DNA from: Chrysemys picta bellii
Lineage: Eukaryota
Assembly (NCBI RefSeq): GCF_011386835.1
Contig: NC_088814.1
Location: 992,001-1,056,000 of the forward strand
Direction: 5' to 3'
Length of the DNA: 64,000 nucleotides
The stretch's first letter is position 1. Every line of letters begins with the position of its first letter. Positions 1 to 64,000 of this stretch are shown here, piece after piece. Below the pieces are notes generated by a model. It did no database searches. It was given only the letters and a program-made list of their open reading frames with translations, and was not told the DNA's origin. The translations under genes and the position numbers were made by a program.

Positions 1-3000
1 GGGGCCACAGCTCTCTCCTTGGCCCTGGCCCGTGATAATACTGGGGAGCCGGGCCTGGCGTGGAGGCGAGATACCCCAGCAGTCGCTGCGAGCCCAGTTT
101 GCCTTGGCGTATCTTTAAGGCAGGCACATGAAACGACACGAGCCTGGAGCAGCAAGAACTGACTCCATCCATGGCCCCCGGTCGATTCCTGGCCTGCGCT
201 CGAAATGCCGAACGTGCCGCGCAGGCGGTGTTTCCTGGCAGGGCCCTGCCTGCTGGGAGCGGGAACACTGCCCCTGGGGGGCTGCAGCCCTACATCCGAC
301 AGCAAGCACCCCCCTCTGCCCCTCCCTGATGAGAGCAGGGCCCATGGGAGCCTGTGGAGGGCTGACCCCCCCTGCCCCAGCACCAGGCAGCGAGCAGGCA
401 GAGCGCAGGCAGGATCCGGAGCTGCCCGGCTGGGACAACTCTCCACATCCCTGCCCTGACAGCCAAAGAAACCAACGGCTCGCGGCTGCCGCGTTCCTAA
501 ACACTGGAAGCGGCAGGCTCCAGGGAGCCGTGCGCTCAGCCCCTTGGCTCGCAGGAGCCATAAATCAGCCCGGGAATCTTTCGTAATGTTTTCGTTGCAT
601 CATAACTGGCCCCGTGGTTGGGTTGCAGCTGCCCAGTGCCCCACATGGGGCTGTGCACAATCCCATCCTTTCACACCCACGTTCGGGGCCCTGACCCCGC
701 CCAGCCCAGAGCAGGGAACCCGCCGAGACCAATGAATGGCACCTTTTAGATCCAGGGCAAGTGAACTGATCTCCAAGCCCCTGCTCTGCCCGTCCTGACC
801 CATAGCAGCCCCTGCTAGTACGGCCGAGGAGGAGACCACCATTCCAGCTCCCAAACTGAAATACCAACCAACACATCCAGTGGCACCAGCCTGAGACCCA
901 GCAAACTCGCCAGGGACCAGCTGAGCCTCAGTTCATTACAAACAGCAGCCGGAAGCACTTGGGGAGTCGCCCGAGAGCATCCCAGCCCCAGACAGTCCCC
1001 GGGCAGCTCCCCACCCCCAGCTTCCAGACCCAGAGGGGGGAGGGGAGGGGGTCTGGCCTGGCACAGGGCTGGGCTCCGGGAAGCCACACGTCTCCCAAGG
1101 TGCTCACGAGGAACCAGATCCAGGAACTCCGGAATCTGTTGCCCAAGCCTGCGAGCTGCTGCTGCCCCCCACCCCAGGGGCTCACCGTGCCTGGACAGCG
1201 CATACGGGCTCCCCCAGATGGAGTGCTAGAATGCAGGGGGGGGATCGCGCCACCCCCAGAGCTGCGAGGGCACAGCCTGCCCTCCAGTCCTGTGCCCCCC
1301 GTGCCCGGAGGGCAATAACCAAGCTGGCACATGCTGCTTAGCATTCTTGATACATTACCATTGAGATGTGGGGGCTATGACTGGGCGAGGGAGGGGCTAG
1401 GAGCCAGGATGCCTGGGTTCTGTCCTGGCACCCTTTCGGCAGCACTACGTTTGGGGAAAGTTCACCTTGTGGGCCAGGTGCCCCAGCAGCTCCACACAGG
1501 CCAAGATGGCCTGTGCCCAACGGACAAGCCCCAGGAGGGCGCTGCCAAGCAATGCCAGCAGCAACCCCCGCCCCCCCGGCTCCACTCACTGAGAAGGGCC
1601 CCTAAGGCGTCTGCTCAGCATATGCACCAGCAGGTGATGCACCCCCCAGCTCCAGCAGCCTCGCTCAGCCTGGAGGGCAGGGACACAATGTACCTCGCTA
1701 ATAGCCGCCTCGTGCACAGCAGTACGACGCTCTGGGTCACAGACGCTGGAGCCGTCTAACAAGCTGGGATGGAAGCCCCCCCCGCTTGCCAAGGCAGGGC
1801 TGGCCTCCTCCGGGCGAGGCTGAACCAAGGGAGTTCTGGCCAGTCCCTGTGGGCAGGGGGACTGGGACCAGGAGAAAAGCTGCAGTAAGTGTGTGTCCTG
1901 CACATGAGGAGAGGACCCGGGGCGAGCAATGAGCACTTGGAATTAAAGCCCAAAGCCGGGGATTCGCCGTGTGTTGGAGAAGCGCCACTGAGCTCCCCGA
2001 GGGCTCTGCAGACACCGTCTGCCTCCCGCCCCAACTCCCAGCTGAGGGCTCCCAGCAGTTCAGCCACCCAGAGCCACCGAGTCCCAAGTGCCAGAGCCGG
2101 CCGGGCTCTCACTGCTAGGTCCCGCTGCCAGCCCGGGCGCCCCGCTGCTCTCATTGGCCGCTGCCGAGGTGGAGCTGGGGGAGGCGGTGTGGTATTTTTA
2201 CACGTTTCTTCCTCTCCAAAGGTGTTTATGAGGCTCTGGCTACAGACCCAGCTCTGTGATGCCCTGGGCAGCAGGGCCGAGCAGCAGCCTCTGAAAGCCC
2301 CATTGTGCAGGGCCCAGCCTCCTGGAGAGGGGACCAATTGACATAATTATGGTGCATTTATAGCTAAAAGCCTCTGCAGGCCACCATCGCGAGTGCAGCC
2401 CAGCCCTGAAATAGCACCCGGCCATAAATCCCCACCTGGGAGGGCCCCACAGACCTCTCCAGCTGGAGCCAGCTTGCTGCTGCCCCCGAGAAACAGCAAC
2501 CCGGGAAAGAGCGTGGCTGGCACCGAACTGCCGCCTGGAGAAGAGATCAGCGCCAGCCTCTACGGAGCCTCCCCGCTTGCTGTGGTCTCCTCCCAGGCTG
2601 GGAGCAGAGGCCCAGCCTCCATGTGTACCACGATTCTGTGTCCCTCACCCCTCGCATCCCACAGCAGCTTGAAAACAACTCAGCTCCTCCATTCACTTCC
2701 TGACGGGCACCCACGGTCAGAGCACCCCTGGGCGCGAGGAGCCGAACCCTCCCACGGCTGCTCAGCTAGTGGGGTGCAGGGGGCAGACCGTTTTCCTAGG
2801 TCCCGTGAAACTCAACAGCCCCAACATGTACCAGGAACCACCAAGCCTGGAACAAGCGGCTCCCAGATCAGTCTGGTGGGGGCAGAAACCCCCCAACCCA
2901 ACCACAGCCAGGCAGAAAGGGGCTCCCAGCGCAGCACCACGGCTGCTTCGTCAGCGGGCAGCCAAGGAGCAACACCTGGCACCTCCTCACACACCCAGCC

Positions 3001-4159
3001 CTGCCCCGAGGGTCAGGCAAGTACTGACAGCCCTGCTAGAGCCAAGACTTCAAGGGAGGTCTGTCCCCCAGGAGAGGGAATGGTACTGCCTGCACCAGGG
3101 AATGGGGTGTTCCCCCAGATCAACAGGTCCCCCAGCGGTGCCCACACCACGCAGCGTAACCGGGGAGTACAGGACCTCTCGTGCCAGGCCGTGACCAGAG
3201 CACTGTCCCAGCATGCGCCAGTCTGAGGCGCAAAACAAGAGCCCAGCCTACAGGCCACAGCCCCAGTCCAGCGTGGGGTCTCCCCCACTGTATTGCTACC
3301 CATGGGGAGGCCGGCTCAGGGCTCTGCCACCCAGAAGCTGCATGGACTCACACCCAGAATGACCGGGGGGGGGGGGGGGGGGGGCTGCCCTGGGGCCAGT
3401 GGAGCAGTAACCAGAGGAGATGTTACCCACCTGCCCTGAACCTAAGGGCCACTAGGACAGCCTGGAGCTGCATTCCCAGCTGGGCATGTGGGCGCAGAGG
3501 CTGCCCCCAGGCACCTGAAACGCACCAGGAGCCCCTGCCCCCCTCCCTGGGGTGTAACACGACCCCCAGCAATGCAGCGCCAGTACAGAGAGGCCTGTAA
3601 GCACAAGACAAGTTCAGGCTAAGGGTTCTGGGTCACCCCCGGACACTCTCCGCGTGCCGTCCCCGCCCAGGCCCCCCCGGAGCAAGGCCTGTCCTGCCAG
3701 TGTTTGGGATGTGCCCAGCACACAGGGGCACTACCACAGACACTGTAAAACAGCAACCCCAGAGGCCCCTGCCCCCTTGAAGGGCTCACGTCCACCTGAG
3801 GGGGCCCAGCTTGGGTTCACCAGCCCCCCTTCCTCAGCTCTGCTCCGCCCACAGCAGCACGGGCTCTGGGGAAGGGACAAGCGCTCGGTGCATAAGGAGA
3901 GAGCGTGCAGACACGCCCTGGCCAGTTCAGGCAACTCCAGCTCTTGGCTCTGCGCCACTGCCCACGGCAGCGGCGGGGGGGGGGGGGGGGTCATGCAGGA
4001 AACCGCTCATGATAAACAAATATTTACCAGTTGGACCCACTTTGGGCCTCTGGTTTCCCCAGCCCCTCCCAGCATCCCCCAGGCATCAGTCAATAAAAAC
4101 ACTGCTTTAAACCTGATTTCAGAAACCAGAAATATGTCAGGCCAAGACTATTATGTGTG

Positions 4160-4625
4160 AGGAGCCCAGGGCTGGGGTAGCAGGGGGCTCCGGGCAAGGA
4201 CTGATGGGCCCTGGCAGAGCTGGGGGGGGGGGCAGAGCTGGGGTAGCAGGGGGCTCCGGGCCAGGACTGATGGGCACCGGCAGAGCTGGGGTGGGGTGGG
4301 GGCAGGGCTAGGATAGCAGGGGCTGCGGGTCAGGACTGAGGGGCACCAGCAAAGCTGGGGGGGTAGGGCTGGGGTAGCAGGGGCTGAGGGTCGGGAGTGA
4401 GGGGCACCGGCAGAGGTGGAGGAGCCCAGGGCTGGGGTAGCAGGGGCTGAGGGTCGGGAGTGAGGGGCACCGGCAGGGCTGCGGGTCGGGTAGTGAGGGG
4501 CACCGGCAGGGCTGCGGGTCGGGTAGTGAGGGGCACCGGCAGGGCTGGGGGGGCAGGGCTGGGCTGGGCTGGCAGGGGCTGCGGGTCGGGAATGAGGGGC
4601 ACCGGCAGGGCAGCTGGGTGAGAAG
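4160..4625. repeat. G-rich minisatellite (about 45-60 bp degenerate unit) in presumed WNK4 intron 1
   Basis: Recurrent unit like agcccagggctggggtagcagggggctgcgggtcgggagtgaggggcaccggcagagct; same family as 4900-5740 and, in reverse complement, 49270-49445. Confidence 0.9.
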
Positions 4626-4899
4626 CTCAGGACTGGAATAGCGGGTCAGGGCTGAGGTCAAGTGACCGTTTATATTTTAAAAGCAATAAATGACAACTGT
4701 GTGACAAATGCAGGACAAAGCTATTTCTGAAAGGGCACAACCACAACCACTTTTATTTGTGGTACAAACTCCTATATTTGTACCACAGCGGCTGATTCTC
4801 TGCAGGATTAGGGCTCAAAAACAGGCTTGTTAAGTCTGCTCACATGCTCCTTGGCTCTGCATGGCACAGGGGGCTTGGGACAAGAGATGCTGAATGAGG

Positions 4900-5740
4900 A
4901 AATCCTAACCGAGGGGCACTGGCAGAGCTCGGGGGGGGGGGGAGGTAGCAGGGGGGCCGTGGGTCAGAGCTGAGGGGACTGACAGAGCTCTGTGGGGGGG
5001 GGGGGGTAGCAGGGGGCCGTGGGTCGGGGCTGAGGGGACTGGCAGAGCTCTGTGGGGGGGGTAGCAGGGGGGCCACGGGTCGGGGCTGAGGGGACTGGCA
5101 AAGCTCGGGGGGGGGAGAGGTAGCAGGGGGGCCGTGGGTCGGGGCTGAGGGGACTGGCAGAGCTCTCGGTGGGGGGGGGTAGCAGGGGGGCCGTGGGTCG
5201 GGGCTGAGGGGACTGGCACAGCTCTCGGGGGGAGGTAGCAGGGGGGTCGGGGCTGAGGGGACTGGCAGAGCTCTGTGGGGGGAGTTAGCAGGGGGGTCGG
5301 GGCTGAGGGGACTGGCAGAGCTCTCGGTGGGGGAGGTAGCAGGGGGGTCAGGGCTGAGGGGACTGGCAGAGCTCTCGGGGGGGGAGGTAGCAGGGGGGTC
5401 GGGGCTGAGGGGACTGGCAGAGCTCTGTGGGGGGGGTAGCAGGGGGGCCGTGGGTCGGGGCTGAGGGGACTGGCACAGCTCTCGGGGGGAGGTAGCAGGG
5501 GGGTCGGGGCTGAGGGGACTGGCAGAGCTCTCGGGGGGAGTTAGCAGGGGGGTCGGGGCTGAGGGGACTGGCAGAGCTCTGTGGGGGGGGTAGCAGGGGG
5601 GCCATGGGTCGGGGCTGAGGGGACTGGCAGAGCTCTGGAGGGGGTAGCAGGGGGGCCGTGGGTCGGGGCTGAGGGGACTGGCACAGCTCTCGGGGGGAGT
5701 TAGCAGGGGGGTCAGGGCTGAGGGGACTGGCACAGCGCCC
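4900..5740. repeat. G-rich minisatellite (about 50-60 bp unit, more than 12 copies)
   Basis: Unit gtagcaggggggccgtgggtcggggctgaggggactggcagagctct(g)n repeated; it produces the low-complexity Pro/Ser ORFs 4840..5733. Confidence 0.95.
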
Positions 5741-5824
5741 GGGGGGCAGATCAGGATCGAGGGGTATCAGCAGAGCTGGAGGAGGCAGCCGAACCAGGGC
5801 TGGCGCAGAAGCTCGGACCGGGCG

Positions 5825-5957
5825 GCAGGGGATGGAGCGCTCAGAGACCGTCTGTTCTGGTCATTCCCTCGGCAGCACCTGGCACCGCCGGCTGGCGGCA
5901 GAGAGGACACTGGGCTAGACGGACCCTTGCTCTGACCCACGTGGCTGTTCTTGTGCT
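5825..5957 (+). mobile_element. CR1-type LINE 3' end fragment (diverged)
   Basis: Resembles the copies at 7741-7890 and 18001-18168 (cattccctc...gcacctggca...gacactgggctagacggacc...tctgaccc). Confidence 0.6.
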
Positions 5958-7740
5958 TTCCGGGGACTCAAGGGGAGCAGGAACTTTGTATCCCCCTGCC
6001 TCCTCCTGGGAAGGTGCAGCCTGCTGGCCTGCCAGAGCCCACACGGAGCGGCTGGCACTGCTCAGTACTGATGCCTGCAGACAGGCCCCCCACTCGGTGG
6101 CCCCCCAAATCAGCATCACTTTGTAAGCGCACCAGAAAGCCGTCTGGCACCATCCCCACGACAGCCGGCCTGGCCGCGCCAAACACTGCCAGCCAGGCTA
6201 AGAGACCAACACAAACGGCCCCCTCCCCCCGCCCCAGCAGGGCTGCAGGACGTCTGCTGGGTACCTCAGATCCAGCCTCGCAAACGGCCCGTGCTCTCAG
6301 CCTGACGGGCGCCCTCTGATGTGGCCTGTGGAGAGAGACTGGGATCCGCCTGGCAACTCAATCTGGAGCAGCAACACTGGGGCAGGGTTGAGAACCAACC
6401 TGGGGCCAAGACAGGTGGCCAGATGCCCCCCAGGCTGCGCTAGCTGCGAGCGCGGAGAACGGGCCAGGGACACACATGCCTGGCACGGCCCAAATACAGG
6501 ATACAGCACGTGACAAACCCACAGAGGGACACACAAATTACGCACCCAGGAAAAGCCAGGCACGGTGGGGCTGACCGCGGAGAGCGTGACTGTGACCTCT
6601 GGGCAAAGGACCTCAATGCCTGACCCTGGGAAGCGTCACCACTAATACCAAGGGGCTTCCGCCTTGTGTGCAAGGTGGGAAGCTTCGGGAGAAAACTCCG
6701 GCAGACCGAGCCAAGCGCCAGTGGGCAGACACGAAGGGCCAGCCTGCTGCTCAGGGCACAATGCCCCTTCCTCCCACAACCACCCGCTGCCATGCAGGAG
6801 TCCCTCCGCCCACCCGGAGACGCAGCCATCGGCGAGCTCACACAGCGACGCCCCACGCTGCTTTTAGGGGCAGGAGACAAACTCGCAAGACACGTTTTTC
6901 TGTGTAAACAAGGACTTGGAACTCGCAGCTGCACCAGCCGCCCCAAGGACGAGGGTGGTCAGAGATTCTGGACTGCAGCCGAAGCCCATCCCAAGGGGTT
7001 ATGTGGAGACGTGGGGTCCTCCGGAAGGGATAGTCCCCATACAGCCCTGCTGCTGGTTGCAGCAGGAAGGAGGATGGGGGCTAGAGAAACCAGCCCCCTC
7101 TCAGCACAAGCTCCCCAGTCCCAGCAGAGGGAGGCAGGGGTTGGAGGAGGAAGGGATGGGAGAGCTGGCAGGAGACCAGAAAGTGCCAGGTCCGGGTGTG
7201 TTAAAGCAGCTCCTGCATCCAGCCCCTAAGGGCACCACAGAGCTTCTCGCAGCGTCACACAGACCGGCCACGGGTGCCCACCAACAAATCTCTGTTGATT
7301 ACGCCCCTGGCACCACACTAGCCTCTGTCAGGAGAACCTGAGAGGAACCATACCCCCCATCTACACTCCAGAGGCACCTCCAACACCTGCCAGCAGTGCC
7401 CCGAAACCAGAACCCGAAGGGGCCAGTTCTGTAGAACACGGCACAGAGCTGGCAAGGGGGGCAAGGCTGGCGTTTGAAGCAGCCCCTCTGATGGGCGGGG
7501 CAGTGCATGCAGAAAAGGAAGCCCAGAGCCTGGCACGTAAGGCCTGATACACAACTACAACCTCTATGGGGCCGGGATCGGCATGCACGGCACTAGCATG
7601 CTGGCTGCGGGCGCTGCCATCACCACGTGATGAGAATGAGCCATGCAGGAAGCTGCAACTGATGCAGAACTGAGCTGTGAGGAGCCCAGAGCGGCTGGGC
7701 AGCGAGATGCTGGGAGCATTTCACACCAGGGCCCAACATG

Positions 7741-7890
7741 CCAGGAGCTGGGAATGGGCGGCAGGGGATGGATCACTTGACGATTCCCTGTTCTGTTCAT
7801 CCCCTCGGGGCACCTGGCACTGGCCATTGTCGGAAGACAGGACACTGGGCTCGATGGACCTTTGGTCTGACCCCGTCTGGCACAGCACCA
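7741..7890 (+). mobile_element. CR1-type LINE 3' end fragment
   Basis: gggatggatcacttgacgattccctgttctgttcat...actgggctcgatggacctttggtctgaccc; near-identical to 18001-18168 and to the reverse complement of 57345-57570. Confidence 0.75.
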
Positions 7891-9379
7891 AGATCCCAGC
7901 ACATGGGCACCTACGGATCTGAGCCACGCTGGAGGTGGGCAAGGGCATGCGTTGCTGGGTTGCTGCCGTCCGTCTGCAGAAATGGCACCAATGGGAATAG
8001 CCATGAATGACGGTAATTCAGTATCTGTGGCTGCTGCTGCCAGCTCTCCTACGTAAGAGAAATCACAGGTCCAGCGTGCCAGCCACGGGAGGCCACTACT
8101 AATGGAAAGGAGAGACCTGGGGCTGCAGGAGCCAGAGATAACGGAGAAATGACCAGATGTGGCCCCAATCCCCCCACACACCTTCTTGGAGCTCCTTCTT
8201 CCCCAGTATGCCGCAGTATCACAAGGATCTCTGGGGAGTGGGAGGCCCAAGGAATAAGAAAGAGGCTGAAGCCGAACGAGGGGACAGGGACCTGGGGGAA
8301 GCAACCCGCACATGCCCCCACCTGAAGTCTGAGACGTGTCTTGAACTCAGCTTTGGGGGTCCGGGAGAGCCCAACCCGACCCACGGCTCAGTCCCAGGGC
8401 CTTCAAAGGGGCACTTGGGCCAGTCACAAACCCCAGACTTTCTTAAACCCCTCTGGGGAAAGGAGCCACCGACCTGGCACCTGCAGAAAAGCTGGCCCAG
8501 CCGAACAGCCTGCCCTCGCCCTGCCAACACCACAGGCAGAGACAAAGCACTGAGCCAGGGCCCAGGGCCATCCTGCTGATCAATCCCTCCTCACTCCAAC
8601 CTGCCTAGCTCAGCAATCCAGGGCCAGGGCTGGGGAAACTCCCACACAGCCCTCACCCCCCACATACCCCTGGAGCCTGAGCGCCAAGGGGCGGCCTTGT
8701 GCCCCAGCGCAGCGTCGGATTAACCTGAAGTAGAGCCCCATTGATCTGGGAACCTTGGGGGAGCAGGGGGCAGCCCCAGAGTGGGGCAGCCAAACAGGGG
8801 CTTGGTACGCTGGGTCCTGAGCAGGGGCCTTGCAGCCCACTGGGTTGGCAGGCCGGACCGAGGTGCCCCAGCCCTGCAGTCGCTGTGACCCCATGCTGGG
8901 GACCTGCTCCACTAGCCCCTGGAGCGTGGGGGAAGGATCCCGAACAGAATCGCCCCAATTTGTCAGACATCAGGGTCCAACCAGCTCCCCACTCTCAGAA
9001 CATTATCTCCTCCCCCAGGGACTGCGCCTTGCCCAGCCAGCCACCGCCGGGAGCCGCAGCACCCACTTCCCCGCTCAGAACTCAGGCGGCCCCATTCTCC
9101 CCCACCCCCGCCACAGGCCAGCCAGGTACCAATGGACTGGGGGCTCCTGGCTCTGCAGCACCCCGCCCTCCGACAGGTGTGCAGCAAAGTGACCCCTGGC
9201 GAGCAGCCGCCCCGGGGACCCCCCGGCCCACCTGAGGGCGTAGGCCAGCGCTGGAACGGGGGGCGCTGGGGGCGCTTTCCATCATGTCCAGTGTCTCTCA
9301 GCCCTCCCCACGCCCCTGCCTGAGGGCGCCTGGCCCCGATACCCCCCGCCCCCGTTGAGGGCTCCCGGGCCGGGCCCGC

Positions 9380-10240
9380 ACCCACCTGCAGCTCGCACCA
9401 GGCCACCTCCACGGTGGTCTCGGTGTCCAGCCCTTTGTAGACCGTCTTGAAGGAGCCGCGGCCGATCTCGATGTCGAACTTGAGGAACCGGCCGTCCGGG
9501 GAGGTGGCCACGGCGCGGGTCTCGATCTCCTCGTTCTCCTCCTGCGCCCGGCGGCTCTCGTCCGGGGGGGCGCCGCGCGGGGAGACCCGGCCGGGGGGCG
9601 GCGGCGGCGAGGGCGTCTGGCCGCCACTCTCGCTGCCCGAGCCGGAGCGCGCCGCGGGCTCTGCGCCTTGGAGAGCCCGGGGGTCCCCGCGCGCCTCCTG
9701 CGCCCCGGCCGGGCCGGACCCCGGGGGCCCCTCGTACCCCAGCCGCTCCAGCTCGGCCGAGCTCCGCCGGCTGAACCGGTAGGAGCCGCGGCGGCTCTCG
9801 CGCCCCCGGCTGCGGAGCGGAGCTGCCCGGCCGGGGGTCCCCGGCTCCAGGGCGATGCCGCAGCCGGACAGATCCACCTCGGTCTGGGACATGGCTCCGG
9901 CCGCGGGGGGCCCGGCCACGTGGAGCATCAGCATGGGGGTGCGGGGGGTCCGCGCCCGGGGCCAGGCGGGCTCCCCGCTTCGCACCTGGAGGCGCAGCAG
10001 CCACCGAGCCCGGACTGGGAGCCGCTGTGCGGCGCCGACCCTGGGCTGCCCGGAGCCGAGCTCCGCCTGCCTGGCGCCTCCCCCTCCCCGGGCGCAGCGC
10101 ACGCCCCCGGCCCGCCCCGCCCCCGCCGGCAGGAGAGCCGGGTGAGCGGCAGGCTCGACGCCTGCCCGGGCGGGGAGCGGCGGGGGGCCAGGCCCGCCCG
10201 GGGCTCCCCACTCACCCCCCAGCGCTGCTCCCAACCCCCA
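9380..10240 (-). promoter_or_regulatory. CpG island and promoter of WNK4
   Basis: Very high GC and CpG density over exon 1, with GC boxes upstream of the ATG (ccccgccc near 10090-10125). Confidence 0.8.
9386..9934 (-). CDS. WNK4: WNK4 serine/threonine kinase, coding exon 1 (183 codons from the first ATG, phase-0 donor); later exons not found in the window
   Basis: Translation [22 protein letters not shown]...[10 protein letters not shown]...[49 protein letters not shown], then a GTGGGT donor at 9385. The WNK kinase N-lobe, the MSQTE N-terminus and the position next to VPS25 indicate WNK4. Confidence 0.93.
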
Positions 10241-10874
10241 GCAGGACGCAGGTGTTGGTGAGGCTGGGACAGTTCAGAGCCTCCCCCCCCCGCTCTCCGC
10301 GGGGCAGCTCCGGGAGCGACCCTACAATAACAGCGCCACCGAGCCAGAACAAGCAGCCCGAGGAGGAGCCTGGCCAGCCGGACCCTCTGCGTCCCACTCC
10401 AGTCCTCACACCCACCTCCCTAGCCTGCTGTTCAGGCCTCGAGCCGGCTGTGGTGGCCACGCAATAGGTGCTGCCCCTTGTCCCCGGCCTTCTGTCCAAA
10501 CCTGCACGAGGGCAGGGCCTGCCTTTGTTCTTTGTACAGCCCCTAGCACAGCAGGGCCTTGGTCCCAAGAGGGCTCCCGTGGCACTGCTCTGACAGAAGG
10601 AAAGCCCCAAATATTGGGATGGCAAAGCCCAAAGAGACGGATGCTCCTTGCAGAAAGACCGACACTGGGATGGGAGCACTTGGGCACAAAGACCTCTCGG
10701 GTCACTGTGGGCTAATGAGCCCTGTGGGCCAGTTGCCTTCTGCCCCCAGCTAAAGGACAGACCCACATCACAGGGTGACGTCAGACCAGGGCGCACAACT
10801 AATGACCAAGTCCTTTCCTCCCGGCTCCCACAGGTGCAGCATTAATGTCTGGGAGAGGCAGGAGACTGGCTGGC

Positions 10875-11015
10875 GTTCCGTTCTTGACTCTGCCACTGAC
10901 CTTTGGCAAATCACTGCTTCTCGCTGGGCCTCAGTTTCCCTGTCTGTCCTATGGGGGTGATGTTGCTGACCTCCTTCGTAAAGTGTTTTGAGATCTGTGG
11001 ATGACAAGTGCTGTT
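10875..11015 (+). mobile_element. MIR/CORE-SINE remnant
   Basis: gactctgccactgacc...gggcctcagtttccctgtctgt...gacctccttcgtaaagtgttttgagatct matches the CORE-SINE core as I recall it. Confidence 0.65.
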
Positions 11016-11878
11016 GTTATTCTCAAAGATGGCGCACTGGTCTGCCCTGCTCTGGCATGAGTTCCTTCCTGTATGCAGCACAGAGCCATTTGCTAGACTG
11101 GGGTCCTTCCTCGGCTGTCTATTCTGCAGTTCCTGCTGGAGGAGACGCTTGATCCACAAACCCAGACACCTCCACACCAAGGAAGCGCCTCCTAAAATGC
11201 TGATGCTGCATGGAAACAGGAGAATTAACCTGTGTGAGTCCCCACTGGTCCCCTCTTCCTCACTTGGCTGCACGTTATTCTGCTGAGGCTGTAACTCTCC
11301 AGTGCTCAGTGAGGGGAGTAGGGAGAGCCAGCCATGCGCTGTCACAGCGCACTGATCAGAACCAGGGCCGGATTTAGGTGCAGGCGACCGCATGGGGTGC
11401 TGGGCTTGGGGGGGCTGTTTTTGTTGTTAGTGACAAAAGGGAAAATAGAACGTTTGAAGTAAAATGTTCCAGGTATTCCGTGTGTGGATTCATTTTTCAC
11501 TAACCTCCTAGAATGTTCTGGACTTCTGTAGAATCTCGTGGAACCTTCCAAACTTTCTGAGAACTACATTTTCCTCGAACCTCCAAGAACGTTGTCAGCC
11601 CAGCCCTCCCGGGTACTTAAGGGGCGTGGCGTCGCCAGTCAGTCAGTGAGATACAAGAATGAAGTGAAAGCCCAGCTGCGATATTGTGAACCTTGCTTTA
11701 TTGTGTAACTGTGAAAGTGTACTTGTTTTAAGTCTTGAAGAGTATAAGTAGTGCCTAATAAAGGACATATTTAATGAGACACCAGAGATATCTATTGAAT
11801 CCCTATCTATGCAGCAATATAAAAGAAATAGTTACTTCTTTTGCTATGCTAAACACGTACTGTTTGATGACTTTCTAA

Positions 11879-12157
11879 GGGCTTGTCTATACTTACGCGC
11901 TGGTTCGGCGGCTGGCAATCGAACTTCTGGGTTCGATTTATCGCGTCTTGTCTGGACGCGATAAATCGAACCCAGAAGTGCTCCCCGTCGACTCCGGTAA
12001 TCCTGCTCGCCGCGAGGAGTACGCGGAGTCGACAGGGGAGCCTGCCTGCCGCGTCTGGACCGCGGTAAGTTCGAACTAAAGTACGTCGACTAACGTGAAT
12101 AACGTAGCTGAAGTTGCGTACCTTAGTTTGAATTGGGGGATTAGTGTAGACCAGGCC
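11879..12157. mobile_element. MITE, probably PIF/Harbinger-type, inside the hAT element
   Basis: TIRs gggcttgtctatact and agtgtagaccaggcc (12/15); flanks taa and caa; internal perfect 25-bp inverted repeat. Confidence 0.7.
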
Positions 12158-12619
12158 CAACACTGCAGAACATGGACTTTTGCTCTCCCTAATACTGTCT
12201 GTTTTCCCCCGTAGGAAATAAACGATGCCCCGGAAGAAGCCTTCAGGAGCTCAGTATAGGAAGTGAAAAGCACAATTGCATCTAGTTTGCAGCAAGGGGC
12301 AAATTTGATGGGAAAATATATGAAACAGAACAACACAGACAGGGCTGTAGGCAGTAGCCATTGTCCCAATGCAGAAGAAATTGAGGAGCGAAGTGTAAAT
12401 GACAGAACTCCTGTTAGTAAGGAATTAGCAGATTTACTTGAAGATAAGGAATGGAGATGTGAGGAAAGTGATGGAGAATTGTCCAGGTTTCCTGGCGGCG
12501 TGAAGGAGAGCGTGGCTCACATGACAAGCGGAGTAATAGAGAAAAATCTGGCTTACGTGAAAAGGAGAGAAAGGATAAGGAAGAATCAACCTCGCGTGAT
12601 GACAGAAACAGCTCTGGCT

Positions 12620-13680
12620 GCCGTTCCCTCAACCTAGTTGTGTCAGACGCAGCGTCATCTTCTTTAGATTCAATCTCTTTCTCCGGACTACTGCAAAGGA
12701 TATATGCCCTGTTTTCAGCATCAGCGATCAGGTGGAAGATCCTCACGGACAATGTTACAGATCTAACCCTGAAACCGCTAAGTGACACTCGCTGGGAGAG
12801 CTGCATAGGCAGCATAAGGCCAGTGAGGTACCAAGTGACTGAGGTTTATGACACCCTGGTGGAACCGGCGCAGTCGAGTAAAGCCAAGGCCAGAATCCGA
12901 CATGAGGCACAAAGCCTGGCAAACCAGATCACTCACTTCAAATTTCTGGTCGCAATTGTGGTTTGGCCCATATCCTGTTCCAAGAAAATTTTGTAAGCAA
13001 GGCATTACAAACTCCGACATCGCGACCTTGATTAGAAGCTGCCTTGATTTCATTGTGGCCTACAGAGACAACAGATTTGAAGATGCCATCACTAGTGGCA
13101 AAGAAATGGTGGAAAACTGAGGATTTGAGCCTGTCTTCAAGGAAACTTGTATTCATCAGAAGAAGAGACAGTTTGGTTACGAGGGCAGAGATGAGGTGAT
13201 GGGAAGCTTGGGAGAAAAATTCACGAGGGAGTTTTTTTGCTCGCTCCTTGACACTGCTTGAGTGTCCATTGAAGAAAGGTTCAGACAAATGAAGCACCAT
13301 GAAAAGAAGGCGGGGCGGGGGGGGGAGGAAGGGTTGTATGACCTTAGTAAGCTGCCAGGGGACAGGAAAAGACTCTTGAACAATTCACTGGATCTTCACC
13401 GGACGCTGACACATGGGGAGTGTTCGGACATCAATGCTAAAGACCTCTATGTCGACTTGGACAATAGCCATCCCATTCTGCCACACGGGAAACACTTTCC
13501 ACTCCAAGTTCTCCAATTCATGCATGATGCAGAGCTGGAGGACACTTTTCCTAATGTGTGGATAGCTTTGAGGATTCTGCTCACGCTGCCAGTGACAGTC
13601 ACGAGTGGTGAGTGCAGCTTTTCAAAGCTCAGGCTCATTAAAACATATCTTTGATGGATGATGGCTAATGAGAGACTGAC
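12620..13680 (+). pseudogene. hAT transposase remnant (ZMYM1-like/Tip100-type), with frameshifts and stops
   Basis: Fragments VSDAASSSLDSISFSGLLQRIYALFSASAIRWKIL...LKPLSDTRWES and the hATC dimerisation motif FPNVWIALRILLTLPVTVTSGECSFSKLRLIKTYL*WMMANERLT. Confidence 0.85.
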
Positions 13681-14153
13681 TGTCACGGAGTTTTGGGGAA
13701 CTCAGGGCCCTGCACCCCCCGCTTCCTGCGATTCACCATGACTCTCAGCCAGCCAGTAAAGCAGAAGGTTTATTTGGATGACAGGAATACAGTCCAAGAC
13801 AGGTCTTGCAGGCACAGACAACAGGGCCCCCCTCAGTTAGGTCCAGCTTGGGGTCCCAGGGCATGCCAGCCCACCCCCCTTGGGGGGTCAGAGCCATCTC
13901 TGCCTCCCAGCCATCTCTCCAGCCTCCTTCCAGCCTGCTTCCAGCACTCTGCCTTCAGCGCCCCCTCCCACAGCCTTTGTTCAGTTTCCCGGGCCCCGGA
14001 GTCATCTGACCTCCAACCCCCTCCTGGGTTCTCATGTTACAAGCTCAGGTATGTTCCCTTGGGCCGGCTCCCATCCCCCGATGCAGACCATCCTAGTCAC
14101 ACTCCCCTGTCAGCATTCACACACCCCAGCAAGAACAGTCCCAGTTCGTCACA
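13681..14153 (-). repeat. 3' LTR (473 bp)
   Basis: tgtcacgg...cgtcaca; appears identical to 17314-17786, and the three-frame ORF translations agree across both copies. AATAAA on the minus strand at 13769-13774. Confidence 0.95.
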
Positions 14154-14167
14154 TCTCTCCCCCCTTC
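14154..14167 (-). other. Polypurine tract
   Basis: GAAGGGGGGAGAGA directly abutting the 3' LTR on the minus strand. Confidence 0.85.
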
Positions 14168-14219
14168 GAGACCGAACTGAGCAGGGTCACTTTAGCCAGT
14201 GACCCGGGGAAGTTCGAAC

Positions 14220-16973
14220 CTACCCCCGTTCCCATGGATGCCCCCGCATCCCTCCAGTTCCTTGGTGAGAATTACACCAGGCCCCTCCAGTTTCACGCCC
14301 CCCCTTAGGTCGGGGGTGCTTGATGGCACTCGCAGTTCGCATGTGGGAAGGTTTATGCGGCCTGTGCCCTTTTCCCACCCCCATACCTCTGGGGTTCCAA
14401 CTGGGCTGTGGTCTTCTCCCAGCGCTCCAGTCTGGAGGTCTGTGCTTTGGGCTCTCTTGGTTTAGAGCCGCCCTTTTAACCTTGGCCACCCTCTGGAAAG
14501 GATCCTTTATGCTGGGCAAAGGTCCTAAAGCTGTTTTCCCCTTGTCCCAGGCCTTCCTCCCCCTCTGACAGGGGTCACAGGATCCGCAGTACTGTCGGAC
14601 AGTAACAAAGACCCCAGGCCAGTAAAAGCTCCGTAGCAGCCTCTGCTGGGTACGCCAGGTTCCCTGGTGCCCCGAGAGGGGAATGTCATGGGCCCGGCAC
14701 AGCAGCTGGCGGCGATACTTCTGGGGTACCACCAGCTGCCTCCTGATCCCCCCTGACTCCATTTTCCCTGGGGGAGCCCATTCTCGGTACAGGAACCCCT
14801 TCTCCCACAGGAACCTTTTCCGGCCACCTCGTCCCATGGTCTGTACCGCATTGAGGTCGGCCAGGTCCCTTATCTTCCGCAAGGAGGGGTCTCTCTGTAA
14901 CTCGGCCTGGAACTCAGCAGCTGGGACAGGGATGGCCACCTGCTCTTTCTCGCCCGCTGGGTCCGAAGCTGCAGCCTCCCTGAGCCGCGTCCCTGGGCGT
15001 TCCCTCCCCACCAGGTTAGGGTCCTGCGCCTCAGGCAAGGCACCCCCCCCAAGGCCAGGGCGCAGGGCCCCTCGCCGGCTCTGACTGCGGGTCACAACCA
15101 GTGCCTTTTGGGGGTTGCTTGGCCAGTTCTCCAGGTCCCCCCCCATCAATACCTCAGTGGGCAGATACGGGTGTACCCCCACATCCTTGGGGCCCTCCTT
15201 GGCCCCCCACTTCAGGTGTACCCTTGCCACGGGCACTTTGACTGGTGTTCCGCCCACCCCCGTCAGGGTCAGGTAGGAGTTGGGCACCACCTGATCTGGG
15301 GCCACCACCTCGGGCCGGGCCAGCGTCACCTCTGCGCCCGTATCCCAGTATCCATTGACCTTCCTCCCATCCACCTCCAGGGGAACAAGGTACTCTCTCC
15401 GGAGGGACAGCCCCGCGCCCACCGTATAAACCAAAAACCCTGAGTCTGGGGCATCCAGCCCCCTAGAGGAGCTGGCCTGGGGCCCTTCTCTCTCTTGAGC
15501 AGTTGATAAGCTGCCAGCCCCTCTTGCGTGAGAAGCCTGCCCCTCGTCCGTCTGGGCCTCTACCAAGTTAACCCTATGCGGGTTCGGTCTGCTCAGTCTG
15601 TCCTTGAGCTTGGGGCACTGGGCCCGAACGTGGCCTCTTCGGCCGCAGTAATAGCAGCTCATGTCCTGTGGGTCCCCTCGAGCCGGTCGGTTGTCCCTGA
15701 CGCTGGGCATTCCCCGTGGGAGGGGATTCCCCATATTCCCTCTTTGGGAGGTCCCAGGGTGACTCTCTCTCTGCATCACGGCGGGCCTGTTCCTTTGGGG
15801 CTCCTCCCTGCCACCCCCTGACCGGCTCTTTACAAACTCATCAGCCAGCTGCCCGGCGTGTCGCGGGTTCTCTGGCTTTCTGTCCACCAACCACAGCCTC
15901 AGGTCGGATGGGCACCGCTCATACAGTTGCTCCAGTACCAGCAGTTTAATCAGGTCCTCCTTCGTCTGGGCCCCACCAGCCCACTTGCTGGCGTATCTTT
16001 CCATGCGGACGGCTAGTTGCAGATATGAGATCTCAGGGGTTTTATCTTGACTCCGGAACCTTCCCCGGTACATCTCAGGAGTCAGCCCAAACTCACGTAG
16101 CAGGGCCTTTTTGAATAGTTCGTAGTCCCCTTTCTCTGCCTCTCCCAGTTGGCGGTACAATGCCACGGATTTGGGGTCCAGTAAGGGGGTAAGGACCCGG
16201 AGTCTGTCCGCGGGATCCACCCGGTGCAGCTCGCAGGCCGTCTCAAAGGCCTCCAGGAAGTCATCCATGTCCTCCCCCTCCTTGTATGGGGCCATGATGC
16301 ACTTATCAAAGCTCCGTGCAGTCCTGGGTCCCCCCTCACTCACCGCAACCGGGGGTTCGCTGCCCTTCAATCTCGCCAGTTCCAGGTCATGCTGACGCTG
16401 TCTCTCTTCATGCTGTCTCTGTCTCTCATTCTCCTCCCGTTCATGCTGTCTCTGTCTCTCTTCACGCTGATGCTGTCTCTCTTTCTCCTCCCGTTCATGC
16501 TGATGCTGTCTCTCTTTCTCCTCCCGTTCATGCTGTCTCTGTTGTTCACGATCCTCCAGCTCCCTCAGTTTTAGCTCTTTCTCCCATTCCAGCCAATTCC
16601 GCTCCCCGGATGCCGAACGTCGCCGGGAGGATCCTCTGCTGGCCGGCGAGCTTCGCCGGGGGGACCCCCTGCTGGCCGGGGGGGTCACAGCGCCTTCGGT
16701 ATTTGCTGGGCTCCTCCCCACCCTTCCCCTAGGCATAGGAAGGAGGGGTCTCGGGAAGCCCTCAGCAGCGGGCTGACCACTCCCAGCTGGGACAGACACT
16801 GGTGCCTGCGCTGCATTTGCCAGGCTGCTTCCCTGAGACACAGGGATCAGTTCATTCGCGCGATCTTCCGCCTCCAGCTGGGCAATGAGCTGTTCTTTGG
16901 TGAGCCTCCCAATGCGCAGCCGCCTCTGCTTGCACAGCTCCACCAGGTCGCTCTTAAGCCGCTTGGCATACAT
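14220..16973 (-). CDS. Retrotransposon polyprotein, 917 aa from the ATG: N-terminal helical domain, coiled coil, capsid/SCAN-like region, CCHC knuckle, aspartic protease, integrase H2C2 zinc domain; truncated before the DDE core, no RT or RNase H
   Basis: Motifs LVLEQLYERCPSDLRLWLVDRKPEN (SCAN-like), CYYCGRRGHVRAQC, YWDTGAEVTL, AHDIPLSGHQG...FYWPG...CGSCDPCQ, LPSIKDPFQRVA. Confidence 0.9.
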   Translation of the reverse strand: MYAKRLKSDLVELCKQRRLRIGRLTKEQLIAQLEAEDRANELIPVSQGSSLANAAQAPVSVPAGSGQPAAEGFPRPLLPMPRGRVGRSPANTEGAVTPPASRGSPRRSSPASRGSSRRRSASGERNWLEWEKELKLRELEDREQQRQHEREEKERQHQHEREEKERQHQREERQRQHEREENERQRQHEERQRQHDLELARLKGSEPPVAVSEGGPRTARSFDKCIMAPYKEGEDMDDFLEAFETACELHRVDPADRLRVLTPLLDPKSVALYRQLGEAEKGDYELFKKALLREFGLTPEMYRGRFRSQDKTPEISYLQLAVRMERYASKWAGGAQTKEDLIKLLVLEQLYERCPSDLRLWLVDRKPENPRHAGQLADEFVKSRSGGGREEPQRNRPAVMQRESHPGTSQRGNMGNPLPRGMPSVRDNRPARGDPQDMSCYYCGRRGHVRAQCPKLKDRLSRPNPHRVNLVEAQTDEGQASHARGAGSLSTAQEREGPQASSSRGLDAPDSGFLVYTVGAGLSLRREYLVPLEVDGRKVNGYWDTGAEVTLARPEVVAPDQVVPNSYLTLTGVGGTPVKVPVARVHLKWGAKEGPKDVGVHPYLPTEVLMGGDLENWPSNPQKALVVTRSQSRRGALRPGLGGGALPEAQDPNLVGRERPGTRLREAAASDPAGEKEQVAIPVPAAEFQAELQRDPSLRKIRDLADLNAVQTMGRGGRKRFLWEKGFLYREWAPPGKMESGGIRRQLVVPQKYRRQLLCRAHDIPLSGHQGTWRTQQRLLRSFYWPGVFVTVRQYCGSCDPCQRGRKAWDKGKTALGPLPSIKDPFQRVAKVKRAALNQESPKHRPPDWSAGRRPQPSWNPRGMGVGKGHRPHKPSHMRTASAIKHPRPKGGRETGGAWCNSHQGTGGMRGHPWERG

Positions 16974-17293
16974 CTTCCTGCTGGCCACTCACCGGCCTGT
17001 GTGCTCACAGCTCCCCACAGTTCCCAGGGGGACCCCTAGTGTGCCAGCCCTTCTCGAGGTCACCACCTCTCTGCCAGGGTCGAGCTGCAGACTCCTCCGC
17101 CCCTGGGACCACTCGCTGCGATCCCCCCAGGGGACCCTGTTACTGCAAAAGTCCTTCTCGCTGGTCACACACTCCCAGGGGTAATAACCGTCTCTCTCCC
17201 ACTCTTCAGCGTGCCTGGTCCCCGTCAATCCCCCTTCGTTTTACTGCTCCCCAGTCACTTACTGCAGGAAGCGCCGTCCACGGGGTGCAGTAG

Positions 17294-17311
17294 ATCCCGC
17301 CGCTGCCACCA
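17294..17311 (-). other. Primer-binding site complementary to the tRNA-Leu 3' end
   Basis: Plus strand atcccgccgctgccacca against the vertebrate tRNA-Leu(AAG/UAG) 3' end ATCCCACCGCTGCCACCA from memory (17/18); 2 nt from the 5' LTR. Confidence 0.8.
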
Positions 17312-17313
17312 GT

Positions 17314-17786
17314 TGTCACGGAGTTTTGGGGAACTCAGGGCCCTGCACCCCCCGCTTCCTGCGATTCACCATGACTCTCAGCCAGCCAGTAAAGCAGAAG
17401 GTTTATTTGGATGACAGGAATACAGTCCAAGACAGGTCTTGCAGGCACAGACAACAGGGCCCCCCTCAGTTAGGTCCAGCTTGGGGTCCCAGGGCATGCC
17501 AGCCCACCCCCCTTGGGGGGTCAGAGCCATCTCTGCCTCCCAGCCATCTCTCCAGCCTCCTTCCAGCCTGCTTCCAGCACTCTGCCTTCAGCGCCCCCTC
17601 CCACAGCCTTTGTTCAGTTTCCCGGGCCCCGGAGTCATCTGACCTCCAACCCCCTCCTGGGTTCTCATGTTACAAGCTCAGGTATGTTCCCTTGGGCCGG
17701 CTCCCATCCCCCGATGCAGACCATCCTAGTCACACTCCCCTGTCAGCATTCACACACCCCAGCAAGAACAGTCCCAGTTCGTCACA
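17314..17786 (-). repeat. 5' LTR (473 bp)
   Basis: Direct repeat of 13681-14153. Confidence 0.95.
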
Positions 17787-17791
17787 CTGAC

Positions 17792-17885
17792 ATCGCGTGC
17801 TATTTCAGCGCTTGAAAGTGCCATTGGCCTGTCTTTGGATCTGACGCTGCTTCAGTTCGTGAGGGCAAAGGTGAGAAAAGCGACC
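17792..17885 (+). pseudogene. C-terminal continuation of the hAT transposase after the LTR insertion
   Basis: Removing the LTR element and one TSD copy gives ERLTSRAISALESAIGLSLDLTLLQFVRAKVRKAT, which fits the usual ERL..LAILSIE...LD....F...K.RK end of hAT transposases. Confidence 0.8.
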
Positions 17886-17903
17886 TTGGGCACTAAAGGA
17901 CCA

Positions 17904-17952
17904 GGTTTCAAAGTAGCAGCCGTGTTAGTCTGTATCCGCAAAAAGAACAGGA
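17904..17952. mobile_element. Short Penelope-like retroelement terminal fragment
   Basis: ggtttcaaagtagcagccgtgttagtctgtatccgcaaaaagaacagga resembles a very common turtle Penelope-type terminus (recognised from memory). Confidence 0.55.
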
Positions 17953-18000
17953 CGAGGGTTAACATTCTAAGGCTGTCACCTACTGGAACACTACTTAATA

Positions 18001-18168
18001 CTGGTTTGCCGGAAGCTGGGAATGGGCAACCGGGGATGGATCACTTGACGATTCCCTGTTCTGTTCATTCCCTCTGGGGCACCTGGCATTGGCCACTGTC
18101 GGAAGGCAGGATACTGGGCTAGATGGACCTTTGGTCTGACCCAGTCTGGCCGCTCTTATATTATTATG
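18001..18168 (+). mobile_element. CR1-type LINE 3' end
   Basis: Ends tctgacccagtctggccgctcttatattattatg with a degenerate tail repeat; homologous to 7741-7890. Confidence 0.8.
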
Positions 18169-21100
18169 TCCACCCAATGTTGGTGCACAGTTCAATTTCT
18201 TGATGTTAGTACATTTCAGTTACTCTTCAAATTAAAAAGTTTCTATCAATTTAAAGGAAACAAATTATTTTTATTTGTTTACATATGGCATGAATAAATA
18301 GATTTACAGATCCTAGCGTGCACATTTATCGTCTTACGTGACAGGGATAAATCATGCATCTAACTCATGAAATGGGCTACAAATGCAATAAAAAATAAGG
18401 TATTCAAAAGTTTAACAAAGAGGCTCCTCGCCTAGGGCGCCATTTGGTCTAGGGCCGGCCCTGTTCAGACCAGATCCTTTATAGGGAGCTTAATTTATGC
18501 CTCTCCTTTCCTCTCCTTCTAGAGCTGGGAAAGTCAGACTGGGTCCCAGATCGCCCCTGGCCCTCCCAGGCTTGCTCCCTGCAGTCCATGCTCCATTCCG
18601 GTGTGAAATGACTCAGGCAGCGGGGTGACGCAGGTGTAATTGAGCTGTGGCAAAGTGCTTGTTCTAGTCATTTACTTACCGCTTTTAACCTGAGGCTTCA
18701 GAGCATCATGTTTACTGGAAAGCAGCAGCTGCCTCTCTCTTGCAAGTTGCCGGAACCGGGAACCGCCTCCTGCTCCGTGCAGCTGTGATTCAAGGTATCG
18801 GGCCCTTGGGTCTGTCTGCAGCCTCAGCGTGGCACCCAGCTCTGCTTTAGCTACTGGTGAAAAGAGCAAAGTGAGTGTGTAATAAAGACATTAAGCTATG
18901 AGCTATTAACGAGTCTATGGCCGGGACCAGCAGCCCTTATCTCGCATATGGACAAGCACCTGTTGCCTTTACCGGGGTGCTCTCCATTCGTTTCACAGCT
19001 CTGTGGAGCCATTGACACAAAATACAAAGCAATTGTAGCTCAGATTAATTTATTTCCCCTAAAGTCAGATTGTTTCTACTAAACGATTTCAGCCCAGCAG
19101 TGTCCTCCACCCAGATTAAAGCCACTAAACCCCATTTCCAGGACAATATACACAGATCCTTGGAGCAGCGGCTAAAGTTCACAACCCAGCACTAGTCAAT
19201 GTGCAGCACTGCAAATCCCCTTAACTGGGGGGGGAGGGGTCGGGAAACATTTAATGAAACATTGTTTCTGCAGAAGCCCTGGATAGGTCCGGGATCAAAC
19301 TGCAAATCCCCTGAACGCTGGTGGGTTCCCGAAAGCGTCACCTCCCCCCTGCTCAGTGACCAAGCGGATTGGGCACGACTTCTCCCGCCAGCACCCCCTT
19401 TGCTGAGACCCGCTCTCTCGCCTTGCTTGAAAATTGCTAATGTGTAGCTTGGGTGTGTGAGCTGGGAGAAGAAATCACCCCACCCCTCTGCTCCCCCGGG
19501 GCACGTGCTGCTGGGAGAACAGGCACAGGCCACTTGCAGAAACGTGTGTGGAATAACTCCCCCCTCAGCAATGCCAGGTCAGGGGAGGAAGGGGTCGCTG
19601 CATTCTGAAGCCAGAGCCAGGGTGCCAGATGGACCAACGGTCGGATGCAGTGCGGCAAACACTGTTCGTATGGCAGAGAGGGGACCTCGTGGTGACAGAC
19701 CACACACCTGGGCGCTCAGCGCTGCAGAATGATGTTCCCTCCCGGGCAGAGGAAGCACACACGAGGTTATCCCTGCCCCTCACACAGCTCCCTCAGATCC
19801 GCATTGGCCCGGCTTCCCTTCCCAGCGAATTCACTTGCCCAATACCCCCGTTTGGGCACAACGCCACGCGGAAGCAGCACGCCCGGTGCACGCTTTGCCT
19901 TCCCTCCAGGACCCGGCAGAGCTGCGGGCATGAGGCTGCAGCTTCCCCACTCCTGCAGCGTATGGCAGGTTTGTGAAGTTCCCTGCCCAGGAAGGCCAGG
20001 AATTGCTTTCCCTCTTCTCCTGTCCTGGCGGTGGCTTTTAGCAAGGCCAGGGATCCTCGGCCTGATGTACACAGGTTGGGTGGGGGAGCCCCTGGGTGGC
20101 TTTTTCTGCAGCTGTCCTGTGAGAATCATCTGCAGCTCAGAGACAGGGACACTAGAACATGCGGCTCAGGGCTGGGAGAGGAGGATATTGATCTTGGCAC
20201 CAACTGGTGCAAACCCACTGCTTCCAAAATCACGCGGGGAAAGAACTGTCTCCCCTGCGCGAGAAACCCTGCGCGTCAGGACTGCTGCCACCTCCCAATG
20301 GCGCAGGCGCAGCAGGGCCAGTTGTGCTGCTCACCCTGCTGCACAACCAGTTCTGCCACAGACAGATGTCAGACGCCCCCGGCAGAGGAAAAGCAGGTTC
20401 CCTCTCCTCTCTCCCTTCTCAGCATTGACCCCACCACCGAGCACGGGGTGAATGTTGTTAGATAAGCTATGGGGCTTGGCCCAGTGCATGGAAATGGGAC
20501 CAAATCCAGAGCGGGTCTAGAAGGCTGTACAGAGCCCAGGCTTGATGACCAGGTGGAAAAGTGGGAGCTCACCTGGCATTTGAGCTCCTGGGCTACATGG
20601 TGAGCTCCAGAGCTAACAGTGTTAACGCTGCAGGGAAGGGCTGGCACTGGGGCACCAGGCCTCTTTGCCTCCAGGTCACTGGGACGTATCCGGAGCTGGC
20701 TGGGAGACACCCCAGCTGCCAGGGCTCACGGGTCTGTGTGCACTGAACCGGGTGGGGACCTCAGCTCAGCTTCCGGCAGCCAGGTGTCCCTATCACAAAA
20801 GCCACTTCTGGGATCAGGCCTCTTGCCAGCAGCCTCAGCAGAGGGGCCAAGCCCTGATGAGCATGGAGAACGAACACCCCTCTTCCACCCACAGAGGTCG
20901 CAGCGGGTGAGGGGGAATCAGGCTGGCAGAGGGACAGGGCAAAGGGAGCTTGACCTGGCATTGTCCCATCGTGCCACCTCTGGGGATGCCCCAAGGAGTT
21001 CAGACTCCAGCCCCAAACTCGCCACAGCTGAAAGGGGTGTGGCTGCTGCACGGTGGCAGGAACAATACAGCCAGAGACAGGCACCTTCCAGCCACCTCCT

Positions 21101-24100
21101 CTTGACCTAACCCTGGGGCACCACATGGAGCCTGACGTGGGCTGAGAATGGAAACTCCCAGCCATTAATCGAGAGCTGGTCCCTAGAGCTCAGGGATTGT
21201 ACACAACACTCGGTGTCTTATCAGGGTGACATTTCCATGGCCCCTGGTGCCCGTGCCGGTGCCGGTGCCAGCCCTGCTCTTTGAAGGCCCGCTCTAATCA
21301 AGCAACGTAACCTACTTTCCGATGTGTTCGGCTGCCAGCTGGGCCGTCGCTCTCCTGGGGGATTAGGTCACTAATCAAAGGGAACGCTGCTCTGCTGAGC
21401 GCTCCACTGTCTTGCTTATTAGCTCCCATGCTGCCAGAATCCATCTCCTGTGAGCTCGGAGTTCATGGCAGGGAGACAGAGGGGCTGCGATGGGGCTGAG
21501 CAGGGAGGAGGTCTGAGCGCCCACTGAACTCAGCGCCTCTCAGCATCTGGTCATGGTCCCCAGGGCTCCCCTGCACAAGACTGGGACGCACATGTCAATC
21601 AACTACACGCTCTGGGGAACCACATATCTGGCTGGGCTGGCACTGGCAGGGTAGCGTCCTGGGCTCGCTCCAGCCTCTGCACATATGGGGAAGGCTTTGG
21701 CCCTGCCGTGTGTATCTTGGGGGTGGACAGATCCCATTAGAGATTCAAAATTAACAACACTGCTGAGAAGGGCCTCGAAGTCCAGGGCTCATCTGAACCC
21801 TTTCGCAAGGCTGACGGAGCAGAATGGCACAAGACTGGATGTCAGGAGAACTGTGCGTGATCAGAAAAATTCAAGCAGGTCCCAGCTGCACAGCACGTCC
21901 CCAGCAGAGTCACTCGCCCACCCAGGCAACATGCAGTGTCATGCTTTCCCCACACTGCTGCTTCCTGGCAGGGTGTGCTCCCTGCTCTGCGTGCGCTGGG
22001 GGCTTGGTGATGCCACCCACCGCTAGAGACGAATCCCTGAGCTCCTGACGAGGATAGTGACTAGGGAACCATGTGCTTCCTGGGGTGTGGTTGGGGGAGT
22101 TCTCAGCTTCCCATTCTCAGTTCCTGGGTGTGACACGGGTCACTTTCCTCCTGGAGCTCCAGCCCTGATCTTATGTTCGATCGGTCGCCTAAAGCACCTA
22201 CCCAGGAAGGTCCCTCAACTCCAGCCAGGTAACTCTTCTCCTGACTTCCTTAGCCTGGAGTTAGACACAGACACATCATTCCAGCCCTGAACACAGCTCT
22301 GGGGCCAGTGCAGACTCAGGGCTCCCCAGAGACAAGGGGTCAGAATTGGTCAAACTGAAACGACACTCGATCAGAACCGATGGCATTTAAAAAAAAGCCC
22401 CAAGCCCGTGAGCAGGTCTGAGCTGGGTGTGCATGGCCTGATAGTGCCCTGATCTCAGCCCAGGGCCCCTTACGCTCCACCTTCCCTTGGCCAGATAGCC
22501 TGTAATCAGTGTGACCAGCTGCAGCTGGGATCTCAGAGCTGCAGGGCACCTGATCAGCCCCAGAGAGACCCGCCTAACCCCAGCCCCTGGTGCAGCAGCA
22601 GACCCTCCACTGGAAGCTGACAAGCCGCTGCCCTGGGAGTGTCCAAAGGGCCAGCCAGGGCTCACTGCCCCACAGTGTGAACAGGGAGGTTCCAAACAGG
22701 CTCCACACTGCTGAGTCTGAGTGTGGGGCCCCCATCCCCCATCGGGAGCCCAGACTCTTGTGTCATTACAGTGGGAACGGGTGAAACCTGATCCTACTGC
22801 TGCTTCTCCCTGGCACCCCATCCCCACAGCCACCCGGCAGGCTCTGCACAGCTGGGCTTTGCCGGCTCCCTGCCTGGGTGCCGGCAGCTGAACCCCTGTC
22901 CGGGCAGAATACCTTCCTGCCACGGCCCACGGAGAGGTATCCTCGCCATCGTTCCAACTACTACTGAGGGTAGGTTTCCACAGCCGAGCTGTCGGAACTG
23001 GCTGCCTGTTATCTGCCCGCTCCTGGTTCGCTCTTCTCGCCCAAGGAAGCAGAAGCCCCTTTGGGCAACTTTCTGACACTTGTGTGGCAAAGCCCAACGT
23101 GAAGGCGCTGTGATTCTTCAAGCTTTGCTCTTTCCCTCTTCCCCGGCCGTTTGCCAGCACTCCCTCCACTTGGGCTTTAGTCCCAGCCCTGGCCTGCAGT
23201 GCGCACACTGCAGTTCTCCTCCTCCCAGCTCAGGGGCTGAGGTTGTACTCGCCCTGTGCACTAATTCATTTGCTTTACTTACAGAAGATCATTGGAGTTC
23301 TTCCTCGGCTGTGAAGAAATATAAAGGGAAGGGAGTGGAGTCTTGTAGTTAGAGCCAGCCCGGCGTGTCAGGACGCCTGGGTTCTGTTCCCTCCCGCATG
23401 ACCATGGGCTAGTCTCTGCTCTCCAGGCCTTACCTGGAAATGACAATAATGATGTTTTCCACAGATGTTAAGGCTAGAGGGGACCATCTAGTCTCACCTC
23501 CTGTGTAACCCAGGCCAGAGAACAACCCACGGCAATCCAGCCGGCGGGTGTGGTACAGCTTGCAGTCTAGGTGTCAGACACAGCACAGCAGGGGGAGAAA
23601 ACAGGCAGCCGGGGAAGCCAAACGCCTGGTCTCACCCCTGGCTTGGCTGAGTAGCTCATTTGCTGTTTGCGGAGACCTCCTGGCACTTGTACGAGATCTC
23701 CTCCAGCTCCACGCAGCACCTGGGGGCTCCCAAAGCAACTCCAACCCACGCAAGCCAGGCTGCTTCTAATGTCACTGCCAAGTCAAGCACGCTACACAGA
23801 TAAGGATGCCAAACAATCAATGTCAGATGACAATAAAAAGCCTGGTTATTATCCCTCCCGCCGCCGGCTCTGTTTGCATTGCCACAGGGGTAGCAGTCGC
23901 TCCGCTGGGATCCTGCAAGGGCAGGCAGTGGCCAGCAAGGCTCTTTGGGCTCCGGGGGACATGGCGATACCAGCTGGCCGCAGCAGTGAGTCACAGGACT
24001 GCACCGTGCACAGTGCTGCTCTACCTAGCCCCTTCAGACAGTCCAGTCCTTCCTCCATGGGACGGGCAGCTGGTCGGGCCCTTGGTCAGAGAATACAAAC

Positions 24101-25581
24101 AGTCCCTGCCCCAAGGAACTCGCCATCCAGGTTAGAGCTGACTGGATGTGATGGAGGGGACGAGCAGGGCAGGGAAGGGGTGTCTGAGCGCTCTGGACAA
24201 AAGGGAGTACAGCGTGCTGGCTACAGGGTTATCTAAAGCCACATCAGCTCTTTCCTGAGGCAGCAGCTTGTTTAATTAAGATCACAGACTCAGTCATGGA
24301 GAGCAAGGGTACATACAGGGAAGGTAGCTCTAGCAGGAATGCAAGGCCCGGAGCAGGTCTGAGCCACGTGAACAGGAAAGACACACAAACACCCTGGGCC
24401 TGTTCGTTAAAGACTCACGGCTCAGGGTCACAGACAAGAAGGTTTGTAACCCTGCTGGTACCATCGCCACTACAGGCATGTGGGGAAGCCGGGGCTGTCC
24501 GGGCACAGAGCCACCAAGGAAGAGACCCTTTGCTGCAGTGTGTGGAAGGGAGCAGAGAGAGGAGGGCACAGGGGCTGGAGAGGGGAAGGGTACAGGAGCT
24601 ACAGGGTTAGCTATGAGGACAGAGAGGGCAAACAGCAGAGACCGGCAGGAGCCTGGATGTGAGGGGAGAACAGGGAGGAACCAAAGCCGACCCCGAAGTA
24701 GAGATCTTCACTAGCACCCATCTGGTCTGCAGACAGCTTGGGGGAGGGCTGGAAGCCAATGAGAAACATGTTTAACCAAAGAATAGTGAGCGGGGCACTG
24801 TCCTAGGGCAGTGCGGGGCTGGCAGCGGGTTCTGCAGGGAGTGCACTAGCTCCCTCTGCTGGGCAAAACAAACCAGACTTGTTGAATTGATGCTCGGGAG
24901 CACAACCACCCACCCACTGCGGCTCTGTCCAGACGGGAGCCAGAGACGCCAACCCAGGGCGCCCGTCGGCCCCCAGCACAGTGACTCTCGGCTGCGGCTC
25001 ACAGACGACGGTGGGCTCGGATCTGTTTTCCTTACCCACTCATTACCAGGCTCCGGCTGAAGGGTGACTATTTTTGCTCAGTACTTGCATCAGCTGCGGG
25101 GAGATGGAAACTGTGAGCACTTAGGGAAACAGACCAAGAAGTTTCCTAGTCTCAGCTGCCTCGCTCTGAGTTTCAGGGGAGATGTGATGGGGTGGGTGGC
25201 AAGTCACATGAGAGCCCCATGCCCACACATCAGTCTTAAATAAGGAGTCACAACCCACTTCGTCAAAACAGCCGTCAAAATCCACCACCTGAGAGAGGAA
25301 CAACGAGGCAGCACTGGGAAGCAAAGGGTTAAGATTACGGCTAATTAAACCAGTTGTTTAAGGCTTTAATTGTCCAAGAAACAAGCCATCCTGGCTTCTG
25401 GGGGAGGGGAATGCAAGGGCACCCTGCTATCCTGCTGTTTATTCACAGCCCAGGAAAGTCCTTGCAGAGAGATGATCAGGACTGGAGACCGCATTAGCCC
25501 TGTGTAAACCGCCCGCCTTGGTGCAGAGGAATGAGGCCAGAGCTATTCCCTCTGAGCCTAGGTTGCAGGAGCCAGGCCTCC

Positions 25582-26273
25582 TGTTGTCAGTAGCTACCGG
25601 TGTGGTGCTCTGCTCTTGTTCAATGACGACAACAGTCGGCTGTGTGCGTGTCCCCTCTGTGCGGATCGCTGACACAGCAGACCCCGAGAGAACCCCCAAA
25701 GACCACAGACTTTAGTAAGGTACGAAGGAACCCGCCCCAGGTTTATTGTTAAATGGAGCACAGTAATAGTTTCCCGTAGACTTTACAAGACATACTACGA
25801 ATTTGTGCCCCCTGGCAAAGGACCAGCTCAGTCAGTGGCGGGACTTTTCACTGCCCCCTAGGCCAGACAAAGATGCGCACTCCGGGACCTACTTTTATAC
25901 AGTTACAGGATAGATTACTTATCCCTACTGACGTATTAGGGTGCTGCTCCTCCATTGATCATGTTGTTTTAAACAGATCTATCCATCATGCTGTCCTTCT
26001 GACCCTGTCTTTAAGATGCACTTGCCTGTTCCTTGTTATCTCTGTGGAGTGTTCTGATGCCATTTTGGCACAAGTTCCTCTTATTAGCACTTATGTGTGG
26101 ATGCACCTGATTCTAGCAGCCCTCTTCTCGCCAACTTCTCTGAGTGGGGCCTGCCTCTGGCTCACAGCCCAGCTTTTGCTTAGCAATGTCTGGAAGTGCT
26201 TTGGTTCAGGCTTCAGGTCTCAGACTGGGCCTCTGACACAAGAGTTTATGTTTTAGGGCCTCATCTTACTACA
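25582..26273 (-). mobile_element. Solo LTR (692 bp)
   Basis: TG...CA ends with a perfect 5-bp TSD CCTCC (25577-25581 and 26274-26278); on the minus strand TATAAAA at 25893-25899 and AATAAA at 25742-25747. Confidence 0.85.
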
Positions 26274-27636
26274 CCTCCTACCAGCAAAGCAGCACTCAGG
26301 GCAGCAGTAAGAGACGGCCCCAGAACTGAGGTGTCACACCAAAGCCCCCAAGTGCAGGTTGACACAGACGCACCTGTGCGAAGGACAGCACGTGAGCCGA
26401 GGGCGTGTGTACCACTGACTCCAAGTCACATGAGTTCCCATTACAAGGCAGAAGGGTTTTCTCTCCACCAGCCCCACAAACTCAGGCCGGGCTCTAGCAC
26501 CTTGTCAGCCCTGAAAATTACCTGCTGTTGACAAGGGGTGTCAGCGAGGGCTGCAGCTGAACCAGTGCCGAACGCTGCTTAGACAAGGGCAGGGAAGGGC
26601 AAACTGTCCTGTGCTGCCCCAGAAAACACAGCTCAGACTTGTCCAGCAGAACTGAGCTGAGCTCTTGCTGTTTCACCCATCGTCACCAGGGCAGAGGGTC
26701 TGAACACCAAACTGTCCCCTCCCACTACCCATCACTGCTACAGAGCAGCCCTGTCACACCTGCTCCATCTCTCTAGCCACAGGCAGGAGTGCCCAGGTGA
26801 CGCTGCACACCCTAGGACACAGGCTGGAAAGAGCCCAGACTGTCTGTGGGGCTGGCAGTTAGAAAAGGCATCTTTTCACTTACAAAGACAGACCACTGGA
26901 TTTGGAATCAGCGAGAGAGACTCGCTGGGAACCCTTCCCCTCTCCCCAGTAGGCTGCCATCTTCACAGCCTTTTCAACGCAGAATTGCAATGTAAGGCCA
27001 CTAATCTGACAGAAAAGCAACCCTCAGTTTCGTTACCAATGAAGCAAAAAAAACCACCCAGTGCTGCTCTATAAATACACCTTCTTTTAATTATGCCAAA
27101 TGAATTCCCAGGCACCTCCCCGGTTCCGTCTGCTTCACAGTGACGCCTCTTGTTCTCCTGCTGACATATTTTATAACTCAAAAGCTGTCACCGGTTCGGT
27201 GGTTCTGCTCGTCGCACTCTGCGACCGGAACGGGGCGAGAGATCTGCCCTTTGAAAGCCAAACTCAACTAACCGGCCTCTAGCTGAAGAGCCATGTGATT
27301 GGCTTGCCAGTGCCTGCTCTTCAGCTACTTCACGGGAACTAGGGTCAATAACTGGAGTGGTTCCGCATCATTCCTGGAGCGGTTCCTCTTGAATCTACCT
27401 AGAGCAGCTTTAACCCCTCAGATAAACAGAATCAACAGGGAGCAGAGAACGACAGAAGATCTCTGAAGATTTCTAAGAAAAAGTCATGTCTTCGGAAGGC
27501 TTCACAGCTTCTCCTTGCCCCAAGAAAGCCAGAATACGCAGCTGCTTCCAGTCACTGCTCGATTCCAGGCCTGAAGACTGAGCCTTTCAAGCTAGAAATA
27601 CTTTAGCAGTCAGAGGAGATGGAAAGGGAGGGGTGC

Positions 27637-27752
27637 CTATTGAAAGAACTTGACGCCTCGGCCGTCGTCGAGTGTGATAATTTCAGCCCTGTGGTCTTGC
27701 TGTAAGGCTTGCAGGGCACGAAGCAACATGGACTCTTCCAAGCCATGGAACT
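27637..27752 (-). CDS. VPS25: VPS25 exon 6 (last coding exon): (E)FHGLEESMLLRALQALQQDHRAEIITLDDGRGVKFFQ*
   Basis: Acceptor ccttccctag; TAG at 27637-27639; matches the VPS25 C-terminal winged-helix sequence. Confidence 0.95.
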
Positions 27753-28359
27753 CTAGGGAAGGATGAAACACCCTCAGTCAATAGAAACCATAAGAATCAC
27801 ACCTCAAAACCAACACAACGCACAGCAGTCTGCGACTAAGGATGGCAAACTAGGATGTGCCTTACAGAGCACCTTTCACAGACCCCAAGAGTGTAACGAA
27901 GAGCCCAATGAATCCAAGCCACCGCTGCCACCACGTCCGAAAGAGATAAGCTGGGTGCTGTTAAACAGAGAAGGAACAGACAATGCAGCTTTCAGCACAG
28001 ACCTGAAAGCTGCAAGGGAGCCAGGCAGATCTCACAAGGAAGAAAACTCAACCCCCCTGGAGCCAGAGGAACAAGAGGACAGAGCTTTGGTGTGGTGAAG
28101 GGAGAGAGGCTCGGTGACAGGCAGGGAAAACACACTAATGATACGGAGATCTCAGGGTGGGTAGCGAATAAAGCGTACAGCCCCGCTTCTCAGTGGTGAT
28201 CAATGTGAGCCCCAAAATACAGAGAGAGCATGCAGCAACTACAAGCAACTGTAAAGAATTTCACCATTAAAACTGTCACCTGGCAGTACAAATTCTTTGT
28301 TCTTACAGTACTGTTGTGCTCTGGAAAGCAGCCCCAGAACACACAAGAAGTGATGTTAC

Positions 28360-28435
28360 CTTCATTCTCTGTGTCATCTCCATTGGACAGCTCGTAGAGT
28401 GTGAATACAGAGTTGGTCAGGCCGTTCTTAGACAC
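28360..28435 (-). CDS. VPS25: VPS25 exon 5 (76 nt): VSKNGLTNSVFTLYELSNGDDTENE
   Basis: AG/GT boundaries, phase 0 to 1, joins in frame. Confidence 0.95.
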
Positions 28436-29120
28436 CTGGAAAAACAAGAGCAATGTAGAGAATTTCACTTTTGTGTCTTACAACCAATTAAGATTCCCAG
28501 CAGAGATCAGTGCTGGATCTTCATTTCAATGGAGTGGAACCCAGTCAGTATTTACTGGCAAACTAACTCCTCAGACAAGGAGATTTGACTGTGGAGAAAG
28601 CAGTCCAACTCCTATCGCTGTCTCGCCATCCTTTACTCCTTCTCTCCAACTCTGACAACGACTTTTACAACGAGAACTCGTGTCATGGAGGGGAGTGCAA
28701 CAGCAGCTTTGTGCTCACTACTGAACTCTCAACCACACTCACGGGGAGATGGGTGTGAACAGTGCATTCACTTGCCTATCACAGCTTTTTACACAATGTA
28801 AGGTGTGCACCACTACGAGAGCCCTACACCTCCCTGCAGCAGAGGGGAATGGGACCCCCAAAGGTAAAGGCAGTGGGGGGATCAGGGCACCAACATTGAC
28901 AATTGCATTTTTCACAGATCACAAGCCAGACCCTTTGTCAGCGTCCATCTGCCTGTGGGACTGGCGGTTAGAAAGGGCTGGTTGCGGGTGAGATGTCAAA
29001 TCAGCAATTTGGTTCAGACCCTTTTGCAGCGAGTCTGAAATGAGAGCTGCCCCCCGCCCCCCCCCCAATACACAGAAATGGACCATGGGCTGTACAGTAT
29101 CAAAGCTTCTGTGACCTCAC

Positions 29121-29209
29121 CCACTGATAGATGAGCTTTCCCCATTCTTCTGGTCTCCGCCACATGATCAGGAAACTGGATTTGTTCTTGTCTAACCATT
29201 CTAGGTTCC
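29121..29209 (-). CDS. VPS25: VPS25 exon 4 (89 nt): GNLEWLDKNKSSFLIMWRRPEEWGKLIYQW
   Basis: tttcag acceptor, GTGAG donor, conserved WRRPEEW motif. Confidence 0.96.
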
Positions 29210-29647
29210 CTGAAACGCAATGGAAAGGGTGTATTTACCACAGGGCCCCAAGTCAAGAATGACACCTCATTACAGGTGGACGCTATGTCTGTTTGTAGCT
29301 CCATCTCTACCTCATTCTGTCACTCACACCTGCTTCCTACCCACCCCCACATTCAAATCAAAAATCTCTCCTGCCTCTGGGCCCGACTCTCCCTCTCCCA
29401 GTGCAGTGGATTGCGATGCTGCATAAGGAAAGGGACAAGGAACTCTGAAAACAGAGACAACACTGAAAAACAACCGGAACTCAGGGAGAGTCCAATAGGA
29501 GTGGTACATCCATGCCCAGACGGTTTTGGGACAGTCGCACAGCCAGACTCTCAGCACTAGGAGGGAAATTAGACACAGGTCTTGCTGACACACCCAGCAC
29601 AGGCAACATGAACAGTCACAGACAATTCGGCAGAGATTTTCACCCAC

Positions 29648-29701
29648 CTTTTTTCCTGAGTTCTTCTAACACAACTTGTATGGACTCCGTGGGGAGTTTC
29701 C
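29648..29701 (-). CDS. VPS25: VPS25 exon 3 (54 nt): RKLPTESIQVVLEELRKK
   Basis: accag acceptor, GTGGGT donor, in frame. Confidence 0.95.
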
Positions 29702-30055
29702 CTGGTTCTGGGTTAAGGAAACATTCAGTGCGATTTAGCAGCACAGGCAAAGCTCAGAGGATGATGTTAGATGTGTGACCATCTCTAACACTGCTCACAG
29801 CAGAAACGGGCTGGGGGAAGGAACCGAACGCAAGGCATGCCCTGAGAGAGTCCTGAATAACGGAAATAAGCAAAGCTCTAAAATAATAAATCCAGGTAAC
29901 GTTTCCAGGCACCTTTCATCACTGAGGATTCCATCGCGCCTCACAAACCGCATACAAACCAAAAACCACATTCCCATCAAAATGCAGCCACCTCTGGGGT
30001 GGATGGCAGCACATGACAAATACAGAACAGGCTGGATGAAAGTGGGGGAAGGGGG

Positions 30056-30577
30056 CAGGGCCAGCCTTAGGGGTGGGCAAAGGAGGACATCACCCAGGGC
30101 GCCGTGCTCAGCGGGGCACCCTGCACAGCACAGAGGTGCACTGCGTGGTATCTCTCACCTGACCTGCTGAGAGCCAGCTGGGTTTATGGAGGCAGCCAGG
30201 CAGATGAGCGGCAGCATCGAGAGAGGGCAGACTGACAACCTGAGCTGCAGGAGGGCAGCTGGACCAGCCAAGTAACTGCTCTGGAACGGGGGAGCCCCTC
30301 CTCCCCCTTCCTGCCATCTGCAGACTCTGCTGCCCCCCCCCTTGTAGCCATCTCTGGCCAAGCTGCTCGGAATCAAGAGCCTGCCTCCTGTCTGCTGCAT
30401 AGAGCACTGATGTCGGGAGTCTCCCCGCCCGTGTACCCAGGCTCCAATGAGCTGGGGTGGGGGGACAAGGGAACCCTGTCTGTGCTGCTGCCTCTGGGTC
30501 AGGAGTGGCTGCTGCTGTGGAAACAAGCGTTCAGGTTGGTGACTGCTCTGCTTAAAGAGACAGCACACTGACACACA

Positions 30578-30610
<33 letters not shown>

Positions 30611-32112
30611 CTATTATTATTGTTGTTATTCCTTGGTACTTCCCGTCAAAATGCACAATGCACATATATTCTCTGTCATTTTATTCTTTCAAAGTTCGTT
30701 AAAGATTACTGTGCTGTTATTTTAGTTTTTTGACTGGTCTGTGCATTTCATAATTTTCTTTTTCTTATGCTTAAATTTAATTCTTTGAGTAGCGAGTTCT
30801 AAAATGCCAAACCTGTCCTGGCTGGGGTAATTATTATTTCTTTTATTAGCATATTGTGCTTTGTCATTCATTATTTACAGTGGTACAATCAAATAACAGT
30901 ATCCTTCTAGAATGTAAATGTTGCTTTTACTCACCTTAGCAGTGCCAGTTTAAAAAATATTAGCTAAACACATAACTTCAGACACTGTGCAGATGAAAGT
31001 CGCTTATTTTCAAATTGTATTTGTAGTTATATCTGTAAAATAACTTGAAATTTGTACGAAAATAAATGTGGTTCCAAGTCTGATACTAATAGTCATGATG
31101 GAGTCAAATGTTAGTAAGTCACATATGTGACTGTGATCAGTAAATATAAATGCCAAAATAATTAGAAAAATAAATTCCCGTTCTTAATAAAATAGAAAAA
31201 AAATCCGCAATCACGTTTGTTAAAATTAAGTAAATATGTTTTTAGTGGAGTGAAAAACAATTGACTGAAACAGCAGATAATGGCAGTAACACAGAGTTTG
31301 TCTGTTAGAGAAAGTAAGCAAATTTTAAGCAGAGTTTATGTATTTTTTATTTCTCTCTACTACAGATCGTGCACAAAGTATCAAACTTGTGTTTCTGGTA
31401 TCTGTGTTAAGCTCCAGAACTGATACGTCTAGGTTAGGGATTGGGAATACCTCGCTGTATTATCTCCTGATCGTTCTAAACTTAAAATATGGCTTTAATT
31501 GGTGTTTGTATATTTTTTCTTTCTTTTTATAGGAATTAGATCGAAATTAGCTGACAGAGCACTGTTATTATCTGGGGGGGGGGGGGGGGGGAAAACAAAA
31601 CCTAGAGTTTTAAGGTGCCTAAGTAGGCCCTGGAATCACAGTTAAAGTTGCCGCTCCCACCAAAATCTGTTGGTGAGCCAGGAGTGGCCAGAAGGCTGCA
31701 GGATGGCTGTGGGCTCCAGCAAGATGCAGCCCCTATGTGATAGCGCGAAGCCCACCTTGAGTCGCAGGCGGACTGCTAGGCGCCACAAGCCACAGCAGCA
31801 GTGCAGAAGTAAAGGCGGCAACACACCATACACCAGGTCACCCTTACTTCTGCCTTACTGCTGACAGTGGGGTTGCCTTCAGAGCTGGGCACCCAGCCGG
31901 CAGCTGCTGCTCTCTGGCCACTTAGCTAGCGCTTACCTCTTTCAAAACAAATTAAGCACTGGGGAGAGGCTACGGGGCCCGGAGGTGAGAGCCCAGGAGT
32001 GATGGGGCACCCATGGGGGCCGGAGCAATGGGGGGGGGGGGGGGGCCATGGGCGCCAGAGACTCCAAAATTCAAGTCCACCCAGGGCGTCATTTTCCCTA
32101 AAGCTGGGCCTG
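30056..32112. mobile_element. Non-autonomous hAT element (2057 bp) in VPS25 intron 2
   Basis: TIRs cagggccagccttag and the reverse complement of ctaaagctgggcctg (13/15), perfect 8-bp TSD GAAGGGGG (30048-30055 and 32113-32120); no recognisable ORF. Confidence 0.85.
30570..30608. repeat. (CA)n microsatellite
   Basis: Run of ca dinucleotides inside the hAT element. Confidence 0.9.
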
Positions 32113-32563
32113 GAAGGGGGAATTTTGGCCAATGACACTTAGAAAAATCCCTCTTTTTACATGGAGTCCTTGTGAAGTTTAATGTCCATGCAGACAGCAG
32201 CACAGAGACACGACTCCTCAAAGGAGGATTACAAGGCAGAACACCCTGCCCCTGACGATACAATGTTATTTACTGCCTAACACTGCAGGAATGAGCCTGC
32301 TGGTCTGGGGCCAAGGAGCAGAACTGTTGACCTGGAAGAATGTGTATCTTGCAAACAGTTCTGCTCTGTAACTGCCAGAAGTAACTGAGAGTCCCTGCGC
32401 TGTATTCATGGCGTCCTGGACAAAGCAGCCATCTACTACTGTAGGGAACCGTGCCACTCAGCACACCCTGGTCCCAACCCAAACGGTTCTCCAGGATTCC
32501 CTCCCGTGGTTACCGATTGCTTTACAGAGACAGTAAAATCCACCTCAAATTATGGCTTTGGAT

Positions 32564-34223
32564 TAGGGCTGTCAAGTGATTAAAAAAATTAATTGTGATT
32601 AATCACATTGTTAAACAGTAATAGAATGCCATTTATTTAAATATTTTGGATGTTTTCTACATTTTCAAATATATTGATTTCAATTACAACACAGAATACA
32701 AAGTGTACAGTGCTCACTTTATTCTATTTTATTTTGATTACAAAGTATTCGCACTGTAAAAAACAAAAATAGTATTTTTCAATTCACCTAATACAAGTAC
32801 TGTAGTGCAATCTCTTTATCATGAAAGTTGGACTTACAAATGTAGAATTATGTACAAAAAAAAAATGCATTCAAAAATAAAACAGTGTAAAATTTTAGAG
32901 CCTGCAAGTCCACTCAGTCCTACTTCTTGTTCAGCCAATTGCTTAAACAACTTTGTTTACATTTGCAGGAGATAATGCTGCCCACTTCTCGTTTACAATG
33001 TCACCTGAAAGTGAGAACAGGCATTCTTGAAGCACTGTTGTAGCCGGCATTGCAAAATATTTATGTGCCAGACGCACTAAAGATTCATATGTCCCTTCAT
33101 GCTTCAACAACCATTCCAGGGGTCATGCATCCATGCTGATGACAGGTTCTCCTCGATAAGACTCCAAAGCAGTGTGGACTGACGCATGTTCATTTTCATT
33201 ATCTGAGTCAGATGCCTCCAGCAGAAGGTTGATTTTCTTTTTTGGTGGTTCGGGTTCTGTAGTTTCTGCATCAGAGTGTTGCTCTTTTAAAACTTCTGAA
33301 AGCATTCTCCACATCTCGCCCCTCTCAGATTTTGGAAGGCACTTCAGATCTTAAACCTTGGGTTGAGTGCTGTAGCTATCTTTAGAAATCTCACACCGGT
33401 ACCTTCTTTGTGTTTTGTGAAATCTGCAGTGAAAGTGTTCTTAAAATGAACAACATGTGCTAAGTCATCATCCGAGACTGCTATAACATGAAATATATGC
33501 AGAATGTGTGTAAAACAGAGCAGGGGACATATAATTCTCCCAAAGGAGTTCAGTCACAAATTTAATTAATGCATTTTTTTTTAAAACGAGCGTCATCAGC
33601 ATGGAAGCATGTCCTCTGGAATGGTGGCTGACACATGAAGGGGCATACGAATGTTTAGCATATCTGGCACGTAAATACCTTGCAATGCCGGCTACAAAAG
33701 TGCCATGCAAATGCCTGTTCTCACTTTCAGGTGACATTGTAAATAAGAAGAGGGCAGCATTATCTCCTGCAAATGTAAACAGACTTGTTTGTTTTAGCGA
33801 TTGGCTGAACAAGAAGTAGGACTGAGTGGACTTGTAGGCTCTGAAGTTTTACATTGCTTTGGTTTTGAGTGCAGTTATGTAACCAAAAAAAATCTACATT
33901 TGTAAGTTTCACTTTCACAATAAAGAGATTGCGCTACAGTACTTGTGTGAGGTGAATTGAAAAATACTATTTATTCTGTTTATCATTTTTACAGTGCAAA
34001 TATTTGTAATAAAAAATTATATACACTTGGATTTCAATTACAACACAGAATATAATATATATGAACATGTAGAAAAAATCCAAAACATTTAATAAATTTC
34101 AATTGGTATTCTATTGTTTAACAGTGTGATTAAGACTGCGATTAATCCCAATTCATTTTTTTAATCACGATTAATTTTTGTGAGTGAATCGCGTGAGTTA
34201 ACTGCGATTAATTGACAGCCCTA
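32564..34223. mobile_element. hAT (ZBED1/Ac-type) deletion derivative with long inverted arms
   Basis: TIRs tagggctgtcaa and ttgacagcccta, TSD ctttggat/gtttggat (7/8). The hATC domain occurs twice in opposite orientation: plus 33601-33819 PLEWWLTHEGAYECLAYLARKYLAMPAT...CLFSLSG and minus about 32930-33320. Confidence 0.9.
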
Positions 34224-34283
34224 GTTTGGATTAAAGCCACCACAGCAACCTGGGCAACGAAACAGCATGGGCGTGAAGGATAC

Positions 34284-34429
34284 GCTGTAGCTTCCTGTTG
34301 TGGAAAAGTGGGCTTTCTTGGGCCTCCATGACCGTCATCGTGTACTGCTTGTTGAGGCGACAGTACGACAGCACCAAGGAGCACCAGGCTGTCATCTGCT
34401 TCTGCCGGGTGTCCACATTGGGCTGCAAC
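34284..34429 (-). CDS. VPS25: VPS25 exon 2 (146 nt): LQPNVDTRQKQMTAWCSLVLSYCRLNKQYTMTVMEAQESPLFHNRKLQ
   Basis: tttgtttctag acceptor, GTATCC donor, in frame with exons 1 and 3. Confidence 0.96.
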
Positions 34430-35125
34430 CTAGAAACAAACACAGAGGTGCTTCTGATCAACATCTGGTTCCAGGCACAGCAGGATCTAGGCTTAAAGAG
34501 GTTTAAGGGGGTGACAAACGCAGTCAGACAAGCCACTCCTCCATGCAAACCTCACCATAATGTCAGTGGAACCTGAAGCTTCAACAAACAGCGGCTACAT
34601 CAACAGATGAATCCCGAGGCAAACCTCCAGCAGTGCTCCTGACACCTGCCCCCACTCCAGATGCCACCTGGGTGGAATACCAGGACGGGTCACCAAAGAG
34701 GACACCCTGCGCAGGGTTTGGATTCCCACCTGACCTGCTGAGGGCCAGCTGGGCTGACAAAGGTGGCAGGCAGGCAAGCCGCTGCGCTGGAGAGGGGGCA
34801 GACACCGGAGCTGCAGGGGGCAGTTGGACAACCGGACAACCAGCCATCAAAGCCAGGTGACTCCTCTGGAGCAGGGGTTCCCCCCTCCACGTGTGCAGCC
34901 GCTGCTGTTCCTGTCCCCCACCTCCTCCCCAGAGCCACCCCTGGCCACTCCAGACTGGGAGCAGTGTCCTGTCTGCTAGCGGGGTGTGCTGATGTCAGGG
35001 TGTCCCCCTCACCCATGCTCCTGATTTCCACTGATCTGGAGTGACGGGACAGGGGGAATCTGTGTATGCTGTTGCCTGTATGGGTCCTGAGGCTGCTTGT
35101 GTCTGAACACAAGCCTTAATAATAA

Positions 35126-35311
35126 TTTATGGAGATATCCTATCTCCTAGAGTTGGAAGGGACCCTGAAAGGTCATTGAGTCCAGCCCCCTGCCTTCACT
35201 AGCAGGACCAAGTACTGATTTTTGCCCCAGATCCCTAAGTGGCCCCCTCAAGGATTGAACTCACAATCCTGGGTTTAGCAGGCCAATGCTCAAACCACTG
35301 AGCTATCCCTC
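35126..35311 (-). mobile_element. Tortoise-type tRNA-derived SINE with a CR1-like tail
   Basis: Minus strand begins gagggatagctcagtggtttgagcattggcctgctaaacccagg (tRNA-like A/B boxes) and ends in cccttccaactctaggagat. Confidence 0.8.
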
Positions 35312-35859
35312 TCTCCTGACCCTGAGTGCTTTCTTAAAGAGACAGCGCAATCATACACTCAGGCACACACACATTCCCCTCAACACAATACACACTGTTT
35401 CACACACACAACACCAGGGCTTCTTGCATTCAGATCACTTCCCCACCTGGGCTGTGCTGAGACATCAGCAGCTGCTGCTCTCCTGCCCTCTCCGTATGCA
35501 GCCCAGGGGGTGCCCGGGGCAGAGGCGCAGCAGTGCCAGGTGGGTCAGTTTCCCCAGGTGGGTGCAGGAGGGAAATGCAGGGGTTAGGGGCTCAGGAGAG
35601 GGGTGCAGGGGTAGGAGTGACAGGGGCACAGTGCAGGGGATGGGGTGCAGGAGGGAGGGGAAGGGGTTGGGGGGACGGGAGGCTGGAAAGCCCATGGGCA
35701 CCAAAATGCAAGTTCGGCTGGGGTCCATACAGACGCGGGAGGCAGAGCGCGGGGCCCCGGCACGGGGGGCCTTGGGGTGACAGGAGGAAGGGGGTGCGGC
35801 GGGGGGCTCAAAGAGTGGAAGGGGCCTGTCCGGAGCGGGGCTGGCAGGGGAGATTCAGG

Positions 35860-36700
35860 GGGACCCCGTCGGGGCGGGGGCGGTTCCGAGGGGGCGGGGG
35901 GAGGGTTCCGAGGGGGCTCTGTGGGGGCGGTTCCGAGGGGGCTCTGTGGGGGCGGGGGCGGTTCCGGTTCCAAGGGGGCGGGGGGAGGGTTCCGAGAGGG
36001 TGGGGGGGGCTCTGTGGGGGCGGTTCCGAGGGGGCGGGGGGACTGTGTGGGGGCGGGGGCGGTTCCGAGGGGGGGGGGGGGCTCTGTGGGGCCGGGGGCG
36101 GTTCCGAGGGGGCGGGGGGCTCTATGGGGGCGGTTCCGAGGAGGCGGGGGCGGTTCCGAGGGGACGGGGGGCTCTGTGGGGGCGGTTCCGAGGGGGCGGG
36201 GGGGGGGCTGTGGGCCGGGGGCGGTTCCGAGGGGGCGGGGGGCTCTGTGGGGGCGGGGAGGGTTCCGAGGGGGGCTCTGTGGGGGCGGGGAGGGTTCCGA
36301 GGGGGCGGGGGGGCTCTGTAGGGCCGGGGGCGGTTCCGAGGGGGCGGGGGGGCTCTGTGGGGGCGGTTCCGAGGGGGGGGGCTCTGTGGGGCCGGAGGCG
36401 GTTCCGAGGGGGCGGGGGCGGTTCCGAGGGGGCGGTTCCGAAGGGGCGGGGGGGCTCTGTGGGGGCGGTTCCGAGGGGGCGGGGGGGCTCTGTGGGGGCG
36501 GTTCCGAGGGGGTGGGGGGGGCTCTGTGGGGGCGGGGGCGGTTCCGAGGGGGGCTCTGTGGGGCCGGGGGCGGTTCCGAGGAGGCGGGGGGGCTCTGTGG
36601 GGCCGGGGGCGGTTCCGAGGGGGGCTCTGTGGGGGCGGTTCCGAGGGGGCGGGGGGCTCTGTGGGGGCGGTTCCGAGGGGGCTCTGTGGGCCCGGCCCGG
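35860..36700. repeat. G-rich minisatellite filling the start of VPS25 intron 1
   Basis: About 30 copies of ggttccgagggg with gctctgtgggggc; ends within about 10 nt of the exon-1 donor. Confidence 0.95.
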
Positions 36701-36708
36701 GGACTCAC

Positions 36709-36755
36709 GTGAAGAACGGGGGGAAGCGATACTGCCAGGGCCACTCAAAGCTCAT
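36709..36755 (-). CDS. VPS25: VPS25 exon 1 (47 coding nt): MSFEWPWQYRFPPFFT; full CDS 528 nt, 175 aa
   Basis: ATG at 36755 with G at -3, PPFF motif, GTGAGT donor; the six exons sum to an intact ORF. Confidence 0.96.
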
Positions 36756-36774
36756 CTCCGCCACCCAGCGAACC

Positions 36775-36900
36775 CGGAACCGCCGCCTCACCGACTTCCG
36801 GTCCTCTGCACTGACTTCCGGTCCGCTTCATCGGTTTCCGTCCCGCCCTCAGCCTGGAAGGAAGGTTCCGGGCAGGATCCGTTCCGCCCCGTCTGCCTGG
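36775..36900 (-). promoter_or_regulatory. VPS25 core promoter with tandem ETS (GABP/ELK-type) sites
   Basis: acttccgg (CCGGAAGT on the minus strand) at 36794-36801 and 36814-36821, 20 bp apart, plus further ttccgg half-sites and GC boxes. Confidence 0.75.
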
Positions 36901-36989
36901 GGAGGCCGTGGGGAGCGTGAGCTGTGGCTGCAGGAGGTGGGTGGCACGGTCAGTACAAAGCTATATTTAGTTGTGGTGAACGCCCCAGC

Positions 36990-37082
36990 CTGCTAGCCAG
37001 GACGTCAGGGGTCTCTGCCATGCTCTGTGATCTTGGGCACGTCCCATTGCCTCTCTGCCTCAGTTTCCCCGGCTGCATAGCG
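36990..37082 (+). mobile_element. MIR/CORE-SINE remnant
   Basis: gtgatcttgggcacgtcccattgcctctctgcctcagtttcccc core motif. Confidence 0.55.
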
Positions 37083-40000
37083 CGGACAGGACTGACTGCT
37101 CGGGGGCAGTGTGAGATACACGAATATTTGTGCAGAACATTAAGATCCGCTCCTAAAGCTGCCCTGGAAAGGCCATAAAGTGGCTCGGCCTTGGGGGGCA
37201 CTTGGACATGTGCCTCAGGCTTCAGAGCAGCCAGGGTACTCCAGAGCTGCAGGCGAGGAGAGGGGCCCTAGCTGTGTGCATGGGGGGTGACTGTGCCAAG
37301 CATCAGTCTCATAACTTGGGAGAGGCAGCTGGATCCCGGCACGTGGGCCTTGGCCTGGCAGATCAATGCACCGACGAGTATCTTGGGGTTAGAAACCAGC
37401 TTGTGAATAACCTGGGAAGAGGGTTTCTCATCAGGTTTCATTTTTTTCTCTCGTCCTGGCCAGGTTGGAAATGCAGCTGCAGCAGCTCCCAGCCCCATCC
37501 CAGAGGCCTGTCTGCAGGGCAGGGCTGGGGCCTATGTGCCCAGCTGCACAGCAATCCCCTTCCTGGGCCACTGGCAGACCGGTCTCTATTGGGTGTTTAC
37601 TGTCTCTCTGTCTAACTGCCCTATCCCATGTGACGGGACAGCTGCCATCCTGGGGAGGAGGAATGGCAGGGTCACGGGTGGGCACCTTTCAAACCGATCC
37701 CGCCAGTTCTGCCCACACCCATCCAGGTGCCCTTGAGCCCCTTGCCTGTTCGCTGTTCCTTCCTTCCTTCCTTCTTCTCGTGAAGCCACGGCTGCTTCAT
37801 TCCCTCTCAAAGAGTCCCCTGGTGCTCTGCGGGAGGGGCACCCGCTGCTCTCAGCGACTGGCATTGGGAGGCCAGTCCAGGTGCTTGGAATGGGGCAAGT
37901 CCCCACACTCCCTGCGCCATCCCAGCGTGGCCTCATCCCTGACCGGGTGCCCCAAAGGCTGCTGCGCAGACCTAGGATTCCCCTGGGTGGTTGCAGAGTC
38001 ACCCTGCTTCTTCCCCACAGCCTCCGGCGCCTCGCTGCCCCTGGCTCCCTTCCTGCCCCCATCAGGCCTCCAGATCACCCCTGGGGCGGGGAGTACAGCA
38101 GGGGCAGGAATCCAGGGAGCTGCTCTCTCCCATCAGGGACAGCTGGTAGCACTGGGGTGTACTGGTCACTAGGGGCAGCCTTGCCCTCCCAGCCGGAGCA
38201 TGGCGCATTGGCAGACGGGGTGGGGGATGAGGTGACTGACCCTGCATGGCGCTGTCTGAGGGCCGCGGCTGGGCTGGGGCACTGCAGCGAGGCAAACGGT
38301 GACTCTCCAAATGTTCCATCCAGGCTGCAGCTGCCTGGGAGCTGGAGCCTGTCCCCGTGGCCATGCGGGCAGTGCTCGGAGCCCGGGCTCCTTCTGGGTG
38401 GGGTAGTCCATGTGCCCGATGAGGAGGGCCAAGCAGCCAGTACCTGGCCCGTTCTGCCCTGTCTGGGCCCCTGCACGCTGCCGTCACTGCAGGCCTGCAC
38501 ATCCCAGAGCGAGCTTCATGCACAAGGGTTGATAGCAGCAGCATTTACTCCCCTCATCACCTTGGCCCGGGGCTCTGGGAGGAGCCAGGTGCCAGCAGGG
38601 AGCCCTGCTCTCAGATCAGAACAGAGTGGGACATGGGGTGACACAGGCTGGGCCCAGCCTGGAGAGCCTCCATCCCCTGTGGCAGACTGGGCTCTGACTG
38701 CTGGGCGGCAGAGCTGTTGAGGGCCCTCTGGAAATGCTCACTGGGTCCTTCCCCCCTCACCTGCCCGAGGCTCATTCTGAGGCCATGTTGGGCCCCTGCT
38801 GTCAGCTAAGCAGAGGCTCCCCCAGAGGGACACAGCACAGGGCGTTCCTGGGAGCTGCAGAGACCTGGCCAGACCCCAGTGTCGCATCCCAGAGCACTTC
38901 TGTTCACTGCGCGGAGCGGACAGTGGGCGAGAGGAGGAAGGAAGGAGCCAGCAGAGAGGGCCTGGGGGCTTTGTTCCCCGACTGTCTGGGCAGGAAAGGG
39001 AACTGCAGAGGCAGGCTCATCTCCCTCCTGCACACGTGCTGCTGCCTTGCTGGGCAGGAGGGAGGCCTGGTGCCCACCCAGAGCCCTGGGAGCGACTCCT
39101 GGTCAAGGGTTGCCCGAGCCCAGACACTAGGGGAGAGTAGTGAGAGCCTGGTGAGGCTGGGAGCATTAGGGAACAAAGTCAGGGAGTCACGGCCCACCCT
39201 ACACACCAACCCCAGCAAGAACAAGCTACTGCCTGGCCCCACAAAGGGAGCGACGTGGGGTCCAACCCGGGGGGAGCTGACTGTGGGTGCACCCACCTCA
39301 CCGGGTGGATGCAGGCAGATAAGCGGCCCAGCTGGGGTAGGACCCCTGTGGGAGCTTCCCAGGCTCTGTGACGCTCCTGCCTGGAGCCACCACCCACACG
39401 TTCGTGGGCCTGTGGCAAACTGGGGCCAGGCTGCGCGCCGGAATGGGACTGACTCTCGGTCTGGATCTGAGAGCGAACGCTGCTGCGGAGGGGCTCCCCT
39501 CCCCCTTGGCTCCGGGTGCCACCCAGACTGGCAACAGCCCAGGCGGACAGGAGGGGCCCACTAAGCCACACGTCCCATGCTCAGCGTGGAGGAGGCATTG
39601 ACATTTAAACCAGCAGCATTTTCAGGGCATAGGCCACCCAGCAACTAGGCCAGGGAGAGCAGCAGGGCTGGCAAGAGAGAAGAGGCCCGGTGTGGGCTAC
39701 CGGCCACGGCTCCCCAGACTGCAGAGCCAGGTACAGTGGAGCTACCCGACAGGCTGGGTGCGCGCACACACACATACACACACACACACTACACACACTT
39801 GCCTGTCTTAGCAAACGAGATGTGCCCAGACGCAGGCGTGGCCGGGTCCTGCACAAACACAGACCTGCCCACAAGTGATCTGCGCAGGCCTCTGCCGGCA
39901 CCGATTCTCTCCCAGCCCCGCTCTCTGCACTGCTCCAAGGGAACCTGGCCCCACCCCGACCCCGGAGTCTGCCTGGCTCCAGCCCTGATGGGAGGGGAGC

Positions 40001-41460
40001 CAGCTCCCCTAGCACTTCCCCAGCGCTGCTTTGGTTGAGGTACCCAGGCCGAGGCAATCAGGGAGCCCCTGCACGACGAGGTCCTTGGCAGCTCGCGGGG
40101 CAGGTCGCTGGACTCAGTGTCATTATCCAAGAGAGGGAATCGCGGGGCCCACATGTCACCCAGCAACGTGCCATGGGCCAAGAGGTCTAGTAAGCCACCA
40201 GCTGGCCCCGGAGGAGCCTATGACCGGCCCCGAGTCCCTGCTCAGTGCCACGAAATTGAAGGGGAGACTGAATCCAGTTCCAGCCAACTCCCGGGGGGAC
40301 TGTGGCCCCGGGCACCAAGGGGGGCACTGCCCAGCTGGCAGGGGGGGAAGGGCTGGGGGTTGTCTCTAATTCCCATGCGTCTGCAGCAGCCAAGGCAAGA
40401 AACCGAACGGCGAAAGGAAGCGCCGGGGCTCGGGAAGGGAAGGTCTTTAATCTCCAGCTGGTTAACCAGGGAGCCTGTTTGCAAAGGGGATCAGAAGAAG
40501 ACAGTAAAAGAGGCACGCAGGCTCTGGTGTCACATGGCGAGGGAGCCTGCCCCTGGCATCAGAGCCCCATAAACAGGGCAGGGGAAACCCGCTGCCCTGG
40601 CATGACGTCCTGTCCCGAAACACAAGGCTTTCTCAGCAATGCAAGGCGAGGGGCCCCCTTCATGCACCCATGACGCCAGCCCTGGCATAGCCACCTCTGC
40701 TTGCTGGTGGGGCCTAGAAGGCAAAGCAACCGTGTGAGGGGAGGGGGTTTCTCTGGAGGATGTGACCCTTCTCCGCATGGAACTGGAGCCACTTTGTAAG
40801 TCAGTCCCCTCGGGCTTCCCCCGCCCGCTGCTCAGTGCAGATCAGGACCGACACAGGAGGGCGAACTCTCCATGGCGCTGGGGCTGCTGGAGGGGGTTTG
40901 CACTGGTTAAGCTGCGGTGAGCTGCGAGTGGGACCCCGGTAGGGGGTTACGTAGGGGTGAGATCCAGAGCAGAATCGCCCACGGGGCTCTCTCCTCCTGC
41001 TGGCGTCGGTGAGGTCTAGAGGCCTGGGATTGGAAGCCCAGCGCTGTAACCTCGTTTGAGCGGGTACAGCATGGTACAAACCCTGGGCGTTCAGCCAGAG
41101 ATGGAGGATGCTCCAGGGACTTGGAGGGGGCCGCTCCGGGCTGGTTCTCCAAGCGTCTCCGAACTGTGGGGCCTGGCAGTAGGGCCTGCGCGATGGGGCC
41201 TCTGCCGGCTCCTGCTTGTGGCCAGGTTGGAAACGGCGGGAGCGGAGCGGTGGTTCCAGTCCCAGCCGGAAGCGAGTGCTGCAGAGGTGGGGTGGAGCAC
41301 TCGGGCCTCCCAGCCTCTCCAGCGCTGGAGCTCAGCCAGCAGGCGAAGGCCCGGGGCTGGCTCCCGTGGGGCAATGTTCAGGTCGGGTCAGAGGTTCGAG
41401 CCAGGTCTGGTTCTCTAACACATTGGCGATGCCTCTGGCACCCCCGGAGCCCTTTGGCGC

Positions 41461-41716
41461 TCAGGACTGCATCTTGCCGTCCTTGCTCCTCCACACCACC
41501 AGGGTGACCAGGAAAGGGATGAGGCAGATGGGGGTGACGATGAGGGCCAGCAGCACGTCCTCTGGTGGGTCGAGGAAGACGGGGTACTCCTGGGTGCAGT
41601 TCAGGAAGAAAATGCGGTGGCTCTGGACGATGCACTCCTCGGCGATGCTGTTGGGGTAGCCGTAATTCTGTTTTTCGGCGAAGGTCTCCAGGCAGTGGCG
41701 GAGGTCGCTGTATGGC
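41461..41716 (-). CDS. RAMP2: RAMP2 exon 4: (R)PYSDLRHCLETFAEKQNYGYPNSIAEECIVQSHRIFFLNCTQEYPVFLDPPEDVLLALIVTPICLIPFLVTLVVWRSKDGKMQS*
   Basis: RAMP2 hallmarks PYSDL..CLE, DPPEDVLLA, PICLIPFL.TLVVWRSKD; acceptor ctcccccccag; TGA at 41461-41463. Confidence 0.95.
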
Positions 41717-42144
41717 CTGGGGGGGAGAGGGGACAAGCTGGGGAGTTTCCTACGGGACTGATGCATTATCCGGTGCTGTAAACTGGCTGTGGACCAGCAA
41801 GAACCGCAGCTGAGGAGCTGGGTTGGCTCACTGTGCCAGGACGGTCCCTTGCCGCAGGGCTGGCTGCTTTGCCCTGCCCCCAGCATACAACCGCCTCGTT
41901 CCCAACTCCCCGCTACCCTGCACCTCACACAGCCACGGGCCCCAGGCAACGTGGGGAGGACGCTGCTGCGTGCTCCAGCAGCTCTTTGCAGCTGCTTTGC
42001 ACGGGTGGAAATGGGGAACGCAGGGAACTGAGCCCATCAGTTGTCATGTGTGAGACTCCCTGACTGGCCTGTTGGGTCGCACTGCCAGGGGCTGGCTGGG
42101 CAGGGTGGGTGGAGCCTGGCTCCTCTCACCCACTGAGCTGCATA

Positions 42145-42262
42145 AAGGAGGCAGCCTCATTAGCCCCCTTGTACAGATGGGGAAACCGAGGCACGGGAAG
42201 GGCCATGGCTTGCCCAAGATCATGCAGCAGAGCTGGGAATTAACCCAGGACCCGAGTCCCGG
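42145..42262 (-). mobile_element. MIR/CORE-SINE remnant in RAMP2 intron 3
   Basis: ttgtacagatggggaaaccgaggcac...gcttgcccaagatca is the reverse complement of the MIR core. Confidence 0.6.
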
Positions 42263-42659
42263 TGTGGTTCCTTGCCCACTAGAACCACACCCCACCCCAG
42301 CCCTGCCCACAGGGCACGCACAAAGCCAGGCACACGCCTTCAAGCTGTGCCGTGGGAGCGCACGGGGGGCTGGAGAGGAGCTGGGGGGCAGCAGGGGGCA
42401 GGGAACACGAAAGCCCTGCATGTTTCAGCCACGCCCGGCTCTCCACAGGCCATGCTGACGCCAGACCTGCGCCGAGCAAAGCAGCAGGTGGGTTGGGTTC
42501 CTCAGCGGGCCGGGCGAGGGCCAGCAGGCCCCTGGGGAGCAGGTTAGAGTTGACAGCTCTGGGCTTGTTGGGAGGCAGACACAGCCGAAGTGCTGCCCAC
42601 CTTGGGAACCAGCTACAAGGACACCCACCTTGTGTTTCAGCTTTGCCTGCCAGGTGGAG

Positions 42660-42930
42660 TCCCCCTCCCTCTCCTCTTCCTCGTCCCCATCCCAACGTCC
42701 CCTACCCGTCTCCCTCCCATCCTGACCCTCTCCATCCCCATCCCGACCCCCCTTTCCTCGCCCCCTCCCTCTCCTCTTCCTCATCCCCATCCCAACGTTC
42801 CCTCCCCATCCCCCTCCCATCCCGACCCCCCCTTCCTCGCCCCCTCCTTCTCCTCTTCCTCGTCCCCATCCCAACGTCCCCTCCCTGTCCCCCTCCCATC
42901 CCGACCCCCCCCTTCCTCGCCCCCTCCCTG
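42660..42930. repeat. Pyrimidine-rich tandem repeat (about 75-100 bp, 3 copies)
   Basis: ctcctcttcctcgtccccatcccaacgtcccct...cccgacccccc repeated; strong purine/pyrimidine strand asymmetry. Confidence 0.85.
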
Positions 42931-43574
42931 TGGTGCTAGGTGCTCCACACGGCTCTGGAAATCAGTGTCCATTAACACACCCGAGTGCTCGGCGAACTCC
43001 CAGGTCCAAGCGGCCAGCGGGTCACAGGTGCCAGGCAGGAGGCAGGGCAGCTGGCCCCAGCCTGGGGAAAGAGGCTCCAGCACCTTGGACCCTCGGGCTG
43101 CTCGGCTGGGGCTGCTGGGGATTTCGGGCTTTTCAAACCAGCTGGGCCGGTTCCCCAAACACCTCATGCCCCTTTGGCACGTCCCGGTGGCCACACGGCT
43201 GGAGACTAACAGTTCCGCTCGGTTAGCGCCGGCGCATCGGAAATCGGGAACAAAACCAGCCTTTTCCTTTCATTCAACGTTCCCTGCAGAAAACAATCCC
43301 CAGCCCCAGCCGGGTGTCGGGCTCAGTGGGGCCCGGTAGAGCCAGTGGGACGCACACCCCTGCCACCCCACATGGGGTTCTCTGCTGGGTTCCCAGCCTC
43401 CCGGGTCTGAGAGCCCTGTGTGCTTTGCCCCCCGCGCCTCTGCTGGGCTGCTCGGGGCTCTCTGCAGCTCACAGGCTGGTGCCTGGTGGAAAGGGCTCTG
43501 CTGGGAACCAACAAGCAAACGCCACCGTGCGGCTTCATGCCCGGGGCTGGCCAATCCCCCGGCCCCGGCGGTAC

Positions 43575-43677
43575 CTGCTGATGACTCTCCATTCACACAG
43601 CTGCACCCTGGTCACGTTCATCATCCAGTGACTGAAATTGGCCCAGCAAATGAAGGCGTTCAGATTGTACAACTCAT
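43575..43677 (-). CDS. RAMP2: RAMP2 exon 3 (103 nt): (D)ELYNLNAFICWANFSHWMMNVTRVQLCEWRVIS(R)
   Basis: ttcttctttccag acceptor, GTACC donor; C-W...C.W..I.R pattern; phases 1 and 2 join the neighbouring exons. Confidence 0.9.
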
Positions 43678-43915
43678 CTGGAAAGAAGAAAACCAAAGCT
43701 CTTGGCTGCTGGCTCGGGCCTGGGAGCCCAGTGCTACCCGGTGGGCAGAGCGCCCACCCCTGGGGACAGGCAGCGACCGGGACAAAGCTGGCAAGGCTGG
43801 TCTCTGACTGATTCAAGCAGCTCCCCCCTGCCCAAGCCTGGAGTCCCCTTCTCAGCTACCCCTCCCCATTGCTCGCACACCAACTCCCAGCAGGGGTGGC
43901 TCTAGGGGCCCCCTC

Positions 43916-44900
43916 TGTGATGCTGGCAGGCCAGGTGCCAGCTCATGCCAAGGTCCCCATGTCTCAACTGACCACTGACAAATACACAGCGGGGCTCAGG
44001 CTGGCTCCCCTGGGGGTTTGTGGGGTTCAAGCAGGCAGTAGAGCTATAAGAATGGGGGTTTGTGTTTATTGGATGCTTGTGAGCGGCTCTTGGCACTATC
44101 TCACGTACGTCTGTAAGGGAATAGCTGAGCCGCCATATGGAGAGCCTCTCTGACCGTGTAAATCCCCAGCCAGGAGAGGGACTTTCACTAGTGCCACGTG
44201 CTGAGCTGTAGCACGGGTGTTACATTCTGCCCGGCAGGGCAGGTCCAGCGACACCCGACGCACTATTGTGGGATGTTAAAGAGGGCAGAAGACTTGGTGG
44301 CTCTGCTCTTGACCCCCCACGGAGATGAGTCGTGCAAGTGGATTCCTCCCATCAGCTGAGTTTGCAGCTCAGAGCACAGGGGAAGAGGGGAATAAAGACC
44401 CCTGACAAGAAGGAACTGGGTCTCCATGCTGCTTGGACTCTGGGGGCAAATTTTCTAGGCAGAAGCACGGGCTTCCCCAGCTGCTTAGCCTGGATTAGTC
44501 CTAAAGAACATACGGAGCTTGCTTATTATAGAAGCTTCTAGTACCCTTTGAAACATAAGCTTGTGCATGGGTGTTTACCTGCTGTAACCTTGTGAATAAC
44601 TCTCGTGTTTCCTTTTTCCTAGTTCTAAGAACTACGTCATGTAGTTCATTATCGGATTGGCTACAAGCATTGTCTTTAGTGTGAGATCTGAGCCGGTAAG
44701 TGAACTGAATATTGCTGTGATTCTTGGTGCAAGGGACCATCTCTCGCACAGGCAGGTGCCCCTGGGTGGCCAGGCAAGGGGTACCCCAGGGGACTGGCTG
44801 TGACTCCCCGTTAAGGTTGTTATGGTGCCGGAGGGGCTCACACTGGATAATAGGCTGGTGAGATCTAAGCACGGAGCTCAGCCAATCCGGCGCAGTAACA
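43916..44900 (+). mobile_element. Old solo LTR-like insertion in RAMP2 intron 2
   Basis: Starts tgtgatgctggcagg and ends cgcagtaaca; resembles a common turtle LTR from memory. No TSD recovered, so the boundaries are approximate. Confidence 0.5.
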
Positions 44901-45491
44901 GGCTGCCCTGAGGCTGGTGCTCGTGCTCCGGAGTCACTGCAGGCAGCTTGAGGCTCTCCATCAGACAGGGCTGAGGGTGGGCCCTGGCACAGGGCGGTGC
45001 AGTATGGACCTTGCCCAGTGGCAAAGCCCCAGCCTGAGGGACTGGCTGGATGGCACTAGGCGGTGGGCTGGGGAGGGGGCCTGCGAGGGCTGGAGGGATT
45101 CAGCAGCACTTATGTGTCCAGGACCCTGGCATTCTCAGGGCAGGTTACTGTGCCCATCCCCGCTGCCTCCAGGTGCCACGTGCAAGTCCCCGGTCCTGCC
45201 CTGGTAGCGTCTCCTCCCTGGGAGCTCTCAGGCCTGCAGGGCGCGGGGTGGGGCAGGACACACAAGCCATTGAGTCGACACGGGTCAGTGGTTCCCAGCG
45301 CTGATGGAGCCTGGAGACGCCCGGGGCGATGGCCCAGCTGCACCGCCCGTTCGTTGACAACGGGAGACAGGTGCCGGGCGGAGACTTGCTAGCCAGCGCC
45401 AGGGGAGGAATCCCTGGAGTCCCGGCTTGGTCCCAGCAGGGCGAGCTCCGTCTCACTGCTCCGCCCGCGGCCGGGCGCTCCTGGCACTTAC

Positions 45492-45614
45492 CCGCGGTCA
45501 CGTTGAGGAGCAGGTCCTCAGGCTCAATCACTGTCCAGTTCTGGCGCTCAGCCAGAGACTCGTTGGCTCCCGGCGTGGCGGTGCCTGCGGGATGGAGCCC
45601 GCTCCCGAGAGCCT
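45492..45614 (-). CDS. RAMP2: RAMP2 exon 2 (123 nt): (E)ALGSGLHPAGTATPGANESLAERQNWTVIEPEDLLLNVTA
   Basis: ttccccccctcctgcag acceptor, GTAAGT donor, symmetric phase 1, three N-glycosylation sequons; restores the frame between exons 1 and 3. Confidence 0.8.
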
Positions 45615-46889
45615 CTGCAGGAGGGGGGAACCTCAGTGAGACACAGCCCACGGGTTTGCTGCTGCCCAGCCAGGTGCCCTGCCCCGAACTGGCGGCTCGC
45701 GGGGGGCAGCGACATCCCTGGGCCGGTCCCTGGGTCCCTTTAACCAGGAATCCGGACGGGGCGCAAGGGGGTTTTCGATTCTAGAGGAGACACCAGAGAA
45801 GGGGCAGCGCTGGGGTGATCTGTGTGGGCTAGAAGCAGGTCTGAGCCCGACACACCCCGGCTCCCACCCCTCCCACCTCTGGCGGCTCCATCGCTCAGCC
45901 CAACGCCCCCCGGGGCCCCCCAGGGCTTCCTGGCTCGGTGCGTCTAGAAGGAACAGCCCTGTCAGTGCGCTGGCCTGAGCACCCGCTACACGCCCACAGC
46001 CCAGCCAGGCAGCTGCAGCAGGGGTGGGCGTGGGAGCAGAAAGGGGAAGCGAAGGGGGTGCGGGCTGGAGCCACCGGCAGGGCGGAGAAGCTCCAGCCCC
46101 ATACGGCGCCTCCCACGAGCGCCTCTCCTCTTTGCACATGGGTTAGCCCAGCTCCCCAGGCAGGGATCACCCCACCCCACTGCAGAGGGCTCAGGGGCCC
46201 TGTCCCCCTGCTCTCTGCCCTGGCTGCCAGCTCCCCACACACTGCCCCATCAGTGCCTCCCCTGGGACCCCTGGGGCCAGCGGGGAGCTGGTCTCAGTGA
46301 CCTGTGCAGTCCGTGGCTTCTCCGTGGAGGCTGCCCATGGTGCCAGCTGCCATGGCGTGGGGTGGAGGAGCCTCCTCCTTGGTCCGGGTGTGGGGAGTGG
46401 GGCGGGGGCTGGTGCCCCTGCAGTTCCAGCTTGGGTGATGTATAGACGGCCCCAGTGACCAGTTTGGTAGCGGCTTCCAGAGGGCTGGCTGTGGCTGGGG
46501 GTCTCTGAGTCCCTGAGGCGTTGGGGGGCGGGGGGCTCCACTGAGGGTGCTAAGGGCCTGGGGCCCCGAACAAGAGACTTCACTACGTAGGCCGACCTGC
46601 TCGGCTCCCCCTTGGCCCCCCCTCAATTTCCCAGCTGCTCCCCCTCCCCCCACCTCTTCCTGACTGGGACAGGGACTATGGGGCTGAGTCTGTGTCCTTG
46701 GGCAGGGCAGTAAATACCTCGACTCAGAGGGGCTCTGTGAGCCTGTGGCACCCAGTGCTGATGGCTCCCAGACCATCTGGGGCCAGGCTGGGAGTGTGGT
46801 GACCCCCGGGGAGAACCTGGAGTCACCCCAGCTCGTCCCCAGGGCAAGATGAGAGTCTGGCCAGGGGTTCACAGACTGCAAGAGGAGGG

Positions 46890-47465
46890 GCTGTGGCATG
46901 GCAGGGCTGGTCGAGGGCTCAGTGGGGCTGGAGGTTGGTCTGGGATTTGCTGGAGCTGGTCCATGGCTCAGTGGGGCTGGTCCGTGGGGCTGGACTGGGG
47001 CTCAGCAGAGCTAAGGGTCTGAGCTGGGGCTCAGTGTGTCTGGGGGCTGGTCTGTGGGACTGGGGGCTGGTCTGGGGCTCAGTGGGGCTGGGGGCTGGTC
47101 CATGGGATAATGGAGCTGAGGACTGGTCCATGGGCCTGGGGGGCTGGTCCGGGGCTCAGTGGGGCTGGGGAGCTGGTCCATGGGACAATGGGGCTGGCCT
47201 AGGGCTCAGTGGGGCTGGTCCATGGGTCTGGGGGGCTGGTCTGTGGCTCAGTGGGGCTGGGGTCTAGTCTGGGTCTCAGTGGGGTTGGGGGGCTGGTCCA
47301 GGGCTAGTCTGGGGCTCAGTGGGGCTGGTCCATGGGACAATGGGTCTGGGGACTGGTCTGTGGGCTGGTCTGTGGCTCAGTGGGGCTGGGGGGCTGGTCC
47401 ATGGGACAGTGGGGCTGGTCCAGGGCTCAGCGGGGCTGAGGGGCTGGTCTGTGGGGCTGGGACTG
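46890..47465. repeat. G-rich short-unit minisatellite in RAMP2 intron 1
   Basis: Many copies of ggggctggtccatggg(acaat) and ggctcagtggggct. Confidence 0.9.
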
Positions 47466-48484
47466 GCCCCTTGCTGTCTCTCCATCTGTTCCTGCAGTTG
47501 CAGGATCTCACAGCAAGCGGCTCTTGCTCCCGTCAGCATGTCGGGGTAGGAGCAAACCCAGCCCAGCGACAGCGCTGGGCTCCGGGGCGAGGCAGCCGGC
47601 CGGCGAGAGGCCCTGTCGCACTTGTCTCCAGCACCTCTCGGGCCAGGCCCCGGGCAGCCGTTCCATGCAGCCCCTTTGGCTCGTCCGTCCTGGGGCCTTT
47701 CCCGCTTTGACTGGGAATCTCTGCCAGTCTGAGCTTCGTTAAGGTCCGTGTGTGTTTGTGCCACTAATTAGCAGGGAAGAACCAAAGGCCTTGAGCCAAG
47801 AAAACCGTCCGGTGGTGACGCGCCGCTGCCAGGTGCCAGCGCTGACCAGACCCAGGGGTGCGGAATAGCGAGGGGCGTCCCAGCCGGTCCCAGCGAGCTG
47901 CATCTCCTCGCAGACACGCGCCTGCCCCTCCAAGAGCAGGGTCCCGGGCACTGTCACGTGCATTATAACAGCGCTGCACCAAACCCAGCTACCAATCCCC
48001 CAGCCCCTCCTGGGCCCCAACCTCCATCACACCCCCAGGGACACTGAGGCACAGAAAGGGCAGGGACCTGCCTGAGGATACAGGAGCAGCCAGGGCCAGA
48101 GCTGGGGATGGAGCCCTGGGCTCCCAGCACGGGAGGGAGGGGTCCCTAAGGCCTTATCCTCCGCACAGGCTGCAGACCCCTCCCTTCAAGCCCCCCCTTT
48201 CACACAGTCCAGGGCGAAGGGGTCACTCTGAGCCCAATAGCCCATTCCTGCCCCAGGACCTCGTGTGCATTAGGGAGCCAGACCTTGGGGGCTGGGTTAG
48301 TGCTAGCTATGGGCCCCTTTGGACACCCCCCCCCCCCAGCACACAGAGCACCCTGGGGCTCCAGAGGGGTCTGGCTTGCAGAAGTTGGAACCAAGTCTTG
48401 CTTTGCCAAGTGGCCCAAAGCTGCAGCCTCCCCACCCCCAAACTCCTGGAGCTGGAGCAGACCCAGCCTGCCTGCAGCACTTAC

Positions 48485-48551
48485 CCCAGAGCAGCAACAG
48501 CAGGAGCCCGGGGCAGAGCCTGCCAGAGCCGGTCTGTCTGCAAAGTGCCAT
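48485..48551 (-). CDS. RAMP2: RAMP2 exon 1 (67 coding nt), signal peptide MALCRQTGSGRLCPGLLLLLLW; full CDS 549 nt, 182 aa
   Basis: ATG in a strong context (aggATGG), poly-Leu h-region, phase-1 GTAAGT donor; the four exons give an intact ORF. Confidence 0.82.
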
Positions 48552-49269
48552 CCTGCAAAGCCTGCCTGCTAACGGCCAGGACAGCTATTTCAACGGAAAT
48601 AACAGGAAGCAACTCCTTTCCTCTGACAGGGCTGGTAGTGACTACAGGAGACGTGTGAAAAATGAGATTACTCAGTGCTGCCTTAAACCAGACCTCCCCG
48701 TGGGACGCCCGTCAGAACAGTCCGCCTGCCGGGCCCGGCTCTGCTAGGTGTGTGCTCCACCAGCTGGGCATGGCTCCTCGGGGGCACCGAGCCTTCGCCA
48801 GCCCCGGGCGGCTCCCCGCGTCACCCCTCGCAGCTGGGGCCGGTGGGAGAGGCTCCGCTCCCTCCACCGCCCAGCAGCGTTTACGAGGCCCACTGTTTGT
48901 TTACTTGTATATTTCCCTTTAATCCCGTCTGGGCTGGGTTGTGAAATCCATTGGCTCCAAGGAGCGAACACAGAACGTGCACTAGCCCAGGACGGGCACT
49001 GCCATTAGCGAGCTGTGGGGCCGCGGGCACGGCCTGGCTAATGTGCCAAGCCCTTCCAAACACCACCTGCCCACTCCCCATCAGCCTGGGGAAGAGCCAG
49101 TCCCCCCACCGCCCTGCGGAAAGGGGCGAGATGGGGCAGCACTGGGACACCTGCCCCGGGTGCCAGGAGGCCTCGCAGCACCACTGGGGCCTCCAAGGGA
49201 AGTTACCAAAGTGGGGGTGGGGTGCTAACAGCTGCTTCGTGAAGACAAATGTGCTGTGTCAATGCCCCT

Positions 49270-49445
49270 CAATCCCGACCCGCGGCCCCCCTGCTAGCCC
49301 AGCCCTGGGCTCCCCACAGCTCTGCCAGTGCCCCTCACTCCCAACCCCCAGCCCCCCTGCTAGCCCAGCCCTGGGCTCCCCACAGCTCTGCCAGTGTCCC
49401 TCACTCCCAACCTGCAGTCCCCCTGCTAGCCCAGCCCTGGGAACC
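49270..49445. repeat. About 60-bp tandem repeat (3 copies)
   Basis: cccctgctagcccagccctgggctccccacagctctgccagtgcccctcactcccaacc; reverse complement of the 4160-4625 family. Confidence 0.85.
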
Positions 49446-50399
49446 CCCAAGCAGAAGTGAACACTTGAGAATGACACCACACGGTGTGGTAGGTCTGTGA
49501 TGCACTCCTGCAGGGATCAGGCTGAGACCAGCCAAGCTCATGTCACTTGTGGCCTGAGACAGCATTTGATTCCAGCGTTTCCCCTTTAAAAGTCAGTCTC
49601 TGGAACTCCCATACTGTGTGTAAATCACAGGGCAAAAGGCTGCGGTTAGGAAGATCCTATCACTCTGTGCATTAGGCTTTCATTGGAAATGTCCTTGAGT
49701 CACTGGCCAATTAGTGCTGGGCTGCACCATCGGAGCTGGTTCCAGGAAGCTCCCAGCCGTTCACTGGAAAGCAGCCACATCTGGAACGGATAACGCCCCA
49801 GCGCATGGGGTGGATTCGGGGTTAGAGCCCCTGGATCCTGTTCTTTGTTGTCTGGAGCCGAGGCTGGAGTTCGGCGGATAGCTTCCCTGCCAAGGAAACA
49901 CCCACTGATGTCAGCTGGAGTGCTGGAGTTTAGACAGGGCCATGCTGTCACTTGCTCATGTGATTCTCCTCCGGAGCTCACCCCCTCTCCCACACGTTCT
50001 GCCAGCCAAAGCCTGTTCTCCTGGCTCCTGCCCCGGGGGATTCGAGTCCGGGCAGGGCACGCGGACGGCTGCAGCAGGGCCTGGAGGCTGCTGAGGAGAA
50101 GCCGGCTTGTGGGAATGGGGCAGAGCCTGCGATCGCTGCCCCACTGGACTTGGGACCTGCTCCAGGTGTGTCTGCACTGGCTGAGTGCTCTGGACAGGCC
50201 AAGGCTGCAGGGGTCTGGGTTCAGCGCCTCTAATCACCCCTGGGCCTGGAAAACAACCAACATTCCCACTGTCCCTCCGCCCCTCCTCCCGCAGGGCCCT
50301 GCGTACTCCCCCTCCCCAGCCCAGCCACCCCCTGGGCCCGGCAGCATTGCTTGCCCCTCTTACAGCGAGGGGAGGGGCTCAGGGAGTCCAGGGCAGAGC

Positions 50400-50960
50400 T
50401 GGGAACAGAACTCCCAGCCCCCCTACTCTAACCACTAGTCCCCACTCCCCTCCCAGAGCTGGGATAGAACCCAGGAGTACTGGCTCCCAGCCCCTCCCCA
50501 CTCTAACCACTAGACCCCACTCCCCTCCCTGATCCAGGGATAGAACCCAGGAGTCCTGGCTCCCAGCATCCCCCCACCCCAAACACTAGAACCCACTCCC
50601 CTCCCTGATCCAGGCATAGAACCCAGGAGTCCTGGCTCCCAGCCCCATCCCACTCTAACCACTAGACCCCACTCCCCTCCCCGATCCAGGGATAGAACCC
50701 AGGAGTCCTGGCTCCCAGCACCCCCCCCAACACTAGACCCCACTCCCCTCCCTGATCCAGGCATAGAACCCAGGAGTCCTGGCTCCCAGCACCCCCCCCC
50801 CAAACACTAGACCCCACTCCCCTCCCCGATCCAGGCATAGAACCCAGGAGTCCTGGCTCCCAGCACCCCCCCCCAACCACTAGACCCCACTCCCCTCCCC
50901 GATCCAGGCATAGAACCCAGGAGTCCTGGCTCCCAGCACCCCGCCCCCCAACACTAGACA
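50400..50960. repeat. About 72-76 bp minisatellite (7-8 copies) directly 3' of the RAMP paralogue
   Basis: Unit cactagaccccactcccctcc..gatccaggcatagaacccaggagtcctggctcccagc. Confidence 0.95.
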
Positions 50961-51308
50961 CTCTCTCTCCCTTTCCAGTTGATGCCCAGGACTGTGCGAG
51001 ATGAAGCCCTTTGTCTGCTGAGCACAGATGGTGCCGTGGGGAGGGGCCGATCTGGCTTTGGCTCAGCCTCCCTGGCCTTGCGGAGCGTGAGAGCAACCAG
51101 GAGAGGGGTCAGGCAGGCAGGCACGGCGGCCATGGCTAGGACGGGCCCCAGAGGTGGCTGGCTGGGCTGGGAGCTGGCAGGCACGGTGCAGTTGGTGAAA
51201 TACTCCATGTGGATCTGCAGGAAGAAGGAGTCAAGAGCAGGGCTGGGCCAGGGGCAGGAGAGCGCCTCGGCCATCAGCACGGTGCAGTTGGAGAGGTCGC
51301 TGTAGATC
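50954..51308 (-). CDS. RAMP-family paralogue (RAMP5-like candidate), last exon: (R)IYSDLSNCTVLMAEALSCPWPSPALDSFFLQIHMEYFTNCTVPASSQPSQPPLGPVLAMAAVPACLTPLLVALTLRK...GRESV*
   Basis: RAMP signature Y..L.NCT...AE.L.C.WP....D.FF..IH..YF.NC, P-P linker, TM helix; acceptor ctctccctccccag at the same phase-2 position as RAMP2 exon 4. Confidence 0.88.
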
Positions 51309-51545
51309 CTGGGGAGGGAGAGGAGGGGACGTGAGGCTGAGCCTGGCCGGGCTCAGCAGCACCCAGCGCGGTGGCCCAAACAAGCCCCAAGCCGGGCACT
51401 GACTGTGCATCCGGTAACGGCAGCGACAGGGGCACCGTTCACCCGCAGGGTCCTCGTGCGCCGCACACCGCATGCACTGAGCACCCTGCAATGCAGCCAC
51501 TGCTGGGAACTGAGCAGCCACCAGCCCGCAGCCTGTGCCGCACCC

Positions 51546-51990
51546 TGCCGATGGTGCGCTGCACACACCCCCCCCCATGCGGGACGCTGCACACAGCCGA
51601 TGGTGCGCCGCACACTTCCCCCCCCCCCCACGGGACGCCACAGGCAGCCGATGGTGCGCCGCACACACACACCCCCACGCGGGACGCTGCACACAGCCGA
51701 TGGTGCGCCGCACACACACCCCCACGCGGGATGCTGCACACAGCCGATGGTGCGCCGCACCTCCCCCCCCCACGCGGGACGCTGCACACAGCCGATGGTG
51801 CACCGCAGACTCCCCCGCACGCGGGATGCTGCACACAGCCGATGGTGCGCCGCACCCCCCACACACACGGGACGCCACAGGCAGCCGATGGTGCGCCGCA
51901 CAGCCCCCCGCACGCAGGACGCCGATGGTGCGCCGCACCCCCCCCCGCACATGGGACACCACAGGCAGCCGATGGTGCACCGCACACACC
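51546..51990. repeat. CpG-rich minisatellite (about 45-50 bp, about 10 copies) in the last intron of the RAMP paralogue
   Basis: Core cagccgatggtgcgccgcac followed by variable C/CA runs and cacgcgggacgctgcaca. Confidence 0.95.
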
Positions 51991-52295
51991 CCTGCACGCG
52001 GGAGGCCACACGCACCAGAGGCACTGCACAATGCGCCCTGCTCTCAGCATGCTGACAGCTGCGCGCAGGGAAACAGGACACACGGCAGCGCTGACTTGTT
52101 TGAAAATCCCCTTCCCCCACGGGATCGTTACCAAGCCGGGGTGCTCGGCGTCCCAGAGCCCGTCTAAGAGCAAACCCCAGCGAGGCGATGCTCTCCCCCG
52201 GCACCTGCCCGTGCCCCGGCACTACATGCACTCTGCTCCCAGCCCCAGAGCGCCTCGGAAGCGCGGATCTGTCGGGGGCGGACGGGCGTCCAGAC

Positions 52296-52437
52296 CTGCC
52301 GATCTGCTCCCACTGACACCGGCTCCACTCTGGCGTGGCCATGACTGTGGCGTGGAAGGTGGTCCAGCAGTACAGGGTGATCCACTCCAGGTAGGTGTCC
52401 CTGCAGTGGGCCGACCCGCCCTCCTCGGCAAAGGGGC
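52296..52437 (-). CDS. RAMP paralogue ectodomain exon (142 nt): (G)PFAEEGGSAHCRDTYLEWITLYCWTTFHATVMATPEWSRCQWEQIG(R)
   Basis: ctaac branch point and tctctctccctag acceptor, GTCTGG donor; C...CW..F...M......C.W..I.R matches RAMP helices 1-2; phase 1 to 2. Confidence 0.88.
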
Positions 52438-53087
52438 CTAGGGAGAGAGATCTGTCTGTTAGTCACCCCTGAGGAGCCGGGGCAGAGCTCTGGGCAGGGC
52501 GGAGGCCCCGGCACTGCCATGCCAGCCTAGCCTGCTCTACCCCGGCTCCTGGCAAGGAACATAGGCTGAGGGAATGAAGGACCCCAACCCGCAGCTCCGT
52601 CCACTAGTTCTGCCCCCTGCAGCGCAGCTCCCGTCCCCTCCCACAGCCCAGCGGAGTCCAGAGCGTGCCCCTCGCCTCGGCCTGGCAGCATCAGAACCAG
52701 CCCCTGGCTCCCCGGAGAGGCTGTTCTGAGAGCCCCAGCTAAGCCACGAGATCCCAGAGGCCTGGCCAGACACTCAGCTCCCACAGTCCGGGCTGGGCTG
52801 GGCGGGATGGATCCAGGAAAGTGCCTTTGTCCCTTGCCTCCTAGCAGGGTCGGGGCCCGGAGAACAATCAGTGTTAGCAGGCTGCTGGCACGGGGCTGTG
52901 CCAGCAGGTCGTGGGTCGGGGGCCTGCCCCCAGGCTGAGCCAGAGCCCCTTAGCTCCAGGCACCATCGGCTGCTGTCTAGCGGCAGCGGGTGTCTCTGTG
53001 GTGCACGGTGCCCCCATGCAGAGCCCCCCAGTCCTGTTGGGGGGACCGACACCTGGGCATGATGGGTGCAGGGGGGGCGTCACTCAC

Positions 53088-53114
53088 CTTCCTCCTCCAA
53101 ATACAGGTAATGAC
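53088..53114 (-). CDS. RAMP paralogue micro-exon (27 nt): (S)HYLYLEEE(G)
   Basis: Strong acceptor ccttcccctttgctcttgcag and donor GTGAGT; symmetric phase 1, no stop codon. Confidence 0.7.
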
Positions 53115-53572
53115 CTGCAAGAGCAAAGGGGAAGGATCAGAGCAGGGAGGGGGCGAGCCAGCGGGGCCTGGCCAGGGTGAATCTGTCCAGCCCCTGTCTC
53201 AGCTGTGTGGGCACCATCAGCAGCGCTGGGCACCGTCTCCCTCCACCCCAGCCCAGGCTGCTCTACCCGCTAGCCAAGACCTTGGGGAATCCTCCAGGAA
53301 GGCACCCCAGGAGCAGGGGGTCCCCACGGAGCTGGGTGCCCTCAGCACTGGGTGGGAGCTCTGGGGAAACAGGTTACTGCTGGGGGGAGACCCCCAGGTG
53401 CCTGCACTTCAGCATCCCTGACAGCGCCCACCTCAGGGGCAGGAGGGGGGACACCGGGAGGGTGGGGGGGAGGTGCTATTTGTGGCACAGGGTGAAGGAG
53501 GGAGCTCAGGATCAGGCCCCCAGAATTGTTCCCGGGGTCCCACCTTGGGAGGTGAATACAGGGGACTCTTAC

Positions 53573-53611
53573 TTTCATCCTCGAGGTCTCCGTAGGTCAG
53601 CTCCCCGCGCC
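53573..53611 (-). CDS. RAMP paralogue micro-exon (39 nt): (G)RGELTYGDLEDE(S)
   Basis: Acceptor ctctcgtctcctgctgcag and donor GTAAGA; symmetric phase 1; composition matches the neighbouring micro-exon. Confidence 0.65.
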
Positions 53612-54632
53612 CTGCAGCAGGAGACGAGAGCGGTCACAGCAGAGCTGGGCTTGGGCCCCCACAGGCCATGCCACACCCAGCCCTGTCGCAAGCGGAGGGG
53701 AGGCCCCGGCTTGGAGGGAGATGCCGAAGGGGACGGCCTGGGGCTTCCCCCTGGGCCCTGGGGAGACCCCCCGTGGGGAGCAGGGCCCATGCGATCAGGC
53801 GATGCACCCCCCGCGGCTGTAGCCGGGCTGTCTGTGGGGGCCGGGCTCCGACATCGGGGGCGCTGGCACCGACAGGCTGGTTCCTGAGCAGACAGATTGA
53901 TTTTCCGGGCGGAGGAAGGTGTGCAGCAAATATCACCTCGAACTCGGCTCCGAGGCCTGGGGTGGGGCGGAGCCGGGGCGCGGGTCTAGCAGGGCAGAGA
54001 TGGAGGCAGAGGATGGAAATGCTCAGGGACTGACCGCGCCACAGGAGGAGCTGGCGTGTCCCTCCCTGGCACACACCCTCTCATAACCCTGGGGGCCAGT
54101 CCCATCCACCCCCAAGGACTTTGGATGCACTGAGCCCAGCCCACCAGGACCCCCAGTGTCTCTCGGTGCCTTGGCCCAGGACGGGCTTTCTCAGCACTGC
54201 AAGAGAGGCCCTGGCTGGGAGCATGAAATGCTGATCGGCCCCCGGGGCCGCCGACTGGCCGCAAATCACCTCAGAGCTGCTTGGCACCCGCTCTGCTCAG
54301 GGCTCCTGGGGTGGGGAGGGGTCCCCAACAGGACAGCCTGGCAGAAAGGAACCCAAACCCACGGGAGACGCGAGAGCCAGGAGCGCCCTGCTGGGGGCGG
54401 GGGGGGGGGGAGGGAAGATGGGCTGTACCCCCTCCCAAACGGTAACAAGCCCTCAGGACAGGCGTCAGCCCGACGCAGCCGACCCCCGCCCAGCCCTTCG
54501 GGGCCCTAGGGACGGGACACAAGGAGAGCGCTCGTGCCCTCCGCTCGGACCTCCCAGCTGGGTGCTGAGGGCGTCAGAGGAGCCGGGTGGGGGCTGCGTG
54601 TGCGGGAGGCAGTGATGGGCCGAGGGACGCAC

Positions 54633-54698
54633 CCTTAAGTTGCCTCGTCTGACTCCATGGTCTGTGCACACGGCCGAGTGCTGCATGAACCCCTGGGC
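54633..54698 (-). CDS. Possible RAMP paralogue exon 2 (66 nt): (G)PGVHAALGRVHRPWSQTRQLK(G)
   Basis: Donor GTGCGT, weak acceptor ccctggcgcag; symmetric phase 1; would supply a V-H-A signal-peptidase site after the exon-1 h-region. Confidence 0.45.
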
Positions 54699-55057
54699 CT
54701 GCGCCAGGGACCCCACTGGGCACCCATCCCCCCGGAGCAGCAGGGAGGGCTGGCGACCAGCCAGGGTGCTGGGATGGGGACCGGCTCCCCAAGGAGCTGG
54801 GCTCTTCATGCTGGCAATGCCAGGCAGCTGGACCGTCCCCAGGGTGCCATCTGGGTCACAAAGCAGCAGCACCTGCCCTGGGCGAGGGAGACGAGACAAA
54901 TGCAGCAGCTGGAGCCGGGGTGGTTTGCCAGGTCGGCCTCCCTCTGCCCGGGCAGCATGTCAGGCCTGGAGCCAGGCTCGGCATCCAACCCGCTGGGATC
55001 AGACCGCAGGGGCCCAGCGGGAGCTGCCAGGCCTGGCCCCACAAGCAGGACCCTTAC

Positions 55058-55115
55058 CCCACTGCAGGAGCGGGATTAGCAGCCAGTAACAGAGGCACCG
55101 GGGCTGGACAGGCAT
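55058..55115 (-). CDS. RAMP paralogue exon 1 (58 coding nt): signal peptide MPVQPRCLCYWLLIPLLQW
   Basis: ATG at 55115, hydrophobic core, ends TGG G then GTAAGG, the same W/phase-1 ending as RAMP2 exon 1. Confidence 0.7.
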
Positions 55116-55657
55116 TCTCCCCACCTGCGGGGTCAGGGCGCAGAGTTCCCCAGGAGAGGGGCAGCAGGGCCCTTCCCCAGATATCCCCCAGCCACTTATC
55201 GCCCCATCTAGCACCTGGGCTATTGGCGGCCGCCCAGCCAATGGGAGGGAAGAGGGCAGGGAAAACATGCACTCTCCCAGGGGCTGGATCTTCCAGCCTC
55301 CAAAGTCATCAGATAAGAGGTCAAGTGAGATCTCCAGGCTGCGGGTAACTGTACAGGGAGGGAGGGAGCCGGTTCCTCTGCTTGGGATGGGGCAGGGGTC
55401 TGGGGGGTTGGCAAGGGAGCGCTCCAGGCTCCGGGACTGGGGGACAGGCTGATGGCTGACTGGTGCCAGGCATTTCTGCTCACCCGCTCCAATGTCTTCC
55501 TAGCTTTGCCTCTTCTTTGCTGGATGCATTTTGTTAGGAAAACAGCCCCAGCCCCTGGAGAGCTGGGGCACTGGCTGCGGGAAGCAGAGCAGCCACACAG
55601 AGCAAAGAAACCCACCCATGGAAAATCTCCCGGTACCAAAGCTGTCTCCCACGGGAA

Positions 55658-55760
55658 TAGGGTGACCAGATGTCCCGATTTTGGGGTCTTTTTCTTAGAT
55701 AGGCTCCTATTATCCCCCATCCCCATCCCGATTTTTCACACTTGCTGTCTGGTCACCCTA
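55658..55760. mobile_element. hAT-type MITE (103 bp)
   Basis: Perfect 13-bp TIR tagggtgaccaga; TSD cacgggaa/cgcgggaa (7/8). Confidence 0.9.
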
Positions 55761-56692
55761 CGCGGGAAGACACAGAGCTGGGCTGGTCCTACTGGGATTT
55801 CAGCTGGTCGTTACACAATGTTTTGGGACCGGGTTCTTGCACCTGGGGCGGGGATGGGGAGTTGTCTAGCCCCATTTGCACTCTCTCTAGACGAGGGCCC
55901 TGCCCCTGAAATGCCCTCGGAGAGCCGCAGTGTGATGTGCTCTAGCAGTGCCCCCAACATGCCCCTTACATCAAGGCTGTGAGCAGGGGTGTGCAGAGTC
56001 CAGGAGCTGTGAGTGGGGGAGCCATTTCTCCCTGCTTTAATGCCCCAGGACTCTGCCAGAGCAGCATAGGAGGGCCGGAGGGTAGGTGAGACTCGGGCTC
56101 CAGGTAGTTCAAACTGATGCTTGGACCCCTCTGCCCCCCACCCCCAGCTACACACGTTATATAGGGGTGCTTAATACTGCGGTGATGTGCGGCGCCAGAA
56201 CCTAACTGGGCTGGGCCAGGATTCTCTCCAGCTCCTGGGAACGGGGAGTTCGCTCTCCGTTAGCTGCAGCCCGCAAGGCCTTACAGCTATGCCCTGAAAC
56301 TGCTGACCGGGCAGGTGCATGCGCCACCGAGCGGGGAGAGGGCCAGCTCAGAGGCAGGATTCCAGCCATGTCAGCAGCTGGGAGCGCCTCCCCTTCCCTG
56401 TGGGAGAAATCCTGGGCAGCGCAAACAAAAGCAACTAGGTCCAGCAGGTAAAGCTGAGACCATCAGCAGGGCCCTGATTCACTCCAGAGAGGAAGGAAAA
56501 GTCCAAACAAAACATACGAAGAAGGGTGATGACAAACCAGTACAGGGACAAGAGGGGGGTGAGCGAGGAAACAAACTCAGGGGGCCAGACCCTTGGCTGG
56601 AGTGAAGCAGCTCAAGGCCACCCACGTCACCAGAGGAACACGGCCACTCACAGCAGATGAGGATCCGGCCTAGGAGAAGGGAGTGGTCTCGC

Positions 56693-56856
56693 TCATAGAA
56701 TATCAGGGCTGGAAGGGACCTCCAGAGGTATCTAGTCCAACCCCCTGCTCAAAGCAGGACCAATCCCCACCTAAATCCCCAAATGGTCCCCTCAAGGATT
56801 GAGCTCACAACCTGGGTTTAGCAGGCCAATGCTCAAACCACTGAACTATCCCTCCC
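56693..56856 (-). mobile_element. Tortoise Pol III/SINE (tRNA-derived head, CR1-like tail)
   Basis: Minus strand gggagggatagttcagtggtttgagcattggcctgctaaaccc...cccttccagccctgatattctatga. Confidence 0.85.
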
Positions 56857-57344
56857 CTCTGGCTCAGACTGCAGTGGCAGGGTGAGGAAGGAACGGTCTG
56901 AGTGAAACATCAGGGAAAGTTTCTACCAGGGCAACTTGAGAGGGAAGTGACTCCCCGCCCCCAGGGAAGGCAGGCAGTGCTGGGGGGGGGGGGGGTGATG
57001 GCTGCTGTGTCGGGCGTTTCACCGCTGGCAGCGGGTTAAGGAAGGAGTGCAGCAGGATCTAGTGTTTGGGGCAGGAGAGGGGGAGCAGGGCTCAAGTTCC
57101 GTTCCCAGCTCTGCCAGGGAATCATGTTGTCATCTTGGGGAAACTGAGGCCTCTCCACCAGCCCCACAGCGTTGAGGTGAGGTTCGCTACTGAATGGTGG
57201 CTGAATGCGAGGAGATCCTGGGGGGAAGGTGGGGTACAGGTGCAAAGCTGTACTCTATCAAAGTGAAGGACACCAAGGAATCCACTTCCCTGGGCTCCAC
57301 AGAGCCCCTCTGCCGGTGCCTTGGCTTCCTCTCGGGTGTGGGGT

Positions 57345-57570
57345 CAGACTGGGTCAGACCAAAGGTCCGTCTAGCCCAGTATCCTGTCTGCCGACCGTGG
57401 CCAATGCCAGGCGCCCCAGAGGGAATGAACAGAACAGGGAATCATCAAGTGATCCATCCCCTGTCGCCCATTCCCAGCTTCTGGCAAACAGGGGCTAGGG
57501 ACACCATCCCTGCCCAGCCTGGCTAACAGCCATTGATGGACCCATCCTCCAGGAACTTCTCTAGCTCTTG
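57345..57570 (-). mobile_element. CR1-type LINE 3' fragment
   Basis: gactgggtcagaccaaaggtccgtctagcccagtatcctgtctgccgac...; reverse complement of 18001-18168. Confidence 0.8.
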
Positions 57571-60167
57571 TCTCCATACCAAGCCAGGCTCTTATCCGAG
57601 CCAGTTTGCTGTGATTGGAATCTCAGCCCGGCATGATTGTGACCTTCAGCCCAGCCCAGCAGCAGGGCAGGAGTGGCTCCACGAGATCAGAGGCTTTCCC
57701 AGGGAGGCCGGGACCGTGTTCCCTGCTCGGAGCCGCACACACACAGCGCGTCCTGCGCTGGTGCCACTTGCGGGGCCGAAGAGGAGGCGTGGGGCCGTTC
57801 TTGCAAAGGTTGGGTAAGCCAAGCCCCAGCCCGGCCTCCCAGGCAGCTCATGACAAAAGCCCTAGCCAGCCGGTGCAGCCAGCCTGTCCCAGCCCCACAG
57901 CCGTTCATTGCTCCCGCCGCTCTGAGCCGCCGTCCCACACTGGTCAGGGATCGCAGAGCCCCATTCTTATCTTTGAGGGTCTAACCAGCCGTGCCCCAAG
58001 CCCCCGGAGGCCCTGCAAACACAATGATCTCTCCATTTCCTTCCAGCACCCCCCCCCCACTCGCCCACTCTCTGATCACCTGCACCGAGAACCTGTCCAC
58101 ACTTGGGAATTTACGAACGGAGCTATTCTGGAATAAGGGTGTCCACCCGAGTGCTCAGTCCAGAAGAGCTGTTGTGGTACATTTCCAAGCACAACCAACC
58201 CCTGAGATACCGGGGGGAGGGGGGAGCATTGGGACTCCCTGCCCTGCACAAGAGGGTTTGTCTCAGCCCAGGGTAGCACAAAGAGCTCCTCTCACACCAT
58301 GGAATTCCCCCAAAGGCTCCACGTGCAGGTTGGATCCTGTCCAGAGGCCCCTGGCACCACCACCAAAGCCAGGGCCACCCTTGCAGACTGCTGCAGTGCC
58401 GATGATTTTGGAATACAGGGGTGGCCTCTGGCTGGGAGTCACAATCCCTTTGTTTCCCTTTCAGCAGCTGTGTTTAGCTGCTTGCTCGGGCAGTGCCCGC
58501 TGTGAGTCCGTTCTCATTTAGATCTCTGCTGCTGGCAGAATACGGAGCTAGGATCTGATTTCTATGCAGAGCTCTCTCACAGGAGGAACAGATGTGCAGA
58601 TGGGATGACAAGTCACTAGGCACCAGCCAGGCTGGGGGCCTCAGGAACAGCTCGAACCTGTAGGATTGTTTGGTTTATGGGAGGGTTCGTGTGTGTGGCT
58701 CCAACCCCTTGCCCCTGCATGCGGCAGGTCTGCAATCTTACTCCTGTCCCCACTGAAGTCAAAGGCAGAAGCTCCCATTGACTTCGGTGCAGACTGGGGA
58801 GCCGCGAGGGCAGCACAGCACGGCACCATGGCAGCATTAATAGTGATGGGCCTAGTTCTCGCTCTCCGAGGCAGCGCGAACGTGCTAAGGGGCACAAACG
58901 TTCCCCCTGCTCAGCCATATCAAACTGGTCATAAGAAAAACAGGGCTTTGAAGCCAATAAAGATAAAGCAAACTATAAACAACAGGAGATTTTTGTTGGA
59001 GATACCGGAGCACAAATAATTCCTGTTTCCCTGGGAGAGCAACATGAGCTGATGCTAATCAGCGTTTGTTCTGCTGCTAAGGCAGCCCCAGCCCACCGGG
59101 CTGGAAACCCAACCCCAAAGCAAACTGAGTGTAGTGTTTCTGCAAGGAAAGGGGGGGATTATTACTCTGAGGGGGGCCAGGTTCCTCCAGGATAAAATCG
59201 TCCCGTCTGCTTGCTCAGCGCTGCCTGCTCAGGTTTCCCAGTCGGACTCTCTTCCTGGCAGATTACAAAACTTGAGACAGTTCCTGACTTCCCTCTGCGG
59301 GATCCAGGTGAGAAGGGCAGTTCTCGCTACCCAGCAACGGAATGGCTGACACCCTGCCCTAGTGCCCGGTTCTCTCACCTCCTAATTCAGGGGGAAATTC
59401 ACCCCTGAGCCGTGCCAGAACAAGGCCTTGGTACCCCCCGCCCCTCATCCCTTAAGTCCTGCTGCAGCCCTATGGGTTAGGTTTGGGGAAAGCTTAGCAC
59501 GTGTCAGGTGCATGTCGAGTGCTGAACATGGGCCACTGGGCTCTTGAAATACACAGAGCAGCGCAGCACAGGCCGGGAGTGATACTCAGTGCAAGATCCA
59601 GCTCCTGCCGGGCAGAGGCTGAAGTTAACAAGGAGCAGGATGAGGAGTATGGAGAGGAGGCGTCGGCCTATTCCCAATAGCTGCGCGGTGACTCTGGCCT
59701 GACATGAGAAGGGTGGGGGTGGGGGTGAGCGGATTTGATGTGCGATTCCTTTTCCTGGCGTAATTACTGTGTGTGTCGGATGCTCCCGATACCCCATCCC
59801 CAGGCACGAGGGCAACGTGCAGTATAGAAGCTTAGGAACAAAAACCTATCAGGAAAAGAATCCCTGACACAGCAGCCCGGCCAACCCTTCCGCTCCTCCC
59901 ACACAAGCCAAAGGAAACAGATGGGCCCTTGACCATGCCCGAAAGATCAACACACTGGGCTCTGTCAGCCCCCTGGAGGAAGTGCACTCCAGAGCCAAGC
60001 CTGGCAACCACCAGACCAACCTGCATCCAGCCCCCAGATGCTGGATTCTGGGGGCTGTTCGCTCCTGGCTGATCCAGCTCCTAGTCAGAGGAGTCTCTCA
60101 GCTAGCCAGCACACAAGCCACATCGGGCTTTGTTGAGGAAAGGCAGCCCCTGGAAGCCAAGAGGAAG

Positions 60168-60278
60168 TAGGGTGACCAGACACCAAGTGTGACGAATTGG
60201 GGGTAGTAGGAGCCTATATAAGAAAAAGACCCAAAAACCGGGACTGTGCCTATAAAATCGGGACATCTGGTCACCCTA
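60168..60278. mobile_element. hAT-type MITE (111 bp), same family as 55658-55760, opposite orientation
   Basis: TIR tagggtgaccaga; perfect 8-bp TSD AGAGGAAG. Confidence 0.92.
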
Positions 60279-60408
60279 AGAGGAAGCCAGGAACAAGTTG
60301 GTGCAATGTGCCCTCTAATGCTACCAACCAGAAGGGCAGCACACATGAGAAAAACGAGATGAGCTCCGTCCTCCACAGGGGCCAGAGCGAACTCTAACAA
60401 AGGTACAG

Positions 60409-60636
60409 TGTTATAGAGGGCGAACAATTTATGAGTTTGCCCTGCATAAACTTTATGCAGGGTAAAACGGATTTATCTGGGTTTAGACCCCATTGGGAGT
60501 TGGGCATCTGAGTGCTAAAGACAAGCGCACTACTGCGAGCTGTTTTCAGGTAAACTTGCAGCTTTGGGACAAGTGAATGTCCCAAAGGTGCATGTTGTCA
60601 CTGGAGTCAATCCAAGCATTTGGTGTTACCATAACA
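60409..60636. mobile_element. Truncated LTR-like fragment
   Basis: tgttata...cataaca ends; internal gtaaaacggatttatctgggtttagaccccattgggagttgggcatctgagtg resembles a turtle LTR from memory; no TSD. Confidence 0.35.
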
Positions 60637-61269
60637 TCATGAGATTGTCTGTCTCTCACACAGCCAGCAACCAGGAAAGGCTTGAAATCCCCTCTTTGTC
60701 TCAACGAGAGCTTGCTCTACAGGAATTAAAAACATGAGCAGAAAAACTTTGCGAGTCCTTCACCTGTGAATCTTCCAGGCAGGTAGTTGTCAGGCCCATA
60801 GAAACTGCCCCGCAGATTGGAAATAATTGACCGAAGTCACCCAAACCAGGGTTTCTAAAATCTAAACTATATTTCCTACCGCTCCCATTAGTTCCAAAAA
60901 GCCTGTCCTCTGCATGGCTTGAGGCTGGACATACCCTGTTACATCCCCAATGACTAGCTTCAAAGCATGCTAGAGCTGCAAAGTCAAGCCCTGGAAAAAA
61001 TAATACGCGATCATGTCATTAAAGGCTGTAACAGGAATTACAATGCACATGGGGCCGAGATACGATTGCACAAGCAATCTTGAATTCTGGCATTTCCCAA
61101 TGGGTGAGGGCTTGGCTTTGCCAGCGTAACATTCTGCTAACGTACTATTTGTATGTAATTTGCAAATGAAAATAATAATAATAATAATAAAAAAAACAGA
61201 AATTTCATCACGTGGAACCTAACTGACCCCATGTGGGTCATCAGCAAGGTTGAGACTTTGAGATGGGTT

Positions 61270-61680
61270 AGAGCAGGGAGCCAAGACTCCTGGGTTCTAT
61301 CCTCCAGTGGGGGGATGGGGGCTGTGAGCCAGGACTCCTGGGTTCTGTTCCCCAGTGGGGGGATGGGGGCTGTGAGCTAGGACCCCAGTTGGGGGGTGGG
61401 TGGGAGCCAGGACTCCTGGGTTCAATCCCCCAGTGGGGGGATGGGGGCTGTGAGCCAGGACTCCTGGGTTCTGTTCCCCAGTGGGTGGATGGGGGCTGTG
61501 AGCTAGGACTCCTGGGTTCTTTCCGCCAGTGGGAGTGGGGTGGGAGCCAGGACTCCTGGGTTCTGTTCCCCAGTGGGGGGATGGGGGCTGTGAGCTAGGA
61601 CCCCAGTGGGGGTGGGGTGGGAGCCAGGACTCCTGGGTTCTTTCCCCCGCTGGGGGTGTCTAGTGGGTTAGAGCAGGGGG
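61270..61680. repeat. Minisatellite related, in reverse complement, to 50400-50960
   Basis: Repeated gggagccaggactcctgggttct followed by cccagtggggggatgggggctgtgagc. Confidence 0.9.
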
Positions 61681-61839
61681 CGGGGAGACACTGAGGTCAG
61701 GACACTCTGGGGATTGTTTCTAGTGTGTGTCATGGGTCCTGCCCGCAGTGGTACAGCCCATGCTCCCCTCCCGATCCTAGTGGTACGATCCCTTCCCCCC
61801 TCCCCTCGCTTGGTACAGCCCAAGGCGCTGAGAAGAGGA

Positions 61840-62090
61840 TGTTCGCTGCAGGGGGCGGAGTCTCTTTACGTGGGCGGGACCCTGGGTTGCGGCGGACTTG
61901 TGGGCGGAGTCTTAGGAAGTGGGCAGGGCTTTGAGCACGGATACGGCTCTGAGGGGAGGAGCCTCCTGGGAGGGGGCAGGGCATGTGAGCGGCGAGGGCG
62001 GGGCGAACTGGTTGGCGCAGGCGCAGAGCACGCGGGGGGGGGGGTGCTGCGGCCTCCAGGTCACCTGAGCGCGATGGATGAGGCGTGAGT
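61840..62090 (+). promoter_or_regulatory. CpG promoter and first exon of a plus-strand gene, probably EZH1 by synteny
   Basis: At least four GGGCGG boxes (about 61852, 61870, 61901, 61997), NRF1-like gcgcaggcgca near 62016, consensus donor GTGAGT at 62085. EZH1 is divergent from RAMP2 in the human block, but no EZH1 coding sequence is visible here. Confidence 0.55.
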
Positions 62091-62099
62091 AACGGGGCC

Positions 62100-62705
62100 G
62101 GGGGGCTCTGGGGCTGGTCCGCTCCCGGGGGGAGGGGCGTGGGCCGGGGGGGGGCTCTGGGGCTGGCGGGGGGCTCTGGGGCTGGCCCCCTCCTGGGCCG
62201 GGGGGGCTCTGGGGCTGGGCCCCTCTGGGGGTAGGGGCGTGGGCCGGGGGGGCTGTGGGGCTGGCCCGCTCCCGGGGGGAGGGGCGTGGGCCGGGGGTTG
62301 CTCTGGGGCTGGGCCCCTCTGGGGGGAGGGGCGTGGGCCGGGGGTTGCTCTGGGGCTGGGCCCCTCTGGGGGGAGGGGCGTGGGCCGGGGGTTGCTATGG
62401 GGCTGGGCCCCTCTGGGGGGAGGGGCGTGGGCCGGGGGTTGCTCTGGGGCTGGGCCCCTCTGGGGGGAGGGGCGTGGGCCGGGGGTTGCTATGGGGCTGG
62501 GCCCCTCTGGGGGGAGGGGCGTGGGCCGGGGGTTGCTCTGGGGCTGGGCCCCTCCTGGGGGGAGGGGCGTGGGCCGGGGGTTGCTCTGGGGCTGGCCCGC
62601 TCCTGGGGGGAGGGGCGTGGGCCGGGGGTTGCTCTGGGGCTGGGCCCCTCCTGAGGGGAGGGGCGTGGGCCGGGGGGGCTCTCGGGCTGGGCCCCTCTGG
62701 GGGGA
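62100..62705. repeat. 47-bp G-rich minisatellite (about 12 copies) at the start of the putative EZH1 intron 1
   Basis: Unit ggggggaggggcgtgggccgggggttgctctggggctgggcccctct. Confidence 0.95.
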
Positions 62706-63731
62706 GGGGTGCTCTGTGTTGGGGTCTCCTGCGGTGTGGGAAGCAGGTATATGGGCTGACCACCCTGTGGGAGAGGGGGCTGGGGGGCCTCTGGCTATGG
62801 GGAGCACTGGGACAGGCAGGTCTGGCTGGGGTATGGGGAGTATGTGGGGTGGGGTGGATTGGTTTGGGGTTCATCTGTGGGGTTTGTTTAAGGATGTCTG
62901 GGATTGGGGTGCTGGAATAGGGGGGGTATTGGGGAGTTGGTGAGCTGGGGGTCAGATTACTGCGTGCCATCGTTTTGCCTCCAGCTAACGGGGCGGCACC
63001 ATCACACGTCCTATTTCCTTTATTTGCAATCTGTAACTAAAACGTGTGTCTGAGCACTAGGTGTTTGTTCTGCTTTTGACATTGTTCCTTCGCTCCCTGA
63101 CTTACTGGGGCTAGAACATGGGCTGAAGCCGAATGATGCTCCCCTCTGTCCCAGACGCACGTAACACCCCACTGTGCTTGTGGCTGACGCTGCTGCTGAC
63201 TCTAATTACAGTTAAATGCCCCTTTGAACATGTTTTTCTCAGCCTAACTCTGTGGTTTGTGCCGTGGAGGTTATTTTAACCCCATCACCCACAGGAGGCT
63301 TATTCCAGGCAGTAGGGAAAGCTGCCCAGGGTGCTTCTGAGGGGGTCTGGCAGTACCTCTTGTAAAAGAGACGTTTGAATGCTGGGGAACTATCACTTTG
63401 AAACTGTACCCCAAGGGGAATCAGACCGTTAAATCCCAGCCGATGACAGGAAAACAAAAGTATAATCCTGAAAACCTTCTTGTATGTCTCAGAATCCTAA
63501 TTGTCCAAAGACTTCCATACTGTTATGGTCTGCTTGGAAGTGAGGGGATCAGATCCCTACCTATGTCTCCAGGCTCTTGGGTGAACTGGAACAACAATAA
63601 TGCAAACAAGAGTTAAATGATGAACCGGAATGGACTGTAACTCCCTGCAAAGGCTAACCTGACTCCCTGGGACAATCAGGCGTGCACCTATAGTTTGCGT
63701 GAGATCAGACCCTCGTATAGTGTTGCTGCAT

Positions 63732-63773
63732 TGTGTGTGTGTGTGTTAGAGAGAGAAACACACACACACACAC
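63732..63773. repeat. Compound (TG)n-(AG)n-(CA)n microsatellite
   Basis: tgtgtgtgtgtgtgtt agagagaga aacacacacacacacac. Confidence 0.9.
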
Positions 63774-64000
63774 CTCTTCCTCCATTGTCACATGCATGTT
63801 GTGATCGTGTCTCCCACCCCTAAGACTAGGTCCAGAGGAAATGTGCGTGGTTGGCACTGGGTGAACTTTAAGGAGGTTTAACCCTGCAGAAGTATGTTTT
63901 GTAACCCTGCAGTCCCTGGGGACAGCCCCGGAGCCGCCTCTTGGTGTGTGCGATTGGCTCTTAGTTTTGATTTTTTTGCTGCCTCAGAGAATGTTTGGCA

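What the first reader, a model, noticed from the sequence alone, without database searches (positions are those of the whole stretch)
50954..55115. A second intact RAMP gene in tandem with RAMP2 (RAMP5-like, absent from the human locus)
Seen: five well-supported exons plus one possible exon on the minus strand splice with canonical AG/GT sites into an open 206-228 aa protein with a signal peptide, six-Cys RAMP ectodomain, TM helix and tail. It lies 2.4 kb upstream of RAMP2 exon 1 in the same orientation. Established: the human EZH1-RAMP2-VPS25-WNK4 block has one RAMP, mammals have RAMP1-3, and extra RAMPs (RAMP4/5) were described in teleosts. Inference: this is a RAMP5-type or unnamed GPCR chaperone retained in a reptile and lost in mammals. 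It would define an additional CLR/CTR receptor phenotype for CGRP, adrenomedullin or amylin family peptides. No single ORF in the track shows it, because it is split across small exons and repeats.
Basis: partly seen in the sequence, partly recalled or inferred. Interest (0 to 1): 0.9.

Follow-up and report, generated by a model that had tools for sequence, protein, structure and literature searches.

The report
A fourth RAMP gene beside RAMP2
This turtle has an intact, spliced and evolutionarily constrained fourth RAMP (GPCR accessory protein) gene between EZH1 and RAMP2; birds, lizards, crocodilians, a caecilian, the coelacanth and, by position, ray-finned fishes share it, no mammal was found to have it, and the papers searched do not treat it as a separate gene.

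Summary
Five minus-strand exons (55115-50954) with GT/AG borders give a 206-aa protein with a signal peptide, an acidic Tyr-rich arm, a six-Cys RAMP ectodomain, a TM helix and a tail. One RNA contig joins all five exons exactly at the predicted borders. The optional sixth exon has no support.

Orthologues with the same exon plan lie between EZH1 and RAMP2 in other turtles and in alligator; in Anolis the gene lies next to EZH1. Many birds, lizards, a caecilian and the coelacanth also have the gene. No mammal appeared in any search. Selection is purifying (omega 0.22).

In the trees it is neither RAMP1/3 nor inside RAMP2. It forms its own clade within the RAMP2 superclade. Gars carry a fish paralogue in the same EZH1-RAMP2 slot, so the tandem duplication most likely predates the split of ray-finned and lobe-finned fishes.

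The link to pufferfish "RAMP5" is likely but was not tested directly. A role as a CLR/CTR partner is inferred.

Public pipelines already predict the gene, under inconsistent names (RAMP1-like, RAMP2-like, uncharacterized). The papers searched still count three tetrapod RAMPs. This is a new member of a known kind, of moderate interest.

The parts
55058..55115 (-). Exon 1: start codon and signal peptide (58 nt of CDS). The 5'UTR reaches at least 55138 in the RNA contig.
   Evidence: joint 53610>55057 and record 22 (55057-55138); the signal peptide is conserved in hawksbill, softshell, alligator, caecilian and coelacanth.
53573..53611 (-). Exon 2: 39-nt micro-exon, first half of the acidic Tyr-rich N-terminal arm (GELTYGDLEDES).
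   Evidence: the same 39-nt exon is present in three other turtles and alligator.
53088..53114 (-). Exon 3: 27-nt micro-exon (HYLYLEEE).
   Evidence: the same 27-nt exon is present in turtles, alligator and Anolis.
52296..52437 (-). Exon 4: 142 nt, helix 1 and the start of helix 2 of the RAMP ectodomain (Cys53, Cys65, Cys82).
   Evidence: a 142-nt exon is conserved in turtles, alligator and Anolis, and is 148 nt in gar.
50954..51308 (-). Exon 5: rest of the ectodomain (Cys97, 107, 129), TM helix, a 38-residue tail after the TM helix (about 32 residues of it an extension seen only in cryptodiran turtles), and the stop codon.
   Evidence: Pfam RAMP E=3.8e-20; the RNA contig covers 50962-51307; the tail is absent in Emydura and alligator.
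41461..48551 (-). Neighbouring RAMP2 gene (true orthologue), same orientation, 2.4 kb downstream.
   Evidence: Last exon: Pfam RAMP 2.3e-29, human RAMP2 2.1e-32 against RAMP3 1e-12. The start at 48551 is taken from the ORF list and from collinearity with the hawksbill RAMP2 gene; that ORF has no Pfam match of its own.
62000..63525 (+). 5' end of EZH1, head-to-head with the new RAMP (placed by collinearity, not annotated here).
   Evidence: Hawksbill locus L005:18-2194 carries the EZH1 gene call (SET, preSET_CXC and other domains) and aligns to window 63525-62000.
50411..50959 (.). 76-bp tandem array (7.4 copies) starting at the stop codon, in the 3'UTR region.
   Evidence: RNA contigs pile up here at very high summed depth, with many contigs fitting several places, which marks a dispersed repeat family.

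Best explanation
The locus encodes an intact, transcribed, selectively maintained fourth RAMP-family protein. It is a type I membrane protein with a signal peptide, a conserved acidic Tyr-rich N-terminal arm, a three-helix six-Cys RAMP ectodomain, one TM helix and a short tail. It belongs to an old paralogue lineage that arose by tandem duplication with RAMP2 before ray-finned and lobe-finned fishes split. The lineage still sits between EZH1 and RAMP2 in gars, turtles and alligator, and next to EZH1 in Anolis. Coelacanth, a caecilian and many birds also carry it, and no mammalian member was found. The ray-finned-fish members are most likely what the pufferfish literature calls RAMP5. Inferred mechanism: like other RAMPs, it pairs through ectodomain helices 2-3 and its TM helix with a class B GPCR (CLR and/or CTR) in the ER, carries it to the surface and shapes the peptide pocket. 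By analogy with pufferfish RAMP5, the most likely product is an adrenomedullin-type (CLR) and amylin-type (CTR) receptor. Shown: gene structure, splicing, family membership, fold, synteny, taxonomic spread and purifying selection. Inferred: the RAMP5 equivalence, the receptor partner and the ligand.
For: Gene and RNA. In addition, 14 putative RNA runs from 8 studies and 4 related organisms hold 64-86% of the exon 5 words. Orthologues share the same 5-exon model: Pelodiscus 204 aa, hawksbill 209 aa, alligator 175 aa. Synteny: EZH1(-)|new RAMP(+)|RAMP2(+) in hawksbill and Emydura; new RAMP then RAMP2 in Pelodiscus and alligator; EZH1 then new RAMP in Anolis; EZH1 then the fish paralogue in spotted gar; the fish paralogue 9 kb upstream of RAMP2 in alligator gar. 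Selection: ML omega 0.223, 2dlnL=81 against omega=1; the ectodomain and N-arm are near 0.15. Trees: the RAMP1/3 clade separates from the RAMP2 superclade at 100/99. Inside the superclade there are three clades: fish paralogue 99/96, the clade holding the window gene 93/84, and RAMP2 of all jawed vertebrates 90/88. Rare character: the fish paralogue, the new clade and RAMP1/3 keep all six ectodomain Cys, whereas every fish and tetrapod RAMP2 in the tree except one lacks the Cys107 equivalent (L/I instead). The new gene is therefore not derived from inside RAMP2. Fold: the AF2 model of the hawksbill orthologue has pLDDT above 90 in the ectodomain and TM, and Foldseek matches the human RAMP1 ectodomain at TM 0.85-0.91, rmsd 1.1-1.6 A. 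The positions I recall as the CLR-contact residues of RAMP1 (Tyr66, Phe93, His97, Phe101) are identical in the alignment; their roles come from memory of the RAMP1 structure papers. Pufferfish CLR1+RAMP5 forms an AM1 receptor, and CTR with RAMP1-5 responds to amylin (PMC6283891).
Against: The tree does not resolve whether the fish paralogue and the tetrapod/coelacanth clade are sisters (support 48/0). AU tests cannot reject grouping the new clade with tetrapod RAMP2 (p=0.37). No named Takifugu RAMP5 sequence was retrieved, so the RAMP5 label rests on published topology plus elimination. Sauropsid members have lost residues that are near-invariant in all other RAMPs: Glu after Cys97, Asn of WPN, Asp of DPP, and Trp and Ser of the VVWxSK end of the TM. 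Their TM evolves fast (dN/dS 0.4-1.1 on few sites). Receptor pairing may therefore have changed. Spliced RNA was seen in one run only, and the tissue is unknown. The other three runs laid showed only low-depth unspliced pieces.
Confidence: 0.75

Rival explanations
1. It is a lineage-restricted duplicate of RAMP2 made in lobe-finned fishes or tetrapods. The ray-finned-fish gene in the same slot would then be an independent tandem duplicate, so there is no orthology to fish RAMP5.
For: AU tests do not reject a clade of the new genes with tetrapod RAMP2 (p=0.37, dlnL 2.4). Only 128 alignment columns are available. Tandem duplications can recur at one locus.
Against: RAMP2 of fishes and tetrapods share loss of the Cys107-equivalent, which the new clade retains together with Cys53. 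A recent origin from RAMP2 would need both Cys regained at the exact disulfide positions. The position (between EZH1 and RAMP2), the orientation and the last two exon sizes and phases are the same in gar and turtle. The coelacanth already has both genes.
Confidence: 0.12
2. It is a RAMP-fold protein that no longer serves CLR/CTR. In sauropsids it would have moved to another partner or role, for example another GPCR or a co-receptor that uses the acidic, probably sulphated, Tyr arm.
For: Sauropsid-specific loss of five near-invariant RAMP positions, including the TM-end Trp/Ser and the DPP Asp. A long sauropsid stem branch (0.63). Pfam scores fall from 138-142 bits (coelacanth, gar) to 69-94 bits (lizards, birds, turtles). 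Constraint is concentrated on the N-arm and ectodomain, not the TM.
Against: The ectodomain positions recalled as CLR contacts, and Trp84 of the peptide pocket, are conserved. The three-helix bundle is predicted with high confidence. Mammalian RAMPs already serve several class B GPCRs without such changes.
Confidence: 0.2
3. It is a decaying or non-functional copy that merely still has an open frame.
For: The tail and TM are weakly constrained in turtles. A minor nonsense isoform exists. Gene models are messy in many species.
Against: Omega is 0.22 and omega=1 is rejected (2dlnL 81). Open frames and canonical splice sites are kept in five archelosaurs, Anolis and many birds, that is, across all living reptile and bird lineages. 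A correctly spliced transcript is seen at depth 44.
Confidence: 0.03

Closest known systems
Teleost RAMP5 (Takifugu obscurus; Nag et al. 2006, as summarised in PMC2614204 and PMC6283891)
   Same: It groups with RAMP2 rather than RAMP1/3 and is described as an early RAMP2 duplicate that predates tetrapods. The only non-RAMP2 fish clade in the RAMP2 superclade occupies the same EZH1-RAMP2 slot as the turtle gene. That clade also has six Cys and the same two terminal exons.
   Different: RAMP5 was held to be fish-only and lost before tetrapods (PMC2614204). The direct sequence link was not tested here. Fish proteins lack the 39+27-nt micro-exon arm (gar has 3 exons), and they keep the DPP and VVWKS motifs that sauropsids have lost.
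RAMP2 (the tandem neighbour in the window; human RAMP2 structures 6uun, 2xvt, 3aqe)
   Same: Same superclade, same chromosomal block and orientation, a long N-terminal extension before the helical bundle, and a TM Cys at the same position.
   Different: About 29% identity to the lungfish RAMP2 representative in the family alignment and 27-30% to human RAMP2 ectodomains in the structural alignments. RAMP2 has four ectodomain Cys, the new protein six. The new gene's last exon scores human RAMP2 at only 7e-9, whereas the real turtle RAMP2 exon scores 2e-32.
RAMP1 and RAMP3 (human structures 6e3y, 2yx8, 6uus)
   Same: The six-Cys spacing is nearly identical to RAMP1. The Trp84 equivalent is kept (CPWP against CFWP). 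These are the best PDB sequence and fold matches (1e-11; TM 0.85-0.91), which explains the 'RAMP1-like' labels in databases.
   Different: Separated by a 100/99 branch in both trees. Different locus. The Trp74 position is Val here and varies across sauropsid members (Gly, Ala, Gln).

Membership tests
RAMP family (Pfam PF04901) | Profile match above the curated threshold | tested here: met
   Last exon 72 bits against a cut-off of 27. Full-length orthologues score 86-94 bits in turtles and 138 bits in coelacanth.
RAMP family (Pfam PF04901) | Type I topology: cleavable signal peptide, extracellular domain, a single TM helix, short cytoplasmic tail | tested here: met
   One hydrophobic stretch at 140-167 plus an N-terminal hydrophobic core. 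The AF2 model has helices at 8-20 and 143-170. Topology is predicted, not measured.
RAMP family (Pfam PF04901) | Three-helix-bundle ectodomain | tested here: met
   AF2 model of the hawksbill orthologue (91% identical over the 128 tree columns): helices 50-76, 85-105, 113-126, pLDDT above 90. Foldseek to the RAMP1 ectodomain gives TM 0.85-0.91, rmsd 1.1-1.6 A.
RAMP family (Pfam PF04901) | Conserved disulfide Cys pattern (six in RAMP1/3, four in RAMP2) | tested here: met
   Cys at 53, 65, 82, 97, 107 and 129, with spacing close to RAMP1. Conserved in 15-16 of 16 clade members.
RAMP family (Pfam PF04901) | Conserved juxtamembrane DPP and the TM-end VVW(K/R)SK motif | tested here: not met
   Sauropsid members have Q/G/E-P-P and T-L-(R/S)-(K/R)-A. 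The caecilian and coelacanth members keep D/E-P-P and V-W-K-N. These are conserved features rather than formal family criteria.
RAMP family (Pfam PF04901) | Binds CLR/CTR, promotes surface trafficking and alters ligand selectivity | not testable with these tools
   No CLR or CTR sequence could be obtained for complex prediction. This needs cell assays.
Fish 'RAMP5' orthogroup | Branches with RAMP2, not RAMP1/3, but outside RAMP2 proper | tested here: met
   RAMP2 superclade 100/99; RAMP2 clade 90/88 excludes it. The Cys107 character agrees. AU tests leave alternatives open.
Fish 'RAMP5' orthogroup | Orthology with the ray-finned-fish paralogue clade | tested here: inconclusive
   The synteny is the same in gars. 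The tree joins the two clades only at 48/0.
Fish 'RAMP5' orthogroup | The fish clade contains the cloned Takifugu obscurus RAMP5 | not tested
   No named pufferfish sequence was returned. The original paper and the supplement of PMC2614204 are not held.
RAMP2 (recent duplicate) | Nested inside RAMP2 and sharing the four-Cys state | tested here: not met
   It lies outside the RAMP2 clade and keeps both Cys53 and Cys107.

The most novel reading that the evidence does not exclude
In birds and reptiles this fourth RAMP has been re-tooled. It gained a conserved acidic, probably tyrosine-sulphated N-terminal arm from two micro-exons, and it lost the family's invariant juxtamembrane and TM-end residues. 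It would then either give CLR/CTR a pharmacology that no mammal has (for example a dedicated AM2/AM5 or amylin-like receptor) or serve a different GPCR altogether. If so, current three-RAMP models of avian and reptilian calcitonin-family signalling are incomplete.
Probability: 0.2. Interest if true: 0.75.

Novelty: new member of a known kind. Interest (0 to 1): 0.55.

Why it matters
Reviews and recent bird work count three RAMPs in tetrapods (PMC9832379). A 2024 chicken study tested 'all' combinations with three RAMPs (PMC11010885). The 2008 phylogeny stated that the RAMP2-derived paralogue RAMP5 was lost before tetrapods (PMC2614204). Here a fourth RAMP is shown to be intact, spliced, under purifying selection and widespread in sauropsids, and it is mislabelled in databases as RAMP1-like, RAMP2-like, RAMP1 isoform or uncharacterized. 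This would correct the family's evolutionary history: an old tandem pair with RAMP2, with no mammalian member found, which points to loss in mammals. It would also fix orthology tables and add an untested subunit to CGRP, adrenomedullin and amylin receptor pharmacology in non-mammalian models. It does not reveal a new kind of system.

Tried and rejected
- **RAMP5 link.** A profile search with the 18 fish paralogues returned 75 proteins, none from Takifugu and none named RAMP5. Nag et al. 2006 is not held, and the supplement of PMC2614204 is not held. The link stays inferred.
- **Kiwi 'RAMP2 isoform X1'.** I suspected this 422-aa protein (P0155) was a read-through fusion of the two neighbouring genes. 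Pfam finds only one RAMP domain, so I make no such claim.
- **Coelacanth synteny.** The RAMP2 protein is not in the contig index, so adjacency there was not established.
- **Caecilian synteny.** The locus has no retrievable DNA, and no neighbouring gene lies within 10 kb.
- **AU tests.** They could not discriminate the three resolutions of the RAMP2-superclade trichotomy.
- **WNK4.** Pfam gave nothing on the putative WNK4 exon 1 ORF, which holds too little of the kinase domain. The WNK4 call rests on the [34 protein letters not shown] motif, recognised from memory.
- **Runs X1, X2 and X4.** They gave only low-depth unspliced pieces over introns and exons, so they are not counted as evidence of splicing.
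- **Literature.** Searches for a fourth RAMP, or for RAMP1-like or RAMP2-like genes in tetrapods, found nothing relevant. Subscription journals are mostly outside the library.

Full report
**1.

On the minus strand, five segments are bounded by canonical AG and GT:
- 55115-55058 (58 nt from the ATG)
- 53611-53573 (39 nt)
- 53114-53088 (27 nt)
- 52437-52296 (142 nt)
- 51308-50954 (355 nt with TAG)

Joined, they give 621 nt, an open 206-aa frame. The last exon alone matches Pfam RAMP (PF04901) at E=3.8e-20, 72 bits against a curated cut-off of 27. The protein has these parts:
- an N-terminal hydrophobic core, taken as the signal peptide
- an acidic Tyr-rich stretch (GELTYGDLEDESHYLYLEEE)
- six ectodomain Cys at 53, 65, 82, 97, 107 and 129
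- one hydrophobic helix at about 140-167
- a tail

**2. RNA confirms every junction**

Of four putative RNA runs laid on 50700-55400, run X3 holds a 556-nt contig at depth 44 that joins exon 5 to 4, 4 to 3, 3 to 2 and 2 to 1. The joints are 51307>52295, 52436>53087, 53112>53571 (cut +2) and 53610>55057 (cut +1). All are CT..AC on the + strand, which is GT..AG on the coding strand.

A rare second joint (53882>55057, depth 3) uses an upstream acceptor. It shifts the frame into a stop. No sixth coding exon is seen, so the 228-aa variant is unsupported.

The other three runs show only thin unspliced coverage. Exon 5 words are held at 64-86% by 14 small, putatively RNA runs from 8 studies and 4 related organisms. 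This suggests wider expression but was not checked by laying reads.

**3. Surroundings**

- The gene 2.4 kb downstream, in the same orientation, is the true RAMP2. Its last exon matches Pfam RAMP at 2e-29 and human RAMP2 at 2e-32, against 1e-12 for RAMP3.
- The new gene's last exon matches human RAMP1, RAMP3 and RAMP2 about equally weakly (1e-11, 4e-10, 7e-9). It therefore has no mammalian counterpart among solved RAMPs.
- The window is collinear with an annotated hawksbill turtle locus. That places the 5' end of EZH1 at about 62.0-63.5 kb on the + strand, head-to-head with the new gene.
- A WNK-type first exon lies at 8963-10234 on the minus strand (recognised by motif, from memory).
I did not locate VPS25.
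- An Ensembl fragment from Chrysemys picta bellii is identical to the window, including translated intron sequence. The window therefore comes from that species or a very close relative.

**4. Orthologues and spread**

A word-indexed search, an exhaustive HMMER search of 1.84 billion representatives and a clade-profile search recover close relatives in:
- turtles: Chelonoidis, Chelonia, Eretmochelys, Platysternon, Pelodiscus, Emydura, Pelusios
- Alligator sinensis
- lizards: Anolis, Pogona, Gekko, Eublepharis, Phrynocephalus
- many birds: kiwi, emu, rhea, owls, pigeons, parrots, raptors, cranes, shearwater, cormorant, stork, cuckoo and others
- the caecilian Rhinatrema
- the coelacanth

No mammal, frog or salamander appears, and no chicken, duck or passerine is in the list. 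The absence of mammals is meaningful, given how densely they are sequenced. The other absences may be search or assembly artefacts.

Source names are chaotic: RAMP1-like, RAMP2-like, RAMP1 isoform X1-3, RAMP2 isoform X3, uncharacterized LOC.

**5. Gene structure and synteny elsewhere**

I mapped annotated proteins back to their loci with exact splice models.
- Exon sizes are 61/39/27/142/343-358 in Pelodiscus and hawksbill, and 61/39/27/142/256 in alligator.
- In Emydura the sizes are 19/39/27/142/256. The short first exon is probably a mis-annotated start.
- Anolis has 136/27/142/235.
- Spotted gar has 46/148/253.

Called neighbours:
- EZH1(-)|new RAMP(+)|RAMP2(+) in hawksbill and Emydura
- new RAMP then RAMP2 in Pelodiscus and alligator
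- EZH1 then new RAMP in Anolis
- EZH1 then the fish paralogue in spotted gar
- the fish paralogue 9 kb upstream of RAMP2, same strand, in alligator gar

**6. Phylogeny**

I built a 131-row and a focused 65-row ML tree (128 columns, LG+C20+F+G4).
- Both separate a RAMP1/RAMP3-type clade from a RAMP2 superclade at 100/99-100.
- Inside the superclade there are three clades:
  - a ray-finned-fish paralogue clade (sturgeon, paddlefish, gar, bowfin, teleosts; 99/96)
  - the clade with the window gene (coelacanth, caecilian, sauropsids; 93/84)
  - RAMP2 of jawed vertebrates (90/88)
- The ML tree joins the first two clades, but without support (48/0).
- AU tests cannot reject the other resolutions, including new clade plus tetrapod RAMP2 (p=0.37).

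An independent character helps. All six ectodomain Cys are kept in the fish paralogue, the new clade and RAMP1/3. Every fish and tetrapod RAMP2 in the tree except one has Leu or Ile at the Cys107 position, and tetrapod RAMP2 also lacks Cys53. A late origin from within RAMP2 would need both partners of a disulfide to be regained. Together with the shared genomic slot, this favours one old tandem duplication that predates the split of ray-finned and lobe-finned fishes.

**7. Selection**

- Pairwise Nei-Gojobori dN/dS is 0.18-0.39 for most pairs. It is 0.66-0.73 for Emydura against the two closest cryptodires, where dS is small.
- ML on four turtles plus alligator (149 codons, GY+F3X4) gives omega 0.223. 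Omega=1 is worse by 2dlnL=81.
- By region, the N-terminal arm and ectodomain are near 0.15.
- The TM is at 0.4-1.1 on few sites.
- The C-terminal extension of about 32 aa, present only in cryptodiran turtles, is at 0.6-0.76.

**8. Fold and residues**

An AlphaFold2 model of the hawksbill orthologue, built with a 63-sequence alignment, has pLDDT above 90 over three ectodomain helices (50-76, 85-105, 113-126) and the TM helix (143-170). Foldseek matches human RAMP1 ectodomains at TM 0.85-0.91 and rmsd 1.1-1.6 A, and RAMP2 ectodomains at 0.74-0.88.

In the HMMER alignment to human RAMP1, the positions I recall as CLR contacts (Tyr66, Phe93, His97, Phe101) and the pocket residue Trp84 are identical. 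Trp74 is Val and Phe83 is Pro (the roles are from memory).

Sauropsid members differ from all other RAMP groups at five near-invariant positions:
- the Glu two residues after Cys97
- the Asn of WPN
- the Asp of DPP
- the Trp of the VVWxSK end of the TM
- the Ser of the same motif

The caecilian and coelacanth members keep the Glu, the DPP acid and the Trp, but not the Asn or the Ser. Pfam scores fall accordingly, from 138-142 bits in coelacanth and gar to 69-94 bits in sauropsids.

**9. Mechanism**

Best supported by analogy: a RAMP that pairs with CLR and/or CTR, escorts the receptor to the surface and contributes to the peptide pocket.

Pufferfish RAMPs fall into three groups: RAMP1/4, RAMP2/5 and RAMP3. 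CLR1+RAMP5 forms an adrenomedullin-1 receptor, and CTR with any of RAMP1-5 responds to amylin (PMC6283891). The fish clade found here is the only non-RAMP2 fish lineage in the RAMP2 superclade. RAMP5 was described as an early RAMP2 duplicate that branched before tetrapods (PMC2614204). The equation is therefore likely (about 0.7) but untested.

The sauropsid-specific changes leave real room for altered pairing.

**10. Novelty**

The gene models exist in public annotation, so the locus is not undiscovered. The literature available to me treats tetrapods as having three RAMPs:
- PMC9832379 says that most organisms have three and a few fishes have five.
- PMC11010885 describes three RAMPs in avian species.
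- PMC2614204 states that RAMP5 was lost before land vertebrates.

Searches for a fourth tetrapod RAMP found nothing. The library omits most subscription journals.

I rate this as a new member of a known kind, useful to comparative endocrinology and GPCR pharmacology, with interest about 0.55.

Noticed in passing
window 50411-50959: A 76-bp tandem array (7.4 copies, 90% matches) begins right at the stop codon of the new RAMP. RNA-run contigs pile up here at summed depths of thousands, and many fit several places, so the unit belongs to a dispersed, transcribed repeat family.
   Followed up: partly
window 51536-52014: A 47/95-bp G+C-rich tandem array (about 10 copies) fills much of intron 4. An Ensembl model (P0004) wrongly translates part of this intron.
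   Followed up: partly
window 50954-51070 (residues 169-206): The C-terminal tail extension of about 32 aa occurs only in cryptodiran turtles (window, hawksbill, Pelodiscus). Emydura and alligator stop just after the TM. The extension evolves at dN/dS 0.6-0.76.
   Followed up: partly
window 53573-53611 and 53088-53114: The acidic Tyr-rich arm (GELTYGDLEDES / HYLYLEEE), encoded by 39- and 27-nt micro-exons, is conserved across turtles, alligator, birds and lizards at dN/dS about 0.15. It looks like a tyrosine-sulphation motif (inference).
   Followed up: partly
window 13693-17790: A 922-aa gag-pol-like ORF (14220-16988, minus strand) is flanked by two near-identical ORF-bearing repeats (13693-14202 and 17326-17790).
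   Followed up: no
window 8963-10234 (minus strand): A long ORF ends in a WNK-type kinase start ([34 protein letters not shown]). It is probably WNK4 exon 1, which fits the expected synteny. Pfam found nothing on it.
   Followed up: partly
window 49263-49441 and 4161-4657; L005:18000-23800: A proline-rich repeat of about 66-72 bp between the new RAMP and RAMP2 has 2.7 copies here. It is expanded to several kb in the hawksbill locus, and a related array lies near 4.2-4.6 kb of the window.
   Followed up: no
window 53882: A minor alternative acceptor is used with the exon 1 donor (depth 3 against 88). The product is frameshifted and stops early.
   Followed up: yes
fish RAMP2 proteins (alignment): Ray-finned-fish RAMP2 keeps the first Cys (the Cys53 equivalent) but lacks its disulfide partner, which leaves an unpaired Cys. 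Tetrapod RAMP2 has lost both.
   Followed up: no

What the first reader, a model, noticed from the sequence alone, without database searches (positions are those of the whole stretch)
53088..53611. Acidic, tyrosine-rich N-terminal arm built from symmetric micro-exons (27 and 39 nt)
Seen: two phase-1/phase-1 micro-exons with strong splice sites encode RGELTYGDLEDESHYLYLEEEG, continuing as PFAEEGG in the next exon: three Tyr among nine Asp/Glu. Established: Tyr residues in acidic context on secreted or extracellular N-termini are tyrosylprotein sulfotransferase substrates and mediate peptide or chemokine binding in several GPCRs; mammalian RAMPs lack such a segment. Inference: a modular, in-frame skippable and possibly sulfated ligand-binding arm that could tune peptide selectivity by alternative splicing. 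The similar Y...E/D-E endings suggest exon duplication.
Basis: partly seen in the sequence, partly recalled or inferred. Interest (0 to 1): 0.7.

Follow-up and report, generated by a model that had tools for sequence, protein, structure and literature searches.

The report
Conserved acidic tyrosine arm of RAMP
Two tiny exons (39 and 27 bases) of a turtle RAMP gene with no mammalian counterpart found here are spliced into its mRNA and encode a flexible, very acidic, tyrosine-rich tip conserved from amphibians to birds; a sulfated ligand-catching arm is now testable but not shown.

Summary
On the minus strand, exons of 39 nt (53611-53573) and 27 nt (53114-53088) lie between the signal-peptide exon and the first RAMP-domain exon. 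Both are phase 1-1 with AG/GT sites. One RNA-like contig (run X3) joins exon 1, A, B, exon 4 and the last exon exactly at these borders.

The gene is a RAMP-family paralogue lying head-to-tail upstream of RAMP2. Orthologues in turtles, alligator, birds, lizards and a caecilian carry the same arm. Exon sizes and phases are identical in alligator, anole and pigeon.

Sturgeon and bowfin have only one micro-exon (39 and 33 nt). So A is ancient, and B was seen only in tetrapods.

AlphaFold2 predicts the arm as low-confidence coil before helix 1. Each of the three Tyr has at least 4 Asp/Glu within five residues, at most one Lys/Arg, and no nearby Cys or N-glycan site. This fits the sulfation rules, but sulfation and ligand contact remain untested.

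Skipping was not seen in the turtle; one anole RefSeq model skips B. An A-to-B exon duplication has no statistical support.

Verdict: real, conserved and undescribed in the papers searched. Function is inferred.

The parts
55058..55115 (-). Exon 1, coding part: ATG at 55115, hydrophobic signal peptide (MPVQPRCLCYWLLIPLLQW + 1 base), donor in phase 1
   Evidence: Sequence. X3 contig record 30 covers 55057-55138, and the joint 53610/55057 links it to exon A. Identical to P0021.
53573..53611 (-). Micro-exon A, 39 nt, phase 1-1; encodes (G)RGELTYGDLEDE(S). It probably holds the signal-peptidase site and the mature N-terminus.
   Evidence: RNA joints. Same size and phase in alligator, anole, pigeon and sturgeon. 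Turtle and alligator differ at 5 synonymous and 0 non-synonymous codons in the ELTYGDLEDE core.
53088..53114 (-). Micro-exon B, 27 nt, phase 1-1; encodes (S)HYLYLEEE(G). Seen only in tetrapods.
   Evidence: RNA joints 52436/53087 and 53112/53571. 27 nt in alligator, anole and pigeon. Absent from sturgeon and bowfin gene structures.
52296..52437 (-). Exon 4, 142 nt: end of the arm (PFAEEGGSAH), then the first Cys and helix 1 of the RAMP ectodomain
   Evidence: Joints. Alignment A1.
50954..51308 (-). Last coding exon with stop: rest of the RAMP domain, the transmembrane helix and a long cytoplasmic tail of about 40 residues
   Evidence: Pfam RAMP PF04901, E 3.8e-20. Joint 51307/52295.
53583..53883 (-). 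Minor alternative acceptor at 53883, joined to exon 1 and read through exon A's acceptor. It runs into a stop after 28 further codons, so it is non-productive.
   Evidence: Joint 53882/55057 at depth 3.1, against 44-88 for the main form. Translation.
45492..45614 (-). Exon 2 of the neighbouring RAMP2 gene, 123 nt, phase 1-1. It occupies the same position in the gene as the micro-exons. It is rich in N-glycosylation sites and has no Tyr cluster.
   Evidence: Sequence. RAMP2 exons 3 and 4 located by tblastn. The translation matches the pre-domain segment of turtle RAMP2 representatives P0122 and P0092.

Best explanation
The two micro-exons are genuine coding exons. They were included in the only spliced transcript seen, and they are conserved across tetrapods. 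The gene is a fourth tetrapod RAMP that sits between EZH1 and RAMP2 and looks RAMP5-like.

Together with the first residues of exon 4, the exons encode an arm of about 30 residues. The arm is flexible and has a net charge near -9. It begins right after the signal-peptide cleavage site and ends at helix 1 of the three-helix RAMP ectodomain.

Shown: splicing, topology class, conservation, predicted disorder, and the Tyr contexts.

Inferred: the protein passes the trans-Golgi as a type I membrane protein, so the three Tyr are likely substrates of tyrosylprotein sulfotransferase. An anionic, aromatic arm anchored there would act as an electrostatic tether for the cationic CGRP/adrenomedullin-family peptides, or for the partner receptor's ectodomain. 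That would change ligand capture or selectivity.

Exon A is ancient in bony vertebrates. Exon B, which carries the YxY pair, was added on the tetrapod stem.
For: Splicing:
- A 556-nt contig carries all four GT-AG joints.

Family:
- Pfam RAMP domain.
- Six invariant Cys.
- Best solved relatives are human RAMP1, RAMP2 and RAMP3, all of which start after the arm.
- AlphaFold2 of the hawksbill orthologue gives three helices plus a transmembrane helix at pLDDT 82-97, and the arm (residues 21-49) as coil at pLDDT 46-53.

Conservation:
- The arm is present in 4 turtles, alligator, more than 10 birds, 3 squamates and a caecilian.
- Exon sizes of 39 and 27 nt and phase 1-1 are kept in alligator, anole and pigeon.
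- Only synonymous differences occur in ELTYGDLEDE between turtle and alligator.
- Three Tyr are present in nearly every orthologue.

Sulfation context:
- Each Tyr has at least 4 D/E within +-5, at most 1 K/R, and no Cys or N-X-S/T within +-7.

Orthology and age:
- The tandem order arm-RAMP then RAMP2 is found in the window, alligator and sturgeon. EZH1 lies next door in anole, bowfin and pigeon.
- There is one 39-nt micro-exon in sturgeon and one of 33 nt in bowfin.
Against: - No direct evidence exists for sulfation, ligand contact or any effect on pharmacology.
- No sulfation predictor was available, so only rule counting was done.
- Fish orthologues keep the acidic motif mostly with Phe, which cannot be sulfated. 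The conserved requirement may therefore be 'acidic plus aromatic' rather than sulfotyrosine.
- The signal-peptide cleavage site is inferred from the -3/-1 rule only.
- The spliced RNA comes from one run.
- The partner receptor is unknown.
Confidence: 0.5

Rival explanations
1. The arm is a regulated cassette. Tissue-specific skipping of A and/or B makes receptors with different peptide selectivity.
For: - Both exons are multiples of 3 and phase 1-1, so all skip forms stay in frame.
- Anole RefSeq isoform X2 lacks exactly the 9 residues of exon B.
- Sardine and arowana models differ by 13- and 12-residue in-frame N-terminal blocks.
Against: - In the turtle, only the full inclusion form and a low-depth non-productive alternative acceptor were seen. 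Contigs do drop rare forms, so this is weak evidence.
- The anole skip model also has a non-canonical 5' end that reads through the intron's pyrimidine tract and lacks a signal peptide, so it may rest on unprocessed RNA.
- Strong conservation of both exons argues for constitutive use.
Confidence: 0.15
2. The arm is a structural or trafficking element with no ligand role. As an acidic, disordered spacer it would set the signal-peptidase site, keep the ectodomain soluble, or assist ER exit and pairing with the receptor.
For: - Exon A spans the predicted cleavage site (G-x-G/S just before ELTY in turtle, birds and alligator).
- The arm is predicted to be disordered.
- RAMP2 has an unrelated, glycosylated extension encoded at the same position, so 'some extension' may be what matters.
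Against: - Residue-level conservation, including three Tyr and the motif YGDLEDE..HYLYL[DE]E[DE] over roughly 250-350 My, is more than a spacer needs.
- RAMP1 and RAMP3 function without any extension.
Confidence: 0.2
3. The arm is a docking site for a cationic partner other than the CGRP-family peptide, or a tethered pseudo-ligand. In the first case it would resemble hirudin-like or PSGL-1-like sulfotyrosine motifs that bind basic exosites. In the second, its aromatic residues would occupy the pocket that normally takes the C-terminal Tyr/Phe-amide of the peptide.
For: - Acidic-aromatic repeats (Y-L-E-E-E-G-P-F-A-E-E) resemble such motifs. This rests on my memory of hirudin, PAR1 and PSGL-1 and was not tested.
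- An aromatic residue is kept even where Tyr is replaced by Phe in fish.
Against: No partner is known, no similarity search supports it, and the idea is purely by analogy.
Confidence: 0.1
4. The micro-exons are chance splice-site matches in an intron and are not part of the mRNA.
For: None after testing. Short ORF fragments with AG/GT flanks are common in GC-rich introns.
Against: - RNA contig joints fall at exactly these borders.
- An identical public protein model exists.
- Size, phase and peptide are conserved in four other species' genomes.
Confidence: 0.01

Closest known systems
Mammalian RAMP1, RAMP2 and RAMP3 (Pfam PF04901; e.g. PDB 6e3y, 6uun, 6uus)
   Same: - Signal peptide, three-helix ectodomain with conserved Cys, a single transmembrane helix and a short motif-bearing tail.
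- The profile matches RAMP1 at 85 bits, RAMP2 at 70 and RAMP3 at 55.
- The six-Cys pattern is like RAMP1 and RAMP3.
- The intron before the first domain exon is in phase 1, as in the neighbouring RAMP2.
   Different: - It forms a separate clade (SH-aLRT 98) in which I found no mammalian member.
- It carries the acidic Tyr-rich arm, encoded by two micro-exons.
- RAMP1 and RAMP3 have no extension. RAMP2 has a non-homologous glycosylated one from a single 123-nt exon.
- Turtles and birds have a long cytoplasmic tail.
Fish RAMP5, in the RAMP2/5 group of Takifugu (Nag et al. 2006, as cited in PMC2614204 and PMC6283891)
   Same: - The literature describes RAMP5 as an early duplicate of RAMP2.
- The gene here is a tandem neighbour of RAMP2.
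- Its fish relatives (sturgeon, bowfin, gar and many teleosts) share the synteny and the acidic motif before the first Cys.
   Different: - PMC2614204 states that RAMP5 is fish-only and was lost before tetrapods. Here the lineage is present in amphibian and sauropsids.
- I could not compare with the Takifugu RAMP5 sequence itself.
- The fish clade joins the tetrapod clade only weakly in my tree (support 25).
- Fish have one micro-exon and mostly Phe instead of Tyr.
Sulfotyrosine-bearing N-termini of GPCRs and adhesion receptors (CCR5, CXCR4, C5aR, PSGL-1; from established knowledge, not tested here)
   Same: - An extracellular, flexible, strongly acidic segment with clustered Tyr.
- Few basic residues and no nearby glycan or disulfide.
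   Different: - The arm is on an accessory subunit, not on the receptor itself.
- Sulfation has not been demonstrated.
- The ligands would be class B peptide hormones rather than chemokines or selectins.

Membership tests
RAMP family (PF04901) | Significant match to the RAMP domain profile | tested here: met
   Last exon: E 3.8e-20, 72 bits against a cut-off of 27. PDB profile search: RAMP1 at E 4e-23.
RAMP family (PF04901) | Conserved ectodomain cysteines (4 in all RAMPs, 6 in RAMP1 and RAMP3) | tested here: met
   Six invariant Cys in alignment A1. All six are present in the window's exons 4 and 5.
RAMP family (PF04901) | Type I topology: signal peptide, three-helix ectodomain, one transmembrane helix | tested here: met
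   AlphaFold2 of orthologue P0003 gives helices 50-76, 85-105 and 113-127 and a transmembrane helix at 143-171, with pLDDT above 90 in the bundle. Hydrophobic N-terminus. The signal peptide was not run through a predictor.
RAMP family (PF04901) | Forms heterodimers with CLR/CTR and changes their pharmacology | not testable with these tools
   Needs co-expression assays.
Fish RAMP5 (RAMP2/5 group) | Groups with RAMP5 and RAMP2 in a phylogeny that includes the Takifugu reference | tested here: inconclusive
   The tetrapod clade (98) and the fish clade (91) join with support of only 25. No named RAMP5 reference was available.
Fish RAMP5 (RAMP2/5 group) | Origin by duplication of RAMP2, shown by shared locus | tested here: met
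   Tandem with RAMP2 in the window, alligator and sturgeon. EZH1 is adjacent in anole, bowfin and pigeon, and VPS25 lies downstream in pigeon.
Tyrosine-sulfated extracellular arm (TPST substrate) | Tyr with several acidic and few basic neighbours, and no nearby Cys or N-glycan (classical consensus features) | tested here: met
   Each of the 3 Tyr has 4-5 D/E within +-5, 0-1 K/R, and none of the excluding features. The same holds in 13 orthologues.
Tyrosine-sulfated extracellular arm (TPST substrate) | Exposed, flexible segment in the lumen of the secretory pathway | tested here: met
   Coil with pLDDT 46-53, N-terminal to the ectodomain. Luminal location is inferred from the RAMP topology.
Tyrosine-sulfated extracellular arm (TPST substrate) | Sulfate actually present on Tyr | not testable with these tools
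   Needs mass spectrometry or 35S labelling.
Alternatively spliced cassette micro-exon | Symmetric phase and length divisible by 3 | tested here: met
   39 and 27 nt, both phase 1-1.
Alternatively spliced cassette micro-exon | Both inclusion and skipping forms observed in RNA | tested here: not met
   Only inclusion was seen in the turtle contigs. Contigs can hide rare forms. The anole model X2 skips B but its RNA support was not checked.

The most novel reading that the evidence does not exclude
The arm is a sulfotyrosine co-receptor element. It would give the CLR/CTR complex of non-mammalian tetrapods a ligand preference that no mammalian RAMP provides, for example for AM2- or AM5-type peptides, whose preferred receptor is still unclear. 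Exon B would be a tetrapod invention that added the YxY pair. Loss of the whole gene in mammals would have removed that receptor phenotype.
Probability: 0.15. Interest if true: 0.8.

Novelty: new variant of a known kind. Interest (0 to 1): 0.55.

Why it matters
RAMPs decide which peptide a class B GPCR recognises, and the CGRP receptor (CLR-RAMP1) is a major drug target. The textbook set is three RAMPs, none with a ligand-facing N-terminal arm of this kind.

A fourth tetrapod RAMP would be a natural experiment. Its N-terminus is a deeply conserved, acidic arm that is probably sulfated, and it could show how an accessory subunit reaches the ligand. The finding also corrects the published view that the RAMP2-derived paralogue was lost before tetrapods (PMC2614204). 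It yields simple tests: Tyr-to-Phe changes, arm deletion, and TPST knockout.

The public models of the gene in the painted turtle that I saw are broken: one runs into intron 4 and one is partial. The RNA contig gives the correct model.

Tried and rejected
1. Chance splice sites: rejected by the RNA joints.

2. Exon B as a copy of exon A.
- The local DNA score is not above mononucleotide shuffles (p 0.11) or codon shuffles (p 0.32).
- With 60-nt flanks p is 0.03, but that alignment is mostly pyrimidine tracts.
- B against the 5' end of exon 4 gives p 0.04 uncorrected, too weak to claim.

3. Skipping joints (55058 to 53114, 53573 to 52437, 55058 to 52437): none in four runs.

4. Literature.
- I found no paper linking RAMPs with tyrosine sulfation. 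The one hit mentions sulfation of GPCRs only.
- I found no paper on a tetrapod RAMP5 or on the zebrafish symbol of the fish clade.

5. Naming the fish clade as RAMP5: source names are inconsistent (RAMP1, RAMP2, RAMP3-like or uncharacterized), so the name stays a lead.

6. DNA of the caecilian locus was not obtainable.

7. The window's spliced protein was not sent joined to any search tool.
- Searches used single exons by reference or public orthologues (P0003, alignments A1 and A2).
- The joined reading was made only inside a local script, to check frames.

8. The match of the arm to residues 13-25 of PDB chain 6e3y_E is the construct's FLAG tag, not a RAMP1 feature.

Full report
**What is in the sequence**

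The feature lies on the minus strand. The gene model is:
- Exon 1: ATG at 55115 to 55058. It encodes a hydrophobic signal peptide and has a phase 1 donor.
- Micro-exon A: 53611-53573, 39 nt.
- Micro-exon B: 53114-53088, 27 nt.
- Exon 4: 52437-52296.
- Last exon: 51308-50957, then a stop.

The total is 206 codons.

Both micro-exons have a long pyrimidine tract with CAG at the acceptor, and GTAAG or GTGAG at the donor. One count is off: the 22-mer has eight acidic residues, not nine.

**Is it spliced?**

Yes. I laid four runs on 50900-55200. In run X3 a single 556-nt contig at depth 44 contains exon A, exon B, exon 4 and the last exon. A further joint links exon A to exon 1.

All four joints fall on the predicted borders and skip GT..AG intervals. 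The runs are only guessed to be RNA, but a contig without four canonical introns can only come from spliced RNA.

The other two runs of the same organism held low-depth unspliced pieces and no joints. So support comes from one run of one study.

No skipping joint was seen. One minor joint (depth 3) uses an acceptor at 53883 and reads on through exon A's acceptor. It meets a stop after 28 codons and is probably noise or a decay target.

**What gene is it?**

- The last exon matches Pfam RAMP at E 3.8e-20.
- RAMP2 proper lies downstream on the same strand. Its exons 3 and 4 are at about 43678-43580 and 41712-41473, and its exon 2 is at 45614-45492.
I confirmed the tandem arrangement.

I did not send the joined protein of the window to any search. 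I searched exons by reference and then used public orthologues.

The word search found full-length orthologues that carry the arm:
- Hawksbill turtle, softshell turtle, a side-necked turtle and big-headed turtle.
- Chinese alligator.
- Many birds.
- The caecilian Rhinatrema.

The profile search of 1.84 billion representatives added gecko, bearded dragon, anole and emu.

A painted-turtle RefSeq model (P0021) equals my exon1-A-B-exon4 reading over 89 residues and then runs into intron 4. A UniProt entry of the same species equals the last exon. The window is therefore from Chrysemys picta or a very close relative, and the two public models of the gene I saw for that species are broken.

**Conservation of the arm**

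| Lineage | Arm sequence |
|---|---|
| Turtles and alligator | ELTYGDLEDESHY[LI]YL[ED]E[ED] |
| Birds | D.[DE]YGDLEDEGHYLYLDEDG |
| Squamates | VTYSDLEDE.SYLYPDEEELFEEED |
| Caecilian | VTYGYIEDEEH.., followed by a diverged second part |

- Three Tyr are present in almost every orthologue.
- Exon sizes (39 and 27 nt), phases and AG/GT sites are the same in alligator, anole and pigeon genomic DNA.
- In the ten core codons of exon A, turtle and alligator differ at five codons, all synonymously.

**Age and origin**

In a tree of 96 family representatives, the tetrapod arm-bearing proteins form one clade with SH-aLRT 98. I found no mammal in it. A clade of 26 fish representatives joins it, but only weakly, with support 25.

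Synteny ties the two clades together:
- EZH1 lies upstream in anole, bowfin and pigeon.
- RAMP2 lies downstream in the window, alligator and sturgeon.
- VPS25 lies further downstream in pigeon.

Sturgeon has a single micro-exon of 39 nt whose peptide shares 6 of 12 residues with turtle exon A. Bowfin has one of 33 nt. In both, the next exon starts with an acidic Phe motif (EFQNQE, EFEYQE) that corresponds to PFAEEG in the turtle.

So exon A is old in bony vertebrates, and exon B was seen only in tetrapods. Many teleosts keep ..ITEDDESFQDQE.. before the first Cys.

After more than 350 My, no signal would be expected either way.

RAMP2's exon 2 (123 nt, phase 1-1) sits at the same place in its gene but encodes an unrelated, glycosylated segment.

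**Structure**

AlphaFold2 was run on the hawksbill orthologue with a 42-row alignment:
- The three-helix bundle and the transmembrane helix are predicted with high confidence.
- Residues 21-49, the arm, are coil with pLDDT 46-53.

A profile search of the PDB finds human RAMP1, then RAMP2, then RAMP3. All of them start after the arm. The only overlap with the arm is a FLAG tag in one construct. So solved mammalian RAMPs lack this segment.

**Sulfation**

I could only count the classical features. Each Tyr has four or five Asp/Glu within five residues and at most one Lys/Arg. None has a Cys or an N-glycosylation motif within seven residues. The segment is predicted to be flexible.

As a type I membrane protein, the N-terminus faces the Golgi lumen, where the sulfotransferases act. 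That is inference.

Against sulfation as the conserved essence, fish orthologues mostly have Phe at the aromatic site.

I found no paper that links RAMPs with tyrosine sulfation.

**Alternative splicing**

All skip forms stay in frame. RefSeq isoform models differ by exact small blocks in three species:
- Anole X2 lacks the nine residues of exon B.
- Sardine X1 and X2 differ by 13 residues.
- Arowana X1 and X2 differ by a duplicated 12-residue unit.

These are models whose RNA support I did not check. The anole skip form also has an odd 5' end. In the turtle I saw only inclusion.

**Literature**

PMC2614204 (2008) places RAMP5 as an early RAMP2 duplicate found only in fishes and lost before tetrapods. 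PMC6283891 groups pufferfish RAMPs as 1/4, 2/5 and 3, with CLR1-RAMP5 forming an AM receptor.

The present lineage fits a RAMP5-like identity by locus. I could not test it against the reference sequence.

**Verdict**

- The structural part of the interpretation (a modular, extracellular, acidic Tyr-rich arm absent from mammalian RAMPs) is supported.
- Sulfation is plausible.
- Regulated skipping and exon duplication are not supported by what I could test.
- The arm is a new variant within a known family and gives a clear experimental handle.

Noticed in passing
window 50411-50959: Directly after the stop codon lies a tandem array of about 7.4 copies of a 76-nt unit (90% matches). Read depth there is thousands-fold above the gene (48,577 against about 4 in X1), so the unit is a very abundant dispersed repeat of this genome.
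   Followed up: partly
window 51536-52011: Intron 4 of the gene holds a GC-rich minisatellite of about 10 copies of a 47-nt unit (77% matches).
   Followed up: partly
window 50957-51100: The cytoplasmic tail is about 40 residues in turtles, and is also long and Cys/Pro-rich in birds. Mammalian RAMPs have about 10 residues. The alligator model ends earlier.
   Followed up: no
window 52296 / 51308 (intron 4 borders): The painted-turtle RefSeq model LOC122172543 (P0021) reads into intron 4 instead of splicing to the last exon, and the UniProt entry P0005 holds only the last exon. The RNA contig gives the correct join.
   Followed up: yes
window 55236-55301 and 56700-59170: Blocks of non-coding DNA upstream of the ATG are conserved with the alligator locus. 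One is a promoter-proximal block with a CCAAT-like ccattgg. No EZH1 exon lies within the window.
   Followed up: partly
window 52339-52391: In run X1, a 477-nt contig matches only 53 nt inside exon 4 and then runs on into unlike sequence. It may be a chimeric contig, another splice form or a related copy.
   Followed up: no
L005 (pigeon) about 11030-11056; bird proteins P0032, P0044, P0010: Several bird models insert 7-8 residues (SGWGSAG-like) between exon B and exon 4. This fits an alternative acceptor about 21 nt upstream of exon 4.
   Followed up: no
P0177 versus P0121 (Scleropages): The arowana orthologue has a tandemly duplicated 12-residue N-terminal unit (..LHTNFSMDNE twice) that is present in isoform X1 and absent in X2. 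This looks like a recent micro-exon duplication in the same arm.
   Followed up: partly
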